A stretch of 56,946 nucleotides of DNA, taken from the sequence record SRR20825019_2015. One strand, given 5' to 3'. A model generated the notes under the pieces. That model was not told where the DNA came from. It worked only from the letters and a program-made list of their open reading frames with translations, and did no database searches. Positions within the stretch are counted from its first letter, which is position 1; each line of letters begins with the position of its first letter. The position numbers and the translations under genes were made by a program. This document shows positions 1 to 56,946 of this stretch, in pieces.

Positions 1-396
1 GGGTGGCACAAAACGAACCGAAGTATCCAGGAAGAGCTAGATGAAGTTTTCGGGAGTACGCCCGATTTCGAGGATGAGGAAGACGAATGGAAGGAACAGG
101 GATTACCAAACGGCGACAATGGGTTTGCCACAGGGGTTACCTATGAAGAACTGACTGCCGTGGGGGCATTGCTCCGGCAAGACGTGCTGGAACCTGCCTC
201 GCAGAAAAAAGCGGTGGATATCGTTCAGCGATTACAAGGAACCGATTTGTTCGGCCTTTTGGAAAACTCAATGGAAGGGGCTTCACGAAAGATTGCGGAG
301 CTGTTGGACAGGAGCCTCCCCACCGGGACAGATTCTGGTTCTTCCGATTTGCGGAAAAATGATTTGGGTGATTTTGACATTGGGGAGTTTGTGTGA
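1..396 (+). CDS. traD: Conjugative transposon protein TraD, 3' part (runs off left edge)
   Basis: Frame 1 is open from base 1 (…EELDEVF…GFATGVTYEELTAVGALL…GTDLFGLLENSM…DFDIGEFV*). Resembles Bacteroidota TraD and lies upstream of traE. Confidence 0.75.
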   Translation, partial: GWHKTNRSIQEELDEVFGSTPDFEDEEDEWKEQGLPNGDNGFATGVTYEELTAVGALLRQDVLEPASQKKAVDIVQRLQGTDLFGLLENSMEGASRKIAELLDRSLPTGTDSGSSDLRKNDLGDFDIGEFV

Positions 397-410
397 GCAA
401 ACTCCCTTTT
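383..410 (+). terminator. Intrinsic terminator overlapping the traD stop
   Basis: GGGAGTTTG (383-391) / CAAACTCCC (398-406) stem followed by TTTT. Confidence 0.7.
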
Positions 411-451
411 GTCTATTAAAATGTAAATAGTTCAATTCCTGAGGATTTTTA

Positions 452-3400
452 TCAGATATCCTTTAATGGATTGTTTTCACTAAAATCATCATTCCTTAAG
501 TTAAACCTGACATCTAAAAACTCCTTTATAGCTTTAAAATTGGGTGTCATCAATTTGGTTTCCAATCCGTAGGTGTTGAGTATAGATGGTAAACCTATAT
601 TGAACTGGTCAATAAATTCTTTTGATTGGAAAGCTTCAAGTGGAAACTGGACATAACAATCTTTTTCGTCCATATCCATATACTCGTAAAGTTTCTTTTT
701 TAAATGATCCACATATTCTTGCTCAGTATTGAATTCTTTACTCTCAAAACGCTGTACTTTGTAATTAATCATAAAGTTCTGCATATTCATCAATATCTGC
801 CAATCTTTATACCCCTGATTTCTTAAAGTGTTTAACCATGAAGGGAAATCAGGTAGCTTCTTAAGTTCCTCCAATGTGATGTATATGCATTTTTGCATAT
901 TATTAAAGCGATTTTCAATGGCTTCAATACTAAACGCCTTATCGTATTTTGTACTTAAAGAACTATCCCAGACCATTACGTTGTTTTCTTTTGGAAAATC
1001 CAGGTTTAACTTCTCTTTTTCAAAAGACGGAGCTTGAAATGCATCAAAATCTTCTTTAACATAAATATCTCTGTGTATTTTTTGATAAAGGTTAATAGCA
1101 ATCTGTTTTGTATCAAGCTTTGATTTTTTGAAGAATTTCCAAAATAATTCCTCAAATTCTTTTGAACGCAGAACACTAATATTATCCAATATAAGTCGTA
1201 GGGAAACCATATTAAATGCAGAATGTTGATTAATCTTTTCAGCACCAATAGCATCAGAATAACAGATATAAACCTTCCATTTTATAACTTCATTAGAAGG
1301 GAGTTGCTCAGGGGGAAGATATTTGTCACTTAAAATTAGCTCTATTTCAATGGTTGATTTGAGTAAATGGAAATCAACATCAGATAACGCAATTTCTGCC
1401 AGAACCGTCTGGATAGCTGAAATATATTCCTCTGCAATGGAGCGTGTTTCAAATGTATTATTAAAACTGACACACCATAAGCTACCTAAAGCGTAAAAGC
1501 GAATTGTACATTCTTTTCCGATATCGTTAAGTGGAAAATCATCAACGTGTCTTTCGATCGCTCTGTTATAACTGTCTTCTGACTGCAATTCTGAATCTAT
1601 TCTTTCTTGTATAGGTTTGATTATTTCGCTTCCCACATAATCAAGGGACCTGACATAGTTTTCGATTAAATAATTAAATTGGTGGGAACTTCGGTTCATC
1701 ACATATAACATAAATGCCATATCCAGTGTGACCTTGCTTTCCATTTCGGAATCAGTTTGGTCGAAATTAGAATCCAATCTTAAATGAATGTATTTACTAT
1801 AAACATTAAGAGCACTGAACCATGAACCTTGTCTGAAATCGGAATAAAACAACAAGGCTAAGCTATTTTCCGTTCTTTTTATCAACTCTTTATTGGTGCT
1901 CATTCTAAACGCAGCTAATGCGTAGTTCTTGGCAGCAAAATGCATTCCTATTGAATTATAGAGTTGTGCAATATTTAACAACGCTAATATAAAACCTTCA
2001 ATAGTGTCTTCCTGCAAGTAGTTATCCTTAGCCTTATGAAAATAATCCAATGCTCTCAGAAGGTTTTTCGGAACCGTGGTATTCAAATAACTATATCCTC
2101 TTTTTATCTGTGTTTGAGCAAGTTTTACCTTACCCTCTCTTTTTTCAACTAAAGGGAATAGATTTTCAGAGAAATCTTCCAATGATGCTATAATGCCCAT
2201 TTCATCTTCAGGATCTACATTGAGTTGCATTTTGATATATTTTTCTATTCTATCCCCAAATTGAGATAGTTTGAAAAGGGGAGCTTGCTCAACCAAAGTT
2301 AAAATCTCATCAAAATACTGTATAAACTCGATATTGCTTTTATTTCTTAATCTGTTTACACCTAAGAGGAAAGTGCCTTTCTGTTCAAGTAAATTACATT
2401 TTTCACTAATGTCCCTTTCGATCCGTAATTTTTGATTTATCTTCGCGTAAAGACGAATAAACCATTTTCTCAACTCATCTTCACCGATTAATGATTTCCC
2501 ATTTTGGGAAGCAACGAATACTAAACTGATAATATTATGGGCATTTTCTATGTCTGTTGCGGTGTTAAAAAAATTAAAGTCGCTAAAGTAGTACCGGATG
2601 TCTTCTTCAAATCCTAATAGACTTCCATCAGGTCGCTTACGAACAGCCAGATTTTCATAATCCACTTCATAAAACTCATTGTTGAGGAACACTATTTCAT
2701 AAATGGCCTTTCTCCTGAAGGGTGGATCTATTTCTATATTTCTTGCATAATAAATAAGGAAAGGATTCCAAATATCTTTGTGTTTATGCAAATACTTTTT
2801 TCTACGGCAATAGTTTGTCAGGTCTAAAATTTCATAAAACTCTCCAATTCTGAATTCGTCTATAGGTTCAATTGTTTTATAGTAGTCATATCTACCTGAA
2901 TACCATTTATCATCATTGTCGCCAATTGAAAGTAAATTTTGTTCTAATTGATCGTAAGTCAATTTTCGCTCTTCGCCTAACTCTTTATTAATCACCATAA
3001 AAACGGTATCGAGCAGCGCCCCGAACACCTGTACCGAATTGCTTTCAACTGTGTCGTAAGGTAGTTTCTGTATCAGTAGTTCTATATTGGCTTTTGTGGA
3101 AGAGAATTCATTATTGGGCGAAGTTCCAACAAATTTCCATTTTATCATTTTTGTAAATTCTTTCCAAAAAGCCCCTTCTAATTGTTCGAATATATCAGCC
3201 GCTTCTTTCAAACTACCTACATCTTTCAAAGCTTTTTTTTGCTCTTCTATATACTCGGTTACTATGTCTTTTACTTTCTGTGCGTACTTAGCGAGTTTCT
3301 CCTCGTCCAATTGATCCTGATATTCAAACCATTCTCTTAGCAGATCAGCATCGTTATCTAAATATTTCTGCGCAATATTAGTGTTGGTTTCAAAAACATA

Positions 3401-3712
3401 TTCTTTTGAGAAGTCATTGTAATCGGATTTTACATGAAGTGTAAAAAAATGGCAAATACACTTTTTAATTTCCTCACTTGAAAAAGAGAAGTTACTGGAG
3501 TAAAGTTTTATTTGGCGAAAAGTGAGTCTTTGTGCCAACAAGTCCTTTTGAAAGATATCCTCTTCAAATTCGCAATAAATATTTTCTTTAATATCGTTAA
3601 GAAAATTATCGATCCAGGTTTCGAGAGTCTTTAATGTCTGATAATTGTATCCCCGTTGAGCAGCAAATGCATCAGTGTTTTTTGAGAATAAGAAAAGCTT
3701 GTTTAATTCCAT
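452..3712 (-). CDS. Large putative defence protein: N-terminal Cap4/DUF4297-like PD-(D/E)xK dsDNA nuclease domain plus long helical/TPR-like region
   Basis: N-terminal motifs DAFAAQRGYNYQ…EFEEDI…FRQIK; TPR-like LRALDYFHKAK…ALLNIAQLYNSIGMHFAAKNYALAA; no Walker A seen. Start set at ATG 3712, 7 nt after the sduA stop (ORF track starts at 3742). Confidence 0.7.
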   Translation of the reverse strand: MELNKLFLFSKNTDAFAAQRGYNYQTLKTLETWIDNFLNDIKENIYCEFEEDIFQKDLLAQRLTFRQIKLYSSNFSFSSEEIKKCICHFFTLHVKSDYNDFSKEYVFETNTNIAQKYLDNDADLLREWFEYQDQLDEEKLAKYAQKVKDIVTEYIEEQKKALKDVGSLKEAADIFEQLEGAFWKEFTKMIKWKFVGTSPNNEFSSTKANIELLIQKLPYDTVESNSVQVFGALLDTVFMVINKELGEERKLTYDQLEQNLLSIGDNDDKWYSGRYDYYKTIEPIDEFRIGEFYEILDLTNYCRRKKYLHKHKDIWNPFLIYYARNIEIDPPFRRKAIYEIVFLNNEFYEVDYENLAVRKRPDGSLLGFEEDIRYYFSDFNFFNTATDIENAHNIISLVFVASQNGKSLIGEDELRKWFIRLYAKINQKLRIERDISEKCNLLEQKGTFLLGVNRLRNKSNIEFIQYFDEILTLVEQAPLFKLSQFGDRIEKYIKMQLNVDPEDEMGIIASLEDFSENLFPLVEKREGKVKLAQTQIKRGYSYLNTTVPKNLLRALDYFHKAKDNYLQEDTIEGFILALLNIAQLYNSIGMHFAAKNYALAAFRMSTNKELIKRTENSLALLFYSDFRQGSWFSALNVYSKYIHLRLDSNFDQTDSEMESKVTLDMAFMLYVMNRSSHQFNYLIENYVRSLDYVGSEIIKPIQERIDSELQSEDSYNRAIERHVDDFPLNDIGKECTIRFYALGSLWCVSFNNTFETRSIAEEYISAIQTVLAEIALSDVDFHLLKSTIEIELILSDKYLPPEQLPSNEVIKWKVYICYSDAIGAEKINQHSAFNMVSLRLILDNISVLRSKEFEELFWKFFKKSKLDTKQIAINLYQKIHRDIYVKEDFDAFQAPSFEKEKLNLDFPKENNVMVWDSSLSTKYDKAFSIEAIENRFNNMQKCIYITLEELKKLPDFPSWLNTLRNQGYKDWQILMNMQNFMINYKVQRFESKEFNTEQEYVDHLKKKLYEYMDMDEKDCYVQFPLEAFQSKEFIDQFNIGLPSILNTYGLETKLMTPNFKAIKEFLDVRFNLRNDDFSENNPLKDI

Positions 3713-3719
3713 ATGCAAA

Positions 3720-4925
3720 TTACATTTTTTGAATTTGCCCAATCGTGAAATCTAATCTTTGAAGTAAGTCATCATAGGTAATAACGTCGATAACATTTTT
3801 ATACTTCCGTTTTACTATTTCAAAGTCACTTTTCTGTTCATCACTGAGGTTAGTTTCCCTTCCCATAATTACGAAGCCTTTAGGGTTTATAATTTTAATC
3901 TTCAGCCCATCAGGTAGATTATCCTTGTATTTTTCTGTTAACTTTTTCTCGCCAGTTTCCCCATATCTATTGAGATGGAATAAATACTTTTCAAGCTGCA
4001 TTATAGTGCCAATCAAATCTTTATGTGGAGTATAGTTGCCTCTGTACACGGAGTGGGTCATTATTGAGTTTTCAAATGGTTTCTTGATTTCTATAACGTC
4101 CACATTACCATTGCCGTCAACCAACATAAAATCCAAGAAGCGACGTCGTCTGTCATCGATTTTTAAGTGAACAGTTTTAAACGAACAAATGTACTTTGGA
4201 TTAAGCAGTAGGATTATTTCAAGAATTTCATTTTGCCATTGGTTTTCGCTATATCCATTTTCGCTTTCCAACATCCCTCTGAGTTTCTCTTGTATGGTGC
4301 GAAACTTCAGCAACTCATATTCCTGGAACATTTTTGCCAAATTCTTCCCTCGCTTTGAGCTTTTCTTGTTCAAATAATTTTGGAACTTCAATTCCGCGTC
4401 AGTAGTAGAATCAAAGTAGTTTTTTATAATCGTTGAAATTCTTGCCTCTGAATACAGCTTCTTTTCATAAGTAGTGGGAAATTCGCCTATCATTTTCACA
4501 AAGGCTTCAAGGGGGATATTGCTTTCTGAATTACCACTGATATACACGTCTTCATTTACAAGTTCATCAATCTGTTTTAATATAGAAATATTAGTTTCCG
4601 CAATCAAATACTCCGATTGAATATCAATTTCTTTATGAAAATAAAAATCATTTTTTGTCCCTATTGTATCTTTTCGTACTTTGTAGTAGTCTCCTTCTAA
4701 TTCAGCAAATACAAACCCTATTGGTGGAAATTCTTCGAAGAAATCCTCATAATCACTATTTTCTTCAACTTGAATCTCGTACTCTTCATGAGCTTTAAAA
4801 GTCAGTGTCTTTTTAAACGTAACTTCCTTTTTTTCTTTTAGATTTTCACGTACCCAATCTCTGCCAATATATTCAGATATATAATAGACAAAAATAATCT
4901 TGCCTTTGATTTTCCTAAACTCCAT
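3720..4925 (-). CDS. sduA: Shedu immune nuclease SduA (DUF4263) with N-terminal extension
   Basis: SENQWQ…LDFMLVDGNGNVDVIEIKKP…QLEKY…NPKGFVIMGR…VITYDDLL motifs typical of DUF4263. Confidence 0.88.
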   Translation of the reverse strand: MEFRKIKGKIIFVYYISEYIGRDWVRENLKEKKEVTFKKTLTFKAHEEYEIQVEENSDYEDFFEEFPPIGFVFAELEGDYYKVRKDTIGTKNDFYFHKEIDIQSEYLIAETNISILKQIDELVNEDVYISGNSESNIPLEAFVKMIGEFPTTYEKKLYSEARISTIIKNYFDSTTDAELKFQNYLNKKSSKRGKNLAKMFQEYELLKFRTIQEKLRGMLESENGYSENQWQNEILEIILLLNPKYICSFKTVHLKIDDRRRRFLDFMLVDGNGNVDVIEIKKPFENSIMTHSVYRGNYTPHKDLIGTIMQLEKYLFHLNRYGETGEKKLTEKYKDNLPDGLKIKIINPKGFVIMGRETNLSDEQKSDFEIVKRKYKNVIDVITYDDLLQRLDFTIGQIQKM

Positions 4926-4932
4926 TTCTTAA

Positions 4933-6975
4933 TTATTGAACATTGATTATTTCCCATTCTTCCCTATTTATGGCTCCCAATAAAGTATCAAACCTATCTT
5001 TATGTATTCCAATACATAGTAAATCTGTAGGACGTGAAAAACCAACATACGCCATTTTTGCAGATTGCTTTACCCTTTCTCCTATATTTCCAAACTGAAT
5101 CGGATTTCCCAAAAATTGCTCAGCTAATCTTTGGGATTCATAAGATTTTGCATTTGCTCCATTGCCGTCTTTTTGAAAGTACGATTCTAAATATAAGGTT
5201 GCACAATGCGTTTGCCCTTTTACTGCGTGAACACTTGTAATTTCAATTTCAAGCCCATCTTCCTTGTAATGATTGGCCGTTTCTATTTCTTCTGCATCAA
5301 CTATGGGAGTTTCAATTACATCATCATTGATGAATGCTAAACTTGCTGAAAGCTCTTTATCAGAAAACATCCCAAGAAAATTCGGGCTGTATGTTTTAAT
5401 TTCGTTCCACACATCATTTGTCTTTCCTTTAATTACTTCGATTGACCAATTGTAGAGATTTAGATTTAGCTCCTCATACTTTTGAGAATCCATTTCTCTG
5501 ATAAACTCAATCAGTTTTTTCTTTGTGTAGGGTCGATCATCAGAAGTATTTATGTTTTCAAGACGCAAAATTTTCAGAAAAGCATTGAGGATATTTTTTC
5601 GCAATGGTTCTAATGTCTTTTTGTTTTTATCATAAAACAGTAAATAGCTTTTTAGGCAACTGTAATCTTGCTTGGGCTTACTTTTTTCCTTTTCAAACCC
5701 CTTGTGATAATCTTCTAATCTGAGTTTGGCTATATCTTGCCGACTGGTATCATCATTTTTCCATTCCGTATTCCAGCAAACAACCTTAACTGATTTGGTG
5801 GGATTGGTTAAGTTGCCATTCTCCTTGTGTTTCTTTACTATTTGGGCAAAATGAGGAATAACATTCGTGATTGTTACATTTTCAAACAGCAAAATATGAG
5901 GCTTTACAATACATTCATTCAGTCCGACTATATCAAAATCGGCACCATTGTAAAGAGCGAACTTTTTCACCACGGCAGCGATTTGTTTGCTAAGGCGTTG
6001 GCTACCGCTCAATTTTAAAACAGTTTCCCTGTCGACCCATACGTCAGAAGCCTTAACGGAATTATAGATAGCCTGATTTTTATCTCCAATTCGTTGGATT
6101 TTAGAATTGCTATTACCTTCATCATAGAATATTTTTTCTAACAAGTTATACTGGTGGGTATCCATGTCCTGCATTTCATCTACAAAAACAAAAGAAAAGC
6201 GTTTTTGCAAAATTGTTTTAATAGCAGGAATCTTGTCCAAGTAAACATTAGCTAAGAAGTAGGCGTCGTCAAAATGCAATGCACCTTCCTTTTGCATTAT
6301 TACGTATTTGAACTTAACCAGCCATTCTCGGACTCTTTTTTTTTCATCATCTGAGAAATCCTGCCAATTCCTACCTCTTCTTGGTTTTATGATTTGTAAT
6401 TCATTCCCATTAATGGAGTTTATTAACTGTGTTTCATTATTTTGATAAGTCAATCTAAAGGAAAATTGGCAATTATTCCCGATTAGAAAATACTTGGCGT
6501 TTTTCTGTTCTTGAGTTGTAAAACCTCTTAAATTGAATTTTAAATGTTTGTTTATTGCTTCATCATATATTTCGTTATCTATTCTATTTGGTTTTCTTTT
6601 AAATTTTGAAATGTAAAATGGAATTGCCAAAAATTCATCAACAAAACTCTGTATCGTTCCAATAAAATTCGGGTAAGAAAAAAGTTTGGGACAATGCTTC
6701 TGAATTTTTTCTTTAATCTCGTCAATAGCTGCATTGGTATGAGATAAAACCAAAATCCCAGAACCATCAGAAAAAGGGAGCTTCCTTTCCAGAATAAGTA
6801 ATTTTGCCAATAAAGCCGTAGTTTTCCCACTTCCGGGGACTGCTTGCAAATCGATTGTATTGAGGTTACGAATAAATGTTCTTCGTTCTTTTTCATCGAA
6901 CTCCTTGCCTTCAGGAAGCAATATCTTTTCGGCATAGCGAATATCATCGTCCGTTATGTTAGTTTCCTGCAGCAT
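4933..6975 (-). CDS. gajB: UvrD-family helicase, Gabija GajB-like
   Basis: AVPGSGKTT (Walker A), LSHTNAA, FVDEMQD, IGDKNQAI, SVHAVKG, YVGFSRP; overlaps the upstream OLD nuclease gene by 17 nt. Confidence 0.85.
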   Translation of the reverse strand: MLQETNITDDDIRYAEKILLPEGKEFDEKERRTFIRNLNTIDLQAVPGSGKTTALLAKLLILERKLPFSDGSGILVLSHTNAAIDEIKEKIQKHCPKLFSYPNFIGTIQSFVDEFLAIPFYISKFKRKPNRIDNEIYDEAINKHLKFNLRGFTTQEQKNAKYFLIGNNCQFSFRLTYQNNETQLINSINGNELQIIKPRRGRNWQDFSDDEKKRVREWLVKFKYVIMQKEGALHFDDAYFLANVYLDKIPAIKTILQKRFSFVFVDEMQDMDTHQYNLLEKIFYDEGNSNSKIQRIGDKNQAIYNSVKASDVWVDRETVLKLSGSQRLSKQIAAVVKKFALYNGADFDIVGLNECIVKPHILLFENVTITNVIPHFAQIVKKHKENGNLTNPTKSVKVVCWNTEWKNDDTSRQDIAKLRLEDYHKGFEKEKSKPKQDYSCLKSYLLFYDKNKKTLEPLRKNILNAFLKILRLENINTSDDRPYTKKKLIEFIREMDSQKYEELNLNLYNWSIEVIKGKTNDVWNEIKTYSPNFLGMFSDKELSASLAFINDDVIETPIVDAEEIETANHYKEDGLEIEITSVHAVKGQTHCATLYLESYFQKDGNGANAKSYESQRLAEQFLGNPIQFGNIGERVKQSAKMAYVGFSRPTDLLCIGIHKDRFDTLLGAINREEWEIINVQ

Positions 6976-8776
6976 ATTTGATAGCTTTTAAAAGGTAATT
7001 GACAGTGTCATTTTCATCATTTGCTGTAATTTGAATTGTCTTTACGGCAATTTCATCTTTTTCAAATTTGATCAAATCTTCATCAATAGCATTTGCTATA
7101 TGGTAGGCAATTCCAGTCTTTTTCAACCCTTTGTTTATCAGTTTTTCAGCGAGCGCTTTTTCAAAATCTGCATTCCAATCAGTTCCTGTATGAATGGCTT
7201 TTGCCGCGTCTTGAAACACTGCTGTTAAACATAGTGATTTGAACAATGAATATTCTAAAGTCCAGTTTGGTGCAGGAAAGTACTTAACATTTTGTTCAGC
7301 TTTTGCATTTATAGCTGCTATTTTTTGCAGTGTTTCTGCCTGAACAATGTCCGCATCTCTTTTTACATAATCACCTTCATTCTTTTCGTATTCTCTTATG
7401 TCGGCATCTGTAATCACAGCTACCGGAATTGTCATAAGAGGTTCTGTATTCCGTAGGTAAATATTTGAGTAATGGTCAAACCCTGTATGCCCGATATTTA
7501 CAACCGAAACTCCTTTTTCCGTCAGATTGATTCCAATAGCTTTTGCAATACTTGGAATGAGGATTTCTTCTGCCCACCCCTCAACTAAAATCACACCTTT
7601 AGCGAAAAACAAGTTTGCTTTCGTGGTGTCAAGAAACTTTTCTAAAAACTTGTAGTTGTCTTTATCTAGTTTAGTATGTCCTTTTCCCATTGGAAAAGCA
7701 TTATCGTTATTGCAAATAATCAGATTTTCAAGTTTTAGTTTGGAAGCTAAATTGGGGCTGTGTGTAGTTAGGATAAGTTGAATAGCATCTTGTTTTTGAA
7801 AAGCCTCTATTACCTGCATTTGTGCTTGTGGGTGCAGGTGTGCTTCCAGTTCTTCCACTAATCCTAAGCGCAAGCCACTCCAATTTGATTTGTTCAGGTG
7901 AAGTAGTTCGGCAGCCATAAATAATCGGTTTAATGTTCCCAATCCAGGATTGGGTTCGTCTTTCAGGAACAAAGCTAGTTTTTCAAGTATGCTTTTTATA
8001 TCATTTGAGGAAGCATTAAATTCAGTTTCGTAATTGTTGCCGTAGAAGCCTTTGATGTAGCCGTCAATCTTATCTTTTATTTGTTTGCCTTCCTGTGGTT
8101 TAATTGTTTGCTCTTCACCTGCCTCATCAATCGCCTTGGTTTCAAATTCACCTTTAAAATAGTTTTCTAAATCAACTTTGAGACCTGAGAAAATATGTAC
8201 TAATTCATTCGTGTCTTCTTTTCCCTTAAAAGCCTCATCTCCCAAAAGAATTTGCGATAATCTTGAATTGCGTTTGGCAATCAATTCATTTTCAGCATCT
8301 CTCAATGGCTTCAAATAGGTTGCTTTCAGGTATTCTTTTGCTTCTGCGGTAAGCAAGTAGCCGTCATCGTCAACTCCCGCTTTTATATCAGCAGGTAATA
8401 TTTTTTTGGCTTGCCTTCTTACATCATAATTTATTTTCAAAAAGGGTTTTATTTCATCCCCTACACCTGTCCACCCTAACCATTCTGTGAAGTTTTTGGC
8501 TTCGTTAGGTGTTAAGTCCTCAAAAGTCAGTTCTATTCGAAAGCGGTTCTGTGCCGCGTAAAAGTCTTTATCTTCAACTCTGATATAATCATAGCTATGA
8601 GTTTTCAGAACAAGTTTTATAGCATCAATAATGGCAGTTTTGCCTGAATCGTTTTCTCCAATAATCACATTCAACCCTTTGGTTAGGTCTAAATTCAAAT
8701 TCGGTTTTTTGAGCTCCATTTCGCCCTCAGTACCAAATTTTCTGAAATTCCAAATTTTTATATTGGATAGGTACAT
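6959..8776 (-). CDS. gajA: OLD-family ABC-ATPase/TOPRIM endonuclease, Gabija GajA-like
   Basis: IWNFRKF, GENDSGKT, VEELEAHLHPQAQ, TTHSP, TOPRIM LVEGWAE and TDAD; paired with UvrD. Confidence 0.88.
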   Translation of the reverse strand: MYLSNIKIWNFRKFGTEGEMELKKPNLNLDLTKGLNVIIGENDSGKTAIIDAIKLVLKTHSYDYIRVEDKDFYAAQNRFRIELTFEDLTPNEAKNFTEWLGWTGVGDEIKPFLKINYDVRRQAKKILPADIKAGVDDDGYLLTAEAKEYLKATYLKPLRDAENELIAKRNSRLSQILLGDEAFKGKEDTNELVHIFSGLKVDLENYFKGEFETKAIDEAGEEQTIKPQEGKQIKDKIDGYIKGFYGNNYETEFNASSNDIKSILEKLALFLKDEPNPGLGTLNRLFMAAELLHLNKSNWSGLRLGLVEELEAHLHPQAQMQVIEAFQKQDAIQLILTTHSPNLASKLKLENLIICNNDNAFPMGKGHTKLDKDNYKFLEKFLDTTKANLFFAKGVILVEGWAEEILIPSIAKAIGINLTEKGVSVVNIGHTGFDHYSNIYLRNTEPLMTIPVAVITDADIREYEKNEGDYVKRDADIVQAETLQKIAAINAKAEQNVKYFPAPNWTLEYSLFKSLCLTAVFQDAAKAIHTGTDWNADFEKALAEKLINKGLKKTGIAYHIANAIDEDLIKFEKDEIAVKTIQITANDENDTVNYLLKAIKYAAGN

Positions 8777-8847
8777 CTATAATCTTTTAGTAAGTAGGTT
8801 ATATAGTGTACTAAGATATGCATTAATTATTTCAAACACCTTTCACC

Positions 8848-8944
8848 GCCAAACTCTTCCTCTGACAGTCACTTTGTTAGACTACCTCATTTTCCATGAC
8901 ACCTTTGTTGCTAAACCCGCAGGGAGCGGGAAAGTAGCAACAAA
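8848..8944 (+). promoter_or_regulatory. Putative traE operon promoter/operator region
   Basis: GCCAAAC-containing motif at 8848; -7-like CACCTTTG (8900-8907); inverted repeat TTTGTTGCTA (8904-8913) / TAGCAACAAA (8935-8944) enclosing CCCGC/GCGGG. Confidence 0.45.
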
Positions 8945-8960
8945 ATAATTCAGTTAAATC

Positions 8961-9263
8961 ATGGAAAAACGAACAAAAAAAGTACTGCTGACAGGGATGG
9001 CATTGCTCACAGCGTTAAGCGTATTTGCCCAGGATGGTGCCGCAGGCATCAACGAGGCGACCCAAATGGTAACATCCTATTTTGAACCTGCCACACAGCT
9101 TATCTATGCCATTGGTGCGGTGGTCGGATTAATCGGGGGTGTAAAAGTGTACAACAAATTCAGTAGCGGAGATCCCGACACCAGTAAAACAGCAGCAAGT
9201 TGGTTTGGTGCCTGTATTTTCCTGATCGTGGCCGCGACCATCCTACAGGCTTTCTTCCTATAA
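8961..9263 (+). CDS. traE: TraE (DUF4134), VirB2/pilin-like
   Basis: GINEATQMVTSYF…GAVVGLIGGVKVYNKFSSGDPDTSKTAASWFGACIFL. Confidence 0.92.
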   Translation: MEKRTKKVLLTGMALLTALSVFAQDGAAGINEATQMVTSYFEPATQLIYAIGAVVGLIGGVKVYNKFSSGDPDTSKTAASWFGACIFLIVAATILQAFFL

Positions 9264-9274
9264 TCCCTTGCCTT

Positions 9275-9607
9275 ATGAGTAATTACAATATCAATAAAGG
9301 TGTTGGGAGAACGGCAGAGTTTAAAGGGCTTAAATCCCAATACCTGTTCATCTTCGCCGGGGGCTTGCTTAGCGTGCTTATCCTTGTCATGATTATGTAC
9401 ATGGCGAGCGTAAGCTCTTATGTGTGCCTGTTTATAGGAATCGGTGGAGCATCGCTCATCGTATGGCAAACATTCGCACTTAATGGCAAGTATGGCGAAC
9501 ATGGGCTCATGAAGCTTGGTGCCAAGAAAAGGCATCCGAAGTACATCATCTGTCGCAAAGCCGTACACCGATACTTAAAGTCCACCTCAAAATCCCGTCC
9601 CTTATGA
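9275..9607 (+). CDS. traF: TraF (DUF4133), VirB3-like
   Basis: YNINKGVGRTAEFKGLKSQYLFIFAGGLL…KYGEHGLMK; start set at ATG 9275. Confidence 0.9.
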   Translation: MSNYNINKGVGRTAEFKGLKSQYLFIFAGGLLSVLILVMIMYMASVSSYVCLFIGIGGASLIVWQTFALNGKYGEHGLMKLGAKKRHPKYIICRKAVHRYLKSTSKSRPL

Positions 9608-12111
9608 GAAACACAGGAAGAGCCACAACGCTTGAAAGCAAGTTTCCATTACTGGCGGTGGAACACCACTGCATCCTTTCAAAGGATGCGGACATTACGG
9701 CTTGCTTCCGGGTACATCTGCCGGAACTGTTTACGGTGGCATCGGTGGAGTACGATGCTATTCATTCAGCATGGCACAAGGCGATCAAGACCCTGCCGGA
9801 CTATTGTATTGTCCACAAACAGGATTGGCACATCAGGGAAAGTTATACCCCGGATATGGCACAGGATGACCAGAGCTTTTTGTCGAAATCCTACCAACGG
9901 CATTTCAATGAACGTCCTTTTCTAAATCACTATTGCTATTTGTTCCTGACAAAAACAACCAAAGAGCGGTTGCGAATGCAGAGCAATTTCTCATCGCTTT
10001 GCAAAGGAGTGTTGATCCCAAAGGAAATCAGGGATAGGGAAACGGTGCACAACTTTATGGAATCGGTGGCGCAGTTTGAGCGCATCATCAATGACAGCGG
10101 TTTTGTTAAGCTGGAACGCCTCACGGAAGATGACATCATCGGAACAGGAGACCAACAGGGACTATTGGAACAATACCTGACTTTATCGCGGGATGCCAAC
10201 ATGCCCATGCAGGATATCGCCCTCGGTGCGGAAGATGTGCGTATCGGTAACAAAAGGCTGTGCCTGCACACCCTGTCCGATACGGACGACCTGCCCGGAA
10301 CGGTATCGGCAAATATCCGTTACGAAAAACTGTCCACCGACCGCAGTGATTGCCTGTTGTCCTTTGCTGCCCCGGTAGGGTTGCTATTAAGCTGCAACCA
10401 CATTTACAACCAGTATCTGTTTTTGGACAACAGCGATGAAAACCTGCGCAAGTTTGAGAAATCCGCACGGAACATGCACTCGCTGGCAAGGTATAGCCGG
10501 GCGAATCAGATCAACAAAGAGTGGATTGAAAAGTATCTCAATGAAGCGCACAGTTTTGGGCTTTCATCCATACGGGCACACTTCAACGTCATGGCATGGT
10601 CGGATGACCCTCATGAACTGAAGCAATTGAAGAATGATACAGGCAGTGCCCTTGCTCTAATGGAATGCAAACCAAGGCATAACACCGTTGATGTTGCTAC
10701 GCTATATTGGGCGGCAATGCCTGGCAATGCCGGCGACTTTCCGAGTGAAGAAAGTTTTTACACCTTCATGGAACCGGCATTATGCTTTTTCACGGAGGAG
10801 ACCAACTATCAAAGTTCGCCCTCACCGTTCGGAATTAAAATGGCTGACCGATTAACGGGAAAGCCCATCCATTTAGATATTTCCGACCTGCCCATGAAAA
10901 GGGGCATTATCACGAACCGAAACAAGTTCATTCTTGGGCCGTCAGGTTCGGGTAAATCTTTTTTCACCAACCACATGGTACGTCAATACTACGAGCAGGG
11001 CGCACACGTGCTGCTCGTGGATACAGGGAACTCGTATCAGGGTCTGTGTGAATTGGTTAAAGGAAAAACCAAAGGCGAAGACGGGGTATATTTTACCTAT
11101 ACCGAGGACAACCCGATAGCCTTTAACCCTTTCTATACGGACGATGGCGTGTTCGACATCGAGAAGCGGGAAAGTATCAAGACCTTGATACTAACGCTTT
11201 GGAAACGGGATGATGAGCCACCAACCCGTTCGGAAGAAGTAGGGCTGTCCAATGCCGTAAGCGGATATATCGAACGCATCAGGCAAAATGATGAATACCC
11301 CTGTTTCAATGGTTTTTATGAGTATGTAAAAGGCGACTACAAAAAGGTGCTGGAAGAAAAACAGGTACGGGAAAAGGATTTCGACCTTTCCAATTTCCTG
11401 AACGTGCTGGAGCCCTACTATAAAGGTGGAGAGTACGATTACCTGTTAAATTCCGATGAGCAACTTGACCTGCTTTCCAAACGCTTTATCGTCTTTGAAA
11501 TTGATGCCATAAAAGACCACAAAATTCTGTTCCCCATTGTGACCATCATCATAATGGAGGTCTTTATCAATAAGATGCGCAGGTTGAAAGGAGTCCGCAA
11601 GCTCATACTGATTGAAGAAGCGTGGAAGGCCATTGCCAAAGAAGGCATGGCGGAATACATCAAGTATCTCTTTAAAACGGTCAGGAAATTTTTCGGGGAA
11701 GCCATAGTCGTAACCCAGGAAGTGGACGACATTATCCAATCGCCCATTGTCAAGGAAAGTATCATCAACAATTCCGATTGCAAGATCCTTTTGGATCAGC
11801 GCAAGTACATGAACAAGTTCGATGACATCCAGGCGATGCTCGGACTTACGGAAAAGGAAAAATCCCAAATCCTTTCCATCAACATGAACAATGACCCGTC
11901 AAGGCTTTACAAGGAAGTTTGGATTGGCTTAGGTGGTACGCATTCAGCAGTCTATGCCACAGAAGTTTCAATTGAGGAATACCTCGCCTACACCACTGAA
12001 GAAACCGAAAAAATGGAGGTCATGCAACTGGCATCCGAACTGGACGGCAACGTGGAACAGGCCATAAAGCGCATCGCCCTCCAAAGACGGGAAAAAGCAA
12101 ATAATTATTAA
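9604..12111 (+). CDS. traG: TraG conjugation ATPase (VirB4-like)
   Basis: GPSGSGKSF Walker A, IEEAWKAI Walker B, KTVRKFFGEAIVVTQEVDDI. Confidence 0.96.
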   Translation: MRNTGRATTLESKFPLLAVEHHCILSKDADITACFRVHLPELFTVASVEYDAIHSAWHKAIKTLPDYCIVHKQDWHIRESYTPDMAQDDQSFLSKSYQRHFNERPFLNHYCYLFLTKTTKERLRMQSNFSSLCKGVLIPKEIRDRETVHNFMESVAQFERIINDSGFVKLERLTEDDIIGTGDQQGLLEQYLTLSRDANMPMQDIALGAEDVRIGNKRLCLHTLSDTDDLPGTVSANIRYEKLSTDRSDCLLSFAAPVGLLLSCNHIYNQYLFLDNSDENLRKFEKSARNMHSLARYSRANQINKEWIEKYLNEAHSFGLSSIRAHFNVMAWSDDPHELKQLKNDTGSALALMECKPRHNTVDVATLYWAAMPGNAGDFPSEESFYTFMEPALCFFTEETNYQSSPSPFGIKMADRLTGKPIHLDISDLPMKRGIITNRNKFILGPSGSGKSFFTNHMVRQYYEQGAHVLLVDTGNSYQGLCELVKGKTKGEDGVYFTYTEDNPIAFNPFYTDDGVFDIEKRESIKTLILTLWKRDDEPPTRSEEVGLSNAVSGYIERIRQNDEYPCFNGFYEYVKGDYKKVLEEKQVREKDFDLSNFLNVLEPYYKGGEYDYLLNSDEQLDLLSKRFIVFEIDAIKDHKILFPIVTIIIMEVFINKMRRLKGVRKLILIEEAWKAIAKEGMAEYIKYLFKTVRKFFGEAIVVTQEVDDIIQSPIVKESIINNSDCKILLDQRKYMNKFDDIQAMLGLTEKEKSQILSINMNNDPSRLYKEVWIGLGGTHSAVYATEVSIEEYLAYTTEETEKMEVMQLASELDGNVEQAIKRIALQRREKANNY

Positions 12112-12130
12112 TCACAAAAAATTAGAAATT

Positions 12131-12763
12131 ATGAAAAAAACAATGTTACTGGTGTTTACTGTACTTATGCTTGCCGTTGCACCATCCGCTAAGGCACAAT
12201 GGGTCGTGGTTGACCCTTCAAACCTTGCCTCGGGTATTATCAATTCCGCAAACGAGATTGTACAGACCTCGTCCACCGTATCCAACGTGATCAAAAATTT
12301 CAAGGAAGTGGAAAAGGTATATAAACAGGGTAAGGAATATTACGATAAACTCCAAGCCGTAAACAACCTGGTGAAAGATGCCCGCAAGGTTCAACAGACC
12401 GTTTTGCTCGTGGGCGATGTATCCGAAATGTACGTCAATAATTTCGGCAAGATGATGAACGATCCCAATTTTTCGCCACAGGAATTATCGGCAATCGCCA
12501 ACGGGTATTCTGCACTGCTCAATGAAAGTACCGAATTGCTGAAAGAGTTGAAACAGATCATAACCTCGACCTCTCTTTCACTGAACGATAAAGAGCGTAT
12601 GGATATCATCGACAAGGTGTACAACGAGGTCAAGGATTACCACAGTCTTGTGCGCTATTATACCAATAAAAACATTTCAGTCAGCATTTTAAGGGCAAAA
12701 AAGCAGAACAACACCCAAAGGGTATTGGAGCTGTATGGCACTGCTGAACAAAAATACTGGTAG
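12131..12763 (+). CDS. traI: TraI (DUF4141)
   Basis: Signal peptide, AQWVVVDPSNLASGI, SLNDKERMDIID; lies between traG and traJ. Confidence 0.88.
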   Translation: MKKTMLLVFTVLMLAVAPSAKAQWVVVDPSNLASGIINSANEIVQTSSTVSNVIKNFKEVEKVYKQGKEYYDKLQAVNNLVKDARKVQQTVLLVGDVSEMYVNNFGKMMNDPNFSPQELSAIANGYSALLNESTELLKELKQIITSTSLSLNDKERMDIIDKVYNEVKDYHSLVRYYTNKNISVSILRAKKQNNTQRVLELYGTAEQKYW

Positions 12764-12768
12764 GAGCT

Positions 12769-13764
12769 ATGGAATGGGATAATCTTCATGAACTCCTGCG
12801 TTCGCTGTACGATGAAATGATCCTTATGTCTGCGGATATGGCAGCAGTGGCCAAAGGTATTGCCGGATTGGGAGCTCTGTTCTATGTTGCCCTAAAGGTA
12901 TGGCAGGCACTCAGCCGGGCAGAACCGATTGATGTGTTCCCGCTCTTACGGCCTTTTGCCATCGGGCTTTGCATTATATTTTTCCCAACCATCGTATTGG
13001 GAACCGTCAATGCGGTATTAAGGCCGGTGGTACAGGGCACCCACGGGATGCTCGAAAATGAGGTACTTGACCTGAACCAGTTACAGGCACAGAAAGACCA
13101 GTTGGAAAGGGAAGCCATGCTCCGCAATCCCGAAACAGCCTACTTGGTAAGCGATGAGAAATTTGACAAGAAACTGGACGAATTGGGATGGTCACCCTCT
13201 GATCTGGCCACAATGTCAGCGATGTACCTTGGCAGGCAAAGCTATAAGATAGAGAAAGCGATAAAGGAATGGTTCCGCAATCTGTTGGAAATCCTTTTTC
13301 AGGCTGCGGCACTCGTCATAGACACGATACGGACCTTCTTTCTTATTGTACTGTCCATCTTGGGGCCGATAGCATTTGCGATAAGTGTTTGGGATGGTTT
13401 CCAATCCACGCTTACGCAATGGCTCACCCGGTACATCAGTGTGTACCTGTGGCTGCCCATTGCCGATATGTTCAGTTCCATGCTCGCCAAGATACAATCC
13501 CTGATTATCGAAAGGGATATTGAGATGCTCTCAGACCCGACTTTCATTCCCGATACTTCCAATACCGTGTACATCATTTTTATGATTATCGGCATCGTAG
13601 GCTACTTCACCATCCCCACTGTAGCAGGCTGGGTTATCCAGGCCGGAGGTGGAGGAAACTTCATGCGCAATGTGAACCAGACAGCCTCTAAAACAGGGAA
13701 TATCGCAGGAGCCGGAACGGGAGCTACTGTGGGCAACATCGGAGGAAAATTAATGAACAAATAA
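12769..13764 (+). CDS. traJ: TraJ (VirB6-like membrane protein)
   Basis: GIAGLGALFYVA…AEPIDVFPLLRPF…WLTRYISVYLWLP…PTVAGWVIQAGG. Confidence 0.93.
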   Translation: MEWDNLHELLRSLYDEMILMSADMAAVAKGIAGLGALFYVALKVWQALSRAEPIDVFPLLRPFAIGLCIIFFPTIVLGTVNAVLRPVVQGTHGMLENEVLDLNQLQAQKDQLEREAMLRNPETAYLVSDEKFDKKLDELGWSPSDLATMSAMYLGRQSYKIEKAIKEWFRNLLEILFQAAALVIDTIRTFFLIVLSILGPIAFAISVWDGFQSTLTQWLTRYISVYLWLPIADMFSSMLAKIQSLIIERDIEMLSDPTFIPDTSNTVYIIFMIIGIVGYFTIPTVAGWVIQAGGGGNFMRNVNQTASKTGNIAGAGTGATVGNIGGKLMNK

Positions 13765-13776
13765 ACATTGGTAGAA

Positions 13777-14400
13777 ATGGAATTTAAGACTTTAAGAAAT
13801 ATTGAAAACAGTTTCAGGCAAATACGGCTGTATGCCATCGTATTTGCCGTACTCTGCACCAGCGTGGTAGGATATGCCGTATGGCAATCCTACCACTTTG
13901 CAGAATTGCAACGGCAAAAGATTTATGTTTTGGACAATGGCAAGTCGTTGATGTTGGCACTTTCACAGGATGCGAGCATTAACCGTCCTGTGGAAGCCCG
14001 TGAACACGTAAGGCGTTTCCATGAACTGTTCTTTACACTGGCCCCGGACAAGCGTGCCATCGAGAGCAATATGAAACGGGCATTCAACCTTGCCGACAAA
14101 AGTGTATTCGACTATTACAAAGACCTTTCGGAAAAGGGGTACTACAACCGCATAATATCAGGCAATGTACAGCAACGCATCGAAGTGGACAGTGTGGTCT
14201 GCAACTTCAACACCTATCCCTATGCCGTCAGGACGTATGCCAAGCAATATATCATCCGTTCGAGCAATTTGACAAGACGGAGCCTGGTCACATCCTGCTA
14301 TCTCGTGAATTCCGTCCGCTCGGACAACAATCCACAGGGCTTTAATATCGAGAAGTTCAGCGTACTGGAAAACAAAGACGTGGAAGTTATAGAACGCTAA
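13777..14400 (+). CDS. traK: TraK (VirB8-like)
   Basis: MEFKTLRNIENSFRQIR…EAREHVRRFHELFFTLAPD…RSDNNPQGF. Confidence 0.94.
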   Translation: MEFKTLRNIENSFRQIRLYAIVFAVLCTSVVGYAVWQSYHFAELQRQKIYVLDNGKSLMLALSQDASINRPVEAREHVRRFHELFFTLAPDKRAIESNMKRAFNLADKSVFDYYKDLSEKGYYNRIISGNVQQRIEVDSVVCNFNTYPYAVRTYAKQYIIRSSNLTRRSLVTSCYLVNSVRSDNNPQGFNIEKFSVLENKDVEVIER

Positions 14401-14409
14401 ATCAATATC

Positions 14410-14838
14410 ATGGAAGCACTATCAGATTTGAGCACATTTACACAAACCCTAACCGCAAAGGGGTATAACGGCTATTTCCATACCCAGGGTGCGTATGCAG
14501 GAAAGCTGAAGGAAAGCATCAGTGAGTACCTCGAAAACTGCCGAAACGGTACGGAGGGGGAACCAAAGCCGGAGTTGTTACTCACGGGCTATCTGCAATG
14601 GGCAGGTGAAGACAAACCCCGTGTGGAATGTACCCTTTGGGTAAAACACCTGAACGGAAAATTCTTCCTGGACAAAATGGAAATAGCAAGGAAAGACCGC
14701 TTCGGGCAATTGCTGAAACAATCCAAGCTGACCGACCTTTCCGTGATGACTATACCCAGTGCAATGGAGGCAATCGCTATGGTAAAAGATACCCCAAAAC
14801 AAAAAGCTGTTCAAAGCAGCAGGCGTTTCAAGCTGTAA
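14410..14838 (+). CDS. Hypothetical protein inside tra operon
   Basis: 142-aa ORF, 9 nt after traK, same strand; no motif recognised. Confidence 0.75.
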   Translation: MEALSDLSTFTQTLTAKGYNGYFHTQGAYAGKLKESISEYLENCRNGTEGEPKPELLLTGYLQWAGEDKPRVECTLWVKHLNGKFFLDKMEIARKDRFGQLLKQSKLTDLSVMTIPSAMEAIAMVKDTPKQKAVQSSRRFKL

Positions 14839-14859
14839 TAACGGATAAAACATTGAAGC

Positions 14860-15132
14860 ATGAAAAATCCAAGAAAAAGGATAAGCGATTGGTTGGACAA
14901 GCTGGACGGGCAGTGGCAGGCGATGCCTGTTAAAAGGCAGCACCGCTATGCACTGCTGTTCTTTGCGGGCTATGCGCTATTGTCCATTATCGTGATAACC
15001 GAAGTCTGTTATGAAGTGGGCAAACCCAATAATGGAATGACGATAGAACATATCGAAAACCCGGTTATCCAACAAAGAAAGTCCCCGGTAATAACGCAGG
15101 ACAGCATTTCAGAAATCATTAAACACAAATAA
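14860..15132 (+). CDS. traL: TraL-like small membrane protein
   Basis: Single TM segment, IEHI motif, immediately upstream of traM. Confidence 0.7.
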   Translation: MKNPRKRISDWLDKLDGQWQAMPVKRQHRYALLFFAGYALLSIIVITEVCYEVGKPNNGMTIEHIENPVIQQRKSPVITQDSISEIIKHK

Positions 15133-15133
15133 T

Positions 15134-16450
15134 ATGAAAGATAACAAAAACAAGAGAGCGAGTTTTCTGGTCGAAAGTGACGGGCAGAAAAGCGGAACGG
15201 AGGCACCGAATGACGGTGCGCAGCATAAGGCTGAAAGGCTGAAAAAGCCTATCATTTTTGTCCTTATGGGCGTGGTGTTTCTCGGCTGTATGTATTTAAT
15301 CTTTAAACCATCATCCGAAGAAAACGAAGTCGAAGATTTTGGTCTGAACGATGTCGTACCACAGGCAACCGACGAAGGGCTTCAGTCCGACAAGCAAAAG
15401 GCATACGAGCAAGAGATGATGAAGCAGAAAATGGAAGAAAAACGCAGCTCCCTGATGTCCTTGTCGGACTACTGGAACACGGAAAGTACTACTGATGAAG
15501 AAACAGGACAAACGGAAGAGGACAACGGGGATGAATACAAAGGCGGTTCACGTAAAGGGGGCAATCCGGCATTGAACAGTTACCGCAATGCGCAAAGTAC
15601 CCTGACTTCTTTTTACGATAACAGCGATTACGAAACCCAGGAGCTCCGCAAACAAGTCGAGGAACTCAAAGAGCAACTGGCTGAAAAGGATGTACCGCCA
15701 AATACGACCGTTGAGGATCAGTTGGCATTGATGGAGAAATCCTATGAAATGGCATCCCGTTACATGCCATCCAGCCAAACGCAGACGCATGAAGCGGACA
15801 CGCAGGTTTCGGCAAAGGGCAACCAAAGGGAATACTTTGTGGCATTCACGCCTGCAAGGAAAAATGCCGTGTCTTCCCTCTATCGGGAGCCATCAGACAG
15901 TGCTTTCCTTGCAAACTGGAGCGAAACCCGCAACAGGGGATTTTATACGGCCGGTGTTTCGCAGCAGGTAATACAGCCCAAAAACAGCATCCGGGCGGTG
16001 GTGCAGGAAACACAGATCGTAACGGGAGAAAGCGGGGTACGATTGCGCTTACTGGAAACGGCACAAACACCCAACCATACCATTCCGGCAGGAACGGTAG
16101 TAATGGCAAATGCCAAGTTTGCAAGCGGCAGGCTGCAACTAAGGGTAACATCCATCGAACTGGAAGGAAATATTATCCCTGTGGATATATCGGTGTACGA
16201 TCTGGACGGACAGCAAGGACTGTACGTACCATACTCGCCTGAAATGAACGCCCTTACTGAAATGGCCGGCAATATGAGCCAGACTTCCGGAACAAGCGTA
16301 ATGCTCACGCAATCAGCAGGGCAGCAGGTTGCCGCAGACCTTAGCCGTGGCGTGGTACAGGGTATTTCGGGCTACTTCTCCAAGAAAGTGAGGACACCGA
16401 AAGTTACCGTCAAAGCTGGTCACAGGCTGCTCCTTGTTTCAAAAAATTAA
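15134..16450 (+). CDS. traM: TraM (VirB10-like)
   Basis: N-terminal TM, coiled coil, VRLRLLE…YDLDGQQGLYVP…SKKVRTPKVTVKAG. Confidence 0.94.
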   Translation: MKDNKNKRASFLVESDGQKSGTEAPNDGAQHKAERLKKPIIFVLMGVVFLGCMYLIFKPSSEENEVEDFGLNDVVPQATDEGLQSDKQKAYEQEMMKQKMEEKRSSLMSLSDYWNTESTTDEETGQTEEDNGDEYKGGSRKGGNPALNSYRNAQSTLTSFYDNSDYETQELRKQVEELKEQLAEKDVPPNTTVEDQLALMEKSYEMASRYMPSSQTQTHEADTQVSAKGNQREYFVAFTPARKNAVSSLYREPSDSAFLANWSETRNRGFYTAGVSQQVIQPKNSIRAVVQETQIVTGESGVRLRLLETAQTPNHTIPAGTVVMANAKFASGRLQLRVTSIELEGNIIPVDISVYDLDGQQGLYVPYSPEMNALTEMAGNMSQTSGTSVMLTQSAGQQVAADLSRGVVQGISGYFSKKVRTPKVTVKAGHRLLLVSKN

Positions 16451-16479
16451 ATGTTCAATACTGAAAAACAGAATCAAAA

Positions 16480-17382
16480 ATGAAAACAATATTTAAAATC
16501 CTATTGGCAATAGTTGGCTTAATGGTCCTCCATGCCAACACCTATGCACAACAACTTGCATCCCATACCACCAAACTGGATATGGGCAAAATAGCGCCTT
16601 ATGAAATGCAGGTAACGTATAACAAAACCTCACACCTGATATTTCCGTCCGCCATCCGTTATGTGGATCTGGGCAGTGAGTACCTGATTGCGGGCAAGGC
16701 AGAAGACGCAGAAAACGTACTGCGTATCAAAGCTACCGTGAAGGACTTTGAGGGAGAAACCAATTTTTCGGTGATTACCGATGACGGCAGGTTTTACAAC
16801 TTCAATGTGTATTACAGTGCCCATCCCAATTCGATGAACTATGACCTGCTCAATATGCAAAAGGCTTTGGACAGGGAAAGTGGTAACGATGTGCTATTTG
16901 AGGAACTGGGCAGCAGTTCACCGTCATTGGCAGGATTGCTTATGGAAACCATCTACAAAAGGAATAAAAGGTATATCAAACATATCGGGGCAAAAAGCTA
17001 CGGGATCCAATTCCTGCTCAAAGGGATCTATGTCCACAATGGCAAATTCTATTTCCATACCGAAGTAAGGAATAAGGGCAATGTCCCTTTCCAAATCGAC
17101 TTTGTGAATTTCAAGGTCGTGGACAAAAAAGTGGCCAAGCGCACCGTGGTACAGGAAAAACCGATGACCCTGTTGCGCATGTACAAACCGCTTACCGGAA
17201 TTGAGGGGAATACCACCGACCAGAACGTGTTCCTGCTCGACCAGTTTACCATGACTGATGACAAGATACTCGTTATCGAAATCTTTGAGAAAAATGGTGG
17301 CAGACAGCAAATATTGCAGGTGGAAAACTCCGATCTGGTTCATGCCAGACCCATCAAGGAGATGCACCTAAAGATTAATTAA
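16480..17382 (+). CDS. traN: TraN (VirB9-like)
   Basis: VTYNKTSHLIFPSAIRYVDLGS…ETNFSVIT…EKNGGRQQ. Confidence 0.94.
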   Translation: MKTIFKILLAIVGLMVLHANTYAQQLASHTTKLDMGKIAPYEMQVTYNKTSHLIFPSAIRYVDLGSEYLIAGKAEDAENVLRIKATVKDFEGETNFSVITDDGRFYNFNVYYSAHPNSMNYDLLNMQKALDRESGNDVLFEELGSSSPSLAGLLMETIYKRNKRYIKHIGAKSYGIQFLLKGIYVHNGKFYFHTEVRNKGNVPFQIDFVNFKVVDKKVAKRTVVQEKPMTLLRMYKPLTGIEGNTTDQNVFLLDQFTMTDDKILVIEIFEKNGGRQQILQVENSDLVHARPIKEMHLKIN

Positions 17383-17399
17383 CCCAAAAGGAGACGACA

Positions 17400-17957
17400 A
17401 TGATAAAATACATTTTTGCCGTAGTACTTGCCATGTTAAGTATGACGGCACTACAGGCGCAACGTATGCTTCCGGGACAAAAAGGTCTGGAAATAAATGC
17501 GGGTATGTTGTCCAAAGAAGTCAGCGATAATTATTACCTGAACCTGACCCTTACCGTAAATGGGAAGAACGGTAATTACTGGATATGGGCAGCGGAATAT
17601 ACCCATCAATTTACTGATTACAGGGAGTTGGAAATACCATTGGAAGCCTATACGGGTGAAGTGGGATACAGTCTTCAGTTGTTGGGCGATGCGCGAAAGA
17701 CCATTACTTTAAATGCAGGGGTTACCGCCCTTGCCGGTTACGAAACCATTAACCGTAATGAGGCAATCCTGTATGATGGGGCAATCATCCTGAACGAAGA
17801 TAATTTCATTTACGGCATAGGTGGTCAGCTTTCATTGGAGACCTACCTGTCCGACCGGGTTGTGCTGCTTTTGAAAGGACGTACCAAAGTGTTTTGGGGT
17901 ACGGATTTAAAACAGTTCCGTCCATCGGCAGGGATCGGATTAAGGTTTAACTTTTAA
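17400..17957 (+). CDS. traO: TraO outer-membrane protein
   Basis: AQRMLPGQKGLE…ALAGYETIN…LETYLSDR, C-terminal Phe. Confidence 0.9.
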   Translation: MIKYIFAVVLAMLSMTALQAQRMLPGQKGLEINAGMLSKEVSDNYYLNLTLTVNGKNGNYWIWAAEYTHQFTDYRELEIPLEAYTGEVGYSLQLLGDARKTITLNAGVTALAGYETINRNEAILYDGAIILNEDNFIYGIGGQLSLETYLSDRVVLLLKGRTKVFWGTDLKQFRPSAGIGLRFNF

Positions 17958-17968
17958 AAAGAACAACA

Positions 17969-18403
17969 ATGAAACGATTATTGAATAAAAGCAGATTGAT
18001 ATGGTTGGTTATCCTGGCCTTTACAAGTGCGGTGGTATTATTCTCTTGTGATAAGGAAGAGTTGGAAATACAACAGAACTACCCGTTTGAGGTCAGGGTG
18101 ATGCCCGTTCCCGGAGAGGTAGCCAGTGGTCAGACCGTTGAAATAAGGATGACGATAGAGCGAGACGGGAATTTCAACGATACGGAATACTTTATCCGTT
18201 ATTTCCAGTTTGACGGTCAAGGCACGTTACAGTATTTCAGTGAACCACCATACCTGCCCAATGACCTTTATCAGCTACCGGCTACACAGTTCAGGCTGTA
18301 CTACACTTCACAGTCCACCGTAACGCAGTCGTTTGACGTATGGGTTTCGGACAACTTCGGAAATGAACGGCAAGTGAGTTTTCAGTTTAACAATGGCGAA
18401 TGA
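17969..18403 (+). CDS. traQ: TraQ lipoprotein (DUF3872)
   Basis: Lipobox LFSC, QQNYPFEVRVMPVP, YFIRYFQFDGQG, FRLYYTS. Confidence 0.9.
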   Translation: MKRLLNKSRLIWLVILAFTSAVVLFSCDKEELEIQQNYPFEVRVMPVPGEVASGQTVEIRMTIERDGNFNDTEYFIRYFQFDGQGTLQYFSEPPYLPNDLYQLPATQFRLYYTSQSTVTQSFDVWVSDNFGNERQVSFQFNNGE

Positions 18404-18408
18404 TGGTT

Positions 18409-18439
18409 AAAAATCCTGTCCTGTGGGGCAGGATTTTTT
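18409..18439 (+). terminator. Terminator ending the tra operon (possibly bidirectional)
   Basis: AAAAATCCTGTCC-TGT-GGGGCAGGATTTTT. Confidence 0.8.
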
Positions 18440-18523
18440 AATTCTGCCCATGTTTTATTTCGTTATAGAACAAAAAAATACATTTCGTAAATTTAAAGCT
18501 TTGAAATGTAGCACGCTATCGTC

Positions 18524-18796
18524 ATGATGTCATCGTTGGTCATAGGTATCATATTTTTGGTTTTGGGCTTGGGCCTGCGTTATTGGATTAACCGCCGGAA
18601 GTTTTACAGGCGGAGCCCCACCGGTGCCGAGGGCTTTTCAAGCTATGAAAAATCGGTTGCCACCAGATTTTTTGAACGGACCGGTAAATGGGTAGCCTAC
18701 GCCTTGATTATTTTCGGGCTTTTGTCGTTGTGGGTCTATTCCAAGGAGAAAAAAGAAGTGGCATCCCAAAATACGGAGGTGCAAAATCCTCAATAA
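18524..18796 (+). CDS. Small two-TM membrane protein
   Basis: Two hydrophobic segments flanking RYWINRRKFYRRSPTGAEGFSSYE. Confidence 0.75.
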   Translation: MMSSLVIGIIFLVLGLGLRYWINRRKFYRRSPTGAEGFSSYEKSVATRFFERTGKWVAYALIIFGLLSLWVYSKEKKEVASQNTEVQNPQ

Positions 18797-18951
18797 GCAA
18801 CAATATAATTATATGTAGCGGCGCGGGTCTTTACGACCGTTCCTTTTGTGCCAAACCATGCCTCCCAAGGCCAAACACTCTCTTAATCTGCATATCCCCC
18901 AAACCCTTTCCTAATTTCCATTTCACCCAAGAAAAAAAGAGGAAAGGAATT

Positions 18952-19242
18952 ATGGAAGTGATAGCAATACCCAAGTCGGTTCTCAAAGAACTGTCCACAG
19001 AACTGGATGAACTTTTACGGCTTACTACCGATGTAAGCGAAACCTATACAGCCATCTTCAACAAAGAAAGATGGCTCGACAATCAGGAAGTATGCCTGAT
19101 GCTCGGTATCAGCAAACGCACATTGCAGTCTTATAAAAATAAAGGGCTTTTGCCTTATTCCAAACTAAACCGAAAAAACTATTACAAATTTTCGGACGTA
19201 CAGCGTTTACTTGCTTCGGATACCTCTCCCCAAAATAAATGA
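18952..19242 (+). CDS. Excisionase-like helix-turn-helix protein (HTH_17)
   Basis: WLDNQEVCLMLGISKRTLQSYKNKGLLPYSK; start set at ATG 18952. Confidence 0.88.
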   Translation: MEVIAIPKSVLKELSTELDELLRLTTDVSETYTAIFNKERWLDNQEVCLMLGISKRTLQSYKNKGLLPYSKLNRKNYYKFSDVQRLLASDTSPQNK

Positions 19243-19553
19243 GCATGGAATTTTTTGATAACGATGCCGAAGAAATAGCTTACTACAAGAAGAAGCTCGA
19301 TGAACTCCGTACCCGGATAGAATTGATACTGGAGCATTTCCGTCCCGTAATGAACGGTGATATTTACCTGTCAGGCGAAGACGTGTGCCGTTTGCTACAT
19401 ATCAGCAAACGCACCTTGCAACAATATCGGGACGATAACATCCTGCCCTATGTGCAGATTGGGGGCAAAATCATATTCCGGCAATCGGACATACTGCATG
19501 TATTGGAAGATAATTATGTAGCTAGGTCACAAGAACAAAGGACAAATGAGTGA
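19239..19553 (+). CDS. Second excisionase-like HTH_17 protein
   Basis: YLSGEDVCRLLHISKRTLQQYRDDNILPYVQIGGKI; ATGA overlap with the previous gene. Confidence 0.88.
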   Translation: MSMEFFDNDAEEIAYYKKKLDELRTRIELILEHFRPVMNGDIYLSGEDVCRLLHISKRTLQQYRDDNILPYVQIGGKIIFRQSDILHVLEDNYVARSQEQRTNE

Positions 19554-19584
19554 TTGTGTAAGATGATTAACATCGCTATCTTTG
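19554..19584 (+). promoter_or_regulatory. Bacteroidota housekeeping promoter
   Basis: TTG (19554-19556), 20-nt spacer, TATCTTTG (19577-19584) matching -33 TTG / -7 TAnnTTTG. Confidence 0.7.
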
Positions 19585-19604
19585 TACCTGAAAATATTAG
19601 AAAA

Positions 19605-19810
19605 ACTTAAAGTGTTTTTGCTTTAAGTCTCGATACTAAAAACTGGTAATTTTTAAGACAACGAGACAGATAGGTAAGAACGCTCATGCCATAGGCGTGG
19701 GCGCTCGCTTATTCGTTGTCGGGCATACCAGTGCCTTAGTATCGGTAAGTGTGGTTGCCTGCGCTCTTTTTTTGTGCAGGGTTCCACCACTAACAATAAA
19801 ATGAGGTACT
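19605..19810 (+). ncRNA. Putative structured cis-regulatory leader RNA
   Basis: Nested stems CGATACTAA/TTAGTATCG, ACTGGTA/TACCAGT, GACAACGA/TCGTTGTC, CGCTCATGCC/GGCGTGGGCG plus two flanking hairpins. Confidence 0.55.
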
Positions 19811-20260
19811 ATGGAAACGGTAAACACCCCTGTACAAATCGGCATCGCATTTATCAATGACGAAAGTCCGCTTTTGGATCTGATTTGCAATGAACTTGTT
19901 GCTTCAGGAATCGATGTTCTGTTCCGTTCGGGGAATATCGAGGACGGACTATCCCTATTATCGACATTAACGGAACTTCCGCAGGTTTGTGTTGTTGACC
20001 TTGATTTTGATGACATCGGCGTGATGGCTCATCTGCGGGAATTGAAAACGCAATACCCGATTATAAAACTAATTGCCCATAGTGATATTGATTCGGGAAA
20101 AACTGTAAATTCTATTTTGGAAATAGGTTTTGACGGTTATCTCCTTGTCGGCAGCGATGCGGACGATTTTAAAAAAGCCATCGAGGGTATTTGCAACGAC
20201 AAAAGATATTTTAGTACGGGCGTATCGGAAGTTGTTCGGGACTATTTTGGCAATAAATAA
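19811..20260 (+). CDS. Stand-alone atypical receiver-domain protein
   Basis: NarL-like REC pattern (IAFIND…VCVVDLD…IKLIAHS…GFDGYLL) with no output domain. Confidence 0.8.
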   Translation: METVNTPVQIGIAFINDESPLLDLICNELVASGIDVLFRSGNIEDGLSLLSTLTELPQVCVVDLDFDDIGVMAHLRELKTQYPIIKLIAHSDIDSGKTVNSILEIGFDGYLLVGSDADDFKKAIEGICNDKRYFSTGVSEVVRDYFGNK

Positions 20261-20546
20261 CAGTTTAATCTCAACAGCATAAAATATCTGTTCTAATCAA
20301 GCGACGTTCTTTTGCTTCTTTTCTTTGGTCGCAATGTGGAAAGAAAAGAAGTACCTACCATAGCAAAAATGGGATAACGAATATCCCATGCAAAAAATCC
20401 CGCAACCTGTTTGGTGAAATGTAAGGAAAGGTAATTGCTGACGGGTACATTTTGGCAAAGTGGTTGCACCCATTTAATGCAAAAAGACTGCCCCGACCAT
20501 CGGGAGGGAGTGTCTTTTTGCCGCCCGCTCCAATAGCGGGGTCGGC

Positions 20547-21356
20547 TCAGGCAACTTTTAGGGGATGGGTGGTAAAATCTTTCAGGTTGTGGAAAAATCC
20601 CCTGTACGGTGTCAATCCGTTGCGGAACAATCCCCAAAGTAAAGAGCAACCCATTTGTGTCAATGAGGAGTTGATAAATAAGTCCTGTTTTTCCAAGGCT
20701 TCAACCAGACTACAACTTGGAGTACCGTCCTGCTCTTCGGATTGCTTCAGCAGTTCGCCAAATTCTTCGGTAACGAATGGCAGGCTTGCCACCGTTTCGT
20801 ACTTTTCGGATTGGGGTTGCTGTATTTCCCCAATAGTAGATAACAATACTTGCCCTGTGTACTGGCTGTTGCCAAAGTCCAACCAATATTTGGGGTTATC
20901 CCTGTAATTCCTGCGGTCACTTACTTCTTTCAGTATCTCGGCAACGCCAAACCTTGCCTGTACATTATCCACGCAAGTAATGGTAAGGGTCGCCCTGGCT
21001 TCTTCGGGTACTTGTCCGAAATTATCCTTTTCAAACTTTTGGGTTTCGGCTTTCCAGTTAGTCCCCGAAAAACGGTTGGCTCGGTTTATCAGTGCCACGG
21101 ATTTGTACAATCCTGTTTCACATTCCGCAAAACGCTGTCTGCCCAAATTAGCACTGGTAATCCTATCATCATCCCAAAGACGGACTTGCAATCCTGCGTG
21201 TCCCAATTCGATTAAACTATGGTTCATTTCCATTAAGGCAGTCAACACCTTTGAGCCTGTGCCACCCGCTCCGATAAGGTTTACCGAAATCGGGTTGGTA
21301 GGGCTTATGAGATAGTTGTCCGTAAGATGGACTGCTGTTTTTTCTGTATTCATCAC
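20547..21356 (-). CDS. PRTRC system ThiF/E1-like protein
   Basis: LIGAGGTGS, DDDRITSANLGRQ, TCVDN, WLDFGN, PSCS (candidate catalytic Cys). Confidence 0.92.
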   Translation of the reverse strand: MMNTEKTAVHLTDNYLISPTNPISVNLIGAGGTGSKVLTALMEMNHSLIELGHAGLQVRLWDDDRITSANLGRQRFAECETGLYKSVALINRANRFSGTNWKAETQKFEKDNFGQVPEEARATLTITCVDNVQARFGVAEILKEVSDRRNYRDNPKYWLDFGNSQYTGQVLLSTIGEIQQPQSEKYETVASLPFVTEEFGELLKQSEEQDGTPSCSLVEALEKQDLFINSSLTQMGCSLLWGLFRNGLTPYRGFFHNLKDFTTHPLKVA

Positions 21357-22075
21357 AATAGATTTTTAAGGGTTTTGTTGTTCTTTTTCAATACCTCTTT
21401 GGGAAAAGGTTTATCTGTACCGACCAGTTCTTTCCATACATTTACACAATTCCCTTTTATGGGGCTGTGGCTTCCCAATAAATGGCTGAAATAGCTGTTA
21501 AAAAAGTAGTCTTCCCATGCGGTTGTAAATTCCTCGACCGAAGCCGAATTTTTGATGTCAATATTTACAGTCCCCATACATACGTTGCCGTTCTCATATA
21601 CATTGAAAAATGGGGCATAATGCAAGGGTGTGTTTTCGGTGGGTCGTCTGTCGCTTTTCAACGCAAATACGTAAAGGGTGCTTTTGCTTGCCAACCAAAG
21701 CATTGGGGGTATTTGTGCCTTTCCGTTGGGGATGCCCAGACCGTTCACAAAATACAGTTGCTTTTGCTGTGCTTTGGTGTACCACAGTACCGTTCCTTTT
21801 TTGCTCGGATTGATATGCAGGATGTTGGTCGGTAAAATCCCCTTCGGCTTTAAAAAGGCTTTGTTCCTTTCTTCACTGGTCTGTAAGGACTTTGCCAATA
21901 CGTTGGCTTCTTTTACCGTTAATGGGTGCGCATTGATAGGGTTGCCGTCTTTGTCCATATCGAAATGCTCCACGTACATATCGGTTTCCGCTGCTTTGGT
22001 CTGATAGAATACCAATGCGGATTTTGGATGGTACAATTTGCCGAAATTCTCGGTTATGTCGTTAATATTGTTCAT
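21353..22075 (-). CDS. PRTRC system protein B (prokaryotic E2-like)
   Basis: LHYAPFFNVYENGNVCMG, WEDYFFNSYFSH. Confidence 0.9.
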   Translation of the reverse strand: MNNINDITENFGKLYHPKSALVFYQTKAAETDMYVEHFDMDKDGNPINAHPLTVKEANVLAKSLQTSEERNKAFLKPKGILPTNILHINPSKKGTVLWYTKAQQKQLYFVNGLGIPNGKAQIPPMLWLASKSTLYVFALKSDRRPTENTPLHYAPFFNVYENGNVCMGTVNIDIKNSASVEEFTTAWEDYFFNSYFSHLLGSHSPIKGNCVNVWKELVGTDKPFPKEVLKKNNKTLKNLL

Positions 22076-23241
22076 TGTTCTTCTGTTTTATATTCATATA
22101 ATAGACTGCCCAAATCCTCTAATAGAGCAAACAAACGGTTCTCAAAATCAAGATTGTTTGCAGTTATTTCGTTTCCGTCAAAGCGTTTGAAAATGGTCGG
22201 TTCTTCGATTTCCCCGTACTCGTTAAACTCGTTGTTGATACAGTCCGCAAGACTTTCATACAACCAACCTTTAGTGTCCGACACGAATGAAATGTACTTT
22301 TCCATTCCGATAATTTCATGGTCATAATCATCAGTATCGGGGGCTTGTTCAGGTGCATTTCGGAACACGCTTGCAGTCGGATATTCATTGTAAAGAGCAA
22401 AGGCGTTGCAAGCCATTTTATGGCATGCCATATCAAAGTCATCCCGAATTTTAAAACCGTTCAAGCGTTGTTCAAATAGCTGTAAATTGATACGGTTGTA
22501 CAGTTTCTGTTCAATCCTGTCACCAATGGTTTCGGCTTTCCTCAATTCACCTTTATAAAATTCGGTTTCGTCCGTATGGTCATCGTATTCCACCCATTCG
22601 GTAAACATTTCGTATTGCCAATATAAATAGGTGCTTTCCTGCCTGTAATACGGAATGTCCGCAATATGGTACAAGTAACTGCAAACCGATAGGAGTAGCT
22701 GTGCAGTCCGTTTCCGCTTTTTGTTGTGCAACATGCTGAATAGTGGCACAACGGGAATATAGAAAAGGGTCGTGCCTGTGTCGTATCGCTGTTCACTTAT
22801 CAAAAATGTTTTCCTGCTGTCCTGTGCCAAACGTAAGTTGTCCCAATTTACTACGGAGCGTTTTAGCTTGGTTTCCAAATCCCAAGTTGTCAGTACTATA
22901 TTGTAGGGGAAACCATATTCTTTGGTCTGCATAGGTTCAATACGGTAATGTTCGGCAAGACTGGAAAGGGACTTATAAAAATCCCTCTCCGTTTTTGCAG
23001 CTTCCTTACAAGCCTGTACAGATTGTGCCGTTTTCAGTTTGGGCAGAAACGTACATTTCAAAAAACCATTGGTAGCATGGCTATCGGTACGGCTTTCCGC
23101 TTGTCTTTCTGTATTTCGTTTGCGTCTTTTGGCTTTTGCATCCAATTGGCAAACTCGCCCAACTGTCGGTGCAGTTGCTGTTGCCGTTGCTGTTCGGGAA
23201 AGCTGATAATTCCCGATATGATGTTGCGTTGCATAATTCAT
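22072..23241 (-). CDS. PRTRC protein F-like alpha-helical protein
   Basis: 389-aa ORF between proteins C and B, ATGA-coupled to B; assignment mostly positional. Confidence 0.65.
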   Translation of the reverse strand: MNYATQHHIGNYQLSRTATATATAPTVGRVCQLDAKAKRRKRNTERQAESRTDSHATNGFLKCTFLPKLKTAQSVQACKEAAKTERDFYKSLSSLAEHYRIEPMQTKEYGFPYNIVLTTWDLETKLKRSVVNWDNLRLAQDSRKTFLISEQRYDTGTTLFYIPVVPLFSMLHNKKRKRTAQLLLSVCSYLYHIADIPYYRQESTYLYWQYEMFTEWVEYDDHTDETEFYKGELRKAETIGDRIEQKLYNRINLQLFEQRLNGFKIRDDFDMACHKMACNAFALYNEYPTASVFRNAPEQAPDTDDYDHEIIGMEKYISFVSDTKGWLYESLADCINNEFNEYGEIEEPTIFKRFDGNEITANNLDFENRLFALLEDLGSLLYEYKTEEQ

Positions 23242-23257
23242 TCTTTTGATTTTTAGT

Positions 23258-23476
23258 TTAACCTTTCGTACCCATTACGCTTTCAAATCTGTACTCGACC
23301 GCATCGTCCTTGATTTGTGGTGCAGATACTTTTGCAGTCGTCAAAATCGGGTACATATTGGCGTAATAATTCATCACGGCTTCCACGCTCCAACGTGCTT
23401 CGGGGTCGGTCAATCTGATGTCCTGTCCTTTATCTTTGAGTATAAAAACTCGCTCTAATTGCGTTGCTAATAACAT
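23258..23476 (-). CDS. PRTRC system protein C (prokaryotic ubiquitin-like)
   Basis: 72 aa: LERVF…LTDP…SVEAVMNYYANMYPILTTA…GTKG-COOH. Confidence 0.92.
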   Translation of the reverse strand: MLLATQLERVFILKDKGQDIRLTDPEARWSVEAVMNYYANMYPILTTAKVSAPQIKDDAVEYRFESVMGTKG

Positions 23477-23493
23477 AGTTCCTTAATTTAGGG

Positions 23494-24030
23494 TTATACA
23501 TTCTGTTCCTGTTCTGCCCCGAAAAGGTCGGGAGCAAATTTTTCGGACAATTCCTTTTTGCGTTTGCGTATCTCGTCCGCTTTTTCGGGAAACTCCGCTA
23601 TATCGGGTACTTTTATCCACGCTTCACGGAATTTGCCCTCTTTTTCAAGTTCGTCCACCTTTGCCATACTATCCTTGTATTTCTTGTCTTTGGCTTCTTT
23701 TTCCTTTTTGGCTTTCTCGGCTTTCTCTTTCTCCATAGCCGATTGTTTTTTGGCTTCCTCGATTTGTTTTAGGAATTTTTCCATATCAACCATGACCCCC
23801 GAAACGGTTTGGATAGGTGCGGTTATCTGCTCAAAAAATCCCTCGTCAAACTCCTGCGGTGTGGCGTTGAAAGTCAATGGGGGAATAAGGTTTTTGGCAT
23901 TATCACCACACGCTTCGTTATGGAGCATGACCGATACGATCAGGTTGTTTTCCGCTCCCTTTGAAATATTCAGTTGTAGATTCCCTGTAAACTCCAACTG
24001 TGCTATTTGATTAAAGAAATTTGTTTTCAT
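23494..24030 (-). CDS. PRTRC system protein E
   Basis: MKTNFF…PPLTFNATPQEFDEGFF, charged coiled coil, C-terminal PDLF. Confidence 0.85.
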   Translation of the reverse strand: MKTNFFNQIAQLEFTGNLQLNISKGAENNLIVSVMLHNEACGDNAKNLIPPLTFNATPQEFDEGFFEQITAPIQTVSGVMVDMEKFLKQIEEAKKQSAMEKEKAEKAKKEKEAKDKKYKDSMAKVDELEKEGKFREAWIKVPDIAEFPEKADEIRKRKKELSEKFAPDLFGAEQEQNV

Positions 24031-24051
24031 TGCTTTAAAATTTTAATGTGT

Positions 24052-24384
24052 TTACTTATTGATTTCTGCTATTTGGTCTATCCTGCCATAGATTATGCTC
24101 CGTAGGCTCGTTTTATCGGGTGCGTTATACTCGTGCCAACTGCCGTACTGTTTCACGACATAGGTTTTCAGTACATCTTCAAACCCGAACCGATAGCCCA
24201 TTAGCGGTACTGCTTTTTTGAAATAGGCGTTTCGGTTTACCGCTTCTGCAAGCCAATTTTTCTCGGTTCGATGCAATTTCCCGCCCTTGTTCAGTTTTTC
24301 CCTTAACTGATAAGCCTTTGAGGTTTTCAGCCTTTCCAATTCGGGAACATCGTGGCGGACAAACTTTGTGGCTATTGCTTCCAT
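24052..24384 (-). CDS. Hypothetical basic protein
   Basis: 110-aa co-oriented ORF with an A-rich initiation region. Confidence 0.75.
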   Translation of the reverse strand: MEAIATKFVRHDVPELERLKTSKAYQLREKLNKGGKLHRTEKNWLAEAVNRNAYFKKAVPLMGYRFGFEDVLKTYVVKQYGSWHEYNAPDKTSLRSIIYGRIDQIAEINK

Positions 24385-24411
24385 TGGGTCTGTTTTAATG
24401 TTTTACACTTA

Positions 24412-24609
24412 CTAATTTTCAGAGGTAAAAACCCCATTTACATAATAGCCGTATGACTGTTCCCAAAGGCGTATTAAGCCGTCCGTATCTACATAGAAAT
24501 ACTTCGTCCGATTGCATTAAATAATATGTATGCTTTGGTCTTTGTACTCCCTGTCAAGGCTCTGTGCTTTAGCCAAACTTTTGGCTTCCTCTATTGATTT
24601 TGCTTTCAT
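24412..24609 (-). pseudogene. Small 65-codon gene with internal TAA (not in ORF track)
   Basis: MKAKSIEEAKSLAKAQSLDREYKDQSIHII*CNRTKYFYVDTDGLIRLWEQSYGYYVNGVFTSEN*; stop at 24517-24519; fills the gap between DUF932 and the next gene. Confidence 0.7.
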
Positions 24610-24623
24610 AATCCCTGTTTTTA

Positions 24624-24655
24624 ACAGGCTACCACCGATGAAGGCGGTAGCCTGT
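24624..24655 (-). other. Intra-operon hairpin
   Basis: ACAGGCTACC / GGTAGCCTGT 10-bp stem just after the DUF932 stop; no U-tract on the minus strand. Confidence 0.6.
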
Positions 24656-24661
24656 GGTTGT

Positions 24662-25735
24662 TTAATTAAGGTTTAGGATTTCCGCACCGTCCGTTGCAAA
24701 GGCATTGCAGTATTCAAATGCCTTTTGAGATTTGAGTTGGGCAGTACCGCCCATTACGATACTCTGCAACTTGGCTTCGTCATCCCTGTAATTGCGTACA
24801 TTCTGAAAGTAGCCCGTAACAGCGTTGTATGCCCCGAACAATGTACCTTTGGTGGTGTCCATTTGTTGGGTATCGCTTACCATTGCGTAAGCAAAGGCAT
24901 CATCAATGGTGTTTTTGAACACCGTGGATAGTTCATCCTCTGCACCGTTCTTGATGTGTTCCAAAGATTCCTTGTTCGGGCAAAGAGCCAATTGGATGAG
25001 CTTTCTGACCTCTCGGTCTGTTACCCTCACTTTTGCCCACTCGTTGAAAATGCCTTCCAATTGAGTTGTCAAGGTATTGGCTAATCCCATAATCTTGTGG
25101 GCATTCTCGATACGCTGTTTTGCGCCTGAAGTGTGTTTGATACGCACTTCGTTGGTCATATTCCGCAATGAGGCGTTAAGGGTGTTTTGGCAAACGATAC
25201 GGATAGGTGTAAACGCCGCGGTAATACTTCCGCTACCATCGTGGCTTGTGGTCAGGAAAATGTACTTTTCCGTTACATCATCGCCATTGCCCACACGGAT
25301 ATAACCGGGCAGTTTAGCCGTAATGAAAATACGTTCCCCATTGCCCAATGCCCCTGCGGTTTCGTACAGGATGCCCTCGCCACCGCCTACAATACTGTCA
25401 AAGAAATTGAACGCTTCACGGTTCTGTACGATATGGTAATCCTTACCGACCACGCCCAATACGGCATTGTTATCGGTACGGATGTTGGCAAAATAGTGGG
25501 GTACTTCCAGTTCGTTGCTCCCTATCTCGATACCCTGTTCAGTTTCGATAATCCCCGAACCTTTCGTGAATAGTGGGGATTTGACTACTTCATAATCCAA
25601 TCCTGCGTATTTGATAGCTTCCTCACTTGTCGGGTATTCCTCTACGATTTGCCCCAGACCATGCCATGCTTTTTGCTGTACTGAAAAGAAACTGTACTTT
25701 CCTGTTCTCTCGTTGAAATTGATGTTATGTGCCAT
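24662..25735 (-). CDS. DUF932 domain protein (phage/plasmid-like)
   Basis: MAHN…AWHGLG…VQNREAF…ETAGALGNG…TSHDGSGS…TPIRIVCQNTL…IKHT. Confidence 0.92.
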   Translation of the reverse strand: MAHNINFNERTGKYSFFSVQQKAWHGLGQIVEEYPTSEEAIKYAGLDYEVVKSPLFTKGSGIIETEQGIEIGSNELEVPHYFANIRTDNNAVLGVVGKDYHIVQNREAFNFFDSIVGGGEGILYETAGALGNGERIFITAKLPGYIRVGNGDDVTEKYIFLTTSHDGSGSITAAFTPIRIVCQNTLNASLRNMTNEVRIKHTSGAKQRIENAHKIMGLANTLTTQLEGIFNEWAKVRVTDREVRKLIQLALCPNKESLEHIKNGAEDELSTVFKNTIDDAFAYAMVSDTQQMDTTKGTLFGAYNAVTGYFQNVRNYRDDEAKLQSIVMGGTAQLKSQKAFEYCNAFATDGAEILNLN

Positions 25736-25747
25736 GATTTTGAAATT

Positions 25748-26170
25748 TTAGAATGTTTGAAAAAAGATTGAATGTTTGTTGTTAAAATGGAGGTCGTCCT
25801 CTGTTTCCTGTTTGGTGTTGTTGCTTTCAGATTGTGCAGTAGCCTGTAGGGTTTCTGCTTTCCTGCTACCTCCGTGCAATTTGATTTGTGAGGTATGGAA
25901 ATTCAGTCCTGCATGTGCTTTGCCGTCCATATCCGTCCACGCCCTTACGCTTACCCTGCCTGTGAGTTCTACCAAAGAGCCTTTGGTGAGTATCTTGGCT
26001 ACGTTCGGGGTTATCCAATAAGAGCAATCGAAAAAGGCGGTTTGCTCTACCCGTTCGCCCTGTTTGGTTTGATAGCTGTCGTTTACCGCTACCGAAAAGT
26101 TTACCACCTGTCTGTTGTCGTCAAGGGTTTTTACTTCCGCATCCCTTGTTAGTCTTCCTGTGATGTTCAT
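25748..26170 (-). CDS. ssb: Single-stranded DNA-binding protein (C-terminal tip apparently frameshifted)
   Basis: ITGRLTRDAEV…VNFSVAVN…LTKGSLVELTGR; ends EDDLHFNNKH… rather than DDLPF*. Confidence 0.93.
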   Translation of the reverse strand: MNITGRLTRDAEVKTLDDNRQVVNFSVAVNDSYQTKQGERVEQTAFFDCSYWITPNVAKILTKGSLVELTGRVSVRAWTDMDGKAHAGLNFHTSQIKLHGGSRKAETLQATAQSESNNTKQETEDDLHFNNKHSIFFQTF

Positions 26171-26292
26171 GATTTTTGAATTTTTAGAGATTGATTTTGA
26201 TTTGTTTTTTTGTTTGATTTATTCGGTAATGAGAGGAGGTGCTGTTTCGTTTCATTACCATTTCCAATGCTTGTAATCTTCATATCTGACAT
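26167..26292 (-). CDS. Possible 41-aa leader ORF coupled to ssb
   Basis: MSDMKITSIGNGNETKQHLLSLPNKSNKKTNQNQSLKIQKS*; TGA overlaps the ssb ATG (ATGA). Confidence 0.3.
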   Translation of the reverse strand: MSDMKITSIGNGNETKQHLLSLPNKSNKKTNQNQSLKIQKS

Positions 26293-26572
26293 TTTTTTTA
26301 TTCGTTTAAAGAGCCGGAGTATGCTATGTTTCGTTTCACGAGCATAAAAGGTCCGTGTATAGCAGCACCAAGGTTTTGGAGGGAAATACTACCCAACGGG
26401 TGGAGATTTTTTTCCAAACTTGTCCTGACCTTGGGGATGCGTTAAGGACACGGTAATACCTTTGCTCTTGAAATGGAACAATAAAGCATACTGGCTCTTT
26501 GGATAAAAAAGGTGTGGAAGCCGGGAAGATGGCATTGGGAAATGGTCCGGGATGAATTGAAATAACACTTCC
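26235..26572 (+). promoter_or_regulatory. Long imperfect hairpin; candidate Frpo/ssi-like ssDNA promoter
   Basis: At least ten nested complementary blocks centred on the loop at 26395-26397; TACCTTTG at 26457-26464 in the distal arm. Confidence 0.7.
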
Positions 26573-26774
26573 AATTCCAGAATTTTTTAAATCCTTTTTT
26601 AGTTGTGTGGCTGTGAAAGCCGCACCTACAGAGGTTTGAAAAATTGTTATGCAAGGGAAAGGCACAGGGCAACATTTTTCAATCTTCTGTCCGGGAAATA
26701 GCCATAAGCTCTTTTACAGCGGAGGGATCGGATCGGAAGGTAAATGTGCTTTGGCTATAGGAAGTATGGGGAAT

Positions 26775-26801
26775 AAAAAAGCAGGATCATAAAATCCTGC
26801 T
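26775..26801 (-). terminator. Integrase terminator
   Basis: Minus strand AGCAGGAT-loop-ATCCTGC-TTTTTT. Confidence 0.75.
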
Positions 26802-26830
26802 CTATAATTGTTGGAAAGGAATGAATCTGA

Positions 26831-28096
26831 TTAAACTGCAATTTTTTCTTCCATCGCACTAAAGGAAACTTCCATTGCCTTTAAATTTCTGGCAACAATA
26901 TCCATGTCCATACCAACTTTCTCATTGAGTATTTTGGCATAGATCTGAGTGGTGGTAATGTTCGTATGCCCCATCATTTTTTGTACACTTTCAAGTGAGG
27001 CACCAGCCGTAAGCACCATTGTAGCAAACGTATGGCGTGCCGTGTGGAAGGTTACCTTTTGCTCGGTAGTAATCTCTGCAATTGCCATAATCCTGGCGAT
27101 ATGATTGTTGCAGGTTGCATTGGATGGAACCGGAAAAACAAATTCGTTCCTTGTTGTACCGAAATACTTCTCAATGATTTTCTTGGGTATTTCCAATAAA
27201 CGGACGTTGGACGAAACATCGGTTTTCTTTCTCCGGCTGATAACCCACTGATGGCCGTCAAAGAAATTCTGAATATTGTTCCGCTTCAGTTTTTTGATGT
27301 CCGCATAGGACAAGCCCGTAAAACAACTGAAAACAAAGAGATCTCGGACAAGTTCGTGCCTTTTCTTCGGAAGTTGGCAAAGCATAATTTTCTCAACATC
27401 TTCTTTCAATAGGAAACCCCTGTCAGCCTCCTTCATGGTGATTTCGTAATCCTCGAAAGGATTATTGCGGATCATGCCTTTTTTGATGGCCAGCTCCACC
27501 ATACGTAAAACGGGCATGGTGTAAACCCAAACCGTGTTATGGGTACATTCCTTGTCCACACGCAGGTAGAAATCAAATTCACGGATAAAATCGGAAGTAA
27601 GCTCTTTGAAAGCCATGTCTTCCCTTAAATATCGTAGCTTGATAAACTCTGCAAGGTGGTTGTACACGATTTTATATTTATCATAGGTGCTTTGGGAACG
27701 CTCCTTTTTGGCTACCATTTTTGCAAAATCGTCATTGTGTGCCTGGAATACCTTTAGAATGGCATCTTCCATAATACCCACACCCAAAAAAGCAAGTTTC
27801 AATTTTTGCGGGGTGACAAAACCATCGTATTTGAGCAATTCCTCATAATACCTGTCGATCCGTAACCGGATATTGTCCAATTTTGTATTGGTGCTTAATG
27901 CCTTTTTGCTTTTCCCGGCGACCCTTCCATGTCTCAAATCCCAATTATTGGGGTCAATTTCCAGCTTTGTACTGAATGATGCAGCTTTTCCGTCAATAGT
28001 GATACGCCCCATAATGGCAACTGTGCCATTCTTCTTCGGCTCGTTTTTCTTTAAGTAGAAAAGGAGCTTAAACGTTGACCTTTTCGTCTGTTCCAT
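26831..28096 (-). CDS. int: Tyrosine integrase, IntDOT-type
   Basis: Arm-binding N-terminus (STFKLLFYLK…IMGRITIDG), FTGLSYAD, HTARHTF, MGHTNITTTQIY. Confidence 0.95.
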   Translation of the reverse strand: MEQTKRSTFKLLFYLKKNEPKKNGTVAIMGRITIDGKAASFSTKLEIDPNNWDLRHGRVAGKSKKALSTNTKLDNIRLRIDRYYEELLKYDGFVTPQKLKLAFLGVGIMEDAILKVFQAHNDDFAKMVAKKERSQSTYDKYKIVYNHLAEFIKLRYLREDMAFKELTSDFIREFDFYLRVDKECTHNTVWVYTMPVLRMVELAIKKGMIRNNPFEDYEITMKEADRGFLLKEDVEKIMLCQLPKKRHELVRDLFVFSCFTGLSYADIKKLKRNNIQNFFDGHQWVISRRKKTDVSSNVRLLEIPKKIIEKYFGTTRNEFVFPVPSNATCNNHIARIMAIAEITTEQKVTFHTARHTFATMVLTAGASLESVQKMMGHTNITTTQIYAKILNEKVGMDMDIVARNLKAMEVSFSAMEEKIAV

Positions 28097-28203
28097 AACT
28101 CAATCTTTTAATGTTTAAAATTAACTTTCAATGAGTTACAGGGAAAGATGAAAAGGAATGCAAAAGACTGAAATATAAGTAATTATGCTTCATGCGATAG
28201 ATT

Positions 28204-28350
28204 GGTTACCAGTAACGATTTAGTAACCCAACCTTGTCATTTTAAGCCTAAAACCTAAAGTACAGTGACCTCCAATTTCAGCCCCACATTTTATAAACCA
28301 CTGTATATGAACGGACTTCGCCGTTTTGCTTACCTTTGCTTTTTTCTAAT
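28204..28350. other. Probable ICE attachment end (arm-type repeats and core-like site)
   Basis: GGTTACCAGTAACGATTTAGTAACC repeats of GTAAC/GTTAC upstream of int; TTACCTTTGC at 28330-28339; gene content switches to host-like beyond it. Confidence 0.55.
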
Positions 28351-28536
28351 ATTTTTTATAAAAAAAATGAAGAACGCATCGCATCCCTATCGATTTTCAT
28401 ATTCAGACACATAATCATCCATATCTATTTATGAACCAATTGAATGCGAAAATTAAATTGTTGGATGTAGAAAGGTAGTCTAACTTAAGCTGTACAAATA
28501 CAAGTTGCGCTTACATAATATTTTCAATGAGGCAAT

Positions 28537-29217
28537 CTACGCTCTCTTTTGCTTTCTTTCAATGAGGGAAATAAAGTCATCTTTGATGCCATCACAAATG
28601 GCTACGGAGTTGTAAGTACAGTTTTTCATGTTTACAGGATCAAAACTGTACATTTTTATCTTAGAAGGCTTAAATTCCTTGCACTGCAAATGAGTAAACA
28701 TGCTAAGTGCTGCTTTGGAAGTGGAATAAGCGGTAAGACTATATCCAGAATAACAAAAACTTTCATCCTTCATCTTATTGATGTCACCCAACGAGCTTGT
28801 GATGTTAATGATTCTAGGTTCGTCACTCTGATTCAATAAAGGCTTAAGTGTTTGTATGGTTCGAATGATAGAGAAAAAATTAATCTCATAGACCTCCTTT
28901 ATATCCTCGATATTGATCTGATCTATCTTGTGGCCAAAACCATTGACAATTTCAGCATTGTTGATCAGCAGATCTAATTTGCCGTATGATTCCCTAATGG
29001 TATGTTCAAGCACACGTAAACTCTCTTCCGAACTAAAATCGATTTTCAAAAGCTGATATCCGTGTAAATCCTCCCCGTCCTTGGAGAGTAATTCAAAGCT
29101 TTTCCCGCATGCCGCAAGCACAACCTCATACCCATTCTCCAATAAAATCTTGGCAAACTTGTGGCCCAGTCCGTTACCTGCTTCCGTTACAACGGCAACA
29201 TATTTATCATTCTTCAT
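28537..29217 (-). CDS. Atypical short-chain dehydrogenase/reductase
   Basis: VAVVTEAGNGLG, LDLLINNAE, IINITS, YSTSK. Confidence 0.85.
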   Translation of the reverse strand: MKNDKYVAVVTEAGNGLGHKFAKILLENGYEVVLAACGKSFELLSKDGEDLHGYQLLKIDFSSEESLRVLEHTIRESYGKLDLLINNAEIVNGFGHKIDQINIEDIKEVYEINFFSIIRTIQTLKPLLNQSDEPRIINITSSLGDINKMKDESFCYSGYSLTAYSTSKAALSMFTHLQCKEFKPSKIKMYSFDPVNMKNCTYNSVAICDGIKDDFISLIERKQKRA

Positions 29218-29316
29218 TACTCATTTATTTCATGTTACAAATTTAGCATATGGTTTTTCATTCTTAATAGTATTTCTTTTCTCAATTTATTGTTGGTCAA
29301 ATCGGTATAAAACTAT

Positions 29317-30204
29317 TTACATTCTCCTAAATTGATTTGGCGTTACTCCGCTCAAATTTTTAAAGAACCTAGTAAAATGTGTCGGTTCTTGAAAATTTAG
29401 GCGATAGGCTATCTCAGCAATATCCAACCCTGAATATTTCAACAGGCTTTTACTTTCCATCAAAAGCCGTTCCTGAATAATGTCCTTGGCACTCTTGCCT
29501 GTCAATTTCTTAATGGTCGTGGTCAGGTAATTCGGTGTTATGTTCAATTCTTAGGCATAGTCGCTCACGTTTTTGGTATCCACATACATTTTGTCCACCA
29601 ACGCTTCAAACTGATTTGCAATGATCTGTGACCTGCTCAGGTGATTTTCCGTTGTTTTATGGCGCTCATGGATTGCCTTACAGAAATACAGTAAGGAACC
29701 GAGCATTCCCTCCAACATTTTCTCTTGATACGGATGCGGGTTTTTAAATACCGAATGCATCCGTTCCATATCAAAATACAACGACTCATGTTCTTCTTTG
29801 GTGAGCATCAGCACATTGTTTTCGGACATTTTCAAAAAAGGAAAATCTTTCTGCAAATCCGGAAAAGTATTGATCAAAAACTCTTTTCTGAACATCACAT
29901 AATATCCTGACATCTTTTCGTCCCTAAACCAAGAGAACACCTGTCCCGGAACCACAAACCATAAAGGAAACTCATTCAATTCCAAGGTATCGGTATTGAG
30001 ATTGAGTTGACTTTTTCCTGTATAGTTCAACAACCCTATCTGATAAAATCCCTGACGATAGGGCGGCATACACCTTCTCGATGAAGCTTCCATATCTTCT
30101 ACTGGAAACACATCAAAATTAGGCATATGGCTCCTATGGGCAAAACCAATGGCCTCATGTAAATCGTTCGTATTTTCAAAAACAGGTATATCGGCCTTGT
30201 TCAT
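29317..30204 (-). pseudogene. AraC-family regulator interrupted by in-frame TAA
   Basis: …KNVSDYA*ELNITPNYL…IAEIAYRLNFQEPTHFTRFFK…GVTPNQFR; both ORF-track pieces share one frame; stop at 29551-29553. Confidence 0.88.
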
Positions 30205-30269
30205 ATATCTTGTAGTGGATCGGTGCTATTTTTTGTCCAAAATATCCGATTCACCTTACAACCTAAGTT

Positions 30270-31739
30270 TTAATTGGCATCGGCACTGGCCAGATGCAGG
30301 TTTTCATATTTAGTATCCAATTCTTCTTCTGAAATGATTTCCCAACCGCCGCCCAAGGCCTTGTAAATGGCTATTAGGGAGGTTGCCGACGAAATCTCGC
30401 TTAAAGCTAACGCATTCTCGGCCTGCAACAAAGCGTTGTCAGCATTTAGGTAATCAATAAAACTGTCCAATCCAGAGTTAAAGCGCTGCCTGGCAAAGGT
30501 TGCTGCCTGAGCACTTGCCTCGGATGAAATACGCAGGATCTCCCTTCGTTCCAGCTCTTTGGTATAGTTTGCCAAGGAGGTCTTGATATCTTCCAGTCCC
30601 TGCAGTACCGCTTTTTCATATTGATTGAGGGCGGCAATGGCCTGTGCATCGTTTCGCTTGATCTGTTGTTTTACACGACCCAGATTAAAAGCGGCCCAAC
30701 TGATACTGGGCATCAAGGTCCAAGTAAAAGATGGTTTTTCACCGAAATTCGCAAAATCGACTGCCGAGAATCCAACGGATCCTCCAAACTCGATCTTTGG
30801 ATAGAGGTCGGCCACAGAGATATTATAGGCAGCAATGCGCGCCTGAAGTGTAGCCTCCGCCCTACGGACATCGGGCCTTCTTCTGAGCATTTCCCTGACA
30901 TCGCCCAGAGCTACTGTTGGAGGTAGGCTTGGCAATGGCTTTTTGTCAACCACTTCATTTCCCAAATTTCCGGGAACCTCTCCAATAAGTACGCTCAAAC
31001 TGTTCTTCAATGCCTCTATCCTGGCCTCCAAAGGTGGAATACTGGCACGGGTACTTTCCAATTGGGCCAATGCCCGGGATACATCAAGGCTGTTACTGGT
31101 ACCCGCTTCCGTTAATTTGACCGTGAGCTCATAAGTTTCCTGTTGCCCCTGTAAGTTACGTTGGGCGATATCGAGCAAATATTGTGTACCGCGAAGCTCC
31201 ATGTAATTATTGGCCACTTCGGCAAATATGCTTACGTACATTCCGTGCATATCAGCCAAGGCAAGATTACTATTGGCATACGCCCCTTTGATTCTATTGG
31301 TTACCCTACCGAAAAGGTCAGCTTCCCAAAAAGCGTCAAAACTTGCATTATACGTATTAAAGGTAGGGTTGCTGCCCTGAACAAATACATTCTCTCCCAA
31401 ACGGGTACGGGTATAATTGCCATTGGCGGTCACCGTTGGCAATCGGTCCCATTTATTTTCTTTGAGAAAAGCCCGTGATGCCTTGTAATTGGCCACTGCC
31501 GAATTAATATCCAAATTGTGTCTTCTGGCCTTTTCAATGAGCGTATCAAGAATGGGATCATTAAATTCTGACCACCATTCTTTTGTTATCGCTGCTTCGG
31601 TATACGCTTTCTCACTAATTTCCTTTGCTAGAAAATCCTGCTTCACACCAGCATCATTTTGAACATTGTAATCTCTTTTTGTGATTCCACAAGAAGCCAA
31701 CAGGAATGCTATTATGGTTACTATTATTGAATTTTTCAT
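30270..31739 (-). CDS. Outer-membrane efflux lipoprotein (NodT/TolC family)
   Basis: Lipobox LLASC, WWSEFNDPIL, WEADLFG, RRPDVRRAE, LIAIYKALGGGW. Confidence 0.93.
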   Translation of the reverse strand: MKNSIIVTIIAFLLASCGITKRDYNVQNDAGVKQDFLAKEISEKAYTEAAITKEWWSEFNDPILDTLIEKARRHNLDINSAVANYKASRAFLKENKWDRLPTVTANGNYTRTRLGENVFVQGSNPTFNTYNASFDAFWEADLFGRVTNRIKGAYANSNLALADMHGMYVSIFAEVANNYMELRGTQYLLDIAQRNLQGQQETYELTVKLTEAGTSNSLDVSRALAQLESTRASIPPLEARIEALKNSLSVLIGEVPGNLGNEVVDKKPLPSLPPTVALGDVREMLRRRPDVRRAEATLQARIAAYNISVADLYPKIEFGGSVGFSAVDFANFGEKPSFTWTLMPSISWAAFNLGRVKQQIKRNDAQAIAALNQYEKAVLQGLEDIKTSLANYTKELERREILRISSEASAQAATFARQRFNSGLDSFIDYLNADNALLQAENALALSEISSATSLIAIYKALGGGWEIISEEELDTKYENLHLASADAN

Positions 31740-31751
31740 TGTTGCTTGATT

Positions 31752-34700
31752 TTAATTTAATTGATGAACCAGCTCCTTATTTTCCCTTACAGCCCTTTTT
31801 AATGACCATTTTCTGCCCAAATAATAGAATACAGGGGTCAAGAAAATTCCGAAAACGGTCACGCCGAGCATTCCACTGAATACGGCGATACCCAAGGACA
31901 CGCGTAATTCCGAACCTGCTCCTGTAGCAATGGCCAATGGAACAACACCCAGGATGAAGGCCATCGCCGTCATTAGTATAGGTCTCAATCGCAGTTTTGA
32001 TGCTTCAATTACCGCGGTTTTCAGTTCTTCCCCTTGGTCCTCCAATTGTTTGGCGAACTCCACGATCAAAATGGCGTTCTTACTCGCCAGTCCCACAAGC
32101 ACTACCAGTCCAATCTGTACCATGATGTTATTGTCCAATCCGGCCAAATCGACCCCGATCATTGCGGATAACAATACCATAGGCACAATAAAGATTACTG
32201 CCAATGGCAATACCAAGCTCTCGAACTGAGCGGCCAACAAAAGGAATACAAACACGACCGCTAATAAAAATGCTATACCTGCGGTATTGCCCGCTTTTCT
32301 TTCTTGATAGGCAATTTCCGTCCATTGATAGGATAAGCCTTGTGGCAGTATTTCCGCAGCCAATTCTTCCATCCGGTCCAACCCTTCACCTGAACTATAT
32401 CCCGGCGTAAAATCCCCGTTGAGCGAAGCGGATGGATATAGGTTGAACCTAGGGATTCGTGAAGGCCCGGAAATATCCTCTTGCTGTGAGACCGTACCCA
32501 ACGGTACCATCTCTCCTTTATCATTGCGCACCTTGATCCTTGAAATATCATCGGGCGTCAATCGGTTTGGAGCATCGGCCTGGGCGGTCACCTGAAAAGT
32601 CCTTCCCAAGTAATTGAACTCATTTACAAAGGCGGAACCCATGTAAATCTCCAAGGATTGGAAGATATCCCCCACATCGATTCCCAATTTTTCGGCCTTT
32701 ACGCGGTCGATATCCAAGAATAATTGCGGGGTCTGGTTGTTGAAAAAGCTGAACACGTTGTTCAATATAGGGTCCTGATTGGCCGCCATGGCCAGCTCAT
32801 TGGTAGCCTTGAGGAGTTCTTCCGTTCCCAGGTTCCCTCTATCCTGGACCATCATCCTGAACCCACCTGCATTACCGATACCCCTTACCGATGGTGGCGG
32901 GATAACCAATACAATGGCATCATCAATTTGGCTAAACTTTGCTCTTACAGTTCCCAACAAATCTTCATATGCCAGGCCTTTTTCATTTCTAATGTCAAAA
33001 TCCTCCAAGGTCAAGAACACGGCTGCTGCATTGGATGCATTGGTAAACGATGCTGCATCAAATCCTGTGAAAGAAACGGCATTTTCCACACCATCAATAT
33101 CCAAGCCCAAGTCAAGTACCTCACGTACAACCTTATCGGTTCTGGTCAGCGAGGAACCCGGGGGAAGTTGGACAATGGTAATGAAATACTGCTGGTCCAT
33201 GGCCGGGATAAATCCTTGGGGCACCCTATTGAACTCAAATCCTGTAATGGCAATCAGTCCAAAATAGACTGCCATGACCATGGTGGCGGTACGTACCAAT
33301 TTTTGCACCGCCTTACCATAGCGTTCGGAAACCCAATCCATAAAACCGTTGAAACGGTTTCCGATAAAGGCCAATGGTCTCAGCCATATCGCCGTCTTCT
33401 TTGTTGAAGATCTATCCTCGTGCTTCATGAGCAATGCGGCCATGGCCGGGCTCAAAGTAAGGGATACAAAAACTGATATGGCAGTGGCCACGGCAATCGT
33501 CATCCCGAACTGCTTATAAAATTGTCCGGAAATACCTTCTAAAAATGCAGTTGGAATGAACACGGCTATCAAAACCAACCCAATGGCGACCAAGGCTCCG
33601 CCAACCTCATCCATCGTCTTAAAAGCCGCCTCTTTTGGAGAAAGCCCCTTTGCCAAATAGCGTTCCATATTTTCGACCACTACAATGGCATCGTCCACCA
33701 CAATTCCGATGGCAAGAACCAATCCAAACAAGGTAAGGTTGTTCAGCGAGAACCCAATCGCCTGCATAACGGCAAAGGTACCGATGAGCGAAACGGGTAT
33801 GGCAAGAATCGGAATGATGGCTGCCCTCCAGGATTGGAGGAACAAGAGAATTACCAAGACCACTAGAATTACTGCTTCAAAAATGGTACGGTACACCTCA
33901 TCGACCGACTTTTGGATAAATTCTGTGGGATTGTACGCTATTTTATATTCAAGATCGTTCGGGAAACTTTTGGACAGTTCCTCCATTTTGTCCTGAATCT
34001 GAGAAGCAGTTTCCAAGGCATTCCCGCCCGGTTGTTGAAAAATAGGCATGGCTATGGCTGGGTCCTTACCTAAATACCCCTTTGTGGCGTAGTTTTGCGC
34101 ACCAAGTTCTACACGGCCAACATCTTTAAGGCGAACAATTCTCCCATCCCCACTTGATTTGATAATCACATTTTCAAACTGTTCCGTGGTCACCAGTTTT
34201 CCTTGGGTCTGTATATTCACCTCAAAGGCCGATTGACTTCCGGAAGGGAGGGCGTTCAACGTACCACTGGCAATCTGTACGTTCTGAGCCCTTAGGGCTG
34301 CGACCACTTCTCCAGCAGTAATGTCCAATGTTGCTATTTTATCGGGATTGAGCCAAATGCGCATGGCATATTCGGCCGCTCCAAAAATCTGTATATCCCC
34401 AACCCCTTTGATACGGGCTAGTTCATCTTTGAGTTGGAGCACGGCATAGTTCCCCATATAGGTCTGATCGTAGGTCTTTTTCGGAGAATACATGTTCACT
34501 ACAAGAAGCATATCCGGTGATATCTTTTTGGTGGTGATTCCCAACCTTTTTACCGATTCGGGCAGTCGTGGTTCCGCTATGGCCACCCGGTTTTGCACCT
34601 GTACCTGCGCCTTGTCGAGGTCTGTCCCCAATTCAAAGGCTACCTGTAGTACCACACGACCATCAGCTGATGATTGTGAGGTCATGTAGATCATATCCTC

Positions 34701-34922
34701 AACTCCATTGATCTCTTTCTCCAAAGGTGCGGCTACGCTCTCGGAAAGGGTCTGTGCGTTTGCGCCGGGATAAATTGCCACGACCTCAATGGTTGGGGGC
34801 GCCACATCCGGGAATTGTGAAATGGGCAAAGAGACGTAGGCAAGCCCTCCCACAATCAGGATCAGTACGCTGAGTACTGCGGCGAATATGGGCCTTTTAA
34901 TAAATATATGACTGAATTTCAT
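31752..34922 (-). CDS. RND efflux permease (HAE1/AcrB-like)
   Basis: FIKRPIFAAVLS, AIGIVVDDAIVVVEN, KNAILIVEFA, RLRPILMT; start set at ATG 34922. Confidence 0.96.
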   Translation of the reverse strand: MKFSHIFIKRPIFAAVLSVLILIVGGLAYVSLPISQFPDVAPPTIEVVAIYPGANAQTLSESVAAPLEKEINGVEDMIYMTSQSSADGRVVLQVAFELGTDLDKAQVQVQNRVAIAEPRLPESVKRLGITTKKISPDMLLVVNMYSPKKTYDQTYMGNYAVLQLKDELARIKGVGDIQIFGAAEYAMRIWLNPDKIATLDITAGEVVAALRAQNVQIASGTLNALPSGSQSAFEVNIQTQGKLVTTEQFENVIIKSSGDGRIVRLKDVGRVELGAQNYATKGYLGKDPAIAMPIFQQPGGNALETASQIQDKMEELSKSFPNDLEYKIAYNPTEFIQKSVDEVYRTIFEAVILVVLVILLFLQSWRAAIIPILAIPVSLIGTFAVMQAIGFSLNNLTLFGLVLAIGIVVDDAIVVVENMERYLAKGLSPKEAAFKTMDEVGGALVAIGLVLIAVFIPTAFLEGISGQFYKQFGMTIAVATAISVFVSLTLSPAMAALLMKHEDRSSTKKTAIWLRPLAFIGNRFNGFMDWVSERYGKAVQKLVRTATMVMAVYFGLIAITGFEFNRVPQGFIPAMDQQYFITIVQLPPGSSLTRTDKVVREVLDLGLDIDGVENAVSFTGFDAASFTNASNAAAVFLTLEDFDIRNEKGLAYEDLLGTVRAKFSQIDDAIVLVIPPPSVRGIGNAGGFRMMVQDRGNLGTEELLKATNELAMAANQDPILNNVFSFFNNQTPQLFLDIDRVKAEKLGIDVGDIFQSLEIYMGSAFVNEFNYLGRTFQVTAQADAPNRLTPDDISRIKVRNDKGEMVPLGTVSQQEDISGPSRIPRFNLYPSASLNGDFTPGYSSGEGLDRMEELAAEILPQGLSYQWTEIAYQERKAGNTAGIAFLLAVVFVFLLLAAQFESLVLPLAVIFIVPMVLLSAMIGVDLAGLDNNIMVQIGLVVLVGLASKNAILIVEFAKQLEDQGEELKTAVIEASKLRLRPILMTAMAFILGVVPLAIATGAGSELRVSLGIAVFSGMLGVTVFGIFLTPVFYYLGRKWSLKRAVRENKELVHQLN

Positions 34923-35049
34923 TGTTTTTACTTTTTGATGATAGTTCTCCCTGCACCCTTCCAAACACCTTTTTCAAATAGGGTTTGGAGGGCAAAAGAA
35001 GTATGCTTTTTTATTGGTTTTTATTTTGCGGTTGGCAGCTCTTCCAATA

Positions 35050-36264
35050 TCAATCTGCTTGGGCCACAGCTGTAAGGTTGTTGACCTCTCCTTGAATGGC
35101 CACTTGAGACGGACTTACCACCATGCCCGGCCTTATCTTTTGTAGATTATTGACAATGACCTTGTCGTCCGGTGATATGCCACCCCTTACAATTCTAAGT
35201 CCATTGGAATGCAAAGGGCCCAATGTTACTGCCTTGCTGACTACTTGGTTGTCATCTGACAGGGTGTAGATATACCGAATGGATTGATTGGTGCCTATAA
35301 TCTCATCGGGGACCATCATTGCTTTGTGTTCCGCACTTCCCAATAACCGGGCCTTACCGTACATTCCAGGTTCAAGTAAGTGGTCTTTGTTCTCAAGAAC
35401 CGCCCTGCTTTCAATAGTTCCTGAATTATTATCTATTTCATTGTCAACAAAGTCCATTACGGCCTCGTGTACAAATTGATCTTCATCCAGAAGTTTGATA
35501 AAAACGGGCAATGCTTCGGACCGTGCCTCGCCACGTTCCCCATTTCTTGCCAATCGTACATATTTTAGGTAATCCGATTCACTTCCGGTAAAATAGAAAT
35601 GTATGGGGCTAGTTGCAACGATAGTGGTCAACACTGTGGAATTAGCACTGCCTCCATCAATGATATTGCCCTCATTGACCCTGTCCCGGCTGACCAGTCC
35701 AGAAATAGGTGCCTTTACTTCCGTGAATTCCAAATTGAGTTTGGCATTGTCGACCTTTGCCTGTGCCAATTGGATACTGGCCTCTGCATGTACAAGGGCC
35801 TGTTTTCTTCTATCGTATTCTTCAATGGACAACGCTCCCGTTTCCCTTAAAGATTCCACTCTATCGAAATTGTCCTGTGCGGTTTTCAGGGAAGCCAAAG
35901 CTTGGGCATAATTGGCCTTGGCCTCATCCAAAGCAATTCTGTAAGGTCGTTGGTCGATGACAAAAAGTGTCTGTCCTTTTTTAACAAGTTCACCGTCCTG
36001 GAAGTTGACTTTTTCCAAAAAGCCGCTCACACGGGCACGTACCTCTACCTTGCTACTGGCTTCAAACCTACCGGTGTATTCGTCCCATTCTGTAATGTTC
36101 TCAAATATGGGCTTAGCTACTTCTACTGGAAGTGCCGCCATCCCCGATTCTTGTTTTTCAGTTTCATTTTCAGCACTTGTGAAAGCATAAATGAATACTG
36201 ATATCGCCAAAACCATAACACCTATGGTCAGGTTTTTTTTTGTGTTTAAATTTAGTCGTATCAT
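35050..36264 (-). CDS. RND membrane-fusion (periplasmic adaptor) protein
   Basis: VEVRARVSGFL…VKKGQTLFVID…LEFTEVKAPISG. Confidence 0.94.
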   Translation of the reverse strand: MIRLNLNTKKNLTIGVMVLAISVFIYAFTSAENETEKQESGMAALPVEVAKPIFENITEWDEYTGRFEASSKVEVRARVSGFLEKVNFQDGELVKKGQTLFVIDQRPYRIALDEAKANYAQALASLKTAQDNFDRVESLRETGALSIEEYDRRKQALVHAEASIQLAQAKVDNAKLNLEFTEVKAPISGLVSRDRVNEGNIIDGGSANSTVLTTIVATSPIHFYFTGSESDYLKYVRLARNGERGEARSEALPVFIKLLDEDQFVHEAVMDFVDNEIDNNSGTIESRAVLENKDHLLEPGMYGKARLLGSAEHKAMMVPDEIIGTNQSIRYIYTLSDDNQVVSKAVTLGPLHSNGLRIVRGGISPDDKVIVNNLQKIRPGMVVSPSQVAIQGEVNNLTAVAQAD

Positions 36265-36294
36265 GATTTCTACTTTGATTTTAGATTAGGTGAA

Positions 36295-36357
36295 CAAAAT
36301 TATAGGAGGGGTTGCCATTCTTGATAACCATATTATTTTCAAAAATGACCAAAATCT
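36295..36357 (-). promoter_or_regulatory. Promoter with tandem activator sites, copy 1 (efflux operon)
   Basis: Minus strand TGGTCA and TGGTTA 21 bp apart, then TAATTTTG (-7). Confidence 0.65.
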
Positions 36358-36828
36358 TAACTACGGACCATGGTTGGTATTATTTGGTCTGTAGCTGCGA
36401 ATACCGCCAATATATCCAAGTACCCGTTCAGGGTCTTTGAACGCATGGCATCATACATTCCGGAAAGGGTTTTTCTGTCCAGATTATTGATAAAGTACAG
36501 TTGCTTTTCCAAAAAAATAGGTCTTGAACTGTATGCTGTTGTCCGAGTTTCTTGCTGCACGTTTAAAGTGCCTTAACAACTTAATCTTGCTCAGGGTTGT
36601 GTCCCTGAAGTAAAATACGGAATTATCAGATCTGGAGTCCTTAAGTTCCTTTCGGTAGTTAAATTCCTCATCAAGTGCAATATCGTTTGATAGTTGCTTG
36701 AAGAGTTGCAAGGAATTTTCCACCATTTGATTGGTTTCAACACCTGTGTCGGTTGTTTGTGCTTGGGCGCTTATCCCTATCATAACAAAGGATAGCATCA
36801 CTTTGTTTATAAAATTGATTGTTTTCAT
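36357..36828 (-). pseudogene. Secreted hypothetical protein, apparently frameshifted at an A7 run
   Basis: Signal peptide (…ISAQAQ); removing one base at 36511-36517 joins it to …YFLEKQLYFINNLDRK…PTMVRS*. Confidence 0.55.
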
Positions 36829-36862
36829 GGCTTCTAGATTTGATTCCATCAGTATTACGTGA

Positions 36863-36925
36863 CAAAATTAGCTGGTCAATCAGCGGTCGTGGTAACCAAA
36901 AAAAGGAAGGAAATGACCAAAATCT
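36863..36925 (-). promoter_or_regulatory. Promoter with tandem activator sites, copy 2
   Basis: Same elements and spacing as 36295-36357, including AAATGACCAAAATCT (15/15). Confidence 0.65.
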
Positions 36926-37065
36926 AATCTATATGAAGGTAATGATCAACAACATCCTACCCAGTATATAGCCATAGGGAATCGGGGCGCTCAAAAGCAG
37001 CAATTTGTATAACAGTGCAAACAATCGCTCAATTAGAGAGAACCCTTTATGCACATTCTACAAAC

Positions 37066-37091
37066 AAAAACACGGACATTAATGTCCGTGT
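37066..37091 (-). terminator. Terminator at end of PUL
   Basis: 22-bp perfect palindrome ACACGGACATTAATGTCCGTGT followed by a T-run on the minus strand. Confidence 0.75.
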
Positions 37092-37133
37092 CTTATTAAC
37101 TAAACTACTAAATCAAATTAATTGAACTAAATT

Positions 37134-39488
37134 TTAATTGAACCATTCCTTATTGGGCTCAGGTCCTAATTGATACTCCAATTTCGCCCCGTTTTTTAAC
37201 ACATCGAGCGGTATCTGATTGGTACGGCTCTCCGCACCATTCACTTTAAGGGATTGTATGTATTGATTTTCAGGAAGGTTGTCCTTCGATTCAATTATTA
37301 TGGTACTTCCCCAACCTGATTTGATTTCTATTTTATCAAAGATTGGGCTTGTCAATTGAAAGACTGGGTCTATATCCACCAATCCTTTTACATCAAACAG
37401 GCCAATGGCAGCCATATTATACCAGGCTCCCAACTGTCCCTGGTCCTCGTCCTGACCGTAACCATAACCATGAATAGGTTCGGTGCCATAAAAGCCATCG
37501 CAAATCTCACGTACCCATTTTTGGGTAAGCCATGGTTTGTCCGTAAAATTGAAGAGGTAAGCAATATGAAGATTGGGCTGGTTCCCTTGGTTGTACAAAT
37601 AGTTCAATCCAGCAAAAGCATCGATTTGTTCACCTCCAAACTTCGTTTTTTCAGATACCGTAAAAATGGAATCCAATCGTTTTACAAACTTTTCCTCTCC
37701 CATCTTCTCCACAAGTTCCTTGGGTTGATGTGGCACATAAAAGGTGTATTGCCAAGCATTGCCTTCTTGGTAACCAATCCAAGGGGCAAAGGGATCAAAG
37801 TCATCTAGAAAATTACCTGAGCTATCCTTTGGTCTTATAAAATCGGTTCGTTCATCGTAAAGATTTTTCCAATTCTCGGAAAGTTCCATCAATTCCTCAT
37901 ACTCCTTTTGTTTCCCCAAGGCTTTGGCAAACTGGGCCACGGCATAGGAACTGAAACAATATTCGAGGGTATGTGATACAGAAAAGCCAGAACCTTCGGG
38001 TGTGGTTTCCATTCCCGGGATATAATTGATATACCCATTTTCCACAAAACCTTTTAAATCGGTTTTACCGGCTCCTTCTATCCTATTTTTATAACGGACC
38101 TCGTTTTCATAGGCGGCCTTAAACGCCAGTTCCACATCGTAATCCCGAATACCTGCCTGATAAGCGGATGCTATCATCAAACTCACAAAGTTGGTACCAA
38201 CACCGGATACAAAACGGGAATTTGCTAGTCCATCTCCCATCCAACCGGAGTTTTTATACACAGCAAGATGTGTCTGTACCAAATCGTTATAGTATCCAGG
38301 CCATGCAAGTGTCCATAATTGGGTTAGGTTCCAAAAGGCTCCCCATATAGCGTCGGTATTGTAAAAATTGAATTCCGGATTTCCGTTTGCATCCAATGGA
38401 ATCTGACCTATACTTCCATCATTTTCTGGAAACTGTCCGTTTACATCGTTTGCCAATCCCCTACCTAATAAGGCATGGAACAAACCAGTGTAAAATTTGG
38501 TCTTGTTTACCGTCGAAGTATCGGTGACCATAATTTTTGAGAGTTCGTCCTCCCAAGTTTTTGTTGCAGTTGAAAGAGCTTCATCAAATGTCAAATTCTC
38601 TGCTTCTGCATTGAGGTTTGCCAATGCATTCTCTGCTGAAGTATAGGAAAACCCTGCTTTGATTTCAATAGCTTCATTCTCTTCCGTTTTAAATCGAAGA
38701 TAGATTCCAGCACCTTCTCCTTTTTGATGAAGCACATCCTTGAATTGTTTATCGTTAATGAATGTTCCTGCCTCTTCTGCTTTTTTGTTTATCTCGCCTG
38801 CCACAAACATCTTTACCTCAGCACCTTGCTGATATTTTTGAACATATTTGGGGTATGTAATTACCCATCCCGTGAATGTACGGTCTTCGGGATTATACGT
38901 AACTTCGGCATCTTTTACATCGCCACTTTCCCCTAACTCGTTACCTATGTCCAAAATAACATAGGCACTGTCAGATTTTGGGAACGTGTATTTATGGAAC
39001 CCCACGCGTTTTGTAGCCGTAAGTTCGGCCGTTACATCGTAATCTTTAAGTTTTACCTTATAATAACCGGGGCGGGCAATTTCATCTTTTCTATCAAAAC
39101 TGGAACGATAGCCTGTTTCGGGGTTTTCCATATCCCCCGGAGTTGTTTTTAGATCTCCTGTCATGGCGGTGAACAAAAAACCACCAATTTGAAATTCATG
39201 CAGGTTGGCAAATCCCTCGATGGTATTATCCCTTGAATCATAGCCAGTAGCTTCCCAACCCTGCTCATTTCCCAAGCTTCCATTAGTTGAAGGTCCCAGT
39301 TTCGCCATACCAAAGGGCATGGAAGCAGGTGTATAGAAAAACCATCGACTATGGGCGGTACCTATATTAGGGTCCACATAACCAAGAAGTGAATTCTCCG
39401 CAGTATCTTTCTTTACTTCATCTGCTTTTTTTGAAGTTTCGCAAGACACGAACAAAACGGTACAGGCAATCAAAAATCTATAAATCAT
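37134..39488 (-). CDS. GH92 alpha-mannosidase (lipoprotein)
   Basis: YVDPNIGT, PFGMAKLGP, SHTLEY, YQEGNAWQYTFYVPH, NQGNQP, DEDQGQLGAWY. Confidence 0.94.
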   Translation of the reverse strand: MIYRFLIACTVLFVSCETSKKADEVKKDTAENSLLGYVDPNIGTAHSRWFFYTPASMPFGMAKLGPSTNGSLGNEQGWEATGYDSRDNTIEGFANLHEFQIGGFLFTAMTGDLKTTPGDMENPETGYRSSFDRKDEIARPGYYKVKLKDYDVTAELTATKRVGFHKYTFPKSDSAYVILDIGNELGESGDVKDAEVTYNPEDRTFTGWVITYPKYVQKYQQGAEVKMFVAGEINKKAEEAGTFINDKQFKDVLHQKGEGAGIYLRFKTEENEAIEIKAGFSYTSAENALANLNAEAENLTFDEALSTATKTWEDELSKIMVTDTSTVNKTKFYTGLFHALLGRGLANDVNGQFPENDGSIGQIPLDANGNPEFNFYNTDAIWGAFWNLTQLWTLAWPGYYNDLVQTHLAVYKNSGWMGDGLANSRFVSGVGTNFVSLMIASAYQAGIRDYDVELAFKAAYENEVRYKNRIEGAGKTDLKGFVENGYINYIPGMETTPEGSGFSVSHTLEYCFSSYAVAQFAKALGKQKEYEELMELSENWKNLYDERTDFIRPKDSSGNFLDDFDPFAPWIGYQEGNAWQYTFYVPHQPKELVEKMGEEKFVKRLDSIFTVSEKTKFGGEQIDAFAGLNYLYNQGNQPNLHIAYLFNFTDKPWLTQKWVREICDGFYGTEPIHGYGYGQDEDQGQLGAWYNMAAIGLFDVKGLVDIDPVFQLTSPIFDKIEIKSGWGSTIIIESKDNLPENQYIQSLKVNGAESRTNQIPLDVLKNGAKLEYQLGPEPNKEWFN

Positions 39489-40640
39489 TTAACCTCTTTT
39501 TTTAATAATATAATATGTAACAAAAACATATAGTGCAGACAATACGAGCACTACAAAACTCAATTGAACACCAAAGGATTTATTGATCAATCCCATGATC
39601 GGTGGTATAACCGCTCCTCCCACAACTGCCATGATCATCAATCCGGAGATTTCGTTGGCACGTTCGGGAAACCTGTTTACCGTAAGTGAAAAAATCAATG
39701 GAAAAAGGTTCCCTGAGGTCAGACCAATCAGAAAAATAACTACTTGAGCCATCAGGCTTGATGTTGAAAAGACTAGGACTACAAGTAGCAGAATGGTCAG
39801 TAAGGACGACCAGTACAAAAACTTAAGATTATCAATTTTAGACAATAGGAGTGCGCCTAAAAACCGGGTTATCATCAATGCCGTAAAATAGATGCTTATC
39901 CCTATGGATGCCTGTTCCAAGCTTATCCCAAACTGGGACGTAAGAAGATTTTGAATGTTGGTGTTCATGCCTACATCAAGCCCTACAATCAAGAAAATAG
40001 CGAGTACCATGGCGGCAATAAATGGATTCTTCAATAATTTGAGTGCCGAACCAAAGGTGGCCCTTTCATCGGAAAATGATTCTTCAACAGGGGTCAGCAT
40101 CAACCAAAGCCCTGCAATTGAAGAAGCAATGCCGTATACTAAAAACACAAGTTTCCAATCGCCATACTGAGATACGGCAAAGGTCACTATCAAAGGGCCA
40201 ACAAGTGAACTAATGGCCTTTATGAATTGGGACAGGCTCATGAAGCTGGAAAAACGGTCCTTGGCCACTACATCCTGCAGCAATGGGTTTGAAGAAACTT
40301 GAATAATGGTGTTTCCTATTCCCAGTAATACAAAGCAGACCAATAGTATTGCATATGAATAATATACAAATGGCAAAAACATGCCCACTGTGGTAAAAAG
40401 TATACCAAAGAGCAATACTTTGCGCTTGCCTAAATTATGTTGTAACACACCTACAGGTATGGATAGGAAAAAAAACCATACGAATACCATAGAGGGAATC
40501 AACTGTGCCATTTCCGGTGAAAGATTAAAATCACGTCGTGCAAAACCAGTGGACACCCCAACAATGTCCACAAACCCCATAACGATGTAGCACAAGAGTA
40601 CAGGAAACACTACCTTAAAATTCATCTTTTTTGTATCCAT
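39489..40640 (-). CDS. MFS sugar transporter (FucP/NagP-like)
   Basis: About 12 TM segments, IIQVSSNPLL, ISGLMIMAVVGGAVIPP. Confidence 0.9.
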   Translation of the reverse strand: MDTKKMNFKVVFPVLLCYIVMGFVDIVGVSTGFARRDFNLSPEMAQLIPSMVFVWFFFLSIPVGVLQHNLGKRKVLLFGILFTTVGMFLPFVYYSYAILLVCFVLLGIGNTIIQVSSNPLLQDVVAKDRFSSFMSLSQFIKAISSLVGPLIVTFAVSQYGDWKLVFLVYGIASSIAGLWLMLTPVEESFSDERATFGSALKLLKNPFIAAMVLAIFLIVGLDVGMNTNIQNLLTSQFGISLEQASIGISIYFTALMITRFLGALLLSKIDNLKFLYWSSLLTILLLVVLVFSTSSLMAQVVIFLIGLTSGNLFPLIFSLTVNRFPERANEISGLMIMAVVGGAVIPPIMGLINKSFGVQLSFVVLVLSALYVFVTYYIIKKRG

Positions 40641-41551
40641 TACATCAATTTTAAGGTTTCGGATATCCCAGCATAATAATGTTCATCCAACAAAAGGGCA
40701 CTTCCCATAATCGCTGCTTCCTCTCCAAATTCTGACACATAAATCTCATCAACCCCTTTCAATGCATCTTTTAATGCAGGGCCAAAGAATTCAAAGGCTT
40801 TGGAAATGTTACCTCCAAAGACCAAAACATCGGCTTCAAATTCCTCAATATAAGGGTTGATAAAATCGGCCAGTCGGATTCCAAAATCGTTAAATACTTT
40901 ACGGGCATTGGGGTCTACATCAACCAATTCGCAAAGTTCCTTTACATTTTTTAGTCTCCTACCCGTTTCTTCTTCAAAAGCATTGATAATTCCCCTTGTG
41001 GAGAAAAGATCGTCTGCGAACACGTTTTGATAATATTGATTGTAAAGAAAACCTCCTTCGGGAACTTGTTTATCCTTTATGATGGGCTTGCCGTTCAACA
41101 AAAAACTAGATCCCAACCCCGTGCCCAATGTTATCGCAATTGCTTTTTTATATTTTGATGCTTTACCTATCAATGCCTCGGCAACGGAGAATGCGGTCGC
41201 ATCGTTTATAAATCGTATCTGGGAGGGCAGTACCTTAAGCCTATCGGCCAATTCCAAACGGAGATTGACATCGTACAAGGATTGAAGTTTTTCAACATCG
41301 GTGATTTTGCTAATTCCATTATAATAATCAAACGGACCGGGCATGGCCACTCCTATGCCACTTATTGGTTTGCCCAGACCTTGAATGGTGGTCTCCAATG
41401 CATCTACCCATCCGGTCAATATTTCTTCTTTTGTGCCTTGGGAGTTTATCTTCTTATAAGAAAACGTTTCCCTACATAGGGTTTTGTTCTCATGGCTATA
41501 CGCACAAGATGAAATATGACTTCCTCCTATATCAACTCCTATACTGAACAT
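40640..41551 (-). CDS. ROK-family sugar kinase
   Basis: IGVDIGGSH, GVAMPGPFDY, FINDA, ITLGTGLGS, FGGNIS. Confidence 0.93.
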   Translation of the reverse strand: MFSIGVDIGGSHISSCAYSHENKTLCRETFSYKKINSQGTKEEILTGWVDALETTIQGLGKPISGIGVAMPGPFDYYNGISKITDVEKLQSLYDVNLRLELADRLKVLPSQIRFINDATAFSVAEALIGKASKYKKAIAITLGTGLGSSFLLNGKPIIKDKQVPEGGFLYNQYYQNVFADDLFSTRGIINAFEEETGRRLKNVKELCELVDVDPNARKVFNDFGIRLADFINPYIEEFEADVLVFGGNISKAFEFFGPALKDALKGVDEIYVSEFGEEAAIMGSALLLDEHYYAGISETLKLM

Positions 41552-41602
41552 CTATTCCTTTATTCAATTATTGGAAAAACAGTTTTTCCGATCAACATCC
41601 AT

Positions 41603-42814
41603 TTATGATTCATTTTCATATAAGGCCACCACGCCGTAAGCTTCTATCAAAGCTGCTTGATGAAGTAGCCAATAGTAACGGCCTTCGCTATTACCTGACC
41701 AGTCTTCAAAAAACTGTTCTTCGGCATTTCTTGCATTATCCCAAGCATAATCCATGTTTTTAATGAAAACGTCTATGTATTCATCCGTCTTGGAATCGTA
41801 TGCGGATAATTGTACAAAAGCGGACAATAGCTCTACATTGAACCAAGAATCGTGGGTTTGATAAAATATTTGCCCATTGATGACGCTTGTAAACTTGGAA
41901 TAGGCAGACCGTGCCGTGGAAATGGCTTCGATCAAGTATTCCTGATCATCGGATATTTCATAGAGGTTTACCCCTGCCATGATCATCAAGGCTGCATTGT
42001 AAGTCCACTTTGTAGTATTTATTTGCTCTGTTCCTATATTGATATCGTTCCAATATAGATTATCGCTGGGATCCCTTAAGGTGTTATAGTTCCACTCGTA
42101 CACCCGTTCTGCAAAAGTTCTGTACTGTGACTCATTGGTCAACTGGTACATTTTGCTGGTTACATAGGCCGCATATGCACTTGTATTGGCCGCTTTCATA
42201 CAATTGGGGCCATCTGTACAATTGGTGGATTCCCCCTCAAACCAGTACAATCCTCCTCCCATTCGGGAATCTTCACCGGACATGATAAATTCTGTAACGG
42301 TCTTGGCCCTGTTCAAATAAAAGGCATCCCCCGTAAGCTCGTAAGCTTTGATGAGTTCCATGGCCACAATGGCACTATCATCATAATAATGATCGGTCTG
42401 CCCCTCGGTCACTGGAGCTGCTTGGTAAGTGGGTAGAACACTTCTGTCATCATAATAGGCCTCTAGGCCGGAAAACTCCTTGTCCAAAATAGACCTGTCG
42501 TACCCAAGCTCATAAAGCACATTGCCTGCCGTGAGCATTCCCACATAGGGCCATAAGTAGCTATAAGAAGGATCTCCTGATTGTGACGGGAAATTTTCTT
42601 TATATAGATTTTCTTTCTTATAAAGCGATTGGATCATATCATAAACGGCCTTGGCCTTTTCTTTATGGCTCAAGGATTCCTCTTCTTCAGGAACCGGGTT
42701 TTCAGTTTCTTCGTTTCCTTCTTCCAACTGATCCTCGATGGAGGGGTCGCTGCTACAACTGACCCCCCATAAAAACAACAGGGAACAAAAAAATGTGATT
42801 TTTGAACTTATCAT
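41603..42814 (-). CDS. GH76 endo-alpha-1,6-mannanase (lipoprotein)
   Basis: Lipobox GVSC, YYDD catalytic pair, GGGLYW, LYWND, KWTYN. Confidence 0.9.
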   Translation of the reverse strand: MISSKITFFCSLLFLWGVSCSSDPSIEDQLEEGNEETENPVPEEEESLSHKEKAKAVYDMIQSLYKKENLYKENFPSQSGDPSYSYLWPYVGMLTAGNVLYELGYDRSILDKEFSGLEAYYDDRSVLPTYQAAPVTEGQTDHYYDDSAIVAMELIKAYELTGDAFYLNRAKTVTEFIMSGEDSRMGGGLYWFEGESTNCTDGPNCMKAANTSAYAAYVTSKMYQLTNESQYRTFAERVYEWNYNTLRDPSDNLYWNDINIGTEQINTTKWTYNAALMIMAGVNLYEISDDQEYLIEAISTARSAYSKFTSVINGQIFYQTHDSWFNVELLSAFVQLSAYDSKTDEYIDVFIKNMDYAWDNARNAEEQFFEDWSGNSEGRYYWLLHQAALIEAYGVVALYENES

Positions 42815-42823
42815 ATTCTGTAA

Positions 42824-44059
42824 TTATTCTTGTATTAATTCTTGGTAATAATTTTCAGCCTTGGGATCAAACACTACCCTGACGGTAAAGTTTGCACCGT
42901 TCAAGGCATCTGGAAATTTCCAGGCTCCTTGCCAATAGGCTGCCTCTGGTCCCAAGAAATACACATTATTGTAATATTCCGGTTCGCCTCCGTTGGGTCG
43001 TCCATTGTATCCTTCAAGCCCAGGAACCAAAGAGCCGTTCATTGCTTCGTTGTGCATACTTCCCAGATAGGAAACCTGTCCATCTCCCAGTTGAAATTGA
43101 TATCTGTATCGTTCTTCCTCCCAACCTAACCAATCCGGTGCATCGGGGGATTCAGGCGTCAAGAATTCAAAATAGGCATTGGTAGCTTCAAAAGTATGAT
43201 TTCCTATGTATTGAAGGTCTGCCTTAACCGCTTGATTGGCCAAAATATATAATTGAATGTTAGAAATTTCGACAAAGGAAATAGTGGCTTTGGCCAAATC
43301 CATGCGTACCCTGTACACACCCTCTTCCATATCAAAAGTAGTAGGATCATCCCCTGATCTTATCTTTCCTTCCGAATTGATATAATAATGGGTCAGGTCT
43401 TCAGCAGAAGCATTGTTTCCATTGACGATATAAAATTCGCCTGGAGAAAGTCGGGTTACCGATTCAAAAACGCCAGGTTGAAAATTATCATTGGGCAATT
43501 GATTGGAAATCTGCTTGAAGGCCACTGCATTGGGAATATCGGATGCTTCGGTAGCAGAACCGTATACGTACATATATTCCGGAAATATCGCCAGTCCTTC
43601 AGGTCTCATCAAACTTAACGTAGCAGGCTCCGCGAAATTTTCCCTGAAATAGCTGCTCGAAGCTTCGACCGTCCATGCCACATCACCTGTTTCCAATTGT
43701 TGGATACCTGCTTCGGCCGCAATGATGTTCAACCGCGAGTTACTCATGGTAAAGGTAGTGGCGCCACCACCATTATCGGATGGCGATGTATATAATGGGT
43801 CGCTAAAATCCTCACCAGGTCTATCGAACTTTATGGTGTATAATATGGTACCACCATCATTGGCCTGTGCCGGTGTCCAAGAAAAAATGATATTTTCACC
43901 ATTCTCAAGGTCTATCTCAATAGTCTCGCTATTGCTTGGGCTTTCCAAGGAACCCGTTAGTGCAATTTCAGGGTCTAAAGTGTAATCGTCATTATCACAT
44001 GAAATCAATGTCATGGATAAAACCATCAATGTCAAAAGTGACTTTAGTATTGTTTTCAT
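42824..44059 (-). CDS. SusE-like surface glycan-binding lipoprotein
   Basis: Lipobox LISC, FSWTPA…SDNGG SusE-type N-domain; TAATG-coupled to susD. Confidence 0.85.
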   Translation of the reverse strand: MKTILKSLLTLMVLSMTLISCDNDDYTLDPEIALTGSLESPSNSETIEIDLENGENIIFSWTPAQANDGGTILYTIKFDRPGEDFSDPLYTSPSDNGGGATTFTMSNSRLNIIAAEAGIQQLETGDVAWTVEASSSYFRENFAEPATLSLMRPEGLAIFPEYMYVYGSATEASDIPNAVAFKQISNQLPNDNFQPGVFESVTRLSPGEFYIVNGNNASAEDLTHYYINSEGKIRSGDDPTTFDMEEGVYRVRMDLAKATISFVEISNIQLYILANQAVKADLQYIGNHTFEATNAYFEFLTPESPDAPDWLGWEEERYRYQFQLGDGQVSYLGSMHNEAMNGSLVPGLEGYNGRPNGGEPEYYNNVYFLGPEAAYWQGAWKFPDALNGANFTVRVVFDPKAENYYQELIQE

Positions 44060-45630
44060 TACCAATTAGGGTTTTGGGTTAGATTGTCATTTATATCTCT
44101 CTCACTAAGAGGAATGGGCCATAAATAATGTTTTGCGGGATCAAAGCTTCTCTCATCCACTCTAATGTATCCATCGTCCACAATGCTGTCGTCCGTTTTA
44201 ATACCGTGGGCCCAACCGTTGAGCACCTCTTCGGCAATTTCCCATCTTCTGATATCAAAAAATCGATGTCCGGCTTCAAATGCCAGTTCTATTCTTCTTT
44301 CGTTCCTTACGATTTCCCTTAACAGGTTTTGGTCACTCCCTGGAAACACAAGTGCATCCCCTTGAAGTCCGGCCCTCGCTCTTATGGCCCCAATGGTAGC
44401 ATCCCAATCGGCCTGACTGAATGTTCCCAACTCTATTTTTGCTTCAGCTAAATTCAATAGTACTTCGGCATACCGAATCAAAATTAGGTTAAGACCTGAA
44501 TTTACTTGGTTCCGGGCCATTGGGTCGTAGAACTTGTGCACATAATATCCGGTGGGCGTACTATTAGATGAATAGTTCAGTCCATCTGGTTCATCACCCG
44601 GGGAAGTTCCTATTACTATATCATTGCCTTCAAAATCTTTCATAGTGTATTCATCATGGATAATTGTCGCGGACAATCTTGGATCACGATTTTGATATGG
44701 ATTGTTCTCATCATAATTTGCTTCTGGCTCATCAATACCGTATCCATTGATGGTTGGATAAGCATCCACCAGTTCTTGCAAAGGAGAAAAATTGGCATAA
44801 CCGCCCAAACTCGGCGGTATCAATGAATATTGATTGTTGTGTTCCCTAAATGTAGGGATGTACTGAAGGCTCAATAAAATTTCGTTGGCTGATTCATTTT
44901 CCGTTTTAAAAAGGTCAGCATAGCTGGGAAATAACGAATAATCACCCAACAGCCCTTCGGCCAATGTTGCCGCCATTTCATACTCTCCATTGTACAGGTG
45001 AACCCTGGATTTGAATGCTATTGCCGCATCTTTGGTTATTCTACCACTTTGATCGGCAGGATAGTTGCTTGGAAGACCGTTAATGGCAGTAGTAAGTTCA
45101 TCATAAATGAAAGTCAAAATGGTTCCGCTATCGTCCCGTTCAAGGGTAAGCGACTCTTCTATACTAATTTCATCCGTAATAAGAGGGACATCGCCATACA
45201 GCTCTATTAGGTTGAAGTAGTGCCAAGCTCTAATAAATCTCGCTTGAGCGGTAAGAGCTGTTCGTTGGTCTTCGGTAATTTCCTCAACCTCATTAATGTT
45301 GTTGAGAAATATATTGGTTCTACGTATGGCTTCATATCTCCCGGACCACACACCTGCCACTACGCCATTTGCGGTGCCGTAACTTCCGCTGGCAATATTA
45401 CGATACTCTTCCATGGCCTTGGTATAGGCGTCGTCCGAAAGAGCGTTGAAGTATAGGTAGTCTTGTGCTGACATCAAATCAGCATAAATCGAGTTCAGGA
45501 ATATTTGCGCATCCTCCTCGGTATCCCAATAATTCAATTCGCTCTGCGAATCCATTGGGGATAGATCCAAATCTGAAGAACATGCGGAAAATATCCATAT
45601 GACACTTAGAAATAAAAATATTTTTTTCAT
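44059..45630 (-). CDS. susD: SusD/RagB lipoprotein
   Basis: FSAC lipobox, ARFIRAWHYF…YGDVPL, GRITK, RYAEVLL, RNERRIELAFE, LWPIP, LTQNPNW; start set at ATG 45630. Confidence 0.95.
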   Translation of the reverse strand: MKKIFLFLSVIWIFSACSSDLDLSPMDSQSELNYWDTEEDAQIFLNSIYADLMSAQDYLYFNALSDDAYTKAMEEYRNIASGSYGTANGVVAGVWSGRYEAIRRTNIFLNNINEVEEITEDQRTALTAQARFIRAWHYFNLIELYGDVPLITDEISIEESLTLERDDSGTILTFIYDELTTAINGLPSNYPADQSGRITKDAAIAFKSRVHLYNGEYEMAATLAEGLLGDYSLFPSYADLFKTENESANEILLSLQYIPTFREHNNQYSLIPPSLGGYANFSPLQELVDAYPTINGYGIDEPEANYDENNPYQNRDPRLSATIIHDEYTMKDFEGNDIVIGTSPGDEPDGLNYSSNSTPTGYYVHKFYDPMARNQVNSGLNLILIRYAEVLLNLAEAKIELGTFSQADWDATIGAIRARAGLQGDALVFPGSDQNLLREIVRNERRIELAFEAGHRFFDIRRWEIAEEVLNGWAHGIKTDDSIVDDGYIRVDERSFDPAKHYLWPIPLSERDINDNLTQNPNW

Positions 45631-45640
45631 GATGTTTTTT

Positions 45641-48600
45641 TTAGAAATTAATGTCAAGTCCCAAAGAGAAGATTCTGGACACTGGGTATACCCTTCCACT
45701 TGCCCCTGTATTCTCTGGGTCTACGCCAATAGCGTTCAACGGACTGAATGTGGCTATGTTCAAGCCGGTGAGATACAATCTGATTTTGCTCAGTCCCATT
45801 TTCTCAACCGCTAGATCAGGTATGGTATACCCCAATTGAATGTTCTTGATTCGAAGATAGTGGGCATCAAAAATGTAGAAATCAGATTTTGCTGCATTGT
45901 TAACCGATTCTGCACCGACTGTAAGCCTTGGATATGAAGCATCCATGTTTTGTGGGGTCCAACGATCAAGATGGCGATTGAACACAGGTCCTTCGTTACT
46001 GTTATGGAACGCCTCGATTACCTCTCCCCGCAACCATTGTTTTCGCTGTCCCACACCTTGAACGAAGATTGAAAAGTCAAACCCGTTCCAATTCGCGGCA
46101 TAAGTTGCACCGTAGGTATATCGAGGAAATTCGTTGCCAAGGATAAAACGGTCGTTGTCATAATCGATTTGTCCATCTCCATTGCGGTCAACATATTTAA
46201 TATCCCCGGGATCTACATCATTTACAAAAATCGGAGTAGCGCTATTGGCGATTTCTTCATCTGTGTTAAAAAAACCATCGCTCTTCAACGCGTAGTAGGA
46301 ATTGATGGAATATCCTTCCCGTAAAATGGTATTGACATCAAAACCATTTATAAACTCGCGACCTCGGAGATCTTCGACCTCATTCTTGTTATCAGCAACA
46401 TTAATATTTAATGAATGGTCAACTTCCCCTGTTTGGAACCTATAACCCAAACTCAACTCCCAACCTCTATTTCGTACCGATCCGGCATTTTGGAAAGGCT
46501 GTCCTAGACCATAAGTCCCTGGAACTGGCAATTGGAGCAATATATCCTCTGTGAGATTATCAAATAATTCAACGGTCACGTCAAAGCTTCTATTGAACAA
46601 GGATAGGTCTATACCCAAGTTTTTCATGGTTGATGTCTCCCATGTCCTATTACTGTTGCTTACGGAGTAATAAGATCCGGAAACAGGCACGCCACCAAAA
46701 CTGTACACATTACTATTGATGTTAACCAAACTTTGATAGCCATAAAGGTCATTGATATCCTGATTACCCAGCTGCCCCCAAGAAGCTCTAACTTTTGCAA
46801 AAGAGATAAAATCAACGGATTCCATAAAAGCCTCATTGCTTATGGTCCATCCGGCGGAAATCGAGGGGAAGACACCCCAACGATTCTTTGATGAAAATCT
46901 GGACGACCCATCGTATCTAATATTACCATTGATTTGGTAACGACTATCATAGGAATATCCAATTTTACCAAAGAAGGATTGGATAGACCATTCATTTCCA
47001 GAACCATTGGCACTTTGGATATCACTGGCATTGCTGATTACCCCAAACTCATTTCCAGGAATATCGATTCCCGTAACATCAAAAAACTCACTTTTGAAAC
47101 TTTCGGACGAAGCTCCCAGCATCATGTTGAAGCTATGCTTTTCATTAAAATCCTTGCTGTAACTAGCCGTCAAGAAAGGATTTAAATACAGGGACCTATT
47201 ATAATTATCGGTTACTGAATTTTCATTGTTTCCCCCACCCGGGTATGCAAAGTCTATTGCTTTTCTAAATTGATGCGTTTTATTGCTGGTCAAGTTACCG
47301 CCCAAAACACCTTTTAATATTAAGTTTTCGACCGGTTCATATTCTATACTGAAATTGCCCAGAAACTCATCATTCTGATATTTGGTGGTCCCCCCTACCT
47401 CAAGTTGGGCCAAAGGGTTGCTATTACTTCCACTTACAAGCGTGTAATCACCATTTTCGTCCACAATGTCATAAATGGGAGGTATACGCATGGTGGGCTC
47501 AATGATCCACTGTTCAAAATATGCATTGTCCTTGATATCATTTCGGGCAAATGACATACGACCGCCCAGCTTCAATTTATCATTGACCTGCTTTTCCAAA
47601 TTTATTCTGGCGTTATATCGTTGGTAGCCATAATCAGGACCTTTGAACATGCTTTCTTGGTCCACATAGCCGAGCGATACCAAATAGTTAAGACCATTTT
47701 CTGCACCACTCATGGACAGATTGTGGCTACTTTGCAGTGCCATATCCTTGTAAATCTCACGGTTCCAGTATACATTGGGACCATTTTCTTTGTAATCCAA
47801 GATTTGTTCCGGTGTAAACGCAGGTTGAAAACCAGAGTTTACCAAAGCTTCGTTACGTAATGTGGCGTATTCCCAGGAAGAGGCAAATTCAGGAAAATTG
47901 GTAGGTGTTTGCACCCCATAAGATCCTTGGTATTGAAATACAGGCTTTCCCGACTTCCCTTTTTTAGTGGTCACCAATATCACACCGTTGGCCGCACGGG
48001 AACCATAAATGGCGGATGAGGCAGCGTCTTTAAGAACACTTATGCTCTCAATATTGTTGGGATTCACATTATTCAGGGAACCGATTACACCATCAACCAC
48101 AATCAAGGGAGTGTTTCCATTAATGGTACTTACACCCCTAATGTTTATCTGCGGCACAGAGCCCGGTCTAGATGTTGTATTTTGAATAATCAATCCTGGC
48201 GACTCCCCTTGTAACGCCTGATAGGAATTGCTCACAGGCTTTCCCTGAATGGCAGTCTCATCGATGGTACTGATGGCCCCGGTAAGATCTGCCCGTTTTT
48301 CCGTACCATACCCTACTACGACAACCTCGTCCAAATTGGAGGTATCCGATTCAAGTGTTATGGTTAATGGCGCATTGCCTTCAACAATGATTTCTTGCGG
48401 TTTATATCCAATATAAGATACAAGAAGTACATCGCCTTCATTTGCGGTAAGGGAAAACTGGCCTTCCATACCCGTACTGGTTCCGTTAGTGGTTCCCTTG
48501 ACAAGGACATTGGCCCCAAATATGGGCCCCAGTTCATCGGTCACCTTACCGGTAACGTTAATTTCCTGTGCGAATCCACAATATGTGAAAAGTGCCAGCA

Positions 48601-48748
48601 AAATCACGGTAGCATAAGACCTTTTTATAACAAAGCCCCTCTTGCAGTCCACCATTGCTGGAGCAACTGTCAGCTCATTTGAAGGAATCCCCGAAAAGAA
48701 TCTCCAAAAATGGCATCCATTCCTTAAAAAGTTAGTTATTGATTTCAT
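45641..48748 (-). CDS. susC: SusC/RagA TonB-dependent transporter
   Basis: LDEVVVVGYG, ISVLKDAASSAIYGSRAANGVILVTTKKG, RYDGSSRF, YLRIKNIQLGY, C-terminal F. Confidence 0.97.
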   Translation of the reverse strand: MKSITNFLRNGCHFWRFFSGIPSNELTVAPAMVDCKRGFVIKRSYATVILLALFTYCGFAQEINVTGKVTDELGPIFGANVLVKGTTNGTSTGMEGQFSLTANEGDVLLVSYIGYKPQEIIVEGNAPLTITLESDTSNLDEVVVVGYGTEKRADLTGAISTIDETAIQGKPVSNSYQALQGESPGLIIQNTTSRPGSVPQINIRGVSTINGNTPLIVVDGVIGSLNNVNPNNIESISVLKDAASSAIYGSRAANGVILVTTKKGKSGKPVFQYQGSYGVQTPTNFPEFASSWEYATLRNEALVNSGFQPAFTPEQILDYKENGPNVYWNREIYKDMALQSSHNLSMSGAENGLNYLVSLGYVDQESMFKGPDYGYQRYNARINLEKQVNDKLKLGGRMSFARNDIKDNAYFEQWIIEPTMRIPPIYDIVDENGDYTLVSGSNSNPLAQLEVGGTTKYQNDEFLGNFSIEYEPVENLILKGVLGGNLTSNKTHQFRKAIDFAYPGGGNNENSVTDNYNRSLYLNPFLTASYSKDFNEKHSFNMMLGASSESFKSEFFDVTGIDIPGNEFGVISNASDIQSANGSGNEWSIQSFFGKIGYSYDSRYQINGNIRYDGSSRFSSKNRWGVFPSISAGWTISNEAFMESVDFISFAKVRASWGQLGNQDINDLYGYQSLVNINSNVYSFGGVPVSGSYYSVSNSNRTWETSTMKNLGIDLSLFNRSFDVTVELFDNLTEDILLQLPVPGTYGLGQPFQNAGSVRNRGWELSLGYRFQTGEVDHSLNINVADNKNEVEDLRGREFINGFDVNTILREGYSINSYYALKSDGFFNTDEEIANSATPIFVNDVDPGDIKYVDRNGDGQIDYDNDRFILGNEFPRYTYGATYAANWNGFDFSIFVQGVGQRKQWLRGEVIEAFHNSNEGPVFNRHLDRWTPQNMDASYPRLTVGAESVNNAAKSDFYIFDAHYLRIKNIQLGYTIPDLAVEKMGLSKIRLYLTGLNIATFSPLNAIGVDPENTGASGRVYPVSRIFSLGLDINF

Positions 48749-48831
48749 ACGTTTGTTTTAAGCTAATTTTTAGTTTTTTGTGTGCGTTTAGTTGTACTAC
48801 TCAGTGCGTTTTCGTTTGTTTTTCATGGTAT

Positions 48832-50634
48832 TTATTTTAGAAATGCGTTTATGACTTTGGCCCTACCTTGACCCAAATTTTTCAACTTGAAGCTTTTAGC
48901 AGCAGCTGGAACAACAAAAGTTTCGGCATAAGCAAGTGTTTCCACATGACCGTTTTCAGTTTCCAATTGAATCCGGTCCCCTTCGACCAACATCATTACC
49001 TGACATGAGTTTTCGGTGCTTCTTTCAATAATTGCATCGAATTCAAGTCTTCTGACGTCATAGAAATGATCGGGATGGGTTGGGTAATTGGTAATGGAAT
49101 GATCCGAGGTCTCTTCGGCCACATAAGTTTTAGAGAAAAGCTCCTTGGGTACATTTTCTCCTTTTCTATCAAAATTCAGGTTCTTAAAGGCATGCTCAAT
49201 ATTGATAGGACGTGGCTTTCCATTGAGGTCCAATCGCAACCAATCGTACATTTTGAAGGTGAAAATATATGGGGTGGCACTGATTTCCAGCACCATATTA
49301 CCAGAACCTGCACTGTGTACGGTTCCATTGGGAATAAGGTAAAGCTCATGCTTTTTGGAAGGGTGCTTTTGCACATAGTCGACAATGTCCAATTCAACAT
49401 TCTCATCCTGACTACGTATAAGGTCTGCCTTAAATGCTTCTGGATCTATGTCGTTTTGAAATCCCAGATAAACACTGGCATCTTCCTTACAGTCCAAAAT
49501 ATAATAGCATTCATCCTGTGTTATGTTCTCCCCAAATTCTTCTTGAATATACGTAAGGCTGGGGTGACATTGAATGGATAGATTCCCTCCTTCATAGGTA
49601 TCCAAAAAATTGAAGCGAATGGGAAACTCGGTTCCAAAGGTTGGTTCATGCTTGCCCAACACATTTTTGGATTCTTGGTCCATCAGAAAATCAAAAGAAA
49701 TCTCGAGAAGGTTACCATCACTTTCAAAAAGCAGTCCATTTTCGGGAACGATCAAAGAAAATGCCCAAGCATAATTGACGACATCTTTGTTCAAACCAGA
49801 TATGTGCTCCTTCATCCATTCACCTCCCCATGCTCCTGGCTCAAACCAAGGCCTTACCCTGAATACAGAAGTGGCCAGCACTTTAAGAGCTTCCTTGATA
49901 TCGTTCATGTGTGACCATGTAATCGTACCGCTGAACTGCGCATCTACAATGACATCTATTTTGGAGGCCAATCTCTCTTTCTCTTGGTTCAAAACCACCC
50001 AGTCAATAAAGTAGTAATGTTTGTACATTTTAAAATCCACATTGGAAGTGGATATACCCAAATTGGTTACTGAACCAGCCCTCATTCGGTACTGCAATTC
50101 ATTTTTTGGCAAATCAAAATAAACCAACGGGCAATCCCAATCCACTAAACTGGCACCGCTCCCGTAAACTATATTGATTACACTTTGATCATTGGGCTTG
50201 ACAGTCTTGAGCTTTTCCTTATCAAAATAATCCAAAAGGGAAAAATCACATTTTCTCCCCCATACCGATTCCTCTTCCCCTAAAAAGGGAGCGACCATGG
50301 ATGCAATTTCATTTTCATCCTTTAAACATTCCTCAATTGCGATGGCATTGACTGTAAAACCCTTGCTCTTGACGGCATCACATATTTTATGGGCCACAAT
50401 CTCCCATGCCACCCCTGAAAATCCATCAAAGCAAACTGTTTTGTGTTTGATGATAAAATCTGCAAGCCCTTCATAACCTTCGAAGATTTTTCCGCTTTCC
50501 ATATGATGTCGTGGATAAATATCATATTGGCCATCTTGATGCAGGCTTGAAACTTGAGTAGGGGGTAATATATATTGGTCGGTCTTACGCTTTATTCCCA
50601 ATGTGCTTTTGCTTTTTTCTTCGTTCTGAATCAT
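48832..50634 (-). CDS. Class I mannose-6-phosphate isomerase with long N-terminal extension
   Basis: PGAWGG, NLSIQCHP, QDECYY, PNGTVHSAG, VLEIS, MYDWLR. Confidence 0.88.
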   Translation of the reverse strand: MIQNEEKSKSTLGIKRKTDQYILPPTQVSSLHQDGQYDIYPRHHMESGKIFEGYEGLADFIIKHKTVCFDGFSGVAWEIVAHKICDAVKSKGFTVNAIAIEECLKDENEIASMVAPFLGEEESVWGRKCDFSLLDYFDKEKLKTVKPNDQSVINIVYGSGASLVDWDCPLVYFDLPKNELQYRMRAGSVTNLGISTSNVDFKMYKHYYFIDWVVLNQEKERLASKIDVIVDAQFSGTITWSHMNDIKEALKVLATSVFRVRPWFEPGAWGGEWMKEHISGLNKDVVNYAWAFSLIVPENGLLFESDGNLLEISFDFLMDQESKNVLGKHEPTFGTEFPIRFNFLDTYEGGNLSIQCHPSLTYIQEEFGENITQDECYYILDCKEDASVYLGFQNDIDPEAFKADLIRSQDENVELDIVDYVQKHPSKKHELYLIPNGTVHSAGSGNMVLEISATPYIFTFKMYDWLRLDLNGKPRPINIEHAFKNLNFDRKGENVPKELFSKTYVAEETSDHSITNYPTHPDHFYDVRRLEFDAIIERSTENSCQVMMLVEGDRIQLETENGHVETLAYAETFVVPAAAKSFKLKNLGQGRAKVINAFLK

Positions 50635-50661
50635 TAAATCAATAAATAAATTATAATGTAC

Positions 50662-50682
50662 TTATGTACAAACATAATAATT
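50662..50682. promoter_or_regulatory. Putative GntR operator, copy 1
   Basis: TTATGTACAAACATAATAATT with palindromic core TTATGT-N4-ACATAA, upstream of the isomerase-susC operon. Confidence 0.65.
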
Positions 50683-50778
50683 TATTTTATTTAAATCATG
50701 CTATTTTAATAAAAAGTTGCTTTTATAATTTGGAAAGTGCTTGGTTATCGAGGATAATATTAGGAATTTAACAATTCC

Positions 50779-51507
50779 CTATCGACTACTTTCAACCGAA
50801 TAAATAAAACTATCGGATTTATAATAGCCAAAATTGAACTCAATGGGTCGTTCCCCTTGATCAAAAACAAATCGTTTTCTGAACAACACAGGAGTTCCTA
50901 TTTCAATCTCAAGTTTTTGGGACACCAACTCATTGGATGCTGTTGCACTGATTTCTTCTTTGGATAGTGACGCTATTGTTGAATGCTCTTGTTCAAGCAT
51001 TTCATACAGGGGCATTTTAAAATCTTCTTCGCCTGTTAGCCCAATTCGGGGATGAAAGTAGGATACAAAATAAACAAAAGGCTCGTCTGGCTTTCCTCTT
51101 ACCCGTTCCATCTTAAGAACTTTTTTATCTTCAGGAATATTAAAAAAGTCAACAACATTGGAGGGGGGTTTTACCCAACTTAAATGCAGTTCAAAATTCC
51201 TTATCGGAATCCCCCTTACTTTCATTTCCTGCGAAAAGCTCAACCAATTATTGGAACGCGAACTTACAGGTTGCGGTGCAACTCGAGTACCTGCCTTTTT
51301 CTTCCTTACCAACAGCCCCTCAAATACAAGCTTTTTGACTGCTTGCCTCACGGTAGATCTGGAGATTGCCAGTCGTTTGCTCAATTCAACTTCGCTGGGA
51401 AGTGTCTTTCCTTTTTGGTACTCCTCCTGTGCTATTAATTCACGGAGCAATTGCTCAACTTGGGCGTGCAAAGGAACTGGACTTTTGTGGTCTATTTCAA
51501 ATTTCAT
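50779..51507 (-). CDS. GntR-family (HutC/UTRA) regulator
   Basis: LPSEVELSKRLAISRSTVRQAV…GTRV, then a UTRA-like C-domain. Confidence 0.94.
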   Translation of the reverse strand: MKFEIDHKSPVPLHAQVEQLLRELIAQEEYQKGKTLPSEVELSKRLAISRSTVRQAVKKLVFEGLLVRKKKAGTRVAPQPVSSRSNNWLSFSQEMKVRGIPIRNFELHLSWVKPPSNVVDFFNIPEDKKVLKMERVRGKPDEPFVYFVSYFHPRIGLTGEEDFKMPLYEMLEQEHSTIASLSKEEISATASNELVSQKLEIEIGTPVLFRKRFVFDQGERPIEFNFGYYKSDSFIYSVESSR

Positions 51508-51625
51508 TTGGCGTCTAAATTATAATACTGCTTTTTAATGTTTGCACATACAATCAAAAATAACACTATATCAGCGTTTTTCATTTATATGCATCAACAT
51601 TTAAAAGAAACCTGGGAATACTCTA

Positions 51626-54088
51626 TTAGTTATGTACATAGTTGTCCTTTGACAAATTCCTGCCATCCGGTCCTATGATTTTTACATCTAATCCCAATCC
51701 ACCCTTAGCTTGGAAATAATGGAGCGAAAGTTTATGATATCCTTTTTGAAGCGGTAGATCTATCGTTTTGGTATCCATGGCGTGGTGCCCATCATGTTCA
51801 ATGACCTTCTTATCATTGATCCATAGCATGGAACCATCGTCCGATGTCAAATGAAAGGTATAAATACCATCCTCCATAAGGCGAACGTACCCATCGAAAG
51901 TCAAGCCAAAATCGCTCTCCCTAGTTGCTTTGTCCAAATCAATGCCGTCTGCAATACCCGACTTCAATGATTCGAGTTGACTAAAATCTGGTAGATAATC
52001 CCATTGCCCTTGGTAATAGGAATATTTCAAACCGTTCTGAAAATCTTCACCCAATTGAAACTGTGGGGGATTCAAGGAGTCTACTTTTTCAAACTGCTTC
52101 TGCGTTACTTTACTCTTTTCATCACCATCTATAGACCTTGCCTTCAGCAATGATGTTGCTTTGACCCATATGGGTTTGGTATATTTATTTGAACTCTCTG
52201 TTGGATCTGAACCGTCTAGCGTGTAGTATATGGTCTCTCCTTTTCGATTTGCCAATGCGACTTTCTCATTCTCCAAAAACATAGAGTGATCGGAAGAAAT
52301 GACTACCGGGGAAACCATATTATCGTTATGAACATTATAAAGGAATTCCACAGGCAATTTTATGATTTCGCGATCATAGGTTACCAGACCATTTACTTCC
52401 CCTTCCACATCGGATAGCTGCGTGTACACCACTGCGCTTGCCGCATTGCCCTGTTTCATTTGCCATACATTGTCCCACAGCTCTGCGTAAGAGTTTTTAA
52501 ATTCCAAGGTATCCGTCATTTCACGGTAACCCCAATTGTTCTCCTGCCATAGATGTTCTGGAACCGCCAATCCAAGGCCTCCAAATTCCCCCAATACGGT
52601 CGCCCGCTTTTCTTCCACCGGATAAATATCGGGGCCGGGATAGCTGTGCATGTCTATAATATCCCCAACGTTATAATCTGTCCAACCGCTGGCATTGCTC
52701 ACCAATCTTGTTTCATCCATATCTTCTACCCAATGGGTAAGCCTTTCTGTGTCGTATTGTCCCCACCCTTCATTAAAAATGACCCACATGACGATACTCG
52801 GGTAGTTATAAAGGTCATCCACCATGGCTTTGAGTTCACTTTCAAACTGCTGTTTGTCTTTCGGGGTGAGCCTTTCTTCAAAATCTTCGTGTGGGTAAAC
52901 TTGCGGCATATCTTGCCAAACCAGCATTCCCAATTTATCGCATAGGTAATACCAACGTTGGCTTTCGGTTTTTGCATGTTTGCGCAACAAGTTAAAGCCC
53001 ATCTTTTTAAAGGTTTCAATATCCCATATATAAGCTTCTTCTGTAGGGGGGGTCATCAAACCATCCGGCCAGTACCCTTGATCCAGAACACCGACCTGAA
53101 AATAAGGTTCGTTGTTCAATAGTATCTTGGTATCATTGTTTTTATCTTTTCCCAAACTGATTTTACGCATGGCCACGTAACTGGAAAACTCATCGGTTAT
53201 GGAACCATTATTGACCAATTGTACTTCCAAATCATACAGAAAAGGCTGCTCTGGGCTCCATAATTTTGGCTCTGGAACTTCGAGTATAATATGATCTCCT
53301 GGGGAGCCTTCTGTTTCGGCAACCAAATGATCTCCATCTTTTAGGACCAACTTGATGGTTCCATTTCCTTCTGTGGCTTCAGCAAAAAAATCAATTTGAC
53401 CTTTATCGATATCCGATTCCACTTTGAAGGACTGGATGTGGTTGGTTGAAACTGGTTCGACCCATACCGTTTGCCAAATACCGGTCGTGGAAGTATAAAA
53501 AATTCCTTCAGGTTTTTTGACCTGTTTTCCCACGGGCTGTAAACCATCATTGGAAGCATCATGAACTCTGACCATCAATTCCTGCTCACCTTTAGTTAGA
53601 TACTTGGTAATGTTAAATGAAAAGTGATCGAAGGCGCCCTTATGCTCTCCCACTTTTTGTGTGTTGACATAAATGGTTGCGTCATAATCGACGCCCTCAA
53701 AATTCAATATGACTTGATCATCCCAATCCTCCGGTACCGTAAATGTTTTGCGATAGAGAAGGTCATCCGTTTTTTCTTGGACTGCGGAGAGATAGGATTC
53801 CACCGCGAATGGCACTAAAATAGTATCTGAAAGAACAGTGCCAAAAGAAATATCTTGCTTTGGAGAAGTATCAACTTGCCAATACCCGTTTAGATTCATC
53901 CATTCCTTACGTTGTTGAATAGGTCGGGGATACTCGGGCAAAACATGGTTTGGGTCTACCTGATCGGTCCATCTGGTTTTTAAAATGGCTTCGGAACCCA
54001 TGTTCGACCCATCTTTTTTTTCCTCCATTTTACAGCTAGTCAACAAAAGAAGGAATAACAGTCCTGTTTGTAAAAGGTATGATTTCAT
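51626..54088 (-). CDS. GH2 glycoside hydrolase with Fn3/CHB_HEX_C-like and PA14 domains (lipoprotein)
   Basis: LNFEGVDY, LDQGYWPDG, WVIFNEGWG, LGEFGG; IYYTLDGSDPT; YTFHLTSDDGS. Confidence 0.9.
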   Translation of the reverse strand: MKSYLLQTGLLFLLLLTSCKMEEKKDGSNMGSEAILKTRWTDQVDPNHVLPEYPRPIQQRKEWMNLNGYWQVDTSPKQDISFGTVLSDTILVPFAVESYLSAVQEKTDDLLYRKTFTVPEDWDDQVILNFEGVDYDATIYVNTQKVGEHKGAFDHFSFNITKYLTKGEQELMVRVHDASNDGLQPVGKQVKKPEGIFYTSTTGIWQTVWVEPVSTNHIQSFKVESDIDKGQIDFFAEATEGNGTIKLVLKDGDHLVAETEGSPGDHIILEVPEPKLWSPEQPFLYDLEVQLVNNGSITDEFSSYVAMRKISLGKDKNNDTKILLNNEPYFQVGVLDQGYWPDGLMTPPTEEAYIWDIETFKKMGFNLLRKHAKTESQRWYYLCDKLGMLVWQDMPQVYPHEDFEERLTPKDKQQFESELKAMVDDLYNYPSIVMWVIFNEGWGQYDTERLTHWVEDMDETRLVSNASGWTDYNVGDIIDMHSYPGPDIYPVEEKRATVLGEFGGLGLAVPEHLWQENNWGYREMTDTLEFKNSYAELWDNVWQMKQGNAASAVVYTQLSDVEGEVNGLVTYDREIIKLPVEFLYNVHNDNMVSPVVISSDHSMFLENEKVALANRKGETIYYTLDGSDPTESSNKYTKPIWVKATSLLKARSIDGDEKSKVTQKQFEKVDSLNPPQFQLGEDFQNGLKYSYYQGQWDYLPDFSQLESLKSGIADGIDLDKATRESDFGLTFDGYVRLMEDGIYTFHLTSDDGSMLWINDKKVIEHDGHHAMDTKTIDLPLQKGYHKLSLHYFQAKGGLGLDVKIIGPDGRNLSKDNYVHN

Positions 54089-54153
54089 AATCTATTAAAT
54101 GAGTTTCGGTTGTTCTATCTAAGGTATTTGTTTTATGACAATGAGCATTGCTA

Positions 54154-56340
54154 TTAATTCTTTGTTCGAATTAAAACCTCTCCTCCCCTTTCAAATATGG
54201 AGTGATCAATAAAGTAGGCATCTATTTTTGTTCCATCGACATGTATGCCTTTGATTTCTCTCGTGTCCCCTTCCCTAATGAGCTTCAAAGTCTTATCATC
54301 CTTCAAGTGCCAGGTTACCGTGTCAAAAATGGGAACAGTAACCAAGTATTCAGGGTCCGTAGGGGAAAACGGATATAGACCCAATGCATTGAATACGTAC
54401 CAGGAAGACATTTCCCCCGCATCATCCATACCGGAAAGTGCCAGTCCTTCTTTACCAATTCCATAATAATCGGACAATAACTTATCGATGAATGCTTGTG
54501 ATTTCTCTGGCTTATCAATAAAATAATAGGAGAACGGAGCTTCGTGCCCTGGTTGGTTTCCTTGGCTATATTGCCCCATAAACCCAGAAACATTTCGTGC
54601 AATATGGTTGGGGTTCCATTTATAGGAAAAAAGCGAGTCCAGTTTTTCCTCAAACTTTTCACTGCTTCCATATTGGTCGATAAGGCCATGCATATCGTGG
54701 GGTACAAAAAAAGAAACCTGCCAGGCATTTGCCTCTCTGTACATATACTCGTAATAAGGGTATTCTGGATTGAAGGGAGTGATCCAATCACCATTTGCCA
54801 ATCTACCGCGCATAAAATTGGTTTTCTGGTCGAATACGTTCTTATAGTTGTTAGATCTTTCAAATAAATCATTTTGGTGTTCCGAATCACCCATTTCCTT
54901 TGCCAATAACGAAAGGGAATAATCATCATAGGCAAATTCCAAGGTTTTGGACACCCCAGCCTTTCCTTTGGATTCGGTGTTGGGCTCCTCTATTTTGGGG
55001 TCTGAAATATACCCGAGTTCCATATACTCTTTTATATACGGACGAGTTCCTCCTTCTTTATAAGCATTGTTAAGTAGAAGCTCATATGCTTTTTCCACAT
55101 CAAAATCTTTTATGCCACGCAAATAAGACCCTGTTATAAAAGATGCTGCATGATCTCCGTGGAAAAATGTAGGGATAAATCCGGTAACCTTACCCCTGTC
55201 GATAAGGGATTCGATAACATCTGATGTTACTTCTGGCCTTAAAATCTCCATCAACACTACTTTATTTCTATAAGTATCCCATAATGAAGGTATGGTGTAA
55301 TACTGAAAATCCTTATTCTGAATATTACCCGAAGCATCCACAAAGTCTCCATTGCTGTCACTTCTTAATGCTGGCCATAAAAAAGATTTATAAAGGGAGG
55401 TGTAGAAGATTTCCTTTTCCTTTTCGGATCCGCCGGTAACCTCAATTTGATTTAGGAAATCCGACCATATTTTTTTCCCCTCACCAAACACTTCATCAAA
55501 AGATTTAGACCCAACCTCTTTATCCAAATTCAGCTTTGCATTATCAACGTTCACATAGGACAATCCCATCTTCATGGTAACTTTTTCTTTACTATTGTCC
55601 TTTAAATGTACAATCGCATATCCTTTGGGTTTTCCAAGGTTGGTCGATGCAATGCTATCAATAGCACCATCGATTCGGGCAAAAAAATGAATTTTATCTC
55701 TTCCCACCTTCTGAAAACCACTGATTTCGTTGGATGATACTTTGGAAATCTCCCAATCGGAAACATGGTTGTTGGCAGTTCCCAAATCAAACAATATTCT
55801 TTTTCCATCGGCCTTCCCATATTGATATTCATGTATGGCGGCCCTAAGTGTTGAAGTCAATCTTACATTGATATCATAATTCTGTAAATGAACCTGATAG
55901 AAATCGGGGGAAGCCGATTCATTATCATGTGAAAAAGTCCCTTTGTAGGGTGCTTTTGCCCGGGAAGAAATAGGCAGAACTGGTAGATTGCATAAATTCC
56001 AGTGTCCCTTGTTGGTATGGGCAAATCCCAAAATTTCAGTATCCTCATACTCGTAACCTGCTCCTGTACCATATTCCGTGATTGGACTTAGCTGTACCAT
56101 AGCGTTTGGCAATGATGACCCTGGGTAAGTCAAACCTGCCCAAACCCTCCAATCCTTTGGAGGAGTATATCCTATAATTTCCTCATCCAACAGAGGAGCT
56201 GTTCCTATAAATGTATTAACATATTCGTAAGGTGTTTTATCAAGATCTGCAGGTTCACCATCTGACTTGGTCTTATCCGTTTTACACGAACTTAATATCA
56301 CGGATATACATAGAAACAGTATAGGTTGTTTAATTTTCAT
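54154..56340 (-). CDS. GH92 alpha-mannosidase (lipoprotein)
   Basis: YVNTFIGT, SLWDTYR, SKTLEFAYDD, YREANAWQ, QGNQPGH, DDAGEMSSWY; start set at ATG 56340. Confidence 0.94.
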   Translation of the reverse strand: MKIKQPILFLCISVILSSCKTDKTKSDGEPADLDKTPYEYVNTFIGTAPLLDEEIIGYTPPKDWRVWAGLTYPGSSLPNAMVQLSPITEYGTGAGYEYEDTEILGFAHTNKGHWNLCNLPVLPISSRAKAPYKGTFSHDNESASPDFYQVHLQNYDINVRLTSTLRAAIHEYQYGKADGKRILFDLGTANNHVSDWEISKVSSNEISGFQKVGRDKIHFFARIDGAIDSIASTNLGKPKGYAIVHLKDNSKEKVTMKMGLSYVNVDNAKLNLDKEVGSKSFDEVFGEGKKIWSDFLNQIEVTGGSEKEKEIFYTSLYKSFLWPALRSDSNGDFVDASGNIQNKDFQYYTIPSLWDTYRNKVVLMEILRPEVTSDVIESLIDRGKVTGFIPTFFHGDHAASFITGSYLRGIKDFDVEKAYELLLNNAYKEGGTRPYIKEYMELGYISDPKIEEPNTESKGKAGVSKTLEFAYDDYSLSLLAKEMGDSEHQNDLFERSNNYKNVFDQKTNFMRGRLANGDWITPFNPEYPYYEYMYREANAWQVSFFVPHDMHGLIDQYGSSEKFEEKLDSLFSYKWNPNHIARNVSGFMGQYSQGNQPGHEAPFSYYFIDKPEKSQAFIDKLLSDYYGIGKEGLALSGMDDAGEMSSWYVFNALGLYPFSPTDPEYLVTVPIFDTVTWHLKDDKTLKLIREGDTREIKGIHVDGTKIDAYFIDHSIFERGGEVLIRTKN

Positions 56341-56428
56341 GGCATTGGTTAAAAAGAGATGAAACACCCGCTTGTTGAATGATCAGCAATTATTTCATCT
56401 AAATAAATATGGAGGATATTTTTCGTTA

Positions 56429-56449
56429 TTATGTACGAACATAATAATT
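56429..56449. promoter_or_regulatory. Putative GntR operator, copy 2
   Basis: TTATGTACGAACATAATAATT, 20/21 identical to 50662-50682. Confidence 0.65.
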
Positions 56450-56946
56450 AATTTTGATACTTCAACTTTTCTGCTCAAAAAATAGCTGGATTGCATTAGT
56501 GTAACTTACTTGTAGAATACCACCTATTATCCACTAAGACCTTGTTGTAAGTACTCTGGTTAAACCCTTGCTTTTCTATACTGATACGTACATGGATAAG
56601 AACAAGGCCGTTGTTTTTTTATAGTTTTTTAGTGGAAACCAGTACTGAATATGTTGGAGTATTTTATCTGCCCAACTACCCATAAAAACAGTAATGATTT
56701 AAAGCTATTTGTTTTCAACTTTAAAAACTTAATTACTGATCCTCAAAGGCAATCTATAATTCAACGCTTTGTAACACTTTCTATAAAAATGTAACCAACA
56801 AATACTATATCTAAATTTTTTGTAGCTTAATTATCCTTAAAACTTAGGGATGTATGTTCATGTTAACGGGACGAGAATAATATTGATACCTTATTTGATG
56901 ACCTGTAACCCTCCCTTTTTTCAGGACAATTGACATATTCTCATTA

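Follow-up and report, generated by a model that had tools for sequence, protein, structure and literature searches.

Four closely packed genes, located on one strand inside the transfer region of a conjugative element, raise the question of whether a single cooperating immune machine is encoded or whether separate defence modules share a slot. The locus occupies positions 452-8776 of a 56,946-nt stretch of record SRR20825019_2015, the whole of which is hereafter called the window. The initial annotation had described it as a composite of Gabija, Shedu and a further nuclease, and had taken the tight coupling of the genes as the sign of a cooperating unit. The relevant features are the following.

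1..396, plus strand: 3' part of the traD-position gene, an ICE gene named by position alone
382..407, plus strand: terminator-like hairpin with an 11-bp stem, in the region where the traD-position gene and P4 converge
452..3712, minus strand: P4, 1086 aa, with nuclease, TPR-like and C-terminal domains and no P-loop
3720..4925, minus strand: sduA, Shedu nuclease with a DUF4263 C-terminal domain, 401 aa, 7 nt past gajB
4933..6975, minus strand: gajB, Gabija helicase of the UvrD type, 680 aa, which begins 17 nt inside the end of gajA
6959..8776, minus strand: gajA, Gabija protein with an OLD-family ABC ATPase and a TOPRIM nuclease, 605 aa
3735..8889, minus strand: gajA-gajB-sduA segment, missing from the related ICE in locus L021 (blastn)
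8777..8960, no strand: divergent gajA-traE intergenic region, presumed promoter region of the block
8961..9263, plus strand: traE (DUF4134, Pfam 1.5e-39), opening the traE-traQ run

ORF calling returned four intact minus-strand genes in the order gajA, gajB, sduA and P4, the first three with the coordinates listed and the last one opened at a TTG (452-3742). The gajA/gajB overlap spans 6959-6975 and the gajB-sduA gap 4926-4932. With the TTG at 3742 the sduA/P4 junction becomes a 23-nt overlap, instead of the 7-nt gap (3713-3719) obtained with an ATG at 3712. The latter codon is most likely the true start because the consensus N-terminus of the family, MxIxKLxIFSKNTD, agrees with MELNKLFLFSKNTD. 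The co-orientation of the four genes, the 17-nt overlap and the two 7-nt gaps claimed at the outset are borne out by these coordinates. The claimed lack of an obvious internal terminator holds as well: minus-strand terminator-like hairpins inside the block are limited to weak 5-bp stems and number 6, versus 6.4 +/- 3.1 expected from shuffled sequences. The layout is compatible with a single transcript. Past the end of P4, the hairpin at 382..407 is formed by GGGGAGTTTG...CAAACTCCCT, after which the plus strand continues with a T-rich tail. Upstream of gajA, the Bacteroides-type -33/-7 motif was not matched within 8777..8960.

The block was also described correctly as AT-richer than the tra genes, its GC content amounting to 0.332 for P4, 0.334 for sduA, 0.345 for gajB and 0.365 for gajA (range 0.33-0.37), versus 0.51 for the traD-position gene, 0.47 for traE-F and 0.469 for traG. 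Its antisense location between traD and traE is confirmed by flanking tra genes on the opposite, plus strand, with traD recognized by position only: the gene at 1-396 had no family match in Pfam or NCBIfam and shares 64% and 43% identity with its positional counterparts in L021 and L007, respectively. Past traE, the plus strand carries in order DUF4133 (traF), TraG (TIGR03783, 1646.1 bits), DUF4141, TraJ, TraM, DUF4138, TraO and TraQ. The host element is a CTnDOT-type integrative conjugative element (ICE) of Bacteroidota, in which the Bac_Flav_CT TraG ATPase, DUF4134, DUF4133, DUF4141, CtnDOT_TraJ, Transposon_TraM, DUF4138, TraO and TraQ_transposon families were all found, together with an integrase at 26831-28096.

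The first two genes form a Gabija pair, as had been proposed from the combination of OLD-type and UvrD-type proteins. GajA matched PADLOC model PDLC00099 over residues 1-604 (E 1.4e-227, 755.6 bits) as well as Pfam AAA_15 (6.6e-25) and OLD-like_TOPRIM (3.8e-17), both above cut-offs. Its Walker A motif is GENDSGKT at residue 40, and its translation contains LVEGWAEE and ITDADI, which we take to be the TOPRIM Glu and DxD. GajB matched PDLC00146 over residues 5-679 (E 1.8e-280, 930.5 bits) and Pfam UvrD-helicase (9.6e-27), and displays the motifs AVPGSGKT, at residue 45, and DEMQD. The equation of DUF4263 with Shedu is similarly upheld for the third gene by Pfam SduA_C (7.4e-36, 124.2 bits versus a cut-off of 27, residues 225-388) and by the full-length PADLOC model PDLC00388 (E 8.5e-144, residues 2-400); D265, D276, E279 and K281 are invariant among 49 sequences. 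The window Gabija and Shedu are ordinary members of known families, and the composite operon is therefore mostly an instance of defence-gene stacking. The most interesting part of the block is P4.

P4 is composed of a Cap4/LmuA-type PD-(D/E)xK nuclease domain (residues ~19-195), a helical TPR-like region (~200-722) and an alpha/beta plus helical C-terminal domain (~725-1086). Pfam Cap4_nuclease (PF14130) is matched weakly (5.6e-4, 20.6 bits, under the cut-off of 26.2) but scores higher in relatives (P0371, 35.2 bits; P0392, 34.4 bits), many of which carry a precomputed PF14130 assignment. No model of PADLOC or NCBIfam matched P4. The AF2 model (pLDDT 89.6, pTM 0.77) gave Foldseek matches to LmuA (9nxx_D, E 1.2e-4; 9hr5_C), HerA-DUF4297 (9c1m_G), Cap4 (6wam_F, 6vm6_E) and the LGN TPR, in agreement with the earlier description as a nuclease with TPR-like repeats. 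Across 88 sequences, residues E50, D52, Q67 and K69 do not vary. On account of PF14130 in relatives, of the Foldseek matches and of these invariant residues, the N-terminal domain is assigned to the Cap4/DUF4297 nuclease superfamily; it also shares 34-38% identity, along stretches of 133-161 residues, with LmuA from the Lamassu loci L073 and L074. Walker A is absent from P4, a loose pattern being matched in just 4 of 88 relatives, and residues 195-733 are all-helical, without beta-strands, in the model. The C-terminal domain model (pLDDT 91.2) returned no PDB match at E <= 0.001 with Foldseek, and the body of ~800 aa has no sequence relative in the PDB. P4-type bodies fall into 962 representative clusters at 50% identity, and a sister family has this body in common with P4 and carries a different N-terminal domain.

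Comparison with related elements is informative as to how the block is built. In the ICEs of Pedobacter sp. ASV28 (L021, P4 74% identical) and Flavobacterium sp. ST-119 (L007, 61%), P4 is the sole occupant between traE and the traD-position gene. Alignment with blastn placed L021 positions 9043-9852, 9979-13259 and 13722-14090 against window positions 9698-8890, 3734-454 and 396-28, respectively. The gajA-gajB-sduA segment thus appears as an indel of ~5.15 kb, with 126 nt in its place in L021 and no flanking repeats pointing to a transposon. The intergenic region 8777..8960 aligns lengthwise with its counterparts between traE and P4 in L021 and L007 (64% mean column identity), and in each of the three ICEs P4 has a higher AT content than the tra genes.

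The neighbourhood of P4 was analysed in 75 loci from species-representative genomes using tblastn within 10 kb, 63 of these loci being evaluable for the upstream ORF. P4 has no conserved partner in this set, in which the largest neighbour family reaches 9 of 75 loci. Window-type SduA is present in a single locus (L017), where it is not adjacent, and an adjacent SduA was found in none of the 63 evaluable loci. Gabija-like genes occur in three loci (L048, L054 and L059), in addition to a partial match to GajA only in L005; 71 of the 75 loci lack any Gabija-like match and 74 lack SduA. The upstream ORF is divergent in 15 of 63 loci, where P4 presumably has its own promoter; it is co-oriented and within 50 nt of P4 in 21 of 63, and originates there from at least 9 different families. 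Neighbours include JetC/MksE Wadjet-like genes, Avs4, a GajB of another subtype and AbiEii; HerA is found one gene further upstream in L004, and DUF4365 in L005 and L009. Of the 131 immediate neighbours, 19 gave PADLOC matches (E <= 1e-10); they belong to 18 loci. The reading of tight spacing as a sign of cooperation, made in the initial annotation, is not supported, since P4 is placed equally tightly behind unrelated systems elsewhere.

We therefore consider it likely that the block consists of three separable nuclease-based modules, namely a two-gene Gabija, a single-gene Shedu and the single-gene candidate P4, which are stacked in a slot of a CTnDOT-type ICE and would confer layered, largely independent protection rather than act as one four-protein machine. 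The stack is nevertheless not a one-off, and its genes are not pure chance neighbours. Consecutive locus tags of Empedobacter brevis encode GajB (AS589_07980, 75% identical to the window protein), SduA (AS589_07985, 73% identical) and P4 (AS589_07990, 79% identical). Further co-occurrences of GajB with SduA and of SduA with P4 are suggested by contig fingerprints, defined as equal 'longest contig' values for relatives of two window proteins: six for P4/SduA (8345, 8769, 3794924, 219925, 439975 and 430828), four for SduA/GajB (15982, 9256, 14200 and 3794924) and two for P4/GajB (7577 and 3794924), with the limitation that adjacency is not proven by a fingerprint when the contig measures 220-440 kb. 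The denial of a chance association made at the outset thus stands as far as Empedobacter brevis and the fingerprints are concerned, but not as a fixed partnership of P4 across the 75 loci. Conservation of the four-gene order is likewise partial, GajB-SduA-P4 being kept in Empedobacter brevis but not in the P4 loci surveyed.

Such recurrence could point to a smaller functional unit, either a two-gene system of SduA and P4 or a GajA-GajB-SduA variant of Gabija moving as one cassette. In linked pairs, the identities to the window proteins fall together (75/75/73/64/59% for SduA versus 81/79/79/66/53% for P4), the three-gene segment differs from L021 by a single indel, and a two-component Shedu, KELShedu, is described in PMC12577705, from which it follows that Shedu nucleases can have partners. 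The SduA-linked P4 members are scattered over several branches of the P4 tree, down to 53% identity. Such a distribution implies that the genes were inherited together for a long time or became associated repeatedly, and in both cases a functional advantage of the combination could be the reason. This explanation is nonetheless unlikely given the uncertain adjacency on large contigs, the lack of adjacent SduA in the evaluable loci and the P4 relatives at 97%, 86%, 86% and 84% identity without a fingerprint-matched SduA among the relatives listed. In the neighbourhood analysis of Gu et al. (bioRxiv 10.1101/2023.08.10.552793), 602 of 5,499 Shedu genes lie within RM systems and 87 within BREX, and Gabija has no occurrence in the main text.

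An integrated system, in which SduA and P4 would be activated by Gabija or would back it up, for instance when Gabija is inhibited by a phage, and which would give non-additive protection, appears improbable. The tight spacing behind one upstream intergenic region, the gene order found again in Empedobacter brevis and the synergy of co-localised defence systems described in the literature are in its favour, as is another Gabija subtype located directly upstream, with a 21-nt gap, of a distant P4 (37% identical) in L059. Against it, P4 stands alone in the same slot of L021 and L007 and is mostly found without Gabija or SduA elsewhere; in L048 Gabija and P4 converge and hence do not form one operon; and Cyclobacterium amurskyense and Echinicola marina, whose P4 is 84-86% identical, are absent among the best 120 SduA or GajB relatives listed. 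Relatives of SduA occur in other contexts. According to annotation of 5-6 kb flanks, those in five plasmid loci stand alone in three cases (31-39% identical to the window SduA), lie beside CBASS-like genes in one and are embedded in BREX, with overlaps of 4-8 nt, in the last one, a Methylomonas plasmid; none of the five has an annotated OLD-type ATPase, UvrD helicase or P4-sized gene in these flanks. Closer relatives are often on contigs with GajB or P4, according to the contig fingerprints. The proposal that tight coupling denotes a cooperating unit is not supported.

It is very improbable that P4 is non-immune, as a housekeeping or competition factor of the ICE (a nuclease in transfer, exclusion or maintenance) sharing the slot with defence genes. 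It does lie among tra genes in the window as well as in L021 and L007, and window Tra proteins are matched within 10 kb in 9 of 75 loci, but they are unmatched in the other 66, typical defence genes are its neighbours, its AT-rich composition marks it as cargo when compared with the tra genes, the nearest counterparts of its nuclease domain are those of LmuA, Cap4 and HerA-DUF4297, all immune effectors, and the swap of the N-terminal domain on a kept body in the sister family is common in immune sensors.

Under the preferred reading of stacked modules, P4 is the slot resident in related elements, and the gajA-gajB-sduA segment lies between the conserved divergent intergenic region and the 22-nt leader retained by P4, so that expression of the whole block is probably driven from a single region upstream. 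Each module would operate by its own route: Gabija through a DNA-cleaving GajA/GajB complex, which is established (references quoted in PMC13069673), and Shedu as a tetrameric nuclease restrained by its N-terminal domain (bioRxiv 10.1101/2023.08.10.552762 and 10.1101/2023.08.10.552793). By analogy, the helical and C-terminal body of ~800 aa of P4 may serve as a sensor or regulator that frees the nuclease once infection occurs, with oligomerisation as the probable mechanism. The benefit to both host and element would be layered, largely independent protection.

P4 is well conserved, confidently folded and defence-island-associated, and is unrecognised by the defence and family libraries searched. 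Tentatively, with chances slightly short of even, it would stand for a large class of immune proteins, undescribed so far and lacking an NTPase, in which a conserved body of ~800 aa with interchangeable N-terminal nucleases acts as a one-protein sensor-effector. In CTnDOT-type ICEs it would in addition anchor a cargo slot with a shared promoter, further systems, here Gabija plus Shedu, being inserted between promoter and anchor gene. A bolder version of this reading is that recurrent SduA-P4 or Gabija-P4 adjacency may represent real functional coupling. If P4 protects against phages, it would extend the known repertoire by a one-gene system and an NTPase-free sensor scaffold, both of them new. 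The ICE comparison suggests how a conjugative element builds layered immunity, with modules inserted behind a fixed promoter region and ahead of a resident gene, and the tra-cluster slot offers a concrete, testable model for the assembly and spread of defence operons in Bacteroidota.

Among known systems, Lamassu provides the closest nuclease domain, that of LmuA (best Foldseek matches 9nxx_D and 9hr5_C). P4 differs by its length (~1086 aa versus 470-510 aa for LmuA of L073/L074) and by the lack of an LmuB SMC-like ATPase or LmuC beside it in the window or most loci; LmuB is adjacent in L069 only, on the opposite strand, among the 131 immediate neighbours scanned, and an LmuB-like gene lies two genes upstream in L002. 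Classification as Lamassu was rejected, as neither LmuB nor LmuC is present in the window block. The CBASS effector Cap4 (DUF4297 + SAVED) belongs to the same nuclease superfamily, but P4 has neither a SAVED/CARF-like domain (Pfam, PADLOC, model) nor a cyclase gene among its neighbours and was rejected as a Cap4 on these grounds. With Avs/STAND proteins P4 shares an N-terminal effector nuclease, long helical repeats and N-terminal domain swaps in sister families; it differs by the absence of an NTPase, with no Walker A, no AAA or STAND family match and an all-helical 195-733 region, and this assignment was rejected since no central P-loop NTPase domain was found. The window Gabija pair shows the usual OLD-type ATPase, TOPRIM and UvrD domains, gene order and overlapping frames; its proteins present no difference, and the only departure is that two further nuclease genes follow without a break. 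The window SduA conforms to Shedu in its full-length PDLC00388 match and conserved nuclease-domain residues and, like Shedu in RM and BREX operons, is tightly packed among defence genes; its host operon, Gabija plus P4, is a pairing absent from the main-text neighbourhood analysis of Gu et al. Defence systems on ICEs are documented in general (PMC10201445), and a limited literature search found no paper describing a traD/traE cargo slot. As in ICE defence hotspots, AT-rich defence genes are found here at a fixed slot whose content varies between related elements, but this slot is located inside the tra cluster of a CTnDOT-type element.

The four genes of the block at 452-8776 are all intact and lie on the minus strand, as read in the initial annotation. 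They and the hairpin beyond the end of P4, the fourth block protein, are located as follows.

6959-8776, minus strand: gajA, intact ORF, 605 aa
4933-6975, minus strand: gajB, intact ORF, 680 aa
3720-4925, minus strand: sduA, intact ORF, 401 aa
452-3742 from a TTG start or 452-3712 from an ATG start, minus strand: P4, intact ORF, 1086 aa from the ATG
382-407: 11-bp hairpin between the convergent ends of P4 and the traD-position gene

The ATG at 3712 is probably the P4 start codon, given that the family consensus MxIxKLxIFSKNTD at the start agrees with MELNKLFLFSKNTD. The junctions described initially, a 17-nt overlap and two 7-nt gaps, are exact when this start is used. The AT-richness attributed to the block relative to the tra genes is equally borne out, with GC contents of 0.332 for P4, 0.334 for sduA, 0.345 for gajB and 0.365 for gajA versus 0.47 for traE-F and traG and 0.51 for the traD-position gene. 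Terminator-like hairpins inside the block are weak and not commoner than in shuffled sequences (6 versus 6.4 +/- 3.1), in keeping with the reported absence of an obvious internal terminator. The Bacteroides-type promoter motif, which we take to be TTTG-N17-23-TAnnTTTG, gave no full match in a scan of the block region. The -7 part of this assumed motif (TAnnTTTG) was found 6 times alone, versus 4.06 +/- 2.0 in shuffles. One such motif lies on the minus strand at 4989-4996, within gajB and about 70 nt upstream of the sduA start, the block count of these motifs being at chance level. Matches of a sigma-70 promoter scan were also at shuffle level. Window 1-9700 gave no match to Rfam at E <= 0.1, nor to plasmids using megablast.

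The window is a CTnDOT-type Bacteroidota conjugative element adjoining chromosomal genes, of which the main landmarks are listed below.

8961-9263: traE, DUF4134
after traE: traF, DUF4133
after traF: traG, TIGR03783, 1646 bits
after traG, to 18403: tra run with DUF4141, TraJ, TraM, DUF4138, TraO and TraQ
26831-28096: tyrosine integrase, beyond the PRTRC genes, DUF932 and SSB

The gene at 1-396 has no family match and is called traD by position only. PRTRC-type genes (ThiF, Prok-E2_D, PRTRC_E) followed by DUF932 and SSB occupy 20547-24384 on the ICE. Beyond the element, 30270-56367 carries an RND efflux set (OEP, AcrB-type, HlyD-type) and a polysaccharide utilisation locus composed of two GH92, a GH76, SusC/SusD/SusE-like proteins, a ROK kinase, an MFS transporter, a GntR regulator and a GH2/PA14 protein. 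A tRNA scan of the entire window found no tRNA gene and no attachment site was therefore identified by that route.

The first three block proteins are ordinary members of Gabija and Shedu. GajA combines AAA_15 with an OLD-like TOPRIM and matches PADLOC GajA over residues 1-604 (E 1.4e-227), GajB is a UvrD helicase matching PADLOC GajB over residues 5-679 (E 1.8e-280) and SduA matches both SduA_C (E 7.4e-36) and PADLOC SduA, the latter over residues 2-400 (E 8.5e-144). The assignment of OLD plus UvrD to Gabija and of DUF4263 to Shedu, for which a PADLOC check had been suggested, is thus upheld by matches close to full length for all three proteins. A Walker A motif is present in both GajA and GajB. 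The GajA translation contains LVEGWAEE and ITDADI and that of GajB contains DEMQD, presumably catalytic motifs. Residues D265, D276, E279 and K281 of SduA are invariant across 49 sequences.

Two other genomes carry the same slot, the gap between traE and the traD-position gene, with a P4 homologue standing alone in it, as located by tblastn with the Tra proteins of the window: Pedobacter sp. ASV28 (locus L021, P4 74% identical to that of the window) and Flavobacterium sp. ST-119 (locus L007, 61%). Using blastn, L021 9043-9852 maps to window 9698-8890, 9979-13259 to 3734-454 and 13722-14090 to 396-28. The gajA-gajB-sduA segment, window 3735-8889, thus corresponds to an indel of about 5.15 kb, with 126 nt at the same point in L021. 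The traE-side intergenic region aligns across the window, L021 and L007 with 64% mean column identity, and the window retains the 22 nt that immediately precede the P4 start. A repeat search for insertion scars at the edges of the Gabija-Shedu segment returned short chance-like repeats only, none marking the indel. A hairpin, CCCGC-N5-GCGGG, is found at 8916-8930 on the plus strand of the gajA-traE intergenic region, about 30-45 nt upstream of the traE start. It is kept in L021, shows a compensatory change in L007 (CCTGC...GCAGG) and may help to regulate the tra operon or the divergent promoter.

The neighbourhood of P4 was surveyed in 75 loci, one genome per species. Searches by tblastn with the window proteins located SduA within 10 kb of P4 in L017 only, where it is non-adjacent, and Gabija-like genes within the same distance in L048 (convergent), L054 and L059, together with a GajA-only partial match in L005. 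The commonest neighbour family is present in 9 of the 75 loci, mostly from Hymenobacter. A PADLOC match at E <= 1e-10 was obtained for 19 of 131 immediate neighbours, originating from 18 loci; outside this count stand 10 of the 141 neighbours, namely a 2090-aa protein (for its size), P4 fragments and the neighbours in L073 and L074, two of which, downstream and scanned separately, are LmuC. P4 thus belongs to defence islands and has no constant partner in this survey. Simple ORF calling in the 63 evaluable loci found the upstream ORF co-oriented in 48, 21 of them within 50 nt, and divergent in 15. Close upstream neighbours include GajB (L059), Avs4 (L067), AbiEii (L017), a DUF4365 protein (L005, L009) and, in L003 and L032, the last gene of a Wadjet-like set in which MksE and JetC matches occur. 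P4 commonly closes an array of co-directional genes, tightly packed against whatever stands upstream.

Particular arrangements were recorded along the way. In Parapedobacter deserti (L059 5352-12352), GajA (PDLC00083, E 1e-270), GajB and P4 have the same orientation, P4 following after 21 nt, and Shedu is absent; this Gabija belongs to a PADLOC subtype different from that of the window and is 24-26% identical to it. A protein of 533-535 aa, with no Pfam or PADLOC match, lies 3-37 nt upstream of P4 in L002 (8390-9997), L004 (8362-9963) and L011 (8390-9997). The gene before it is HerA in L004; in L002 an LmuB-like ATPase and a type I R subunit come first. The protein may be a further uncharacterised defence factor. 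A subclade whose P4 is about 39% identical to that of the window has a conserved ORF of 163-167 aa located 2-13 nt after P4 (L017 13273-13767, L018 13281-13781, L020 13283-13774, L022 13283-13786), which is absent from the window.

Relatives of the window SduA were found on six plasmids with 31-44% identity. Among the five loci inspected, three stand alone, one is beside CBASS-like genes and one is inside BREX, between pglX and pglZ with overlaps of 4-8 nt. In the text proper of Gu et al. (bioRxiv 10.1101/2023.08.10.552793), 602 of 5,499 Shedu genes are placed within RM systems and 87 within BREX, and Gabija is never mentioned.

That the genes never co-occur in other genomes, one of the outcomes named initially as speaking against the proposed unit, is contradicted by Empedobacter brevis. 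The consecutive tags AS589_07980 (GajB, 75% identical), AS589_07985 (SduA, 73%) and AS589_07990 (P4, 79%) establish that the GajB-SduA-P4 order exists in another genome. Equal 'longest contig' values, used as fingerprints, link P4 to SduA at least six times (8345, 8769, 3794924, 219925 and 439975, both Elizabethkingia anophelis, and 430828, Chryseobacterium indologenes), SduA to GajB at least four times (15982, 9256, 14200, 3794924) and P4 to GajB at least twice (7577, 3794924); these counts are lower bounds because they derive from the best 120 matches of each protein search only, and a fingerprint shared on a large contig does not prove gene adjacency. The four closest P4 relatives (97%, 86%, 86% and 84% identical), the first of which is on a 28-kb contig, have no fingerprint in common with the SduA or GajB matches listed. 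Cyclobacterium amurskyense (P4 86%) and Echinicola marina (84%) are absent from the names among those matches, most of which are nameless. In a FastTree phylogeny of 83 P4 sequences, the SduA-linked members are scattered over several branches, with members verified as solo between them.

On the simplest account, the block stacks three separable immune modules in a cargo slot of the ICE, probably read from one upstream region, and such modules come and go as ICEs diverge from one another. The combination is co-inherited in part of the lineage, which may reflect plain linkage or a selective advantage of layered nucleases. It had been suggested initially that the four genes may be a cooperating unit rather than chance neighbours. 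Cooperation is not supported, given the solo P4 of L021 and L007, the lack of a fixed P4 partner and the occurrence of Shedu alone or in BREX; no result shows or requires a mechanistic link among the modules. A complex prediction for P4 residues 266-1050 with SduA residues 1-215 scored 0.00, which is evidence neither for nor against an interaction. In its accessible text, PMC12577705 presents a Shedu nuclease able to work with an upstream partner, and that of PMC13069673 classifies operons holding two defence systems and includes a GajA-less 'type II Gabija', with Shedu and Cap4 unmentioned there. Among the records returned by literature searches, no paper joined DUF4297, TPR and defence, the Cap4 nuclease with tetratricopeptide led to Hachiman and Avs/STAND papers only, and defence cargo hotspots of Bacteroidota ICEs to general surveys. 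A tra function for P4 was rejected, 66 of the 75 loci having no match to the Tra proteins of the window within 10 kb.

P4 itself matches neither PADLOC v2.0.0 nor NCBIfam, and in Pfam Cap4_nuclease alone, below threshold (residues 27-177, 20.6 bits versus a cut-off of 26.2). A word-indexed search returned 176 relatives, nearly all of about 1085-1100 aa and several with a precomputed PF14130; where the source gives a name, it is either that of a Bacteroidota organism or a metagenome label. The full-length AlphaFold2 model, built from 88 sequences (pLDDT 89.6, pTM 0.77), is divided as follows.

residues ~19-195: N-terminal domain, alpha/beta
residues ~200-722: middle, all-helical
residues ~725-1086: C-terminal domain, alpha/beta plus helical

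Compared to the PDB using Foldseek, the N-terminal part matches Lamassu LmuA (9nxx_D, E 1.2e-4; 9hr5_C), HerA-DUF4297 (9c1m_G) and Cap4 (6wam_F), and the middle matches TPR proteins (LGN), which supports the nuclease-TPR nature initially ascribed to the protein. Residues E50, D52, Q67 and K69 do not vary across 88 sequences, as expected for the PD-(D/E)xK site that they would form. The C-terminal domain modelled alone (pLDDT 91.2) has no Foldseek PDB match at E <= 0.001, the best being an aminopeptidase N family protein (E 0.019, TM 0.19); the P4 profile found nothing below E 0.078 among PDB sequences, and residues 720-1086 no usable look-alike in the ESM Atlas. A profile of this domain retrieved 962 representative clusters at E <= 0.001, many of about 975-990 aa. 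The latter form a sister family (P0413-P0511) with the body of P4, i.e. its helical and C-terminal part (window P4 residues ~266-1086; hhalign probability 100%, E 6e-123; 25-29% identity over 800+ residues by BLASTP). Its first ~186 residues differ and display an invariant GP..GGDQG.DFE...C...K pattern. The two families thus share an ~800-aa body on which the N-terminal domain has been exchanged. The N-terminal 239 residues of the sister family have no Pfam match at E <= 10 and its profile found nothing meaningful among PDB sequences.

P4 has no Walker A motif and no NTPase fold in its model and is therefore not a STAND/Avs protein, so that Avs proper was rejected. So were Cap4 proper, P4 having no SAVED/CARF domain and no cyclase among its neighbours, and Lamassu LmuA proper, the window block holding no LmuB or LmuC. 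Two Firmicutes loci, L073 10001-13975 (Clostridium sporogenes) and L074 9962-14239 (Paenibacillus tengchongensis), are Lamassu operons (LmuA-LmuC-LmuB by PADLOC) drawn into the P4 locus search through the N-terminal domain, in which their LmuA and P4 are 34-38% identical. On the model of LmuA, Cap4 and Avs, the body of P4 would sense an infection cue and then license the N-terminal nuclease, probably through oligomerisation.

What the first reader, a model, noticed from the sequence alone, without database searches (positions are those of the whole stretch)
20547..24030. Ubiquitin-like conjugation module (PRTRC E-C-F-B-ThiF) with no JAB protease or ParB in the window
Seen: E1-like ThiF (PSCS), E2-like protein B (NVCMG), and a 72-aa Ubl already ending in Gly (GTKG), so no maturation is needed. 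No JAB/protein A or ParB gene is present here. Known: PRTRC is a computationally defined mobile-element cluster, with function unknown to me; other bacterial E1/E2/Ubl systems act in phage conflict. Inference: it is co-oriented downstream of ssb and DUF932, so it may be expressed on entry into a recipient and tag host or element proteins, possibly irreversibly, as an anti-defence or establishment function.
Basis: partly seen in the sequence, partly recalled or inferred. Interest (0 to 1): 0.78.

Follow-up and report, generated by a model that had tools for sequence, protein, structure and literature searches.

The report
JAB-less ubiquitin-like module on an ICE
A conjugative element of a Bacteroidota bacterium carries a conserved five-gene ubiquitin-like tagging kit that lacks the usual tag-removing protease; the gene family is known, but its function has never been tested.

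Summary
On the minus strand, 20547-24030 encodes PRTRC protein E, a 72-aa Prok_Ub ubiquitin-like protein (Ubl) ending GTKG, a 389-aa protein, a Prok-E2_D E2 (protein B) and a PRTRC ThiF E1, all above curated cut-offs except the 389-aa protein. No frame of the window encodes protein A (JAB) or a PRTRC-type ParB. The module belongs to the backbone of an integrative conjugative element (ICE). The order int-ssb-DUF932-E-C-F'-B-ThiF recurs in 80 related Bacteroidota loci. All 87 Ubl orthologues read end in GTKG. Five related genomes have no JAB or PRTRC-type ParB over cut-off. The 'F' label is positional only: the protein matches no F model and folds confidently into a fold with no clear PDB match. 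This is operon type 6d of Iyer et al. 2006, which TIGRFAMs call PRTRC, in a reduced form. JAB-less forms also occur on Pseudomonas, Alteromonas, Aeromonas, Vibrio and Deinococcus plasmids. The likely chemistry is E1-to-E2-to-target tagging without a dedicated deconjugase. A role in element establishment is plausible but untested, and leading-region status is not shown here.

The parts
20547..21356 (-). PRTRC ThiF-family E1-like adenylating enzyme (269 aa). It carries G29xGGxG34, D62, N70, R73, Q74, K85, D130 and S214-C215-S216.
   Evidence: TIGR03736 230.6 bits, PF00899. The listed residues are invariant in 10 of 10 ThiF proteins from Bacteroidota, Pseudomonadota and Deinococcota. The start overlaps the stop of B by 4 nt.
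21353..22075 (-). PRTRC protein B, an E2-like protein of family Prok-E2_D (240 aa). Candidate catalytic Cys166 sits in NVCMG; N158, G168 and H198 are conserved.
   Evidence: PF14460 E 1.2e-37; TIGR03737 134.6 bits against a cut-off of 131.45. C166, N158, G168 and H198 are invariant in 6 of 6 cross-phylum B proteins; all four are also invariant in 27 of 27 Bacteroidota B proteins. The conserved His after the Cys was noted by Iyer et al. 2006.
22072..23241 (-). F' (389 aa), an accessory protein in the position of PRTRC protein F. Residues 1-65 are predicted disordered and basic; residues 66-389 form a confident alpha/beta plus helical domain.
   Evidence: No Pfam, NCBIfam, PADLOC or PHROGs hit. 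0 of 79 diverse homologues match PF14456 alpha-hel2. hhalign against canonical F gave probability below 1%. AF2 gave pLDDT 88.5 and pTM 0.80. Foldseek against PDB gave no hit at E <= 0.001, and the best VIA Z was 5.0. The family has 491 representative clusters and is present in 78 of 80 loci.
23258..23476 (-). PRTRC protein C, a 72-aa beta-grasp Ubl (Prok_Ub) whose last residue is Gly72 (GTKG-stop).
   Evidence: PF14454 E 4.7e-27; TIGR03738 51.7 bits. 78 of 78 orthologues in the 80 loci are 72 aa and end in GTKG. 9 more from the phylum sample also end in GTKG.
23494..24030 (-). PRTRC protein E (178 aa). It has a conserved N-terminal domain, a K/E-rich helix, an invariant F165-x-P-x-L169-F170-G linear motif and an acidic tail.
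   Evidence: PF19556 E 8.6e-76. The motif is invariant in 20 of 20 Bacteroidota E proteins. Most of the 10 non-Bacteroidota E proteins read end in a similar hydrophobic tip after a low-complexity linker. The AF2 model has low confidence, pLDDT 62.5.
24052..24384 (-). Optional 110-aa gene of no known family, in the variable slot between DUF932 and E.
   Evidence: No family hit. Present in 24 of 80 related loci.
24624..24655 (-). Conserved 13-bp-stem hairpin, starting 7 nt after the DUF932 stop codon. It may be a terminator, an attenuator or an RNA-stability element.
   Evidence: RNA fold -27 kcal/mol, z = -6.0, 0 of 200 shuffles as stable. A like hairpin (MFE <= -15 kcal/mol, core GGCTACCGCC...GGTGGTAGCC) follows DUF932 in 71 of 72 loci. 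No U-run follows it. No Rfam match.
24662..25735 (-). DUF932 / TIGR03299 phage/plasmid-like protein (357 aa).
   Evidence: PF06067 E 3.9e-70. Present upstream of the module in 72 of 80 loci. Also lies near the canonical PRTRC on Cupriavidus pHG1.
25748..26170 (-). Element-encoded single-stranded DNA-binding protein (140 aa).
   Evidence: PF00436 E 5e-18; TIGR00621 75.5 bits. Present in 74 of 80 loci.
20491..20505 (-). Terminator-like hairpin followed by a T-run, 42 nt after the ThiF stop codon. It likely ends the transcription unit.
   Evidence: Consensus scan. The number of such sites in the region equals the shuffle expectation, so this is weak evidence.
26831..28096 (-). Tyrosine integrase at the right end of the ICE. 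The junction with the chromosome lies near 28362.
   Evidence: PF00589, PF17293 and PF13102. The nearest held genome, G001, matches the window at 100% identity from 28362 onward and has no match to 20547-24030.

Best explanation
This is a reduced PRTRC-type ubiquitin-like conjugation module, the same kind as operon type 6d of Iyer et al. 2006. It is fixed in the backbone of a Bacteroidota integrative conjugative element, between the integrase/ssb/DUF932 end and the tra operon.

Proposed mechanism, with steps 1-3 inferred from family membership and conserved residues:
1. The ThiF-like E1 adenylates Gly72 of the 72-aa Ubl and takes it onto Cys215.
2. The Ubl passes to Cys166 of the E2-like protein B.
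3. B transfers it to a lysine of one or more target proteins. E and F' would act as specificity, docking or substrate factors. E has a conserved linear motif. F' has an unmatched fold and shows no conserved Cys, His or Asp among its invariant and nearly invariant columns.

The Ubl is encoded already mature, and neither the element nor related host genomes encode the system's JAB peptidase. Tagging would therefore not be reversed by a dedicated enzyme.

The biological role is inferred, not shown. The module most likely serves the element's own DNA processing or establishment, in line with its constant company of ssb and DUF932, rather than acting as cargo defence.

The confidence given is for the whole statement. 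Identity and anatomy are near certain, the conjugation chemistry is about 0.65, and the establishment role is about 0.4.
For: - Family assignments lie above curated cut-offs for ThiF, B, C and E.
- The nucleotide-binding and Mg-site residues of the E1 and its SCS Cys are invariant in 10 of 10 sequences from three phyla.
- The E2 Cys, Asn and His are invariant.
- The Ubl ends in GTKG in 87 of 87 Bacteroidota orthologues read.
- In 7 of 7 JAB-less systems from four phyla the Ubl ends exactly at Gly. C-terminal tails occur only where protein A is present, in 2 of 5 such systems.
- F', B and ThiF overlap by 4 nt each.
- Synteny across 80 loci of Flavobacteriia, Sphingobacteriia, Chitinophagia and Cytophagia: B 80, ThiF 79, F' 78, C 78, E 78, ssb 74, DUF932 72.
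- There is no A or PRTRC-type ParB in the window or within 10 kb in 0 of 80 loci.
- None scored over cut-off in 5 of 5 related genomes.
- 0 of 7 module and neighbour proteins match PADLOC defence models, while the element's cargo genes match Gabija and Shedu strongly.
- On proteobacterial plasmids the cassette sits beside ParB, dnaN, ssb and DUF932.
- PRTRC B, C and E families appear in the leading-region table of Samuel et al. 2024.
Against: - No experiment on any PRTRC protein was found.
- No PRTRC E1, E2 or Ubl has a relative in the PDB by sequence.
- B scores only 3 bits above its NCBIfam cut-off.
- The E2 lacks the classical His of the HPN motif (Iyer et al. 2006).
- No target is known.
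- The tail-versus-JAB pattern rests on 12 systems and is not significant (my arithmetic, Fisher about 0.15).
- A conserved hairpin and a variable slot separate the module from ssb-DUF932.
- The nearest relaxase in relatives is 17-50 kb away, so early expression in recipients is not established.
- A host isopeptidase of another class could still reverse the tagging.
Confidence: 0.55

Rival explanations
1. The module acts in the donor or resident cell, not in the recipient. It would tag element or host proteins to regulate excision, replication or transfer of the ICE, or its stable maintenance.
For: - The module sits next to the integrase, two HTH_17 excisionase-like genes and a receiver-domain protein.
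- On megaplasmids it is tied to ParB and dnaN, which are maintenance functions.
- The nearest relaxase is far from the module in 6 of 6 relatives.
Against: - The constant partners ssb and DUF932 are of the kind found in leading regions, and SSB families are enriched there (Samuel et al. 2024 passages).
- PRTRC families are listed in that paper's leading-region table.
- Nothing here tells donor from recipient action.
Confidence: 0.2
2. It is an anti-phage or anti-plasmid defence system carried as cargo. It would work like Bil, which tags phage structural proteins with a Ubl.
For: - Bil and type II CBASS show that bacterial E1/E2 systems can be immune systems (passages of PMC11601596).
- The same ICE carries Gabija and Shedu.
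- An Elizabethkingia ICE preprint discusses PRTRC next to defence cargo.
Against: - 0 of 7 proteins match PADLOC models.
- The module keeps a fixed backbone position and order in 78-80 of 80 loci, at 75-96% identity of B, unlike variable cargo.
- The E1 is a single 269-aa domain and no JAB is present, unlike Bil as described.
- The module lies about 12 kb from the element's defence island, on the far side of the tra operon.
Confidence: 0.12
3. C is a sulfur carrier like ThiS or MoaD. ThiF would adenylate it for thiocarboxylate formation, feeding a modification of nucleic acid or a small molecule rather than protein tagging.
For: - ThiF/MoeB-type E1 proteins with small beta-grasp partners ending in Gly are the classic sulfur-transfer pairs (Iyer et al. 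2006 passages).
- PAPS-reductase-family genes lie near PRTRC on three sampled plasmids: Alteromonas, Sphingobium and Vibrio.
Against: - An E2-fold protein with an invariant Cys is always present.
- No rhodanese, cysteine desulfurase or sulfur-acceptor enzyme is in the operon or in the 80 loci's conserved set.
- Canonical systems carry a JAB peptidase.
Confidence: 0.08

Closest known systems
Canonical PRTRC cassette (TIGRFAMs), which is operon type 6d of Iyer, Burroughs and Aravind 2006; example: Cupriavidus necator pHG1
   Same: E, C (Prok_Ub), B (Prok-E2_D) and ThiF are homologous and in the same order. A roughly 380-aa protein lies between C and B. DUF932 is nearby, and the cassette is on a mobile element.
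   Different: pHG1 has ParB upstream and protein A (DUF2016 plus Prok-JAB) between B and ThiF. Its F is PF14456 alpha-hel2. Its Ubl carries a 5-residue tail after the Gly. The window has none of these.
JAB-less PRTRC of proteobacterial and Deinococcus plasmids (P. aeruginosa, Alteromonas pAMDE1, Aeromonas, Vibrio, D. proteolyticus)
   Same: There is no protein A, on the whole plasmid in 5 of 5. The Ubl ends at Gly, and the order is E-C-X-B-ThiF.
   Different: The four proteobacterial plasmids keep a PRTRC-type ParB, and two of them (P. aeruginosa, Aeromonas) a plasmid dnaN nearby. B is under 35% identical to the window's.
Bacteroides/Parabacteroides form (B. thetaiotaomicron BT2645-BT2649; a P. 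distasonis plasmid)
   Same: The same five-gene order without A. The P. distasonis Ubl ends GTKG; the B. thetaiotaomicron Ubl was not read.
   Different: B is only 28% identical. E is twice as long (356 aa). PRTRC ParB-family genes are reported on some Bacteroidales ICEs.
Bil (BilABCD) anti-phage ubiquitin-like system
   Same: A Ubl, an E2 and an E1 are encoded together and no E3 is recognised. Protein conjugation has been shown for Bil (passages).
   Different: Bil has a JAB peptidase and a multi-domain E1 (IAD-AAD-CYS). No PADLOC model, of any defence system, matches here. The window's module is ICE backbone.
ThiF-ThiS and MoeB-MoaD sulfur-carrier pairs
   Same: A single-domain adenylating E1, and a small beta-grasp protein ending in Gly.
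   Different: ThiF equivalog models score far below their cut-offs (25-28 bits against 159-275). An E2 is present, and there are no sulfur-transfer partners.

Membership tests
PRTRC cassette (TIGRFAMs/NCBIfam) | PRTRC ThiF-family protein (TIGR03736) | tested here: met
   230.6 bits against a cut-off of 144.75.
PRTRC cassette (TIGRFAMs/NCBIfam) | Protein B (TIGR03737; Pfam Prok-E2_D) | tested here: met
   134.6 bits against 131.45, a narrow margin. PF14460 scores 129.7 bits against 25.
PRTRC cassette (TIGRFAMs/NCBIfam) | Protein C (TIGR03738; Prok_Ub) | tested here: met
   51.7 bits against 45.95. PF14454 scores 94 bits.
PRTRC cassette (TIGRFAMs/NCBIfam) | Protein E (TIGR03741; PF19556) | tested here: met
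   46.3 bits against 37.95. PF19556 scores 254 bits.
PRTRC cassette (TIGRFAMs/NCBIfam) | Protein F (Pfam alpha-hel2, PF14456, as in pHG1) | tested here: not met
   No hit for the 389-aa protein. 0 of 79 homologues match. Profile-profile probability is below 1%. Only the position, the size and some UniRef names agree. A rapidly diverged F is not excluded; Iyer et al. 2006 call it 'rapidly diverging'.
PRTRC cassette (TIGRFAMs/NCBIfam) | Protein A (TIGR03735; DUF2016 plus Prok-JAB) | tested here: not met
   A six-frame HMM search of the window gave a best E of 0.65 against 1e-97 for controls. 0 of 80 loci have it. 0 of 5 related genomes score over cut-off.
PRTRC cassette (TIGRFAMs/NCBIfam) | PRTRC ParB-family protein (TIGR03734) | tested here: not met
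   Best window E is 2.6. In 5 related genomes only ParB ORFs of about 300 aa match, below cut-off and on other contigs. The window lacks the left part of the ICE, so its own ParB status outside the window is open.
Ubiquitin-like protein conjugation system (E1-E2-Ubl) | Beta-grasp Ubl with a free C-terminal Gly | tested here: met
   Prok_Ub match; the last codon before the stop encodes Gly; 87 of 87 orthologues agree. The fold itself was not modelled here.
Ubiquitin-like protein conjugation system (E1-E2-Ubl) | E1 adenylation motifs and a catalytic Cys | tested here: met
   GxGGxG, D62, R73, K85, D130 and C215 are invariant in 10 of 10. The catalytic role of C215 is inferred.
Ubiquitin-like protein conjugation system (E1-E2-Ubl) | E2 (UBC-fold) with a catalytic Cys | tested here: met
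   Prok-E2_D match; C166 is invariant. The classical HPN His is absent, per Iyer et al. 2006.
Ubiquitin-like protein conjugation system (E1-E2-Ubl) | Thioester and isopeptide formation | not testable with these tools
   This needs biochemistry.
Bil anti-phage system | BilC JAB peptidase and a multi-domain BilD E1 | tested here: not met
   No JAB is present. The E1 is a single 269-aa ThiF domain. No PADLOC model of any system matches.
Leading-region (early-entry) gene set of conjugative elements | [quoted passage not shown] | tested here: inconclusive
   No oriT or relaxase lies in the window. The nearest relaxase in 6 of 6 related copies is 17-50 kb away, on the same strand, beyond the tra operon. 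The published table lists PRTRC B, C and E families, n = 5 each.

The most novel reading that the evidence does not exclude
The module is a one-way, deubiquitinase-free Ubl tagging machine that conjugative elements use when they establish in a new cell. Protein E would dock it, through its invariant PSLFG-type motif, onto the sliding clamp, SSB or replisome on the incoming DNA. B would then tag host or element proteins there. F' would be a new kind of E3-like specificity factor or the primary substrate. That would make this the first ubiquitin-like system working for a mobile element rather than against one.
Probability: 0.2. Interest if true: 0.85.

Novelty: new variant of a known kind. Interest (0 to 1): 0.5.

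Why it matters
Bacterial E1/E2/Ubl systems have so far been shown to work in anti-phage immunity (CBASS type II, Bil), and the role of Bub is still open (passages read). The PRTRC / type-6d family has been known from sequence since 2006. It sits on ICEs and megaplasmids of several phyla, including plasmids of clinical Pseudomonas, Aeromonas and Vibrio isolates. In the papers found by three searches its function is still called unknown.

The Bacteroidota form is the minimal version:
- It has five genes and no peptidase or ParB.
- Its Ubl is encoded already mature.
- It holds a fixed place in an ICE backbone, seen in 80 of 194 detected loci.

That makes it a compact system in which to ask what a mobile element does with ubiquitin-like tagging. 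The answer bears on how conjugative elements establish in new hosts. By itself the window adds an anatomy and a comparison, not a function.

Tried and rejected
- Complex prediction with B, C and F' (residues 66-389) as partner returned 'no answer': score 0.00 in two runs, the partner's own fold uncertain, alignments not used. This counts neither for nor against binding. Three hand-ins met a full queue first.
- The AF2 model of E was too uncertain (pLDDT 62.5), so it was not used for a fold search.
- The protein-atlas search gave no usable hit for F'.
- The look-up of sequencing runs listed 4 DNA or unknown-type holders and no RNA holder. Expression could not be examined and read laying was not run.
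- The window's own genome is not held. G001, the nearest held genome, lacks the module.
- The TIGR03735 search of 8 genomes found nothing but had no positive control. PF14464 and a self-built HMM with controls were used instead.
- The cross-phylum B alignment was too divergent for the search for related loci. The single-protein scan therefore returned only Bacteroidota relatives at 75-96% identity, which are not independent.
- I first counted the Methylomonas plasmid as JAB-less because its record has no annotation. The whole-record search found a JAB between B and ThiF, and the tally was corrected. A strict 'JAB present means tail present' rule was rejected, because three JAB-containing systems have tail-less Ubls.
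- The JAB 22 kb from B in genome G212 lies next to a separate 449-aa E1-like gene and an ATPase. It was rejected as a PRTRC partner.
- The sigma-70 promoter scan gave no excess over shuffles, and Bacteroidota promoters differ from that consensus.
- Rfam gave no match at E < 0.4.

Full report
**What is there.**
- ThiF matches TIGR03736 (230.6 bits, cut-off 144.75).
- Protein B matches TIGR03737 (134.6 against 131.45) and Pfam Prok-E2_D (E 1.2e-37).
- Protein C matches TIGR03738 and Pfam Prok_Ub (E 4.7e-27).
- Protein E matches TIGR03741 and PF19556 (E 8.6e-76).
- The 389-aa protein between C and B matches nothing in NCBIfam, Pfam, PADLOC or PHROGs.

Gene spacing is tight. E to C is 17 nt and C to F' is 16 nt. 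F'/B and B/ThiF each overlap by 4 nt. A terminator-like hairpin with a T-run follows ThiF at 20505-20491 (weak evidence).

**Setting.**
The window holds the right-hand part of an integrative conjugative element (ICE).
- Bacteroidota-type tra genes lie on the plus strand at 8961-18403: DUF4134, DUF4133, TraG, TraJ, TraM, DUF4138, TraO and TraQ.
- Two HTH_17 genes and a receiver-domain gene follow.
- The minus-strand block ThiF-B-F'-C-E-p110-DUF932-ssb comes next.
- A tyrosine integrase sits at 26831-28096.

The nearest held genome, G001, matches the window at 100% identity from 28362 onward and has no match to 20547-24030. The ICE therefore ends near 28362, and the rest of the window is chromosome with an efflux pump and a polysaccharide-utilisation locus. 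The left end of the ICE lies outside the window. Bases 452-8776 are cargo: Gabija (GajA, GajB), Shedu (SduA) and a 1096-aa protein.

**No JAB and no ParB.**
- None of the 47 main ORFs has a JAB or ParB domain.
- HMMs built from four canonical A proteins and six PRTRC ParB proteins were run on all six frames of the window. Best E-values were 0.65 and 2.6, while control loci scored 1e-97 or better.
- The window is incomplete, so relatives were examined. In 80 related loci of up to 20.7 kb, tblastn with A, ParB and canonical F seeds found nothing at E <= 1e-3 (0 of 80).
- In five whole genomes carrying a close copy, Prok-JAB gave no match over cut-off. There were two sub-threshold hits, on another contig or about 950 kb away. 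The PRTRC ParB model hit only ORFs of about 300 aa, below cut-off and on other contigs.
- In a sample of 301 genomes of the phylum, 8 have protein B. Of those 8, 6 have no Prok-JAB match at all. The one match over cut-off lies beside a separate 449-aa E1-like gene and an ATPase, so it belongs to another system.

**How conserved it is.**
- A scan of one genome per species found 194 loci encoding a relative of B. The best 80 (75-96% identity) come from Flavobacteriia, Sphingobacteriia, Chitinophagia and Cytophagia.
- Counts over the 80 loci, some of them cut by contig ends, are B 80, ThiF 79, F' 78, C 78, E 78, ssb 74, DUF932 72, TraQ 54, integrase 48 and p110 24.
- The order is always int-ssb-DUF932-(p110)-E-C-F'-B-ThiF, then regulators and the tra operon on the other strand.
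- These loci are close kin and are not independent.
- All 78 Ubl orthologues are 72 aa and end in GTKG, as do 9 more from the phylum sample.

**Comparison with the canonical cassette.**
- On Cupriavidus necator pHG1 the order is ParB-E-C-F-B-A-ThiF, with DUF932 about 6 kb away.
- There A is DUF2016 plus Prok-JAB, and F is Pfam alpha-hel2.
- This is operon type 6d of Iyer et al. 2006, of which I read passages and Table 1 text. That paper already lists B. thetaiotaomicron. It notes that the E2 lacks the classical His but has a conserved His after the Cys, which is H198 here. It calls the helical protein 'rapidly diverging'.
- JAB-less forms are not confined to Bacteroidota. The P. aeruginosa, Alteromonas, Aeromonas, Vibrio and D. 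proteolyticus plasmids sampled lack A. The whole plasmid records have no Prok-JAB in 6 of 6, counting the P. distasonis plasmid.

**Ubl C-termini.**
- In 7 of 7 JAB-less systems the Ubl ends exactly at Gly: window, P. distasonis, P. aeruginosa, Alteromonas, D. proteolyticus, Aeromonas and Vibrio.
- Of 5 JAB-containing systems, 2 have tails after the Gly: Cupriavidus with 5 residues and Xanthomonas with about 66.
- The other 3 have none: Rhizorhabdus, Sphingobium and Methylomonas.
- Tails therefore occur only where the peptidase is present. This fits a maturation role for A and a free Gly as the reactive end.
- Twelve systems are too few (Fisher about 0.15, my arithmetic), and JAB presence does not predict a tail.

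**Catalytic residues.**
- Across 10 ThiF proteins of three phyla, G29xGGxG34, D62, N70, R73, Q74, K85, D130 and S214-C215-S216 are invariant.
- From memory, not tested: the spacing of D130 and the later Cys recalls MoeB/ThiF-type non-canonical E1 proteins.
- In B, N158, C166, G168 and H198 are invariant.
- No PRTRC E1, E2 or Ubl has a sequence relative in the PDB.

**The two unknown core proteins.**
- F' has 1728 homologues in the clustered collection and 491 representative clusters.
- 0 of 79 diverse members match alpha-hel2, and hhalign against 10 canonical F proteins gives probability below 1%. The canonical F alignment is itself poor.
- AF2 with 79 sequences gives pLDDT 88.5 and pTM 0.80, with residues 1-65 disordered.
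- Foldseek against the PDB finds nothing at E <= 0.001. The search that does not rely on Foldseek gives a best Z of 5.0 over helical segments only, which is within the noise for helical proteins.
- Across the 79 sequences, the one invariant and 21 nearly invariant columns are mostly aromatic, Pro or Leu. The only polar ones are S91, N114, N336 and E367, and no Cys, His or Asp is among them. I read F' as a scaffold, adaptor or substrate rather than a replacement peptidase.
- E has a conserved N-terminal domain, a K/E-rich helix and an F-x-P-x-L-F-G motif invariant in 20 of 20 Bacteroidota sequences.
- The 10 E proteins from Proteobacteria and Deinococcus have a low-complexity linker, and most of them a hydrophobic C-terminal tip.
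- The motif recalls a clamp-binding or SSB-tip-like docking peptide. This comes from memory and is untested. dnaN lies next to the cassette on three sampled plasmids.

**Function.**
- The passages I read call the function unknown.
- The searches were 'PRTRC' (45 papers), a Prok-E2 / PRTRC system / conjugative set, and a ubiquitin-like / ThiF / JAB / E2-like set.
- The fixed backbone position, the company of ssb and DUF932, the plasmid company of ParB and dnaN, and the lack of PADLOC matches argue for an element-serving role rather than cargo defence.
- The table 'Other unknown leading families' of Samuel et al. 2024 lists PRTRC B, C and E families of 5 members each. The main text says the analysed families were enriched in leading regions and mostly encoded on the T-strand. 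I read those rows and passages only.

Limits on the 'expressed on entry' idea:
- A hairpin (-27 kcal/mol, z = -6.0) follows DUF932 here and in 71 of 72 loci. A slot of 54 to about 1100 nt comes before E.
- The nearest relaxase match to each of 6 related copies is 16.6-50.1 kb away, on the same strand and beyond the tra operon. I did not verify that each belongs to the same element.
- No oriT was mapped.

**Verdict.**
The family is known, and the reduced form is common: no JAB, no ParB, a pre-matured Ubl and an unrecognisable F'. The mechanism is inferred from conserved chemistry, and the biological role remains open.

Noticed in passing
window 452-8776 (minus strand): A defence cargo island sits upstream of the tra genes. 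It holds Gabija GajA (6959-8776, E 1e-227), GajB (4933-6975, E 2e-280), Shedu SduA (3720-4925, E 9e-144) and a 1096-aa protein with only a weak Cap4-nuclease-like N-terminus.
   Followed up: partly
window 24624-24655 (minus strand); L022-L101 downstream of DUF932: A sequence-conserved hairpin (core GGCTACCGCC, 6-nt loop, GGTGGTAGCC) starts a few nt after the DUF932 stop in 71 of 72 loci. One G-U pair would be a C-A mismatch on the other strand, which suggests it works on the transcript of this strand. No Rfam family matches.
   Followed up: partly
window 23494-24030 (protein E, residues 165-171); L018, L019, L105: An invariant FxPxLFG motif occurs in Bacteroidota E proteins, and hydrophobic C-terminal tips occur in most E proteins of other phyla. 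dnaN genes lie beside the cassette on three plasmids. This may be a docking motif for the clamp or SSB, but that is untested.
   Followed up: partly
window 24385-24661: The slot between DUF932 and E varies from 54 to about 1100 nt among relatives and holds optional small genes. p110 is present in 24 of 80 loci.
   Followed up: partly
L014 (G212:C1:1503326-1506637): A 449-aa ORF with a ThiF-type E1-like domain (glycine-rich nucleotide-binding motif) is followed by a 161-aa JAB protein, next to an AAA-type ATPase on the other strand. It lies 22 kb from a PRTRC B gene. It looks like a separate E1-JAB defence-type pair.
   Followed up: partly
L104 (D. proteolyticus plasmid pDEIPR02): Two successive B-like/ThiF pairs follow a single E and C, so the E2-E1 part of the cassette is duplicated.
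   Followed up: no
literature: bioRxiv 10.64898/2026.10.01.756045: A 2026 preprint reports recurrent sequence variation in a PRTRC protein B gene of a P. vulgatus mobile element in mice and links it to a diversity-generating retroelement (passages only). B is 75-96% identical among many co-resident elements. Cross-mapping of reads between elements should be excluded before that is accepted.
   Followed up: no
window 18688-20260 (plus strand): Two HTH_17 (excisionase-like) genes and a stand-alone receiver-domain protein without an output domain lie between the tra operon and ThiF. They recur in 30-41 of 80 loci.
   Followed up: no

Follow-up and report, generated by a model that had tools for sequence, protein, structure and literature searches.

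Does the long hairpin that precedes the ssb gene of this element act as a promoter that exists only while the DNA is single-stranded? Single-stranded-DNA promoters account for the ability of plasmids to express protective genes while they still lack a second strand. To our knowledge all those that have been proven are enterobacterial and carry sigma-70 boxes, the trick having been shown only in plasmids of E. coli. The hairpin described here lies in the window (the whole stretch of 56,946 nucleotides that was analysed) within a CTnDOT-like conjugative element, between the integrase gene and a minus-strand ssb-DUF932-PRTRC operon:

20293..25735, minus strand: DUF932, a 110-aa ORF, PRTRC_E, Prok_Ub, a 389-aa ORF, Prok-E2_D, ThiF and a 118-aa ORF (Pfam)
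25748..26170, minus strand: ssb, first gene of the operon (Pfam SSB, 5e-18)
26235..26572, plus strand: the whole imperfect hairpin, a putative single-stranded-DNA promoter element (DNA fold, window scan and pairing)
26778..26803, minus strand: terminator-like hairpin with a T run, upstream of the large hairpin, which ends the integrase transcript (terminator scan)
26831..28096, minus strand: tyrosine integrase, at the end of the element (Pfam Phage_integrase, Arm-DNA-bind_5 and SAM_5)

The hairpin at 26235-26572 is confirmed as real. The original prediction had listed a series of nested pairings and proposed that the plus strand folds better than the minus strand. All of these pairings were found in place, and all belong to the minimum-free-energy DNA fold of the plus strand. 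Folding each strand gives -74.3 kcal/mol for plus (z -10.2; 100 dinucleotide shuffles give -36.1 +/- 3.8), whereas minus reaches -57.9 kcal/mol (z -6.2). A sliding fold scan of positions 1-50040 of the window (553 segments of 360 nt) places the two segments covering the hairpin at the lowest energies of all (-70.1 and -68.5; mean -37.1, sd 8.6), and the strand asymmetry is most negative in the same two (-14.5 and -12.8; mean +1.2, sd 3.9). A repeat search of the window with a 10-nt seed missed the structure because its exact runs are interrupted. On the plus strand the loop is terminator-like (terminator scan), and an 11-nt direct repeat occupies 26244-26254 and 26328-26338. Rfam returns no match at gathering score over the whole window, the best E-value in 26000-26900 being 0.099, far below gathering.

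Primary sigma-A promoters of Bacteroidota are described as having a -7 box TAnnTTTG with a variable nn, spanning -12 to -5, and a weaker TTG or TTTG near -33 (PMC9723704, PMC7366714). Read against this code, the hairpin and its surroundings contain:

26171..26337, minus strand: predicted leader of ~167 nt, conserved at the nucleotide level
26257..26394, plus strand: 5' arm, the template arm, whose complement would be the start of the transcript; the most conserved part
26336..26338, minus strand: predicted transcription start (from the box position and the pair table)
26345..26347, plus strand: 3-nt bulge TAA in the template arm, opposite the junction between TACCTT and TG, which interrupts the mirror box of the duplex's sense strand
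26385..26408, plus strand: loop-proximal motif AATACNACCC-N-GTGGAGATT, then a T run; the most widely conserved signature of the family
26398..26546, plus strand: 3' arm, the non-template arm, which holds the promoter boxes (alignment)
26431-26433, plus strand: candidate -33 element, the TTG within GACCTTG, 23 nt upstream of the -7 box
26457-26464, plus strand: -7 box TACCTTTG, fitting the sigma-A consensus TAnnTTTG and facing ssb through the fold

A perfect -7 box in the distal arm, a TTG 23 nt upstream of it and a non-consensus minus strand had been claimed beforehand, and all three are seen in the sequence: the minus-strand stretch that pairs with the -7 box reads GACCTTTT. Over 26171-26830, both strands included, TACCTTTG on the distal arm is the only exact TAnnTTTG. 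The sole one-mismatch candidate on the minus strand in 26100-26840 is CAAGTTTG at 26422, and it reads CGGGTTTG in most relatives. Neither the exact and one-mismatch TAnnTTTG scans nor the alignment of relatives revealed a conserved sense-strand promoter for the ssb operon, and none of the 7 sites listed by a sigma-70 scan of 25700-28600 falls inside 26171-26830. As the Flavobacterium sigma-A box extends from -12 to -5 (PMC9723704), +1 on the non-template arm would be at 26469-26471, which pairs with 26338-26336. A check over 22000-28200 listed no run recorded as RNA that contains the stretch. In the window the -33 and -7 elements are separated by 23 nt along the non-template arm and by 17 nt along the template arm, a spacing at the limit of what relatives show (19-23), which counts against a single-stranded-DNA promoter. 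Moreover both boxes are intact on the plus strand of duplex DNA, so an ordinary promoter firing away from ssb is conceivable from the sequence.

A search with SSB led to 77 related loci in Flavobacterium, Pedobacter, Sphingobacterium, Chryseobacterium, Massilibacteroides, Niabella and others. In 76 of them the gene after ssb is DUF932, and 60 have an integrase homologue upstream, on the same strand. The strand equivalent to plus of the window folds better in all 56 distinct 700-nt upstream regions, and at five further loci the better-folding strand is each time the template strand of the downstream operon (5/5). Seven ssb loci have a different hairpin, without the exact box, and two of these seven are without the strand bias. 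The non-coding region itself is found in 44 distinct relatives from several orders, 69-99% identical, and the -7 box is intact in 43 of 45 aligned relatives. All these relatives are kin, and the counts do not represent independent events.

The original prediction had proposed covariation across related elements as a check, and the stem does prove to be kept by compensatory and G-T changes. When the window structure is laid on alignment A1 (45 sequences), 85.7% of cells are paired vs 42-52% with slid partners. Two-sided changes affect 22 pairs and 124 cells vs 16.5 +/- 1.7 and 49 +/- 5 in shuffles, values reached by 1 of 500 shuffles for pairs and by none of 500 for cells; RNAalifold reports 11 compensatory pairs. 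One-sided changes give 540 G-T cells on plus vs 139 A-C cells on the sense strand, a count biased by the window's structure.

Conservation is not evenly spread over the two arms. The 5' arm has a mean column identity of 0.937, rising to 0.98 over 26289-26352 where 52 of 64 columns are invariant. The mean of the 3' arm is 0.885, with a conserved island at 26441-26480 (0.94-0.99); outside it identity is 0.77-0.87 and most of the variation goes into G-T wobbles. In the candidate -33 element the TT is invariant and the G present in 33/45. The template-arm bulge (columns 177-180) is unpaired between helices 9 and 10 in 45/45 sequences, and a Prevotella relative has an equivalent bulge of 5 nt. Identity is 0.89-1.0 over 26221-26352, and beyond the hairpin base it falls to 0.5, then to zero. 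The proximal arm and leader are thus conserved beyond what pairing needs, so a further function is layered on them. A small protein encoded by a leader ORF at 26292 was considered; every main-family sequence has this ORF, yet its frame shifts between subgroups, and it was rejected as a conserved protein for that reason.

More distant relatives keep the box while its flanks change: it reads TACCTTTG in the Prevotella relative, and TATCTTTG and TAACTTTG in the two tandem copies of locus L006, all of which also have the loop motif. An exact pattern scan for this motif hit at least 120 metagenomic stretches, with 52 non-redundant relatives among the matches listed, to which the following counts refer. 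In 34 of the 52 the box follows the motif, on its strand, at a distance of 30-110 nt, mostly at +45 to +53; three control intervals contain it in 1, 0 and 0-1 of 52, and the mirrored position on the duplex almost never has it. When the 34 are aligned on the box, 24 show a TTG that ends 19-23 nt upstream of it, and the flanking columns hold almost no information. The motif strand folds better in 41/52 and no better in 11/52, and 18/52 are without an exact box. Behind 40 of these metagenomic hairpins, again among the matches listed, the first ORF is SSB (4), DUF6943 (4), ArdA (2), RadC (2), or ArdC, DUF932, PcfK or PRTase (1 each), and none was assigned in 24.

In the tandem array of locus L112 one copy stands before RadC and one before ArdA. 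An intergenic-region DNA search of 61 relatives gave only short matches, one of which (G052) has two diverged tandem copies. The proximal-arm motif was found by pattern search in 3 of 401 genomes of the class; the element is therefore sporadic, as expected of mobile DNA. ssb and ardA are given as the classical genes induced on entry behind Frpo/ssi promoters (PMC9849209), and the genes behind the present hairpins (ssb, ardA, ardC, radC, DUF932) are of the kind found there, which supports a similar role.

A near-identical element in genome G062, used for the order of the mob and tra genes, reads relaxase(-), MobC_2(-), a ~750-bp gap, traA(+) to traQ(+), PRTRC(-), ssb(-), hairpin and int(-). In other genomes the relaxase gene is likewise downstream of ssb on the same strand, at 30-33 kb in four of five and at 5 kb in the fifth. 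Relaxases usually have their genes in the lagging region and enter last (PMC11541004). With the relaxase on the ssb strand and oriT beyond it, this rule, taken from other MOB families, designates plus as the presumed transferred strand. The ~750-bp mobA-traA gap of the G062 element contains inverted repeats, and none of its motifs orients the nick confidently; excerpts of the CTnDOT and CTn341 oriT papers (PMC3809561, PMC5729914) do not state a transfer direction. With the whole tra operon in between, the hairpin is ~28 kb away from oriT and not in the first-entering DNA, so that the term "leading region" applies only loosely.

The original prediction was that folding creates a promoter towards ssb only when the plus strand is single-stranded. 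Every computational test that was run supports it: the strand bias, the kept stem, the conserved one-sided boxes, the gene context and the relaxase orientation. We therefore consider that the hairpin is probably a Frpo/ssi-like single-stranded-DNA promoter written in the Bacteroidota sigma-A code, a reading that is drawn from sequence.

The proposed course of events is as follows. The nick would be made at oriT, just left of the window, with the mob genes on one side and traA on the other, and the plus strand would enter the recipient 5' end first. The tra operon would then arrive as sense strand and be silent, and the ssb-DUF932-PRTRC operon would arrive as template strand. Once inside the recipient and still single-stranded, 26235-26572 would fold into the ~340-nt hairpin. 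Its distal arm would serve as the non-template promoter strand, with GACCTTG (-33 TTG), a spacer, TACCTTTG (-7) and a T-rich stretch near the loop; the proximal arm would be the template, carrying the 3-nt bulge inside the -7 box. Sigma-A RNA polymerase may use these boxes, starting near 26336-26338, reading the proximal arm and leaving the base of the hairpin into ssb. The same RNA may prime the complementary strand, as with Frpo. Synthesis of that strand would remove the hairpin, and because of the bulge the duplex sense strand would present the non-consensus GACCTTTT, so that the operon is predicted to go silent.

The same structure could be a single-strand origin (sso/ssi) and nothing else, an incoming-strand hairpin that primes the complementary strand, by a short RNA polymerase primer or by primase, and is not the promoter of the operon's mRNA. 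A long orientation-specific hairpin on one strand is a signature common to both functions. ICEs carry such origins (sso1 of ICEBs1 is orientation-specific and aids stable acquisition; PMC4595007), and Frpo is a promoter and a primer site, according to the title of Masai and Arai 1997 as cited in PMC11541004 and PMC9849209. However, a priming site does not need a fixed place before genes, and the element is always directly upstream of a complementary-strand gene, each tandem copy of L112 before its own; nor was another conserved promoter found for the ssb operon. Priming alone is thus unlikely, and priming in addition is compatible with the promoter. It is still less probable that the boxes form an ordinary duplex promoter on plus, giving a small or antisense RNA towards the integrase, or that the whole hairpin is a structured plus-strand RNA, the DNA fold being incidental. 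The intact -33 and -7 boxes of the duplex plus strand and the terminator-like loop speak for it, and G-T wobbles would favour plus equally as G-U in RNA. But a transcript from these boxes would carry only the lower distal arm, not the hairpin, and the nearest exact plus-strand TAnnTTTG upstream is at 24844, leaving nothing to drive a full-length RNA. Furthermore conservation is lost past the hairpin base, what lies in the plus direction varies among relatives and is in every case a gene on the other strand, Rfam gives no match at gathering score, and the best-conserved part, the proximal arm, would be left unexplained.

We give equally little credit to a role in cis, at the level of duplex DNA or sense mRNA, as a regulatory structure or a region bound by protein, for instance the leader of an ssb transcript begun further upstream, or operators (the repeated GTTTCGTTTCA) for a regulator of the element. 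Several features would suit this: the leader and proximal arm are conserved in excess of pairing, the 11-nt direct repeat is present, helix-turn-helix proteins are encoded at 18688-19553, and the minus strand too folds well above chance. Against it, the sense strand folds worse in 56/56 regions, and one-sided changes give A-C on it but G-T on plus (139 vs 540 cells, with the bias from the window's structure mentioned above). The integrase transcript has its terminator, no conserved sense promoter lies upstream of the hairpin, and the one-sided, position-fixed -7 box of the diverged relatives (among the matches listed) would have no explanation.

The single-stranded-DNA promoter reading can be set beside known systems. 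Frpo (Frpo1/Frpo2 of plasmid F) and ssi of ColIb-P9 are described as enterobacterial leading-region promoters of this type (PMC9849209, PMC11541004). By these accounts they share with our hairpin a long imperfect one-strand structure whose stem rebuilds the boxes of the host primary sigma factor, boxes that point at ssb or anti-restriction genes templated by the folding strand, the possibility of several copies each before its own genes, and an expected switch-off by second-strand synthesis, here predicted. The hairpin differs from them by its Bacteroidota -7 TAnnTTTG and -33 TTG in place of sigma-70 -35/-10 boxes, its integrative host element with a CTnDOT-type transfer system, its distance of ~28 kb from oriT behind the tra operon, and the DUF932 and ubiquitin-like PRTRC cassette of its operon. 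A distant blastn against 72,556 plasmid records (E <= 1e-5) gave one match, to a Prevotella replicon, and no enterobacterial one; the absence of sequence similarity to Frpo/ssi is judged from this search rather than from a direct Frpo alignment.

Rolling-circle sso and ICEBs1 sso1 are also orientation-specific single-strand hairpins of mobile elements, and sso1 acts after transfer and before integration (PMC4595007), as is predicted for our hairpin. ssoA-type origins are read by RNA polymerase. Our hairpin is always directly before a gene and 28-33 kb from the relaxase, unlike sso1, which has its place immediately downstream of nicK, the relaxase gene, and is not presented as the head of an operon in the passages of PMC4595007 devoted to it. 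As in ordinary sigma-A promoters, both -7 and -33 elements are conserved in the hairpin family (metagenomic relatives among the matches listed); unlike in them, it takes an intramolecular fold to turn the boxes towards the gene, the duplex sense strand is without boxes, and a 3-5-nt template-strand bulge sits inside the -7 box.

We found no description of a TAnnTTTG single-stranded-DNA promoter in the literature, although the supplementary candidate lists of PMC11541004 might include Bacteroidota elements. The main text of that large survey describes a search by homology to enterobacterial cases and by sigma-70 consensus, a design that would miss Bacteroidota versions. On balance we lean, by a small margin, towards a class of single-stranded-DNA promoters that extends over the whole phylum in the conjugative elements of Bacteroidota. 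Its modular architecture would comprise parts at fixed positions: the loop motif with its T run, TTG at -33, TAnnTTTG at -7, and a template bulge that both opens the -7 box in advance and abolishes the duplex promoter. It would ensure expression on entry of ssb, ardA, ardC, radC, DUF932, DUF6943 and the PRTRC ubiquitin-like cassette.

If this is true, Frpo-type logic evolved separately under a sigma factor that reads another promoter code, and the principle extends to the chief vehicles by which gut and environmental Bacteroidota exchange genes. Nor would distance from oriT be an obstacle to it, since the tra operon in between comes in as sense strand. The loop motif followed ~48 nt on by TAnnTTTG would become a search signature for early genes, and DUF932, DUF6943, PcfK/PcfJ and the PRTRC cassette would be candidate establishment or counter-defence genes. 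The hairpin would then also offer genetic tools for Bacteroidota a natural switch that is on only while the DNA is single-stranded.

The window is the right-hand part of a CTnDOT-like integrative conjugative element, with ordinary chromosomal genes beyond the integrase. Its features are the following.

452-8776, minus strand: defence island
8961-18403, plus strand: traE to traQ
18688-19553: two helix-turn-helix genes
20293-26170, minus strand: ssb operon block
26235-26572, plus strand: long hairpin
26778-26803, minus strand: terminator-like hairpin and T run of the integrase
26831-28096, minus strand: tyrosine integrase

In order of transcription the ssb block comprises ssb, DUF932, a 110-aa ORF, PRTRC_E, Prok_Ub, a 389-aa ORF, Prok-E2_D, ThiF and a 118-aa ORF, and the long hairpin lies between this block and the integrase. 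As the integrase has its own terminator, the ssb operon must have a promoter to itself within 26171-26777. Neither a tRNA nor an Rfam family was found in the hairpin or the ssb-integrase region. Just outside the base of the long hairpin stands a small one (GGCT-N5/6-AGCC, 26607-26620), retained in many relatives; the sequence around it is not conserved. The defence island fills the cargo slot between the traA-side genes and traE. It encodes a 1096-aa protein with a weak Cap4-nuclease match, a Shedu SduA_C protein, and a Gabija-like pair composed of a UvrD-type helicase and an OLD-family ATPase with a TOPRIM domain.

All the pairings listed in the original prediction were recovered, and together they form the minimum-free-energy fold of the + strand over 26225-26585. 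With DNA parameters this fold reaches -74.3 kcal/mol, against -36.1 ± 3.8 for 100 dinucleotide-preserving shuffles (z -10.2), whereas the complementary strand reaches -57.9 kcal/mol (z -6.2); the + strand folds better, as had been expected. In a sliding scan (360-nt segments, 90-nt steps, positions 1-50040, 553 segments) the lowest energies are those of the two segments covering the hairpin (-70.1 and -68.5; mean -37.1, sd 8.6), despite a G+C content of 40%, and the strand difference is most negative in the same two (-14.5 and -12.8; mean +1.2, sd 3.9). Thus the hairpin is real, far beyond chance, and biased to the + strand.

According to PMC9723704 and PMC7366714, the primary sigma factor of Bacteroidota reads TAnnTTTG at -12 to -5, and a weaker second element, TTTG or TTG, lies near -33. 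When both strands of 26171-26830 were scanned, the only exact TAnnTTTG was TACCTTTG at 26457-26464 on the + strand, in the distal arm, precisely where a perfect -7 box had been proposed; a TTG (26431-26433) stands 23 nt upstream of it. The minus strand has a single candidate with one mismatch, CAAGTTTG at 26422, a site where most relatives have CGGGTTTG. The exact box is oriented away from ssb as long as the DNA is duplex. In the hairpin it pairs as two blocks, ACCTT/AAGGT (26458-26462 with 26348-26352) and TG/CA (26463-26464 with 26343-26344), between which three template bases (26345-26347) are bulged. Because of this bulge the duplex sense strand at the mirror position reads GACCTTTT, which is not a box, and the non-consensus mirror site of the original prediction is borne out.

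In the folded + strand, the distal arm with its box would serve as non-template strand, and the proximal-arm partner of the box would be the template, running on into ssb. The box being at -12 to -5, the start is predicted at 26469-26471 on the distal arm, which pairs with 26338-26336, where the minus-strand transcript would begin, with a predicted leader of ~167 nt. The bulge would plausibly take the box off the duplex sense strand and so shut the promoter off after second-strand synthesis; more speculatively, it might ease promoter opening. For the promoter of ColIb-P9, mismatches are reported to be important (Nasim et al. 2004).

With the SSB protein as query, 77 loci were retrieved in named genomes (Flavobacterium, Pedobacter, Sphingobacterium, Chryseobacterium, Empedobacter, Myroides, Massilibacteroides, Niabella and others). 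DUF932 comes next after ssb in 76 of them, and an integrase homologue lies upstream of ssb on the same strand in 60. Three loci with less than 600 nt upstream were dropped; the remainder and the window gave 56 distinct 700-nt upstream regions, in all of which the strand equivalent to the window + folds better. Identity to the window across the last 480 nt is 69-99% for 44 distinct relatives and only about 42% for seven loci (L009, L040, L059, L070, L081, L083 and L084). These seven carry an unrelated ~250-nt hairpin at the equivalent position before ssb-DUF932, with the motifs CCAAAAGAAAAACCGGAAAAAAGAAAGCAG and GCTGCCTTTTTACCGG in common. No exact TAnnTTTG was found on either strand of the seven; TACCTTAG occurs at a comparable place in two (L081 and L084), and strand bias is absent in two.

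In the 45-row alignment of the hairpin region, TACCTTTG is intact in 43 rows, the exceptions being the loci L020 (TTCCTTTG) and L067 (TACCTTCG). The proximal arm is almost invariant (26289-26352: mean identity 0.98, 52 of 64 columns invariant); the distal arm has a conserved island round the box (26441-26480, 0.94-0.99) and is at 0.77-0.87 elsewhere. Many distal-arm changes turn G-C into G-T, so that the pairing of the + strand survives but that of its complement does not; we counted 540 G-T against 139 A-C cells under the window-derived structure, which biases the count. Of the 89 pairs predicted by RNAalifold, 11 show compensatory changes. The window structure leaves 85.7% of 6393 cells paired, versus 42-52% with partners slid by 1-3 columns. 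Covariation, suggested earlier as a check, is present: 22 pairs and 124 cells are changed on both sides, against 16.5 ± 1.7 and 49 ± 5 in shuffles, 1 and 0 of 500 of which reach these respective values, figures that are not probabilities, the sequences being kin. The base of the stem (26235-26256 with 26547-26572) is kept less well under the window structure (57-82% paired).

In several genomes the element is present two to four times, as copies or versions on separate contigs: Pelobium manganitolerans (L049, L050, L051, L079), Sphingobacterium psychroaquaticum (L073, L018) and G062, a genome with a near-identical element (C12, C100). This suggests repeated acquisition or spread within the genome. 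At a Sphingobacterium multivorum locus (L039) DUF932 and the integrase are matched only in part, and ssb is followed at a distance of only 5 kb by a relaxase-like frame of 297 aa; this copy gives the impression of rearrangement or decay.

The 11-nt sequence GTTTCGTTTCA is directly repeated on the + strand, at 26244-26254 and 26328-26338. Relatives preserve both copies almost without change, the second sets in at the predicted start of transcription, and the repeat may be a protein-binding or RNA element. On the minus strand an upstream ORF starts at 26292 in an A-rich context; in the window its end overlaps the start of ssb through an ATGA. An ORF from this position is found in every main-family sequence, but conservation is confined to the nucleotides, since the frame is not the same in all subgroups. 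That the proximal arm and leader, a stretch that includes GTTTCGTTTCA, are so very highly conserved points to a further role for them, in the mRNA or in protein binding.

A distant blastn against 72,556 plasmid records gave one match, a 163-kb Prevotella nigrescens replicon. There the element follows traN, traO and traQ (+) and lies upstream of a minus-strand operon (143-aa ORF, PcfK, PcfJ); an integrase is found beyond it on the upstream side. The element forms a hairpin here too (-68.8 vs -65.9 over 371 nt), its distal arm retains TACCTTTG, both flanks having changed in step, and a 5-nt template bulge occurs at the equivalent place in the box. A proximal-arm pattern gave four further loci, in 3 of 401 genomes of the class. 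Together with Prevotella, the same strand folds better in 5/5 and the box is exact in 4/5, locus L098 reading AACCTTTG. At locus L006 (540-1320), two adjacent tandem hairpins upstream of a DUF6943 gene share the loop motif, with TATCTTTG and TAACTTTG as boxes.

The loop motif, used as an exact pattern on metagenome contigs, matched at least 120 stretches, 80 loci of which were used. From 77 instances with 190-nt flanks, removal of those sharing more than half of their 12-mers left 52, selected by the family motif and mutually related, this near-duplicate filter being heuristic. Among the matches listed, 34 of the 52 have an exact TAnnTTTG on the motif strand, 30-110 nt beyond the motif and mostly at +45 to +53 (+48 in the window), with varied nn (CC 22, AC 5, TC 5, others 3). 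Among the same matches, three control intervals of equal length gave exact boxes in 1/52 (proximal arm, same strand), 0/52 (distal arm, complementary strand) and 0/52, or 1/52 with slightly wider bounds (proximal arm, complementary strand, the place expected for a duplex sense promoter); if one mismatch is tolerated, the counts become 50 versus 28, 17 and 26. Still among the matches listed, 24/34 have a TTG, usually as CCTTG, whose end is 19-23 nt ahead of the box, the box-aligned flanks of these 34 carry almost no information, and the motif strand folds better in 41/52 (mean difference -4.9 kcal/mol).

A complementary-strand ORF (ATG start, at least 70 aa) begins 60-650 nt past the loop in 40 of the 52 among the matches listed, some of the shortest distances falling inside the arm and being possibly spurious. 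Pfam (E ≤ 1e-4) assigned these 40 listed ORFs to SSB (4), DUF6943 (4), ArdA (2), RadC (2), ArdC-N + metallopeptidase (1), DUF932 (1), PcfK (1), phosphoribosyltransferase (1) and none (24). At one locus (L112, 6069-6805) two hairpins 712 nt apart precede RadC and ArdA respectively; pairs with this spacing also occur on other metagenome contigs among the matches listed.

The G062 element is 95-97% identical to the window over most matched stretches and 91% over one. In window orientation it starts with a YWFCY-domain protein gene (-), cargo, relaxase (-), MobC_2 (-) and a ~750-bp gap, and continues with ParA-like traA (+), DUF3408 (+), the cargo slot, traE to traQ (+), the PRTRC operon (-), ssb (-), the hairpin and int (-). 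Its equivalent cargo slot holds HTH/ImmA-like genes, a 5-hmdU DNA kinase, a MazG_C protein and a phosphopantetheinyl transferase. From this gene order relaxase and ssb are on one strand, and oriT is expected immediately to the left of the window, some 28 kb away from the hairpin. In five other genomes a relaxase is likewise downstream of ssb on the same strand, at 30-33 kb in four and 5 kb in the fifth. As a rule, relaxases adjacent to oriT belong to the lagging region and are the last to enter (PMC11541004). If this rule holds here, the strand entering 5' first would run from oriT through tra to the hairpin, i.e. the window + would be the transferred strand, the sense of tra and the template of ssb and relaxase, as in F. 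Locating oriT and nic, proposed as a check, gave a partial answer: the relaxase position implies that + is transferred, but the nick site could not be oriented from the sequence of the oriT region. A stated transfer direction for CTnDOT or CTn341 was not found in the accessible literature.

From its sequence features, the hairpin is most likely a single-stranded-DNA promoter of the Frpo kind, predicted to use the Bacteroidota promoter code. It may at the same time be a priming site for complementary-strand synthesis, for which ICEBs1 sso1 is a precedent (PMC4595007); the two roles are compatible, but priming leaves unexplained why each hairpin copy precedes a gene. The boxes are intact in duplex DNA and could belong to an ordinary duplex promoter making + strand RNA; such a promoter would, however, account for none of three features: the pairing, the strand bias and the drop in conservation past the stem. 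The strand bias also goes against a structure in the leader of a sense RNA, a reading contradicted too by the finding of no upstream sense promoter.

The survey in PMC11541004 used homology to five known Frpo/ssi sequences and the sigma-70 consensus, and its main text makes no mention of Bacteroid-. The original prediction knew of no TAnnTTTG version, and our literature search, with most subscription journals outside its coverage, likewise found no Bacteroidota single-stranded-DNA promoter of this kind. The Frpo-type logic is already known, and the Bacteroidota version would be a variant of it for which we found no description. The genes ssb and ardA, whose immediate expression when F and ColIb-P9 enter a recipient is reported in PMC9849209, also lie behind hairpins here.
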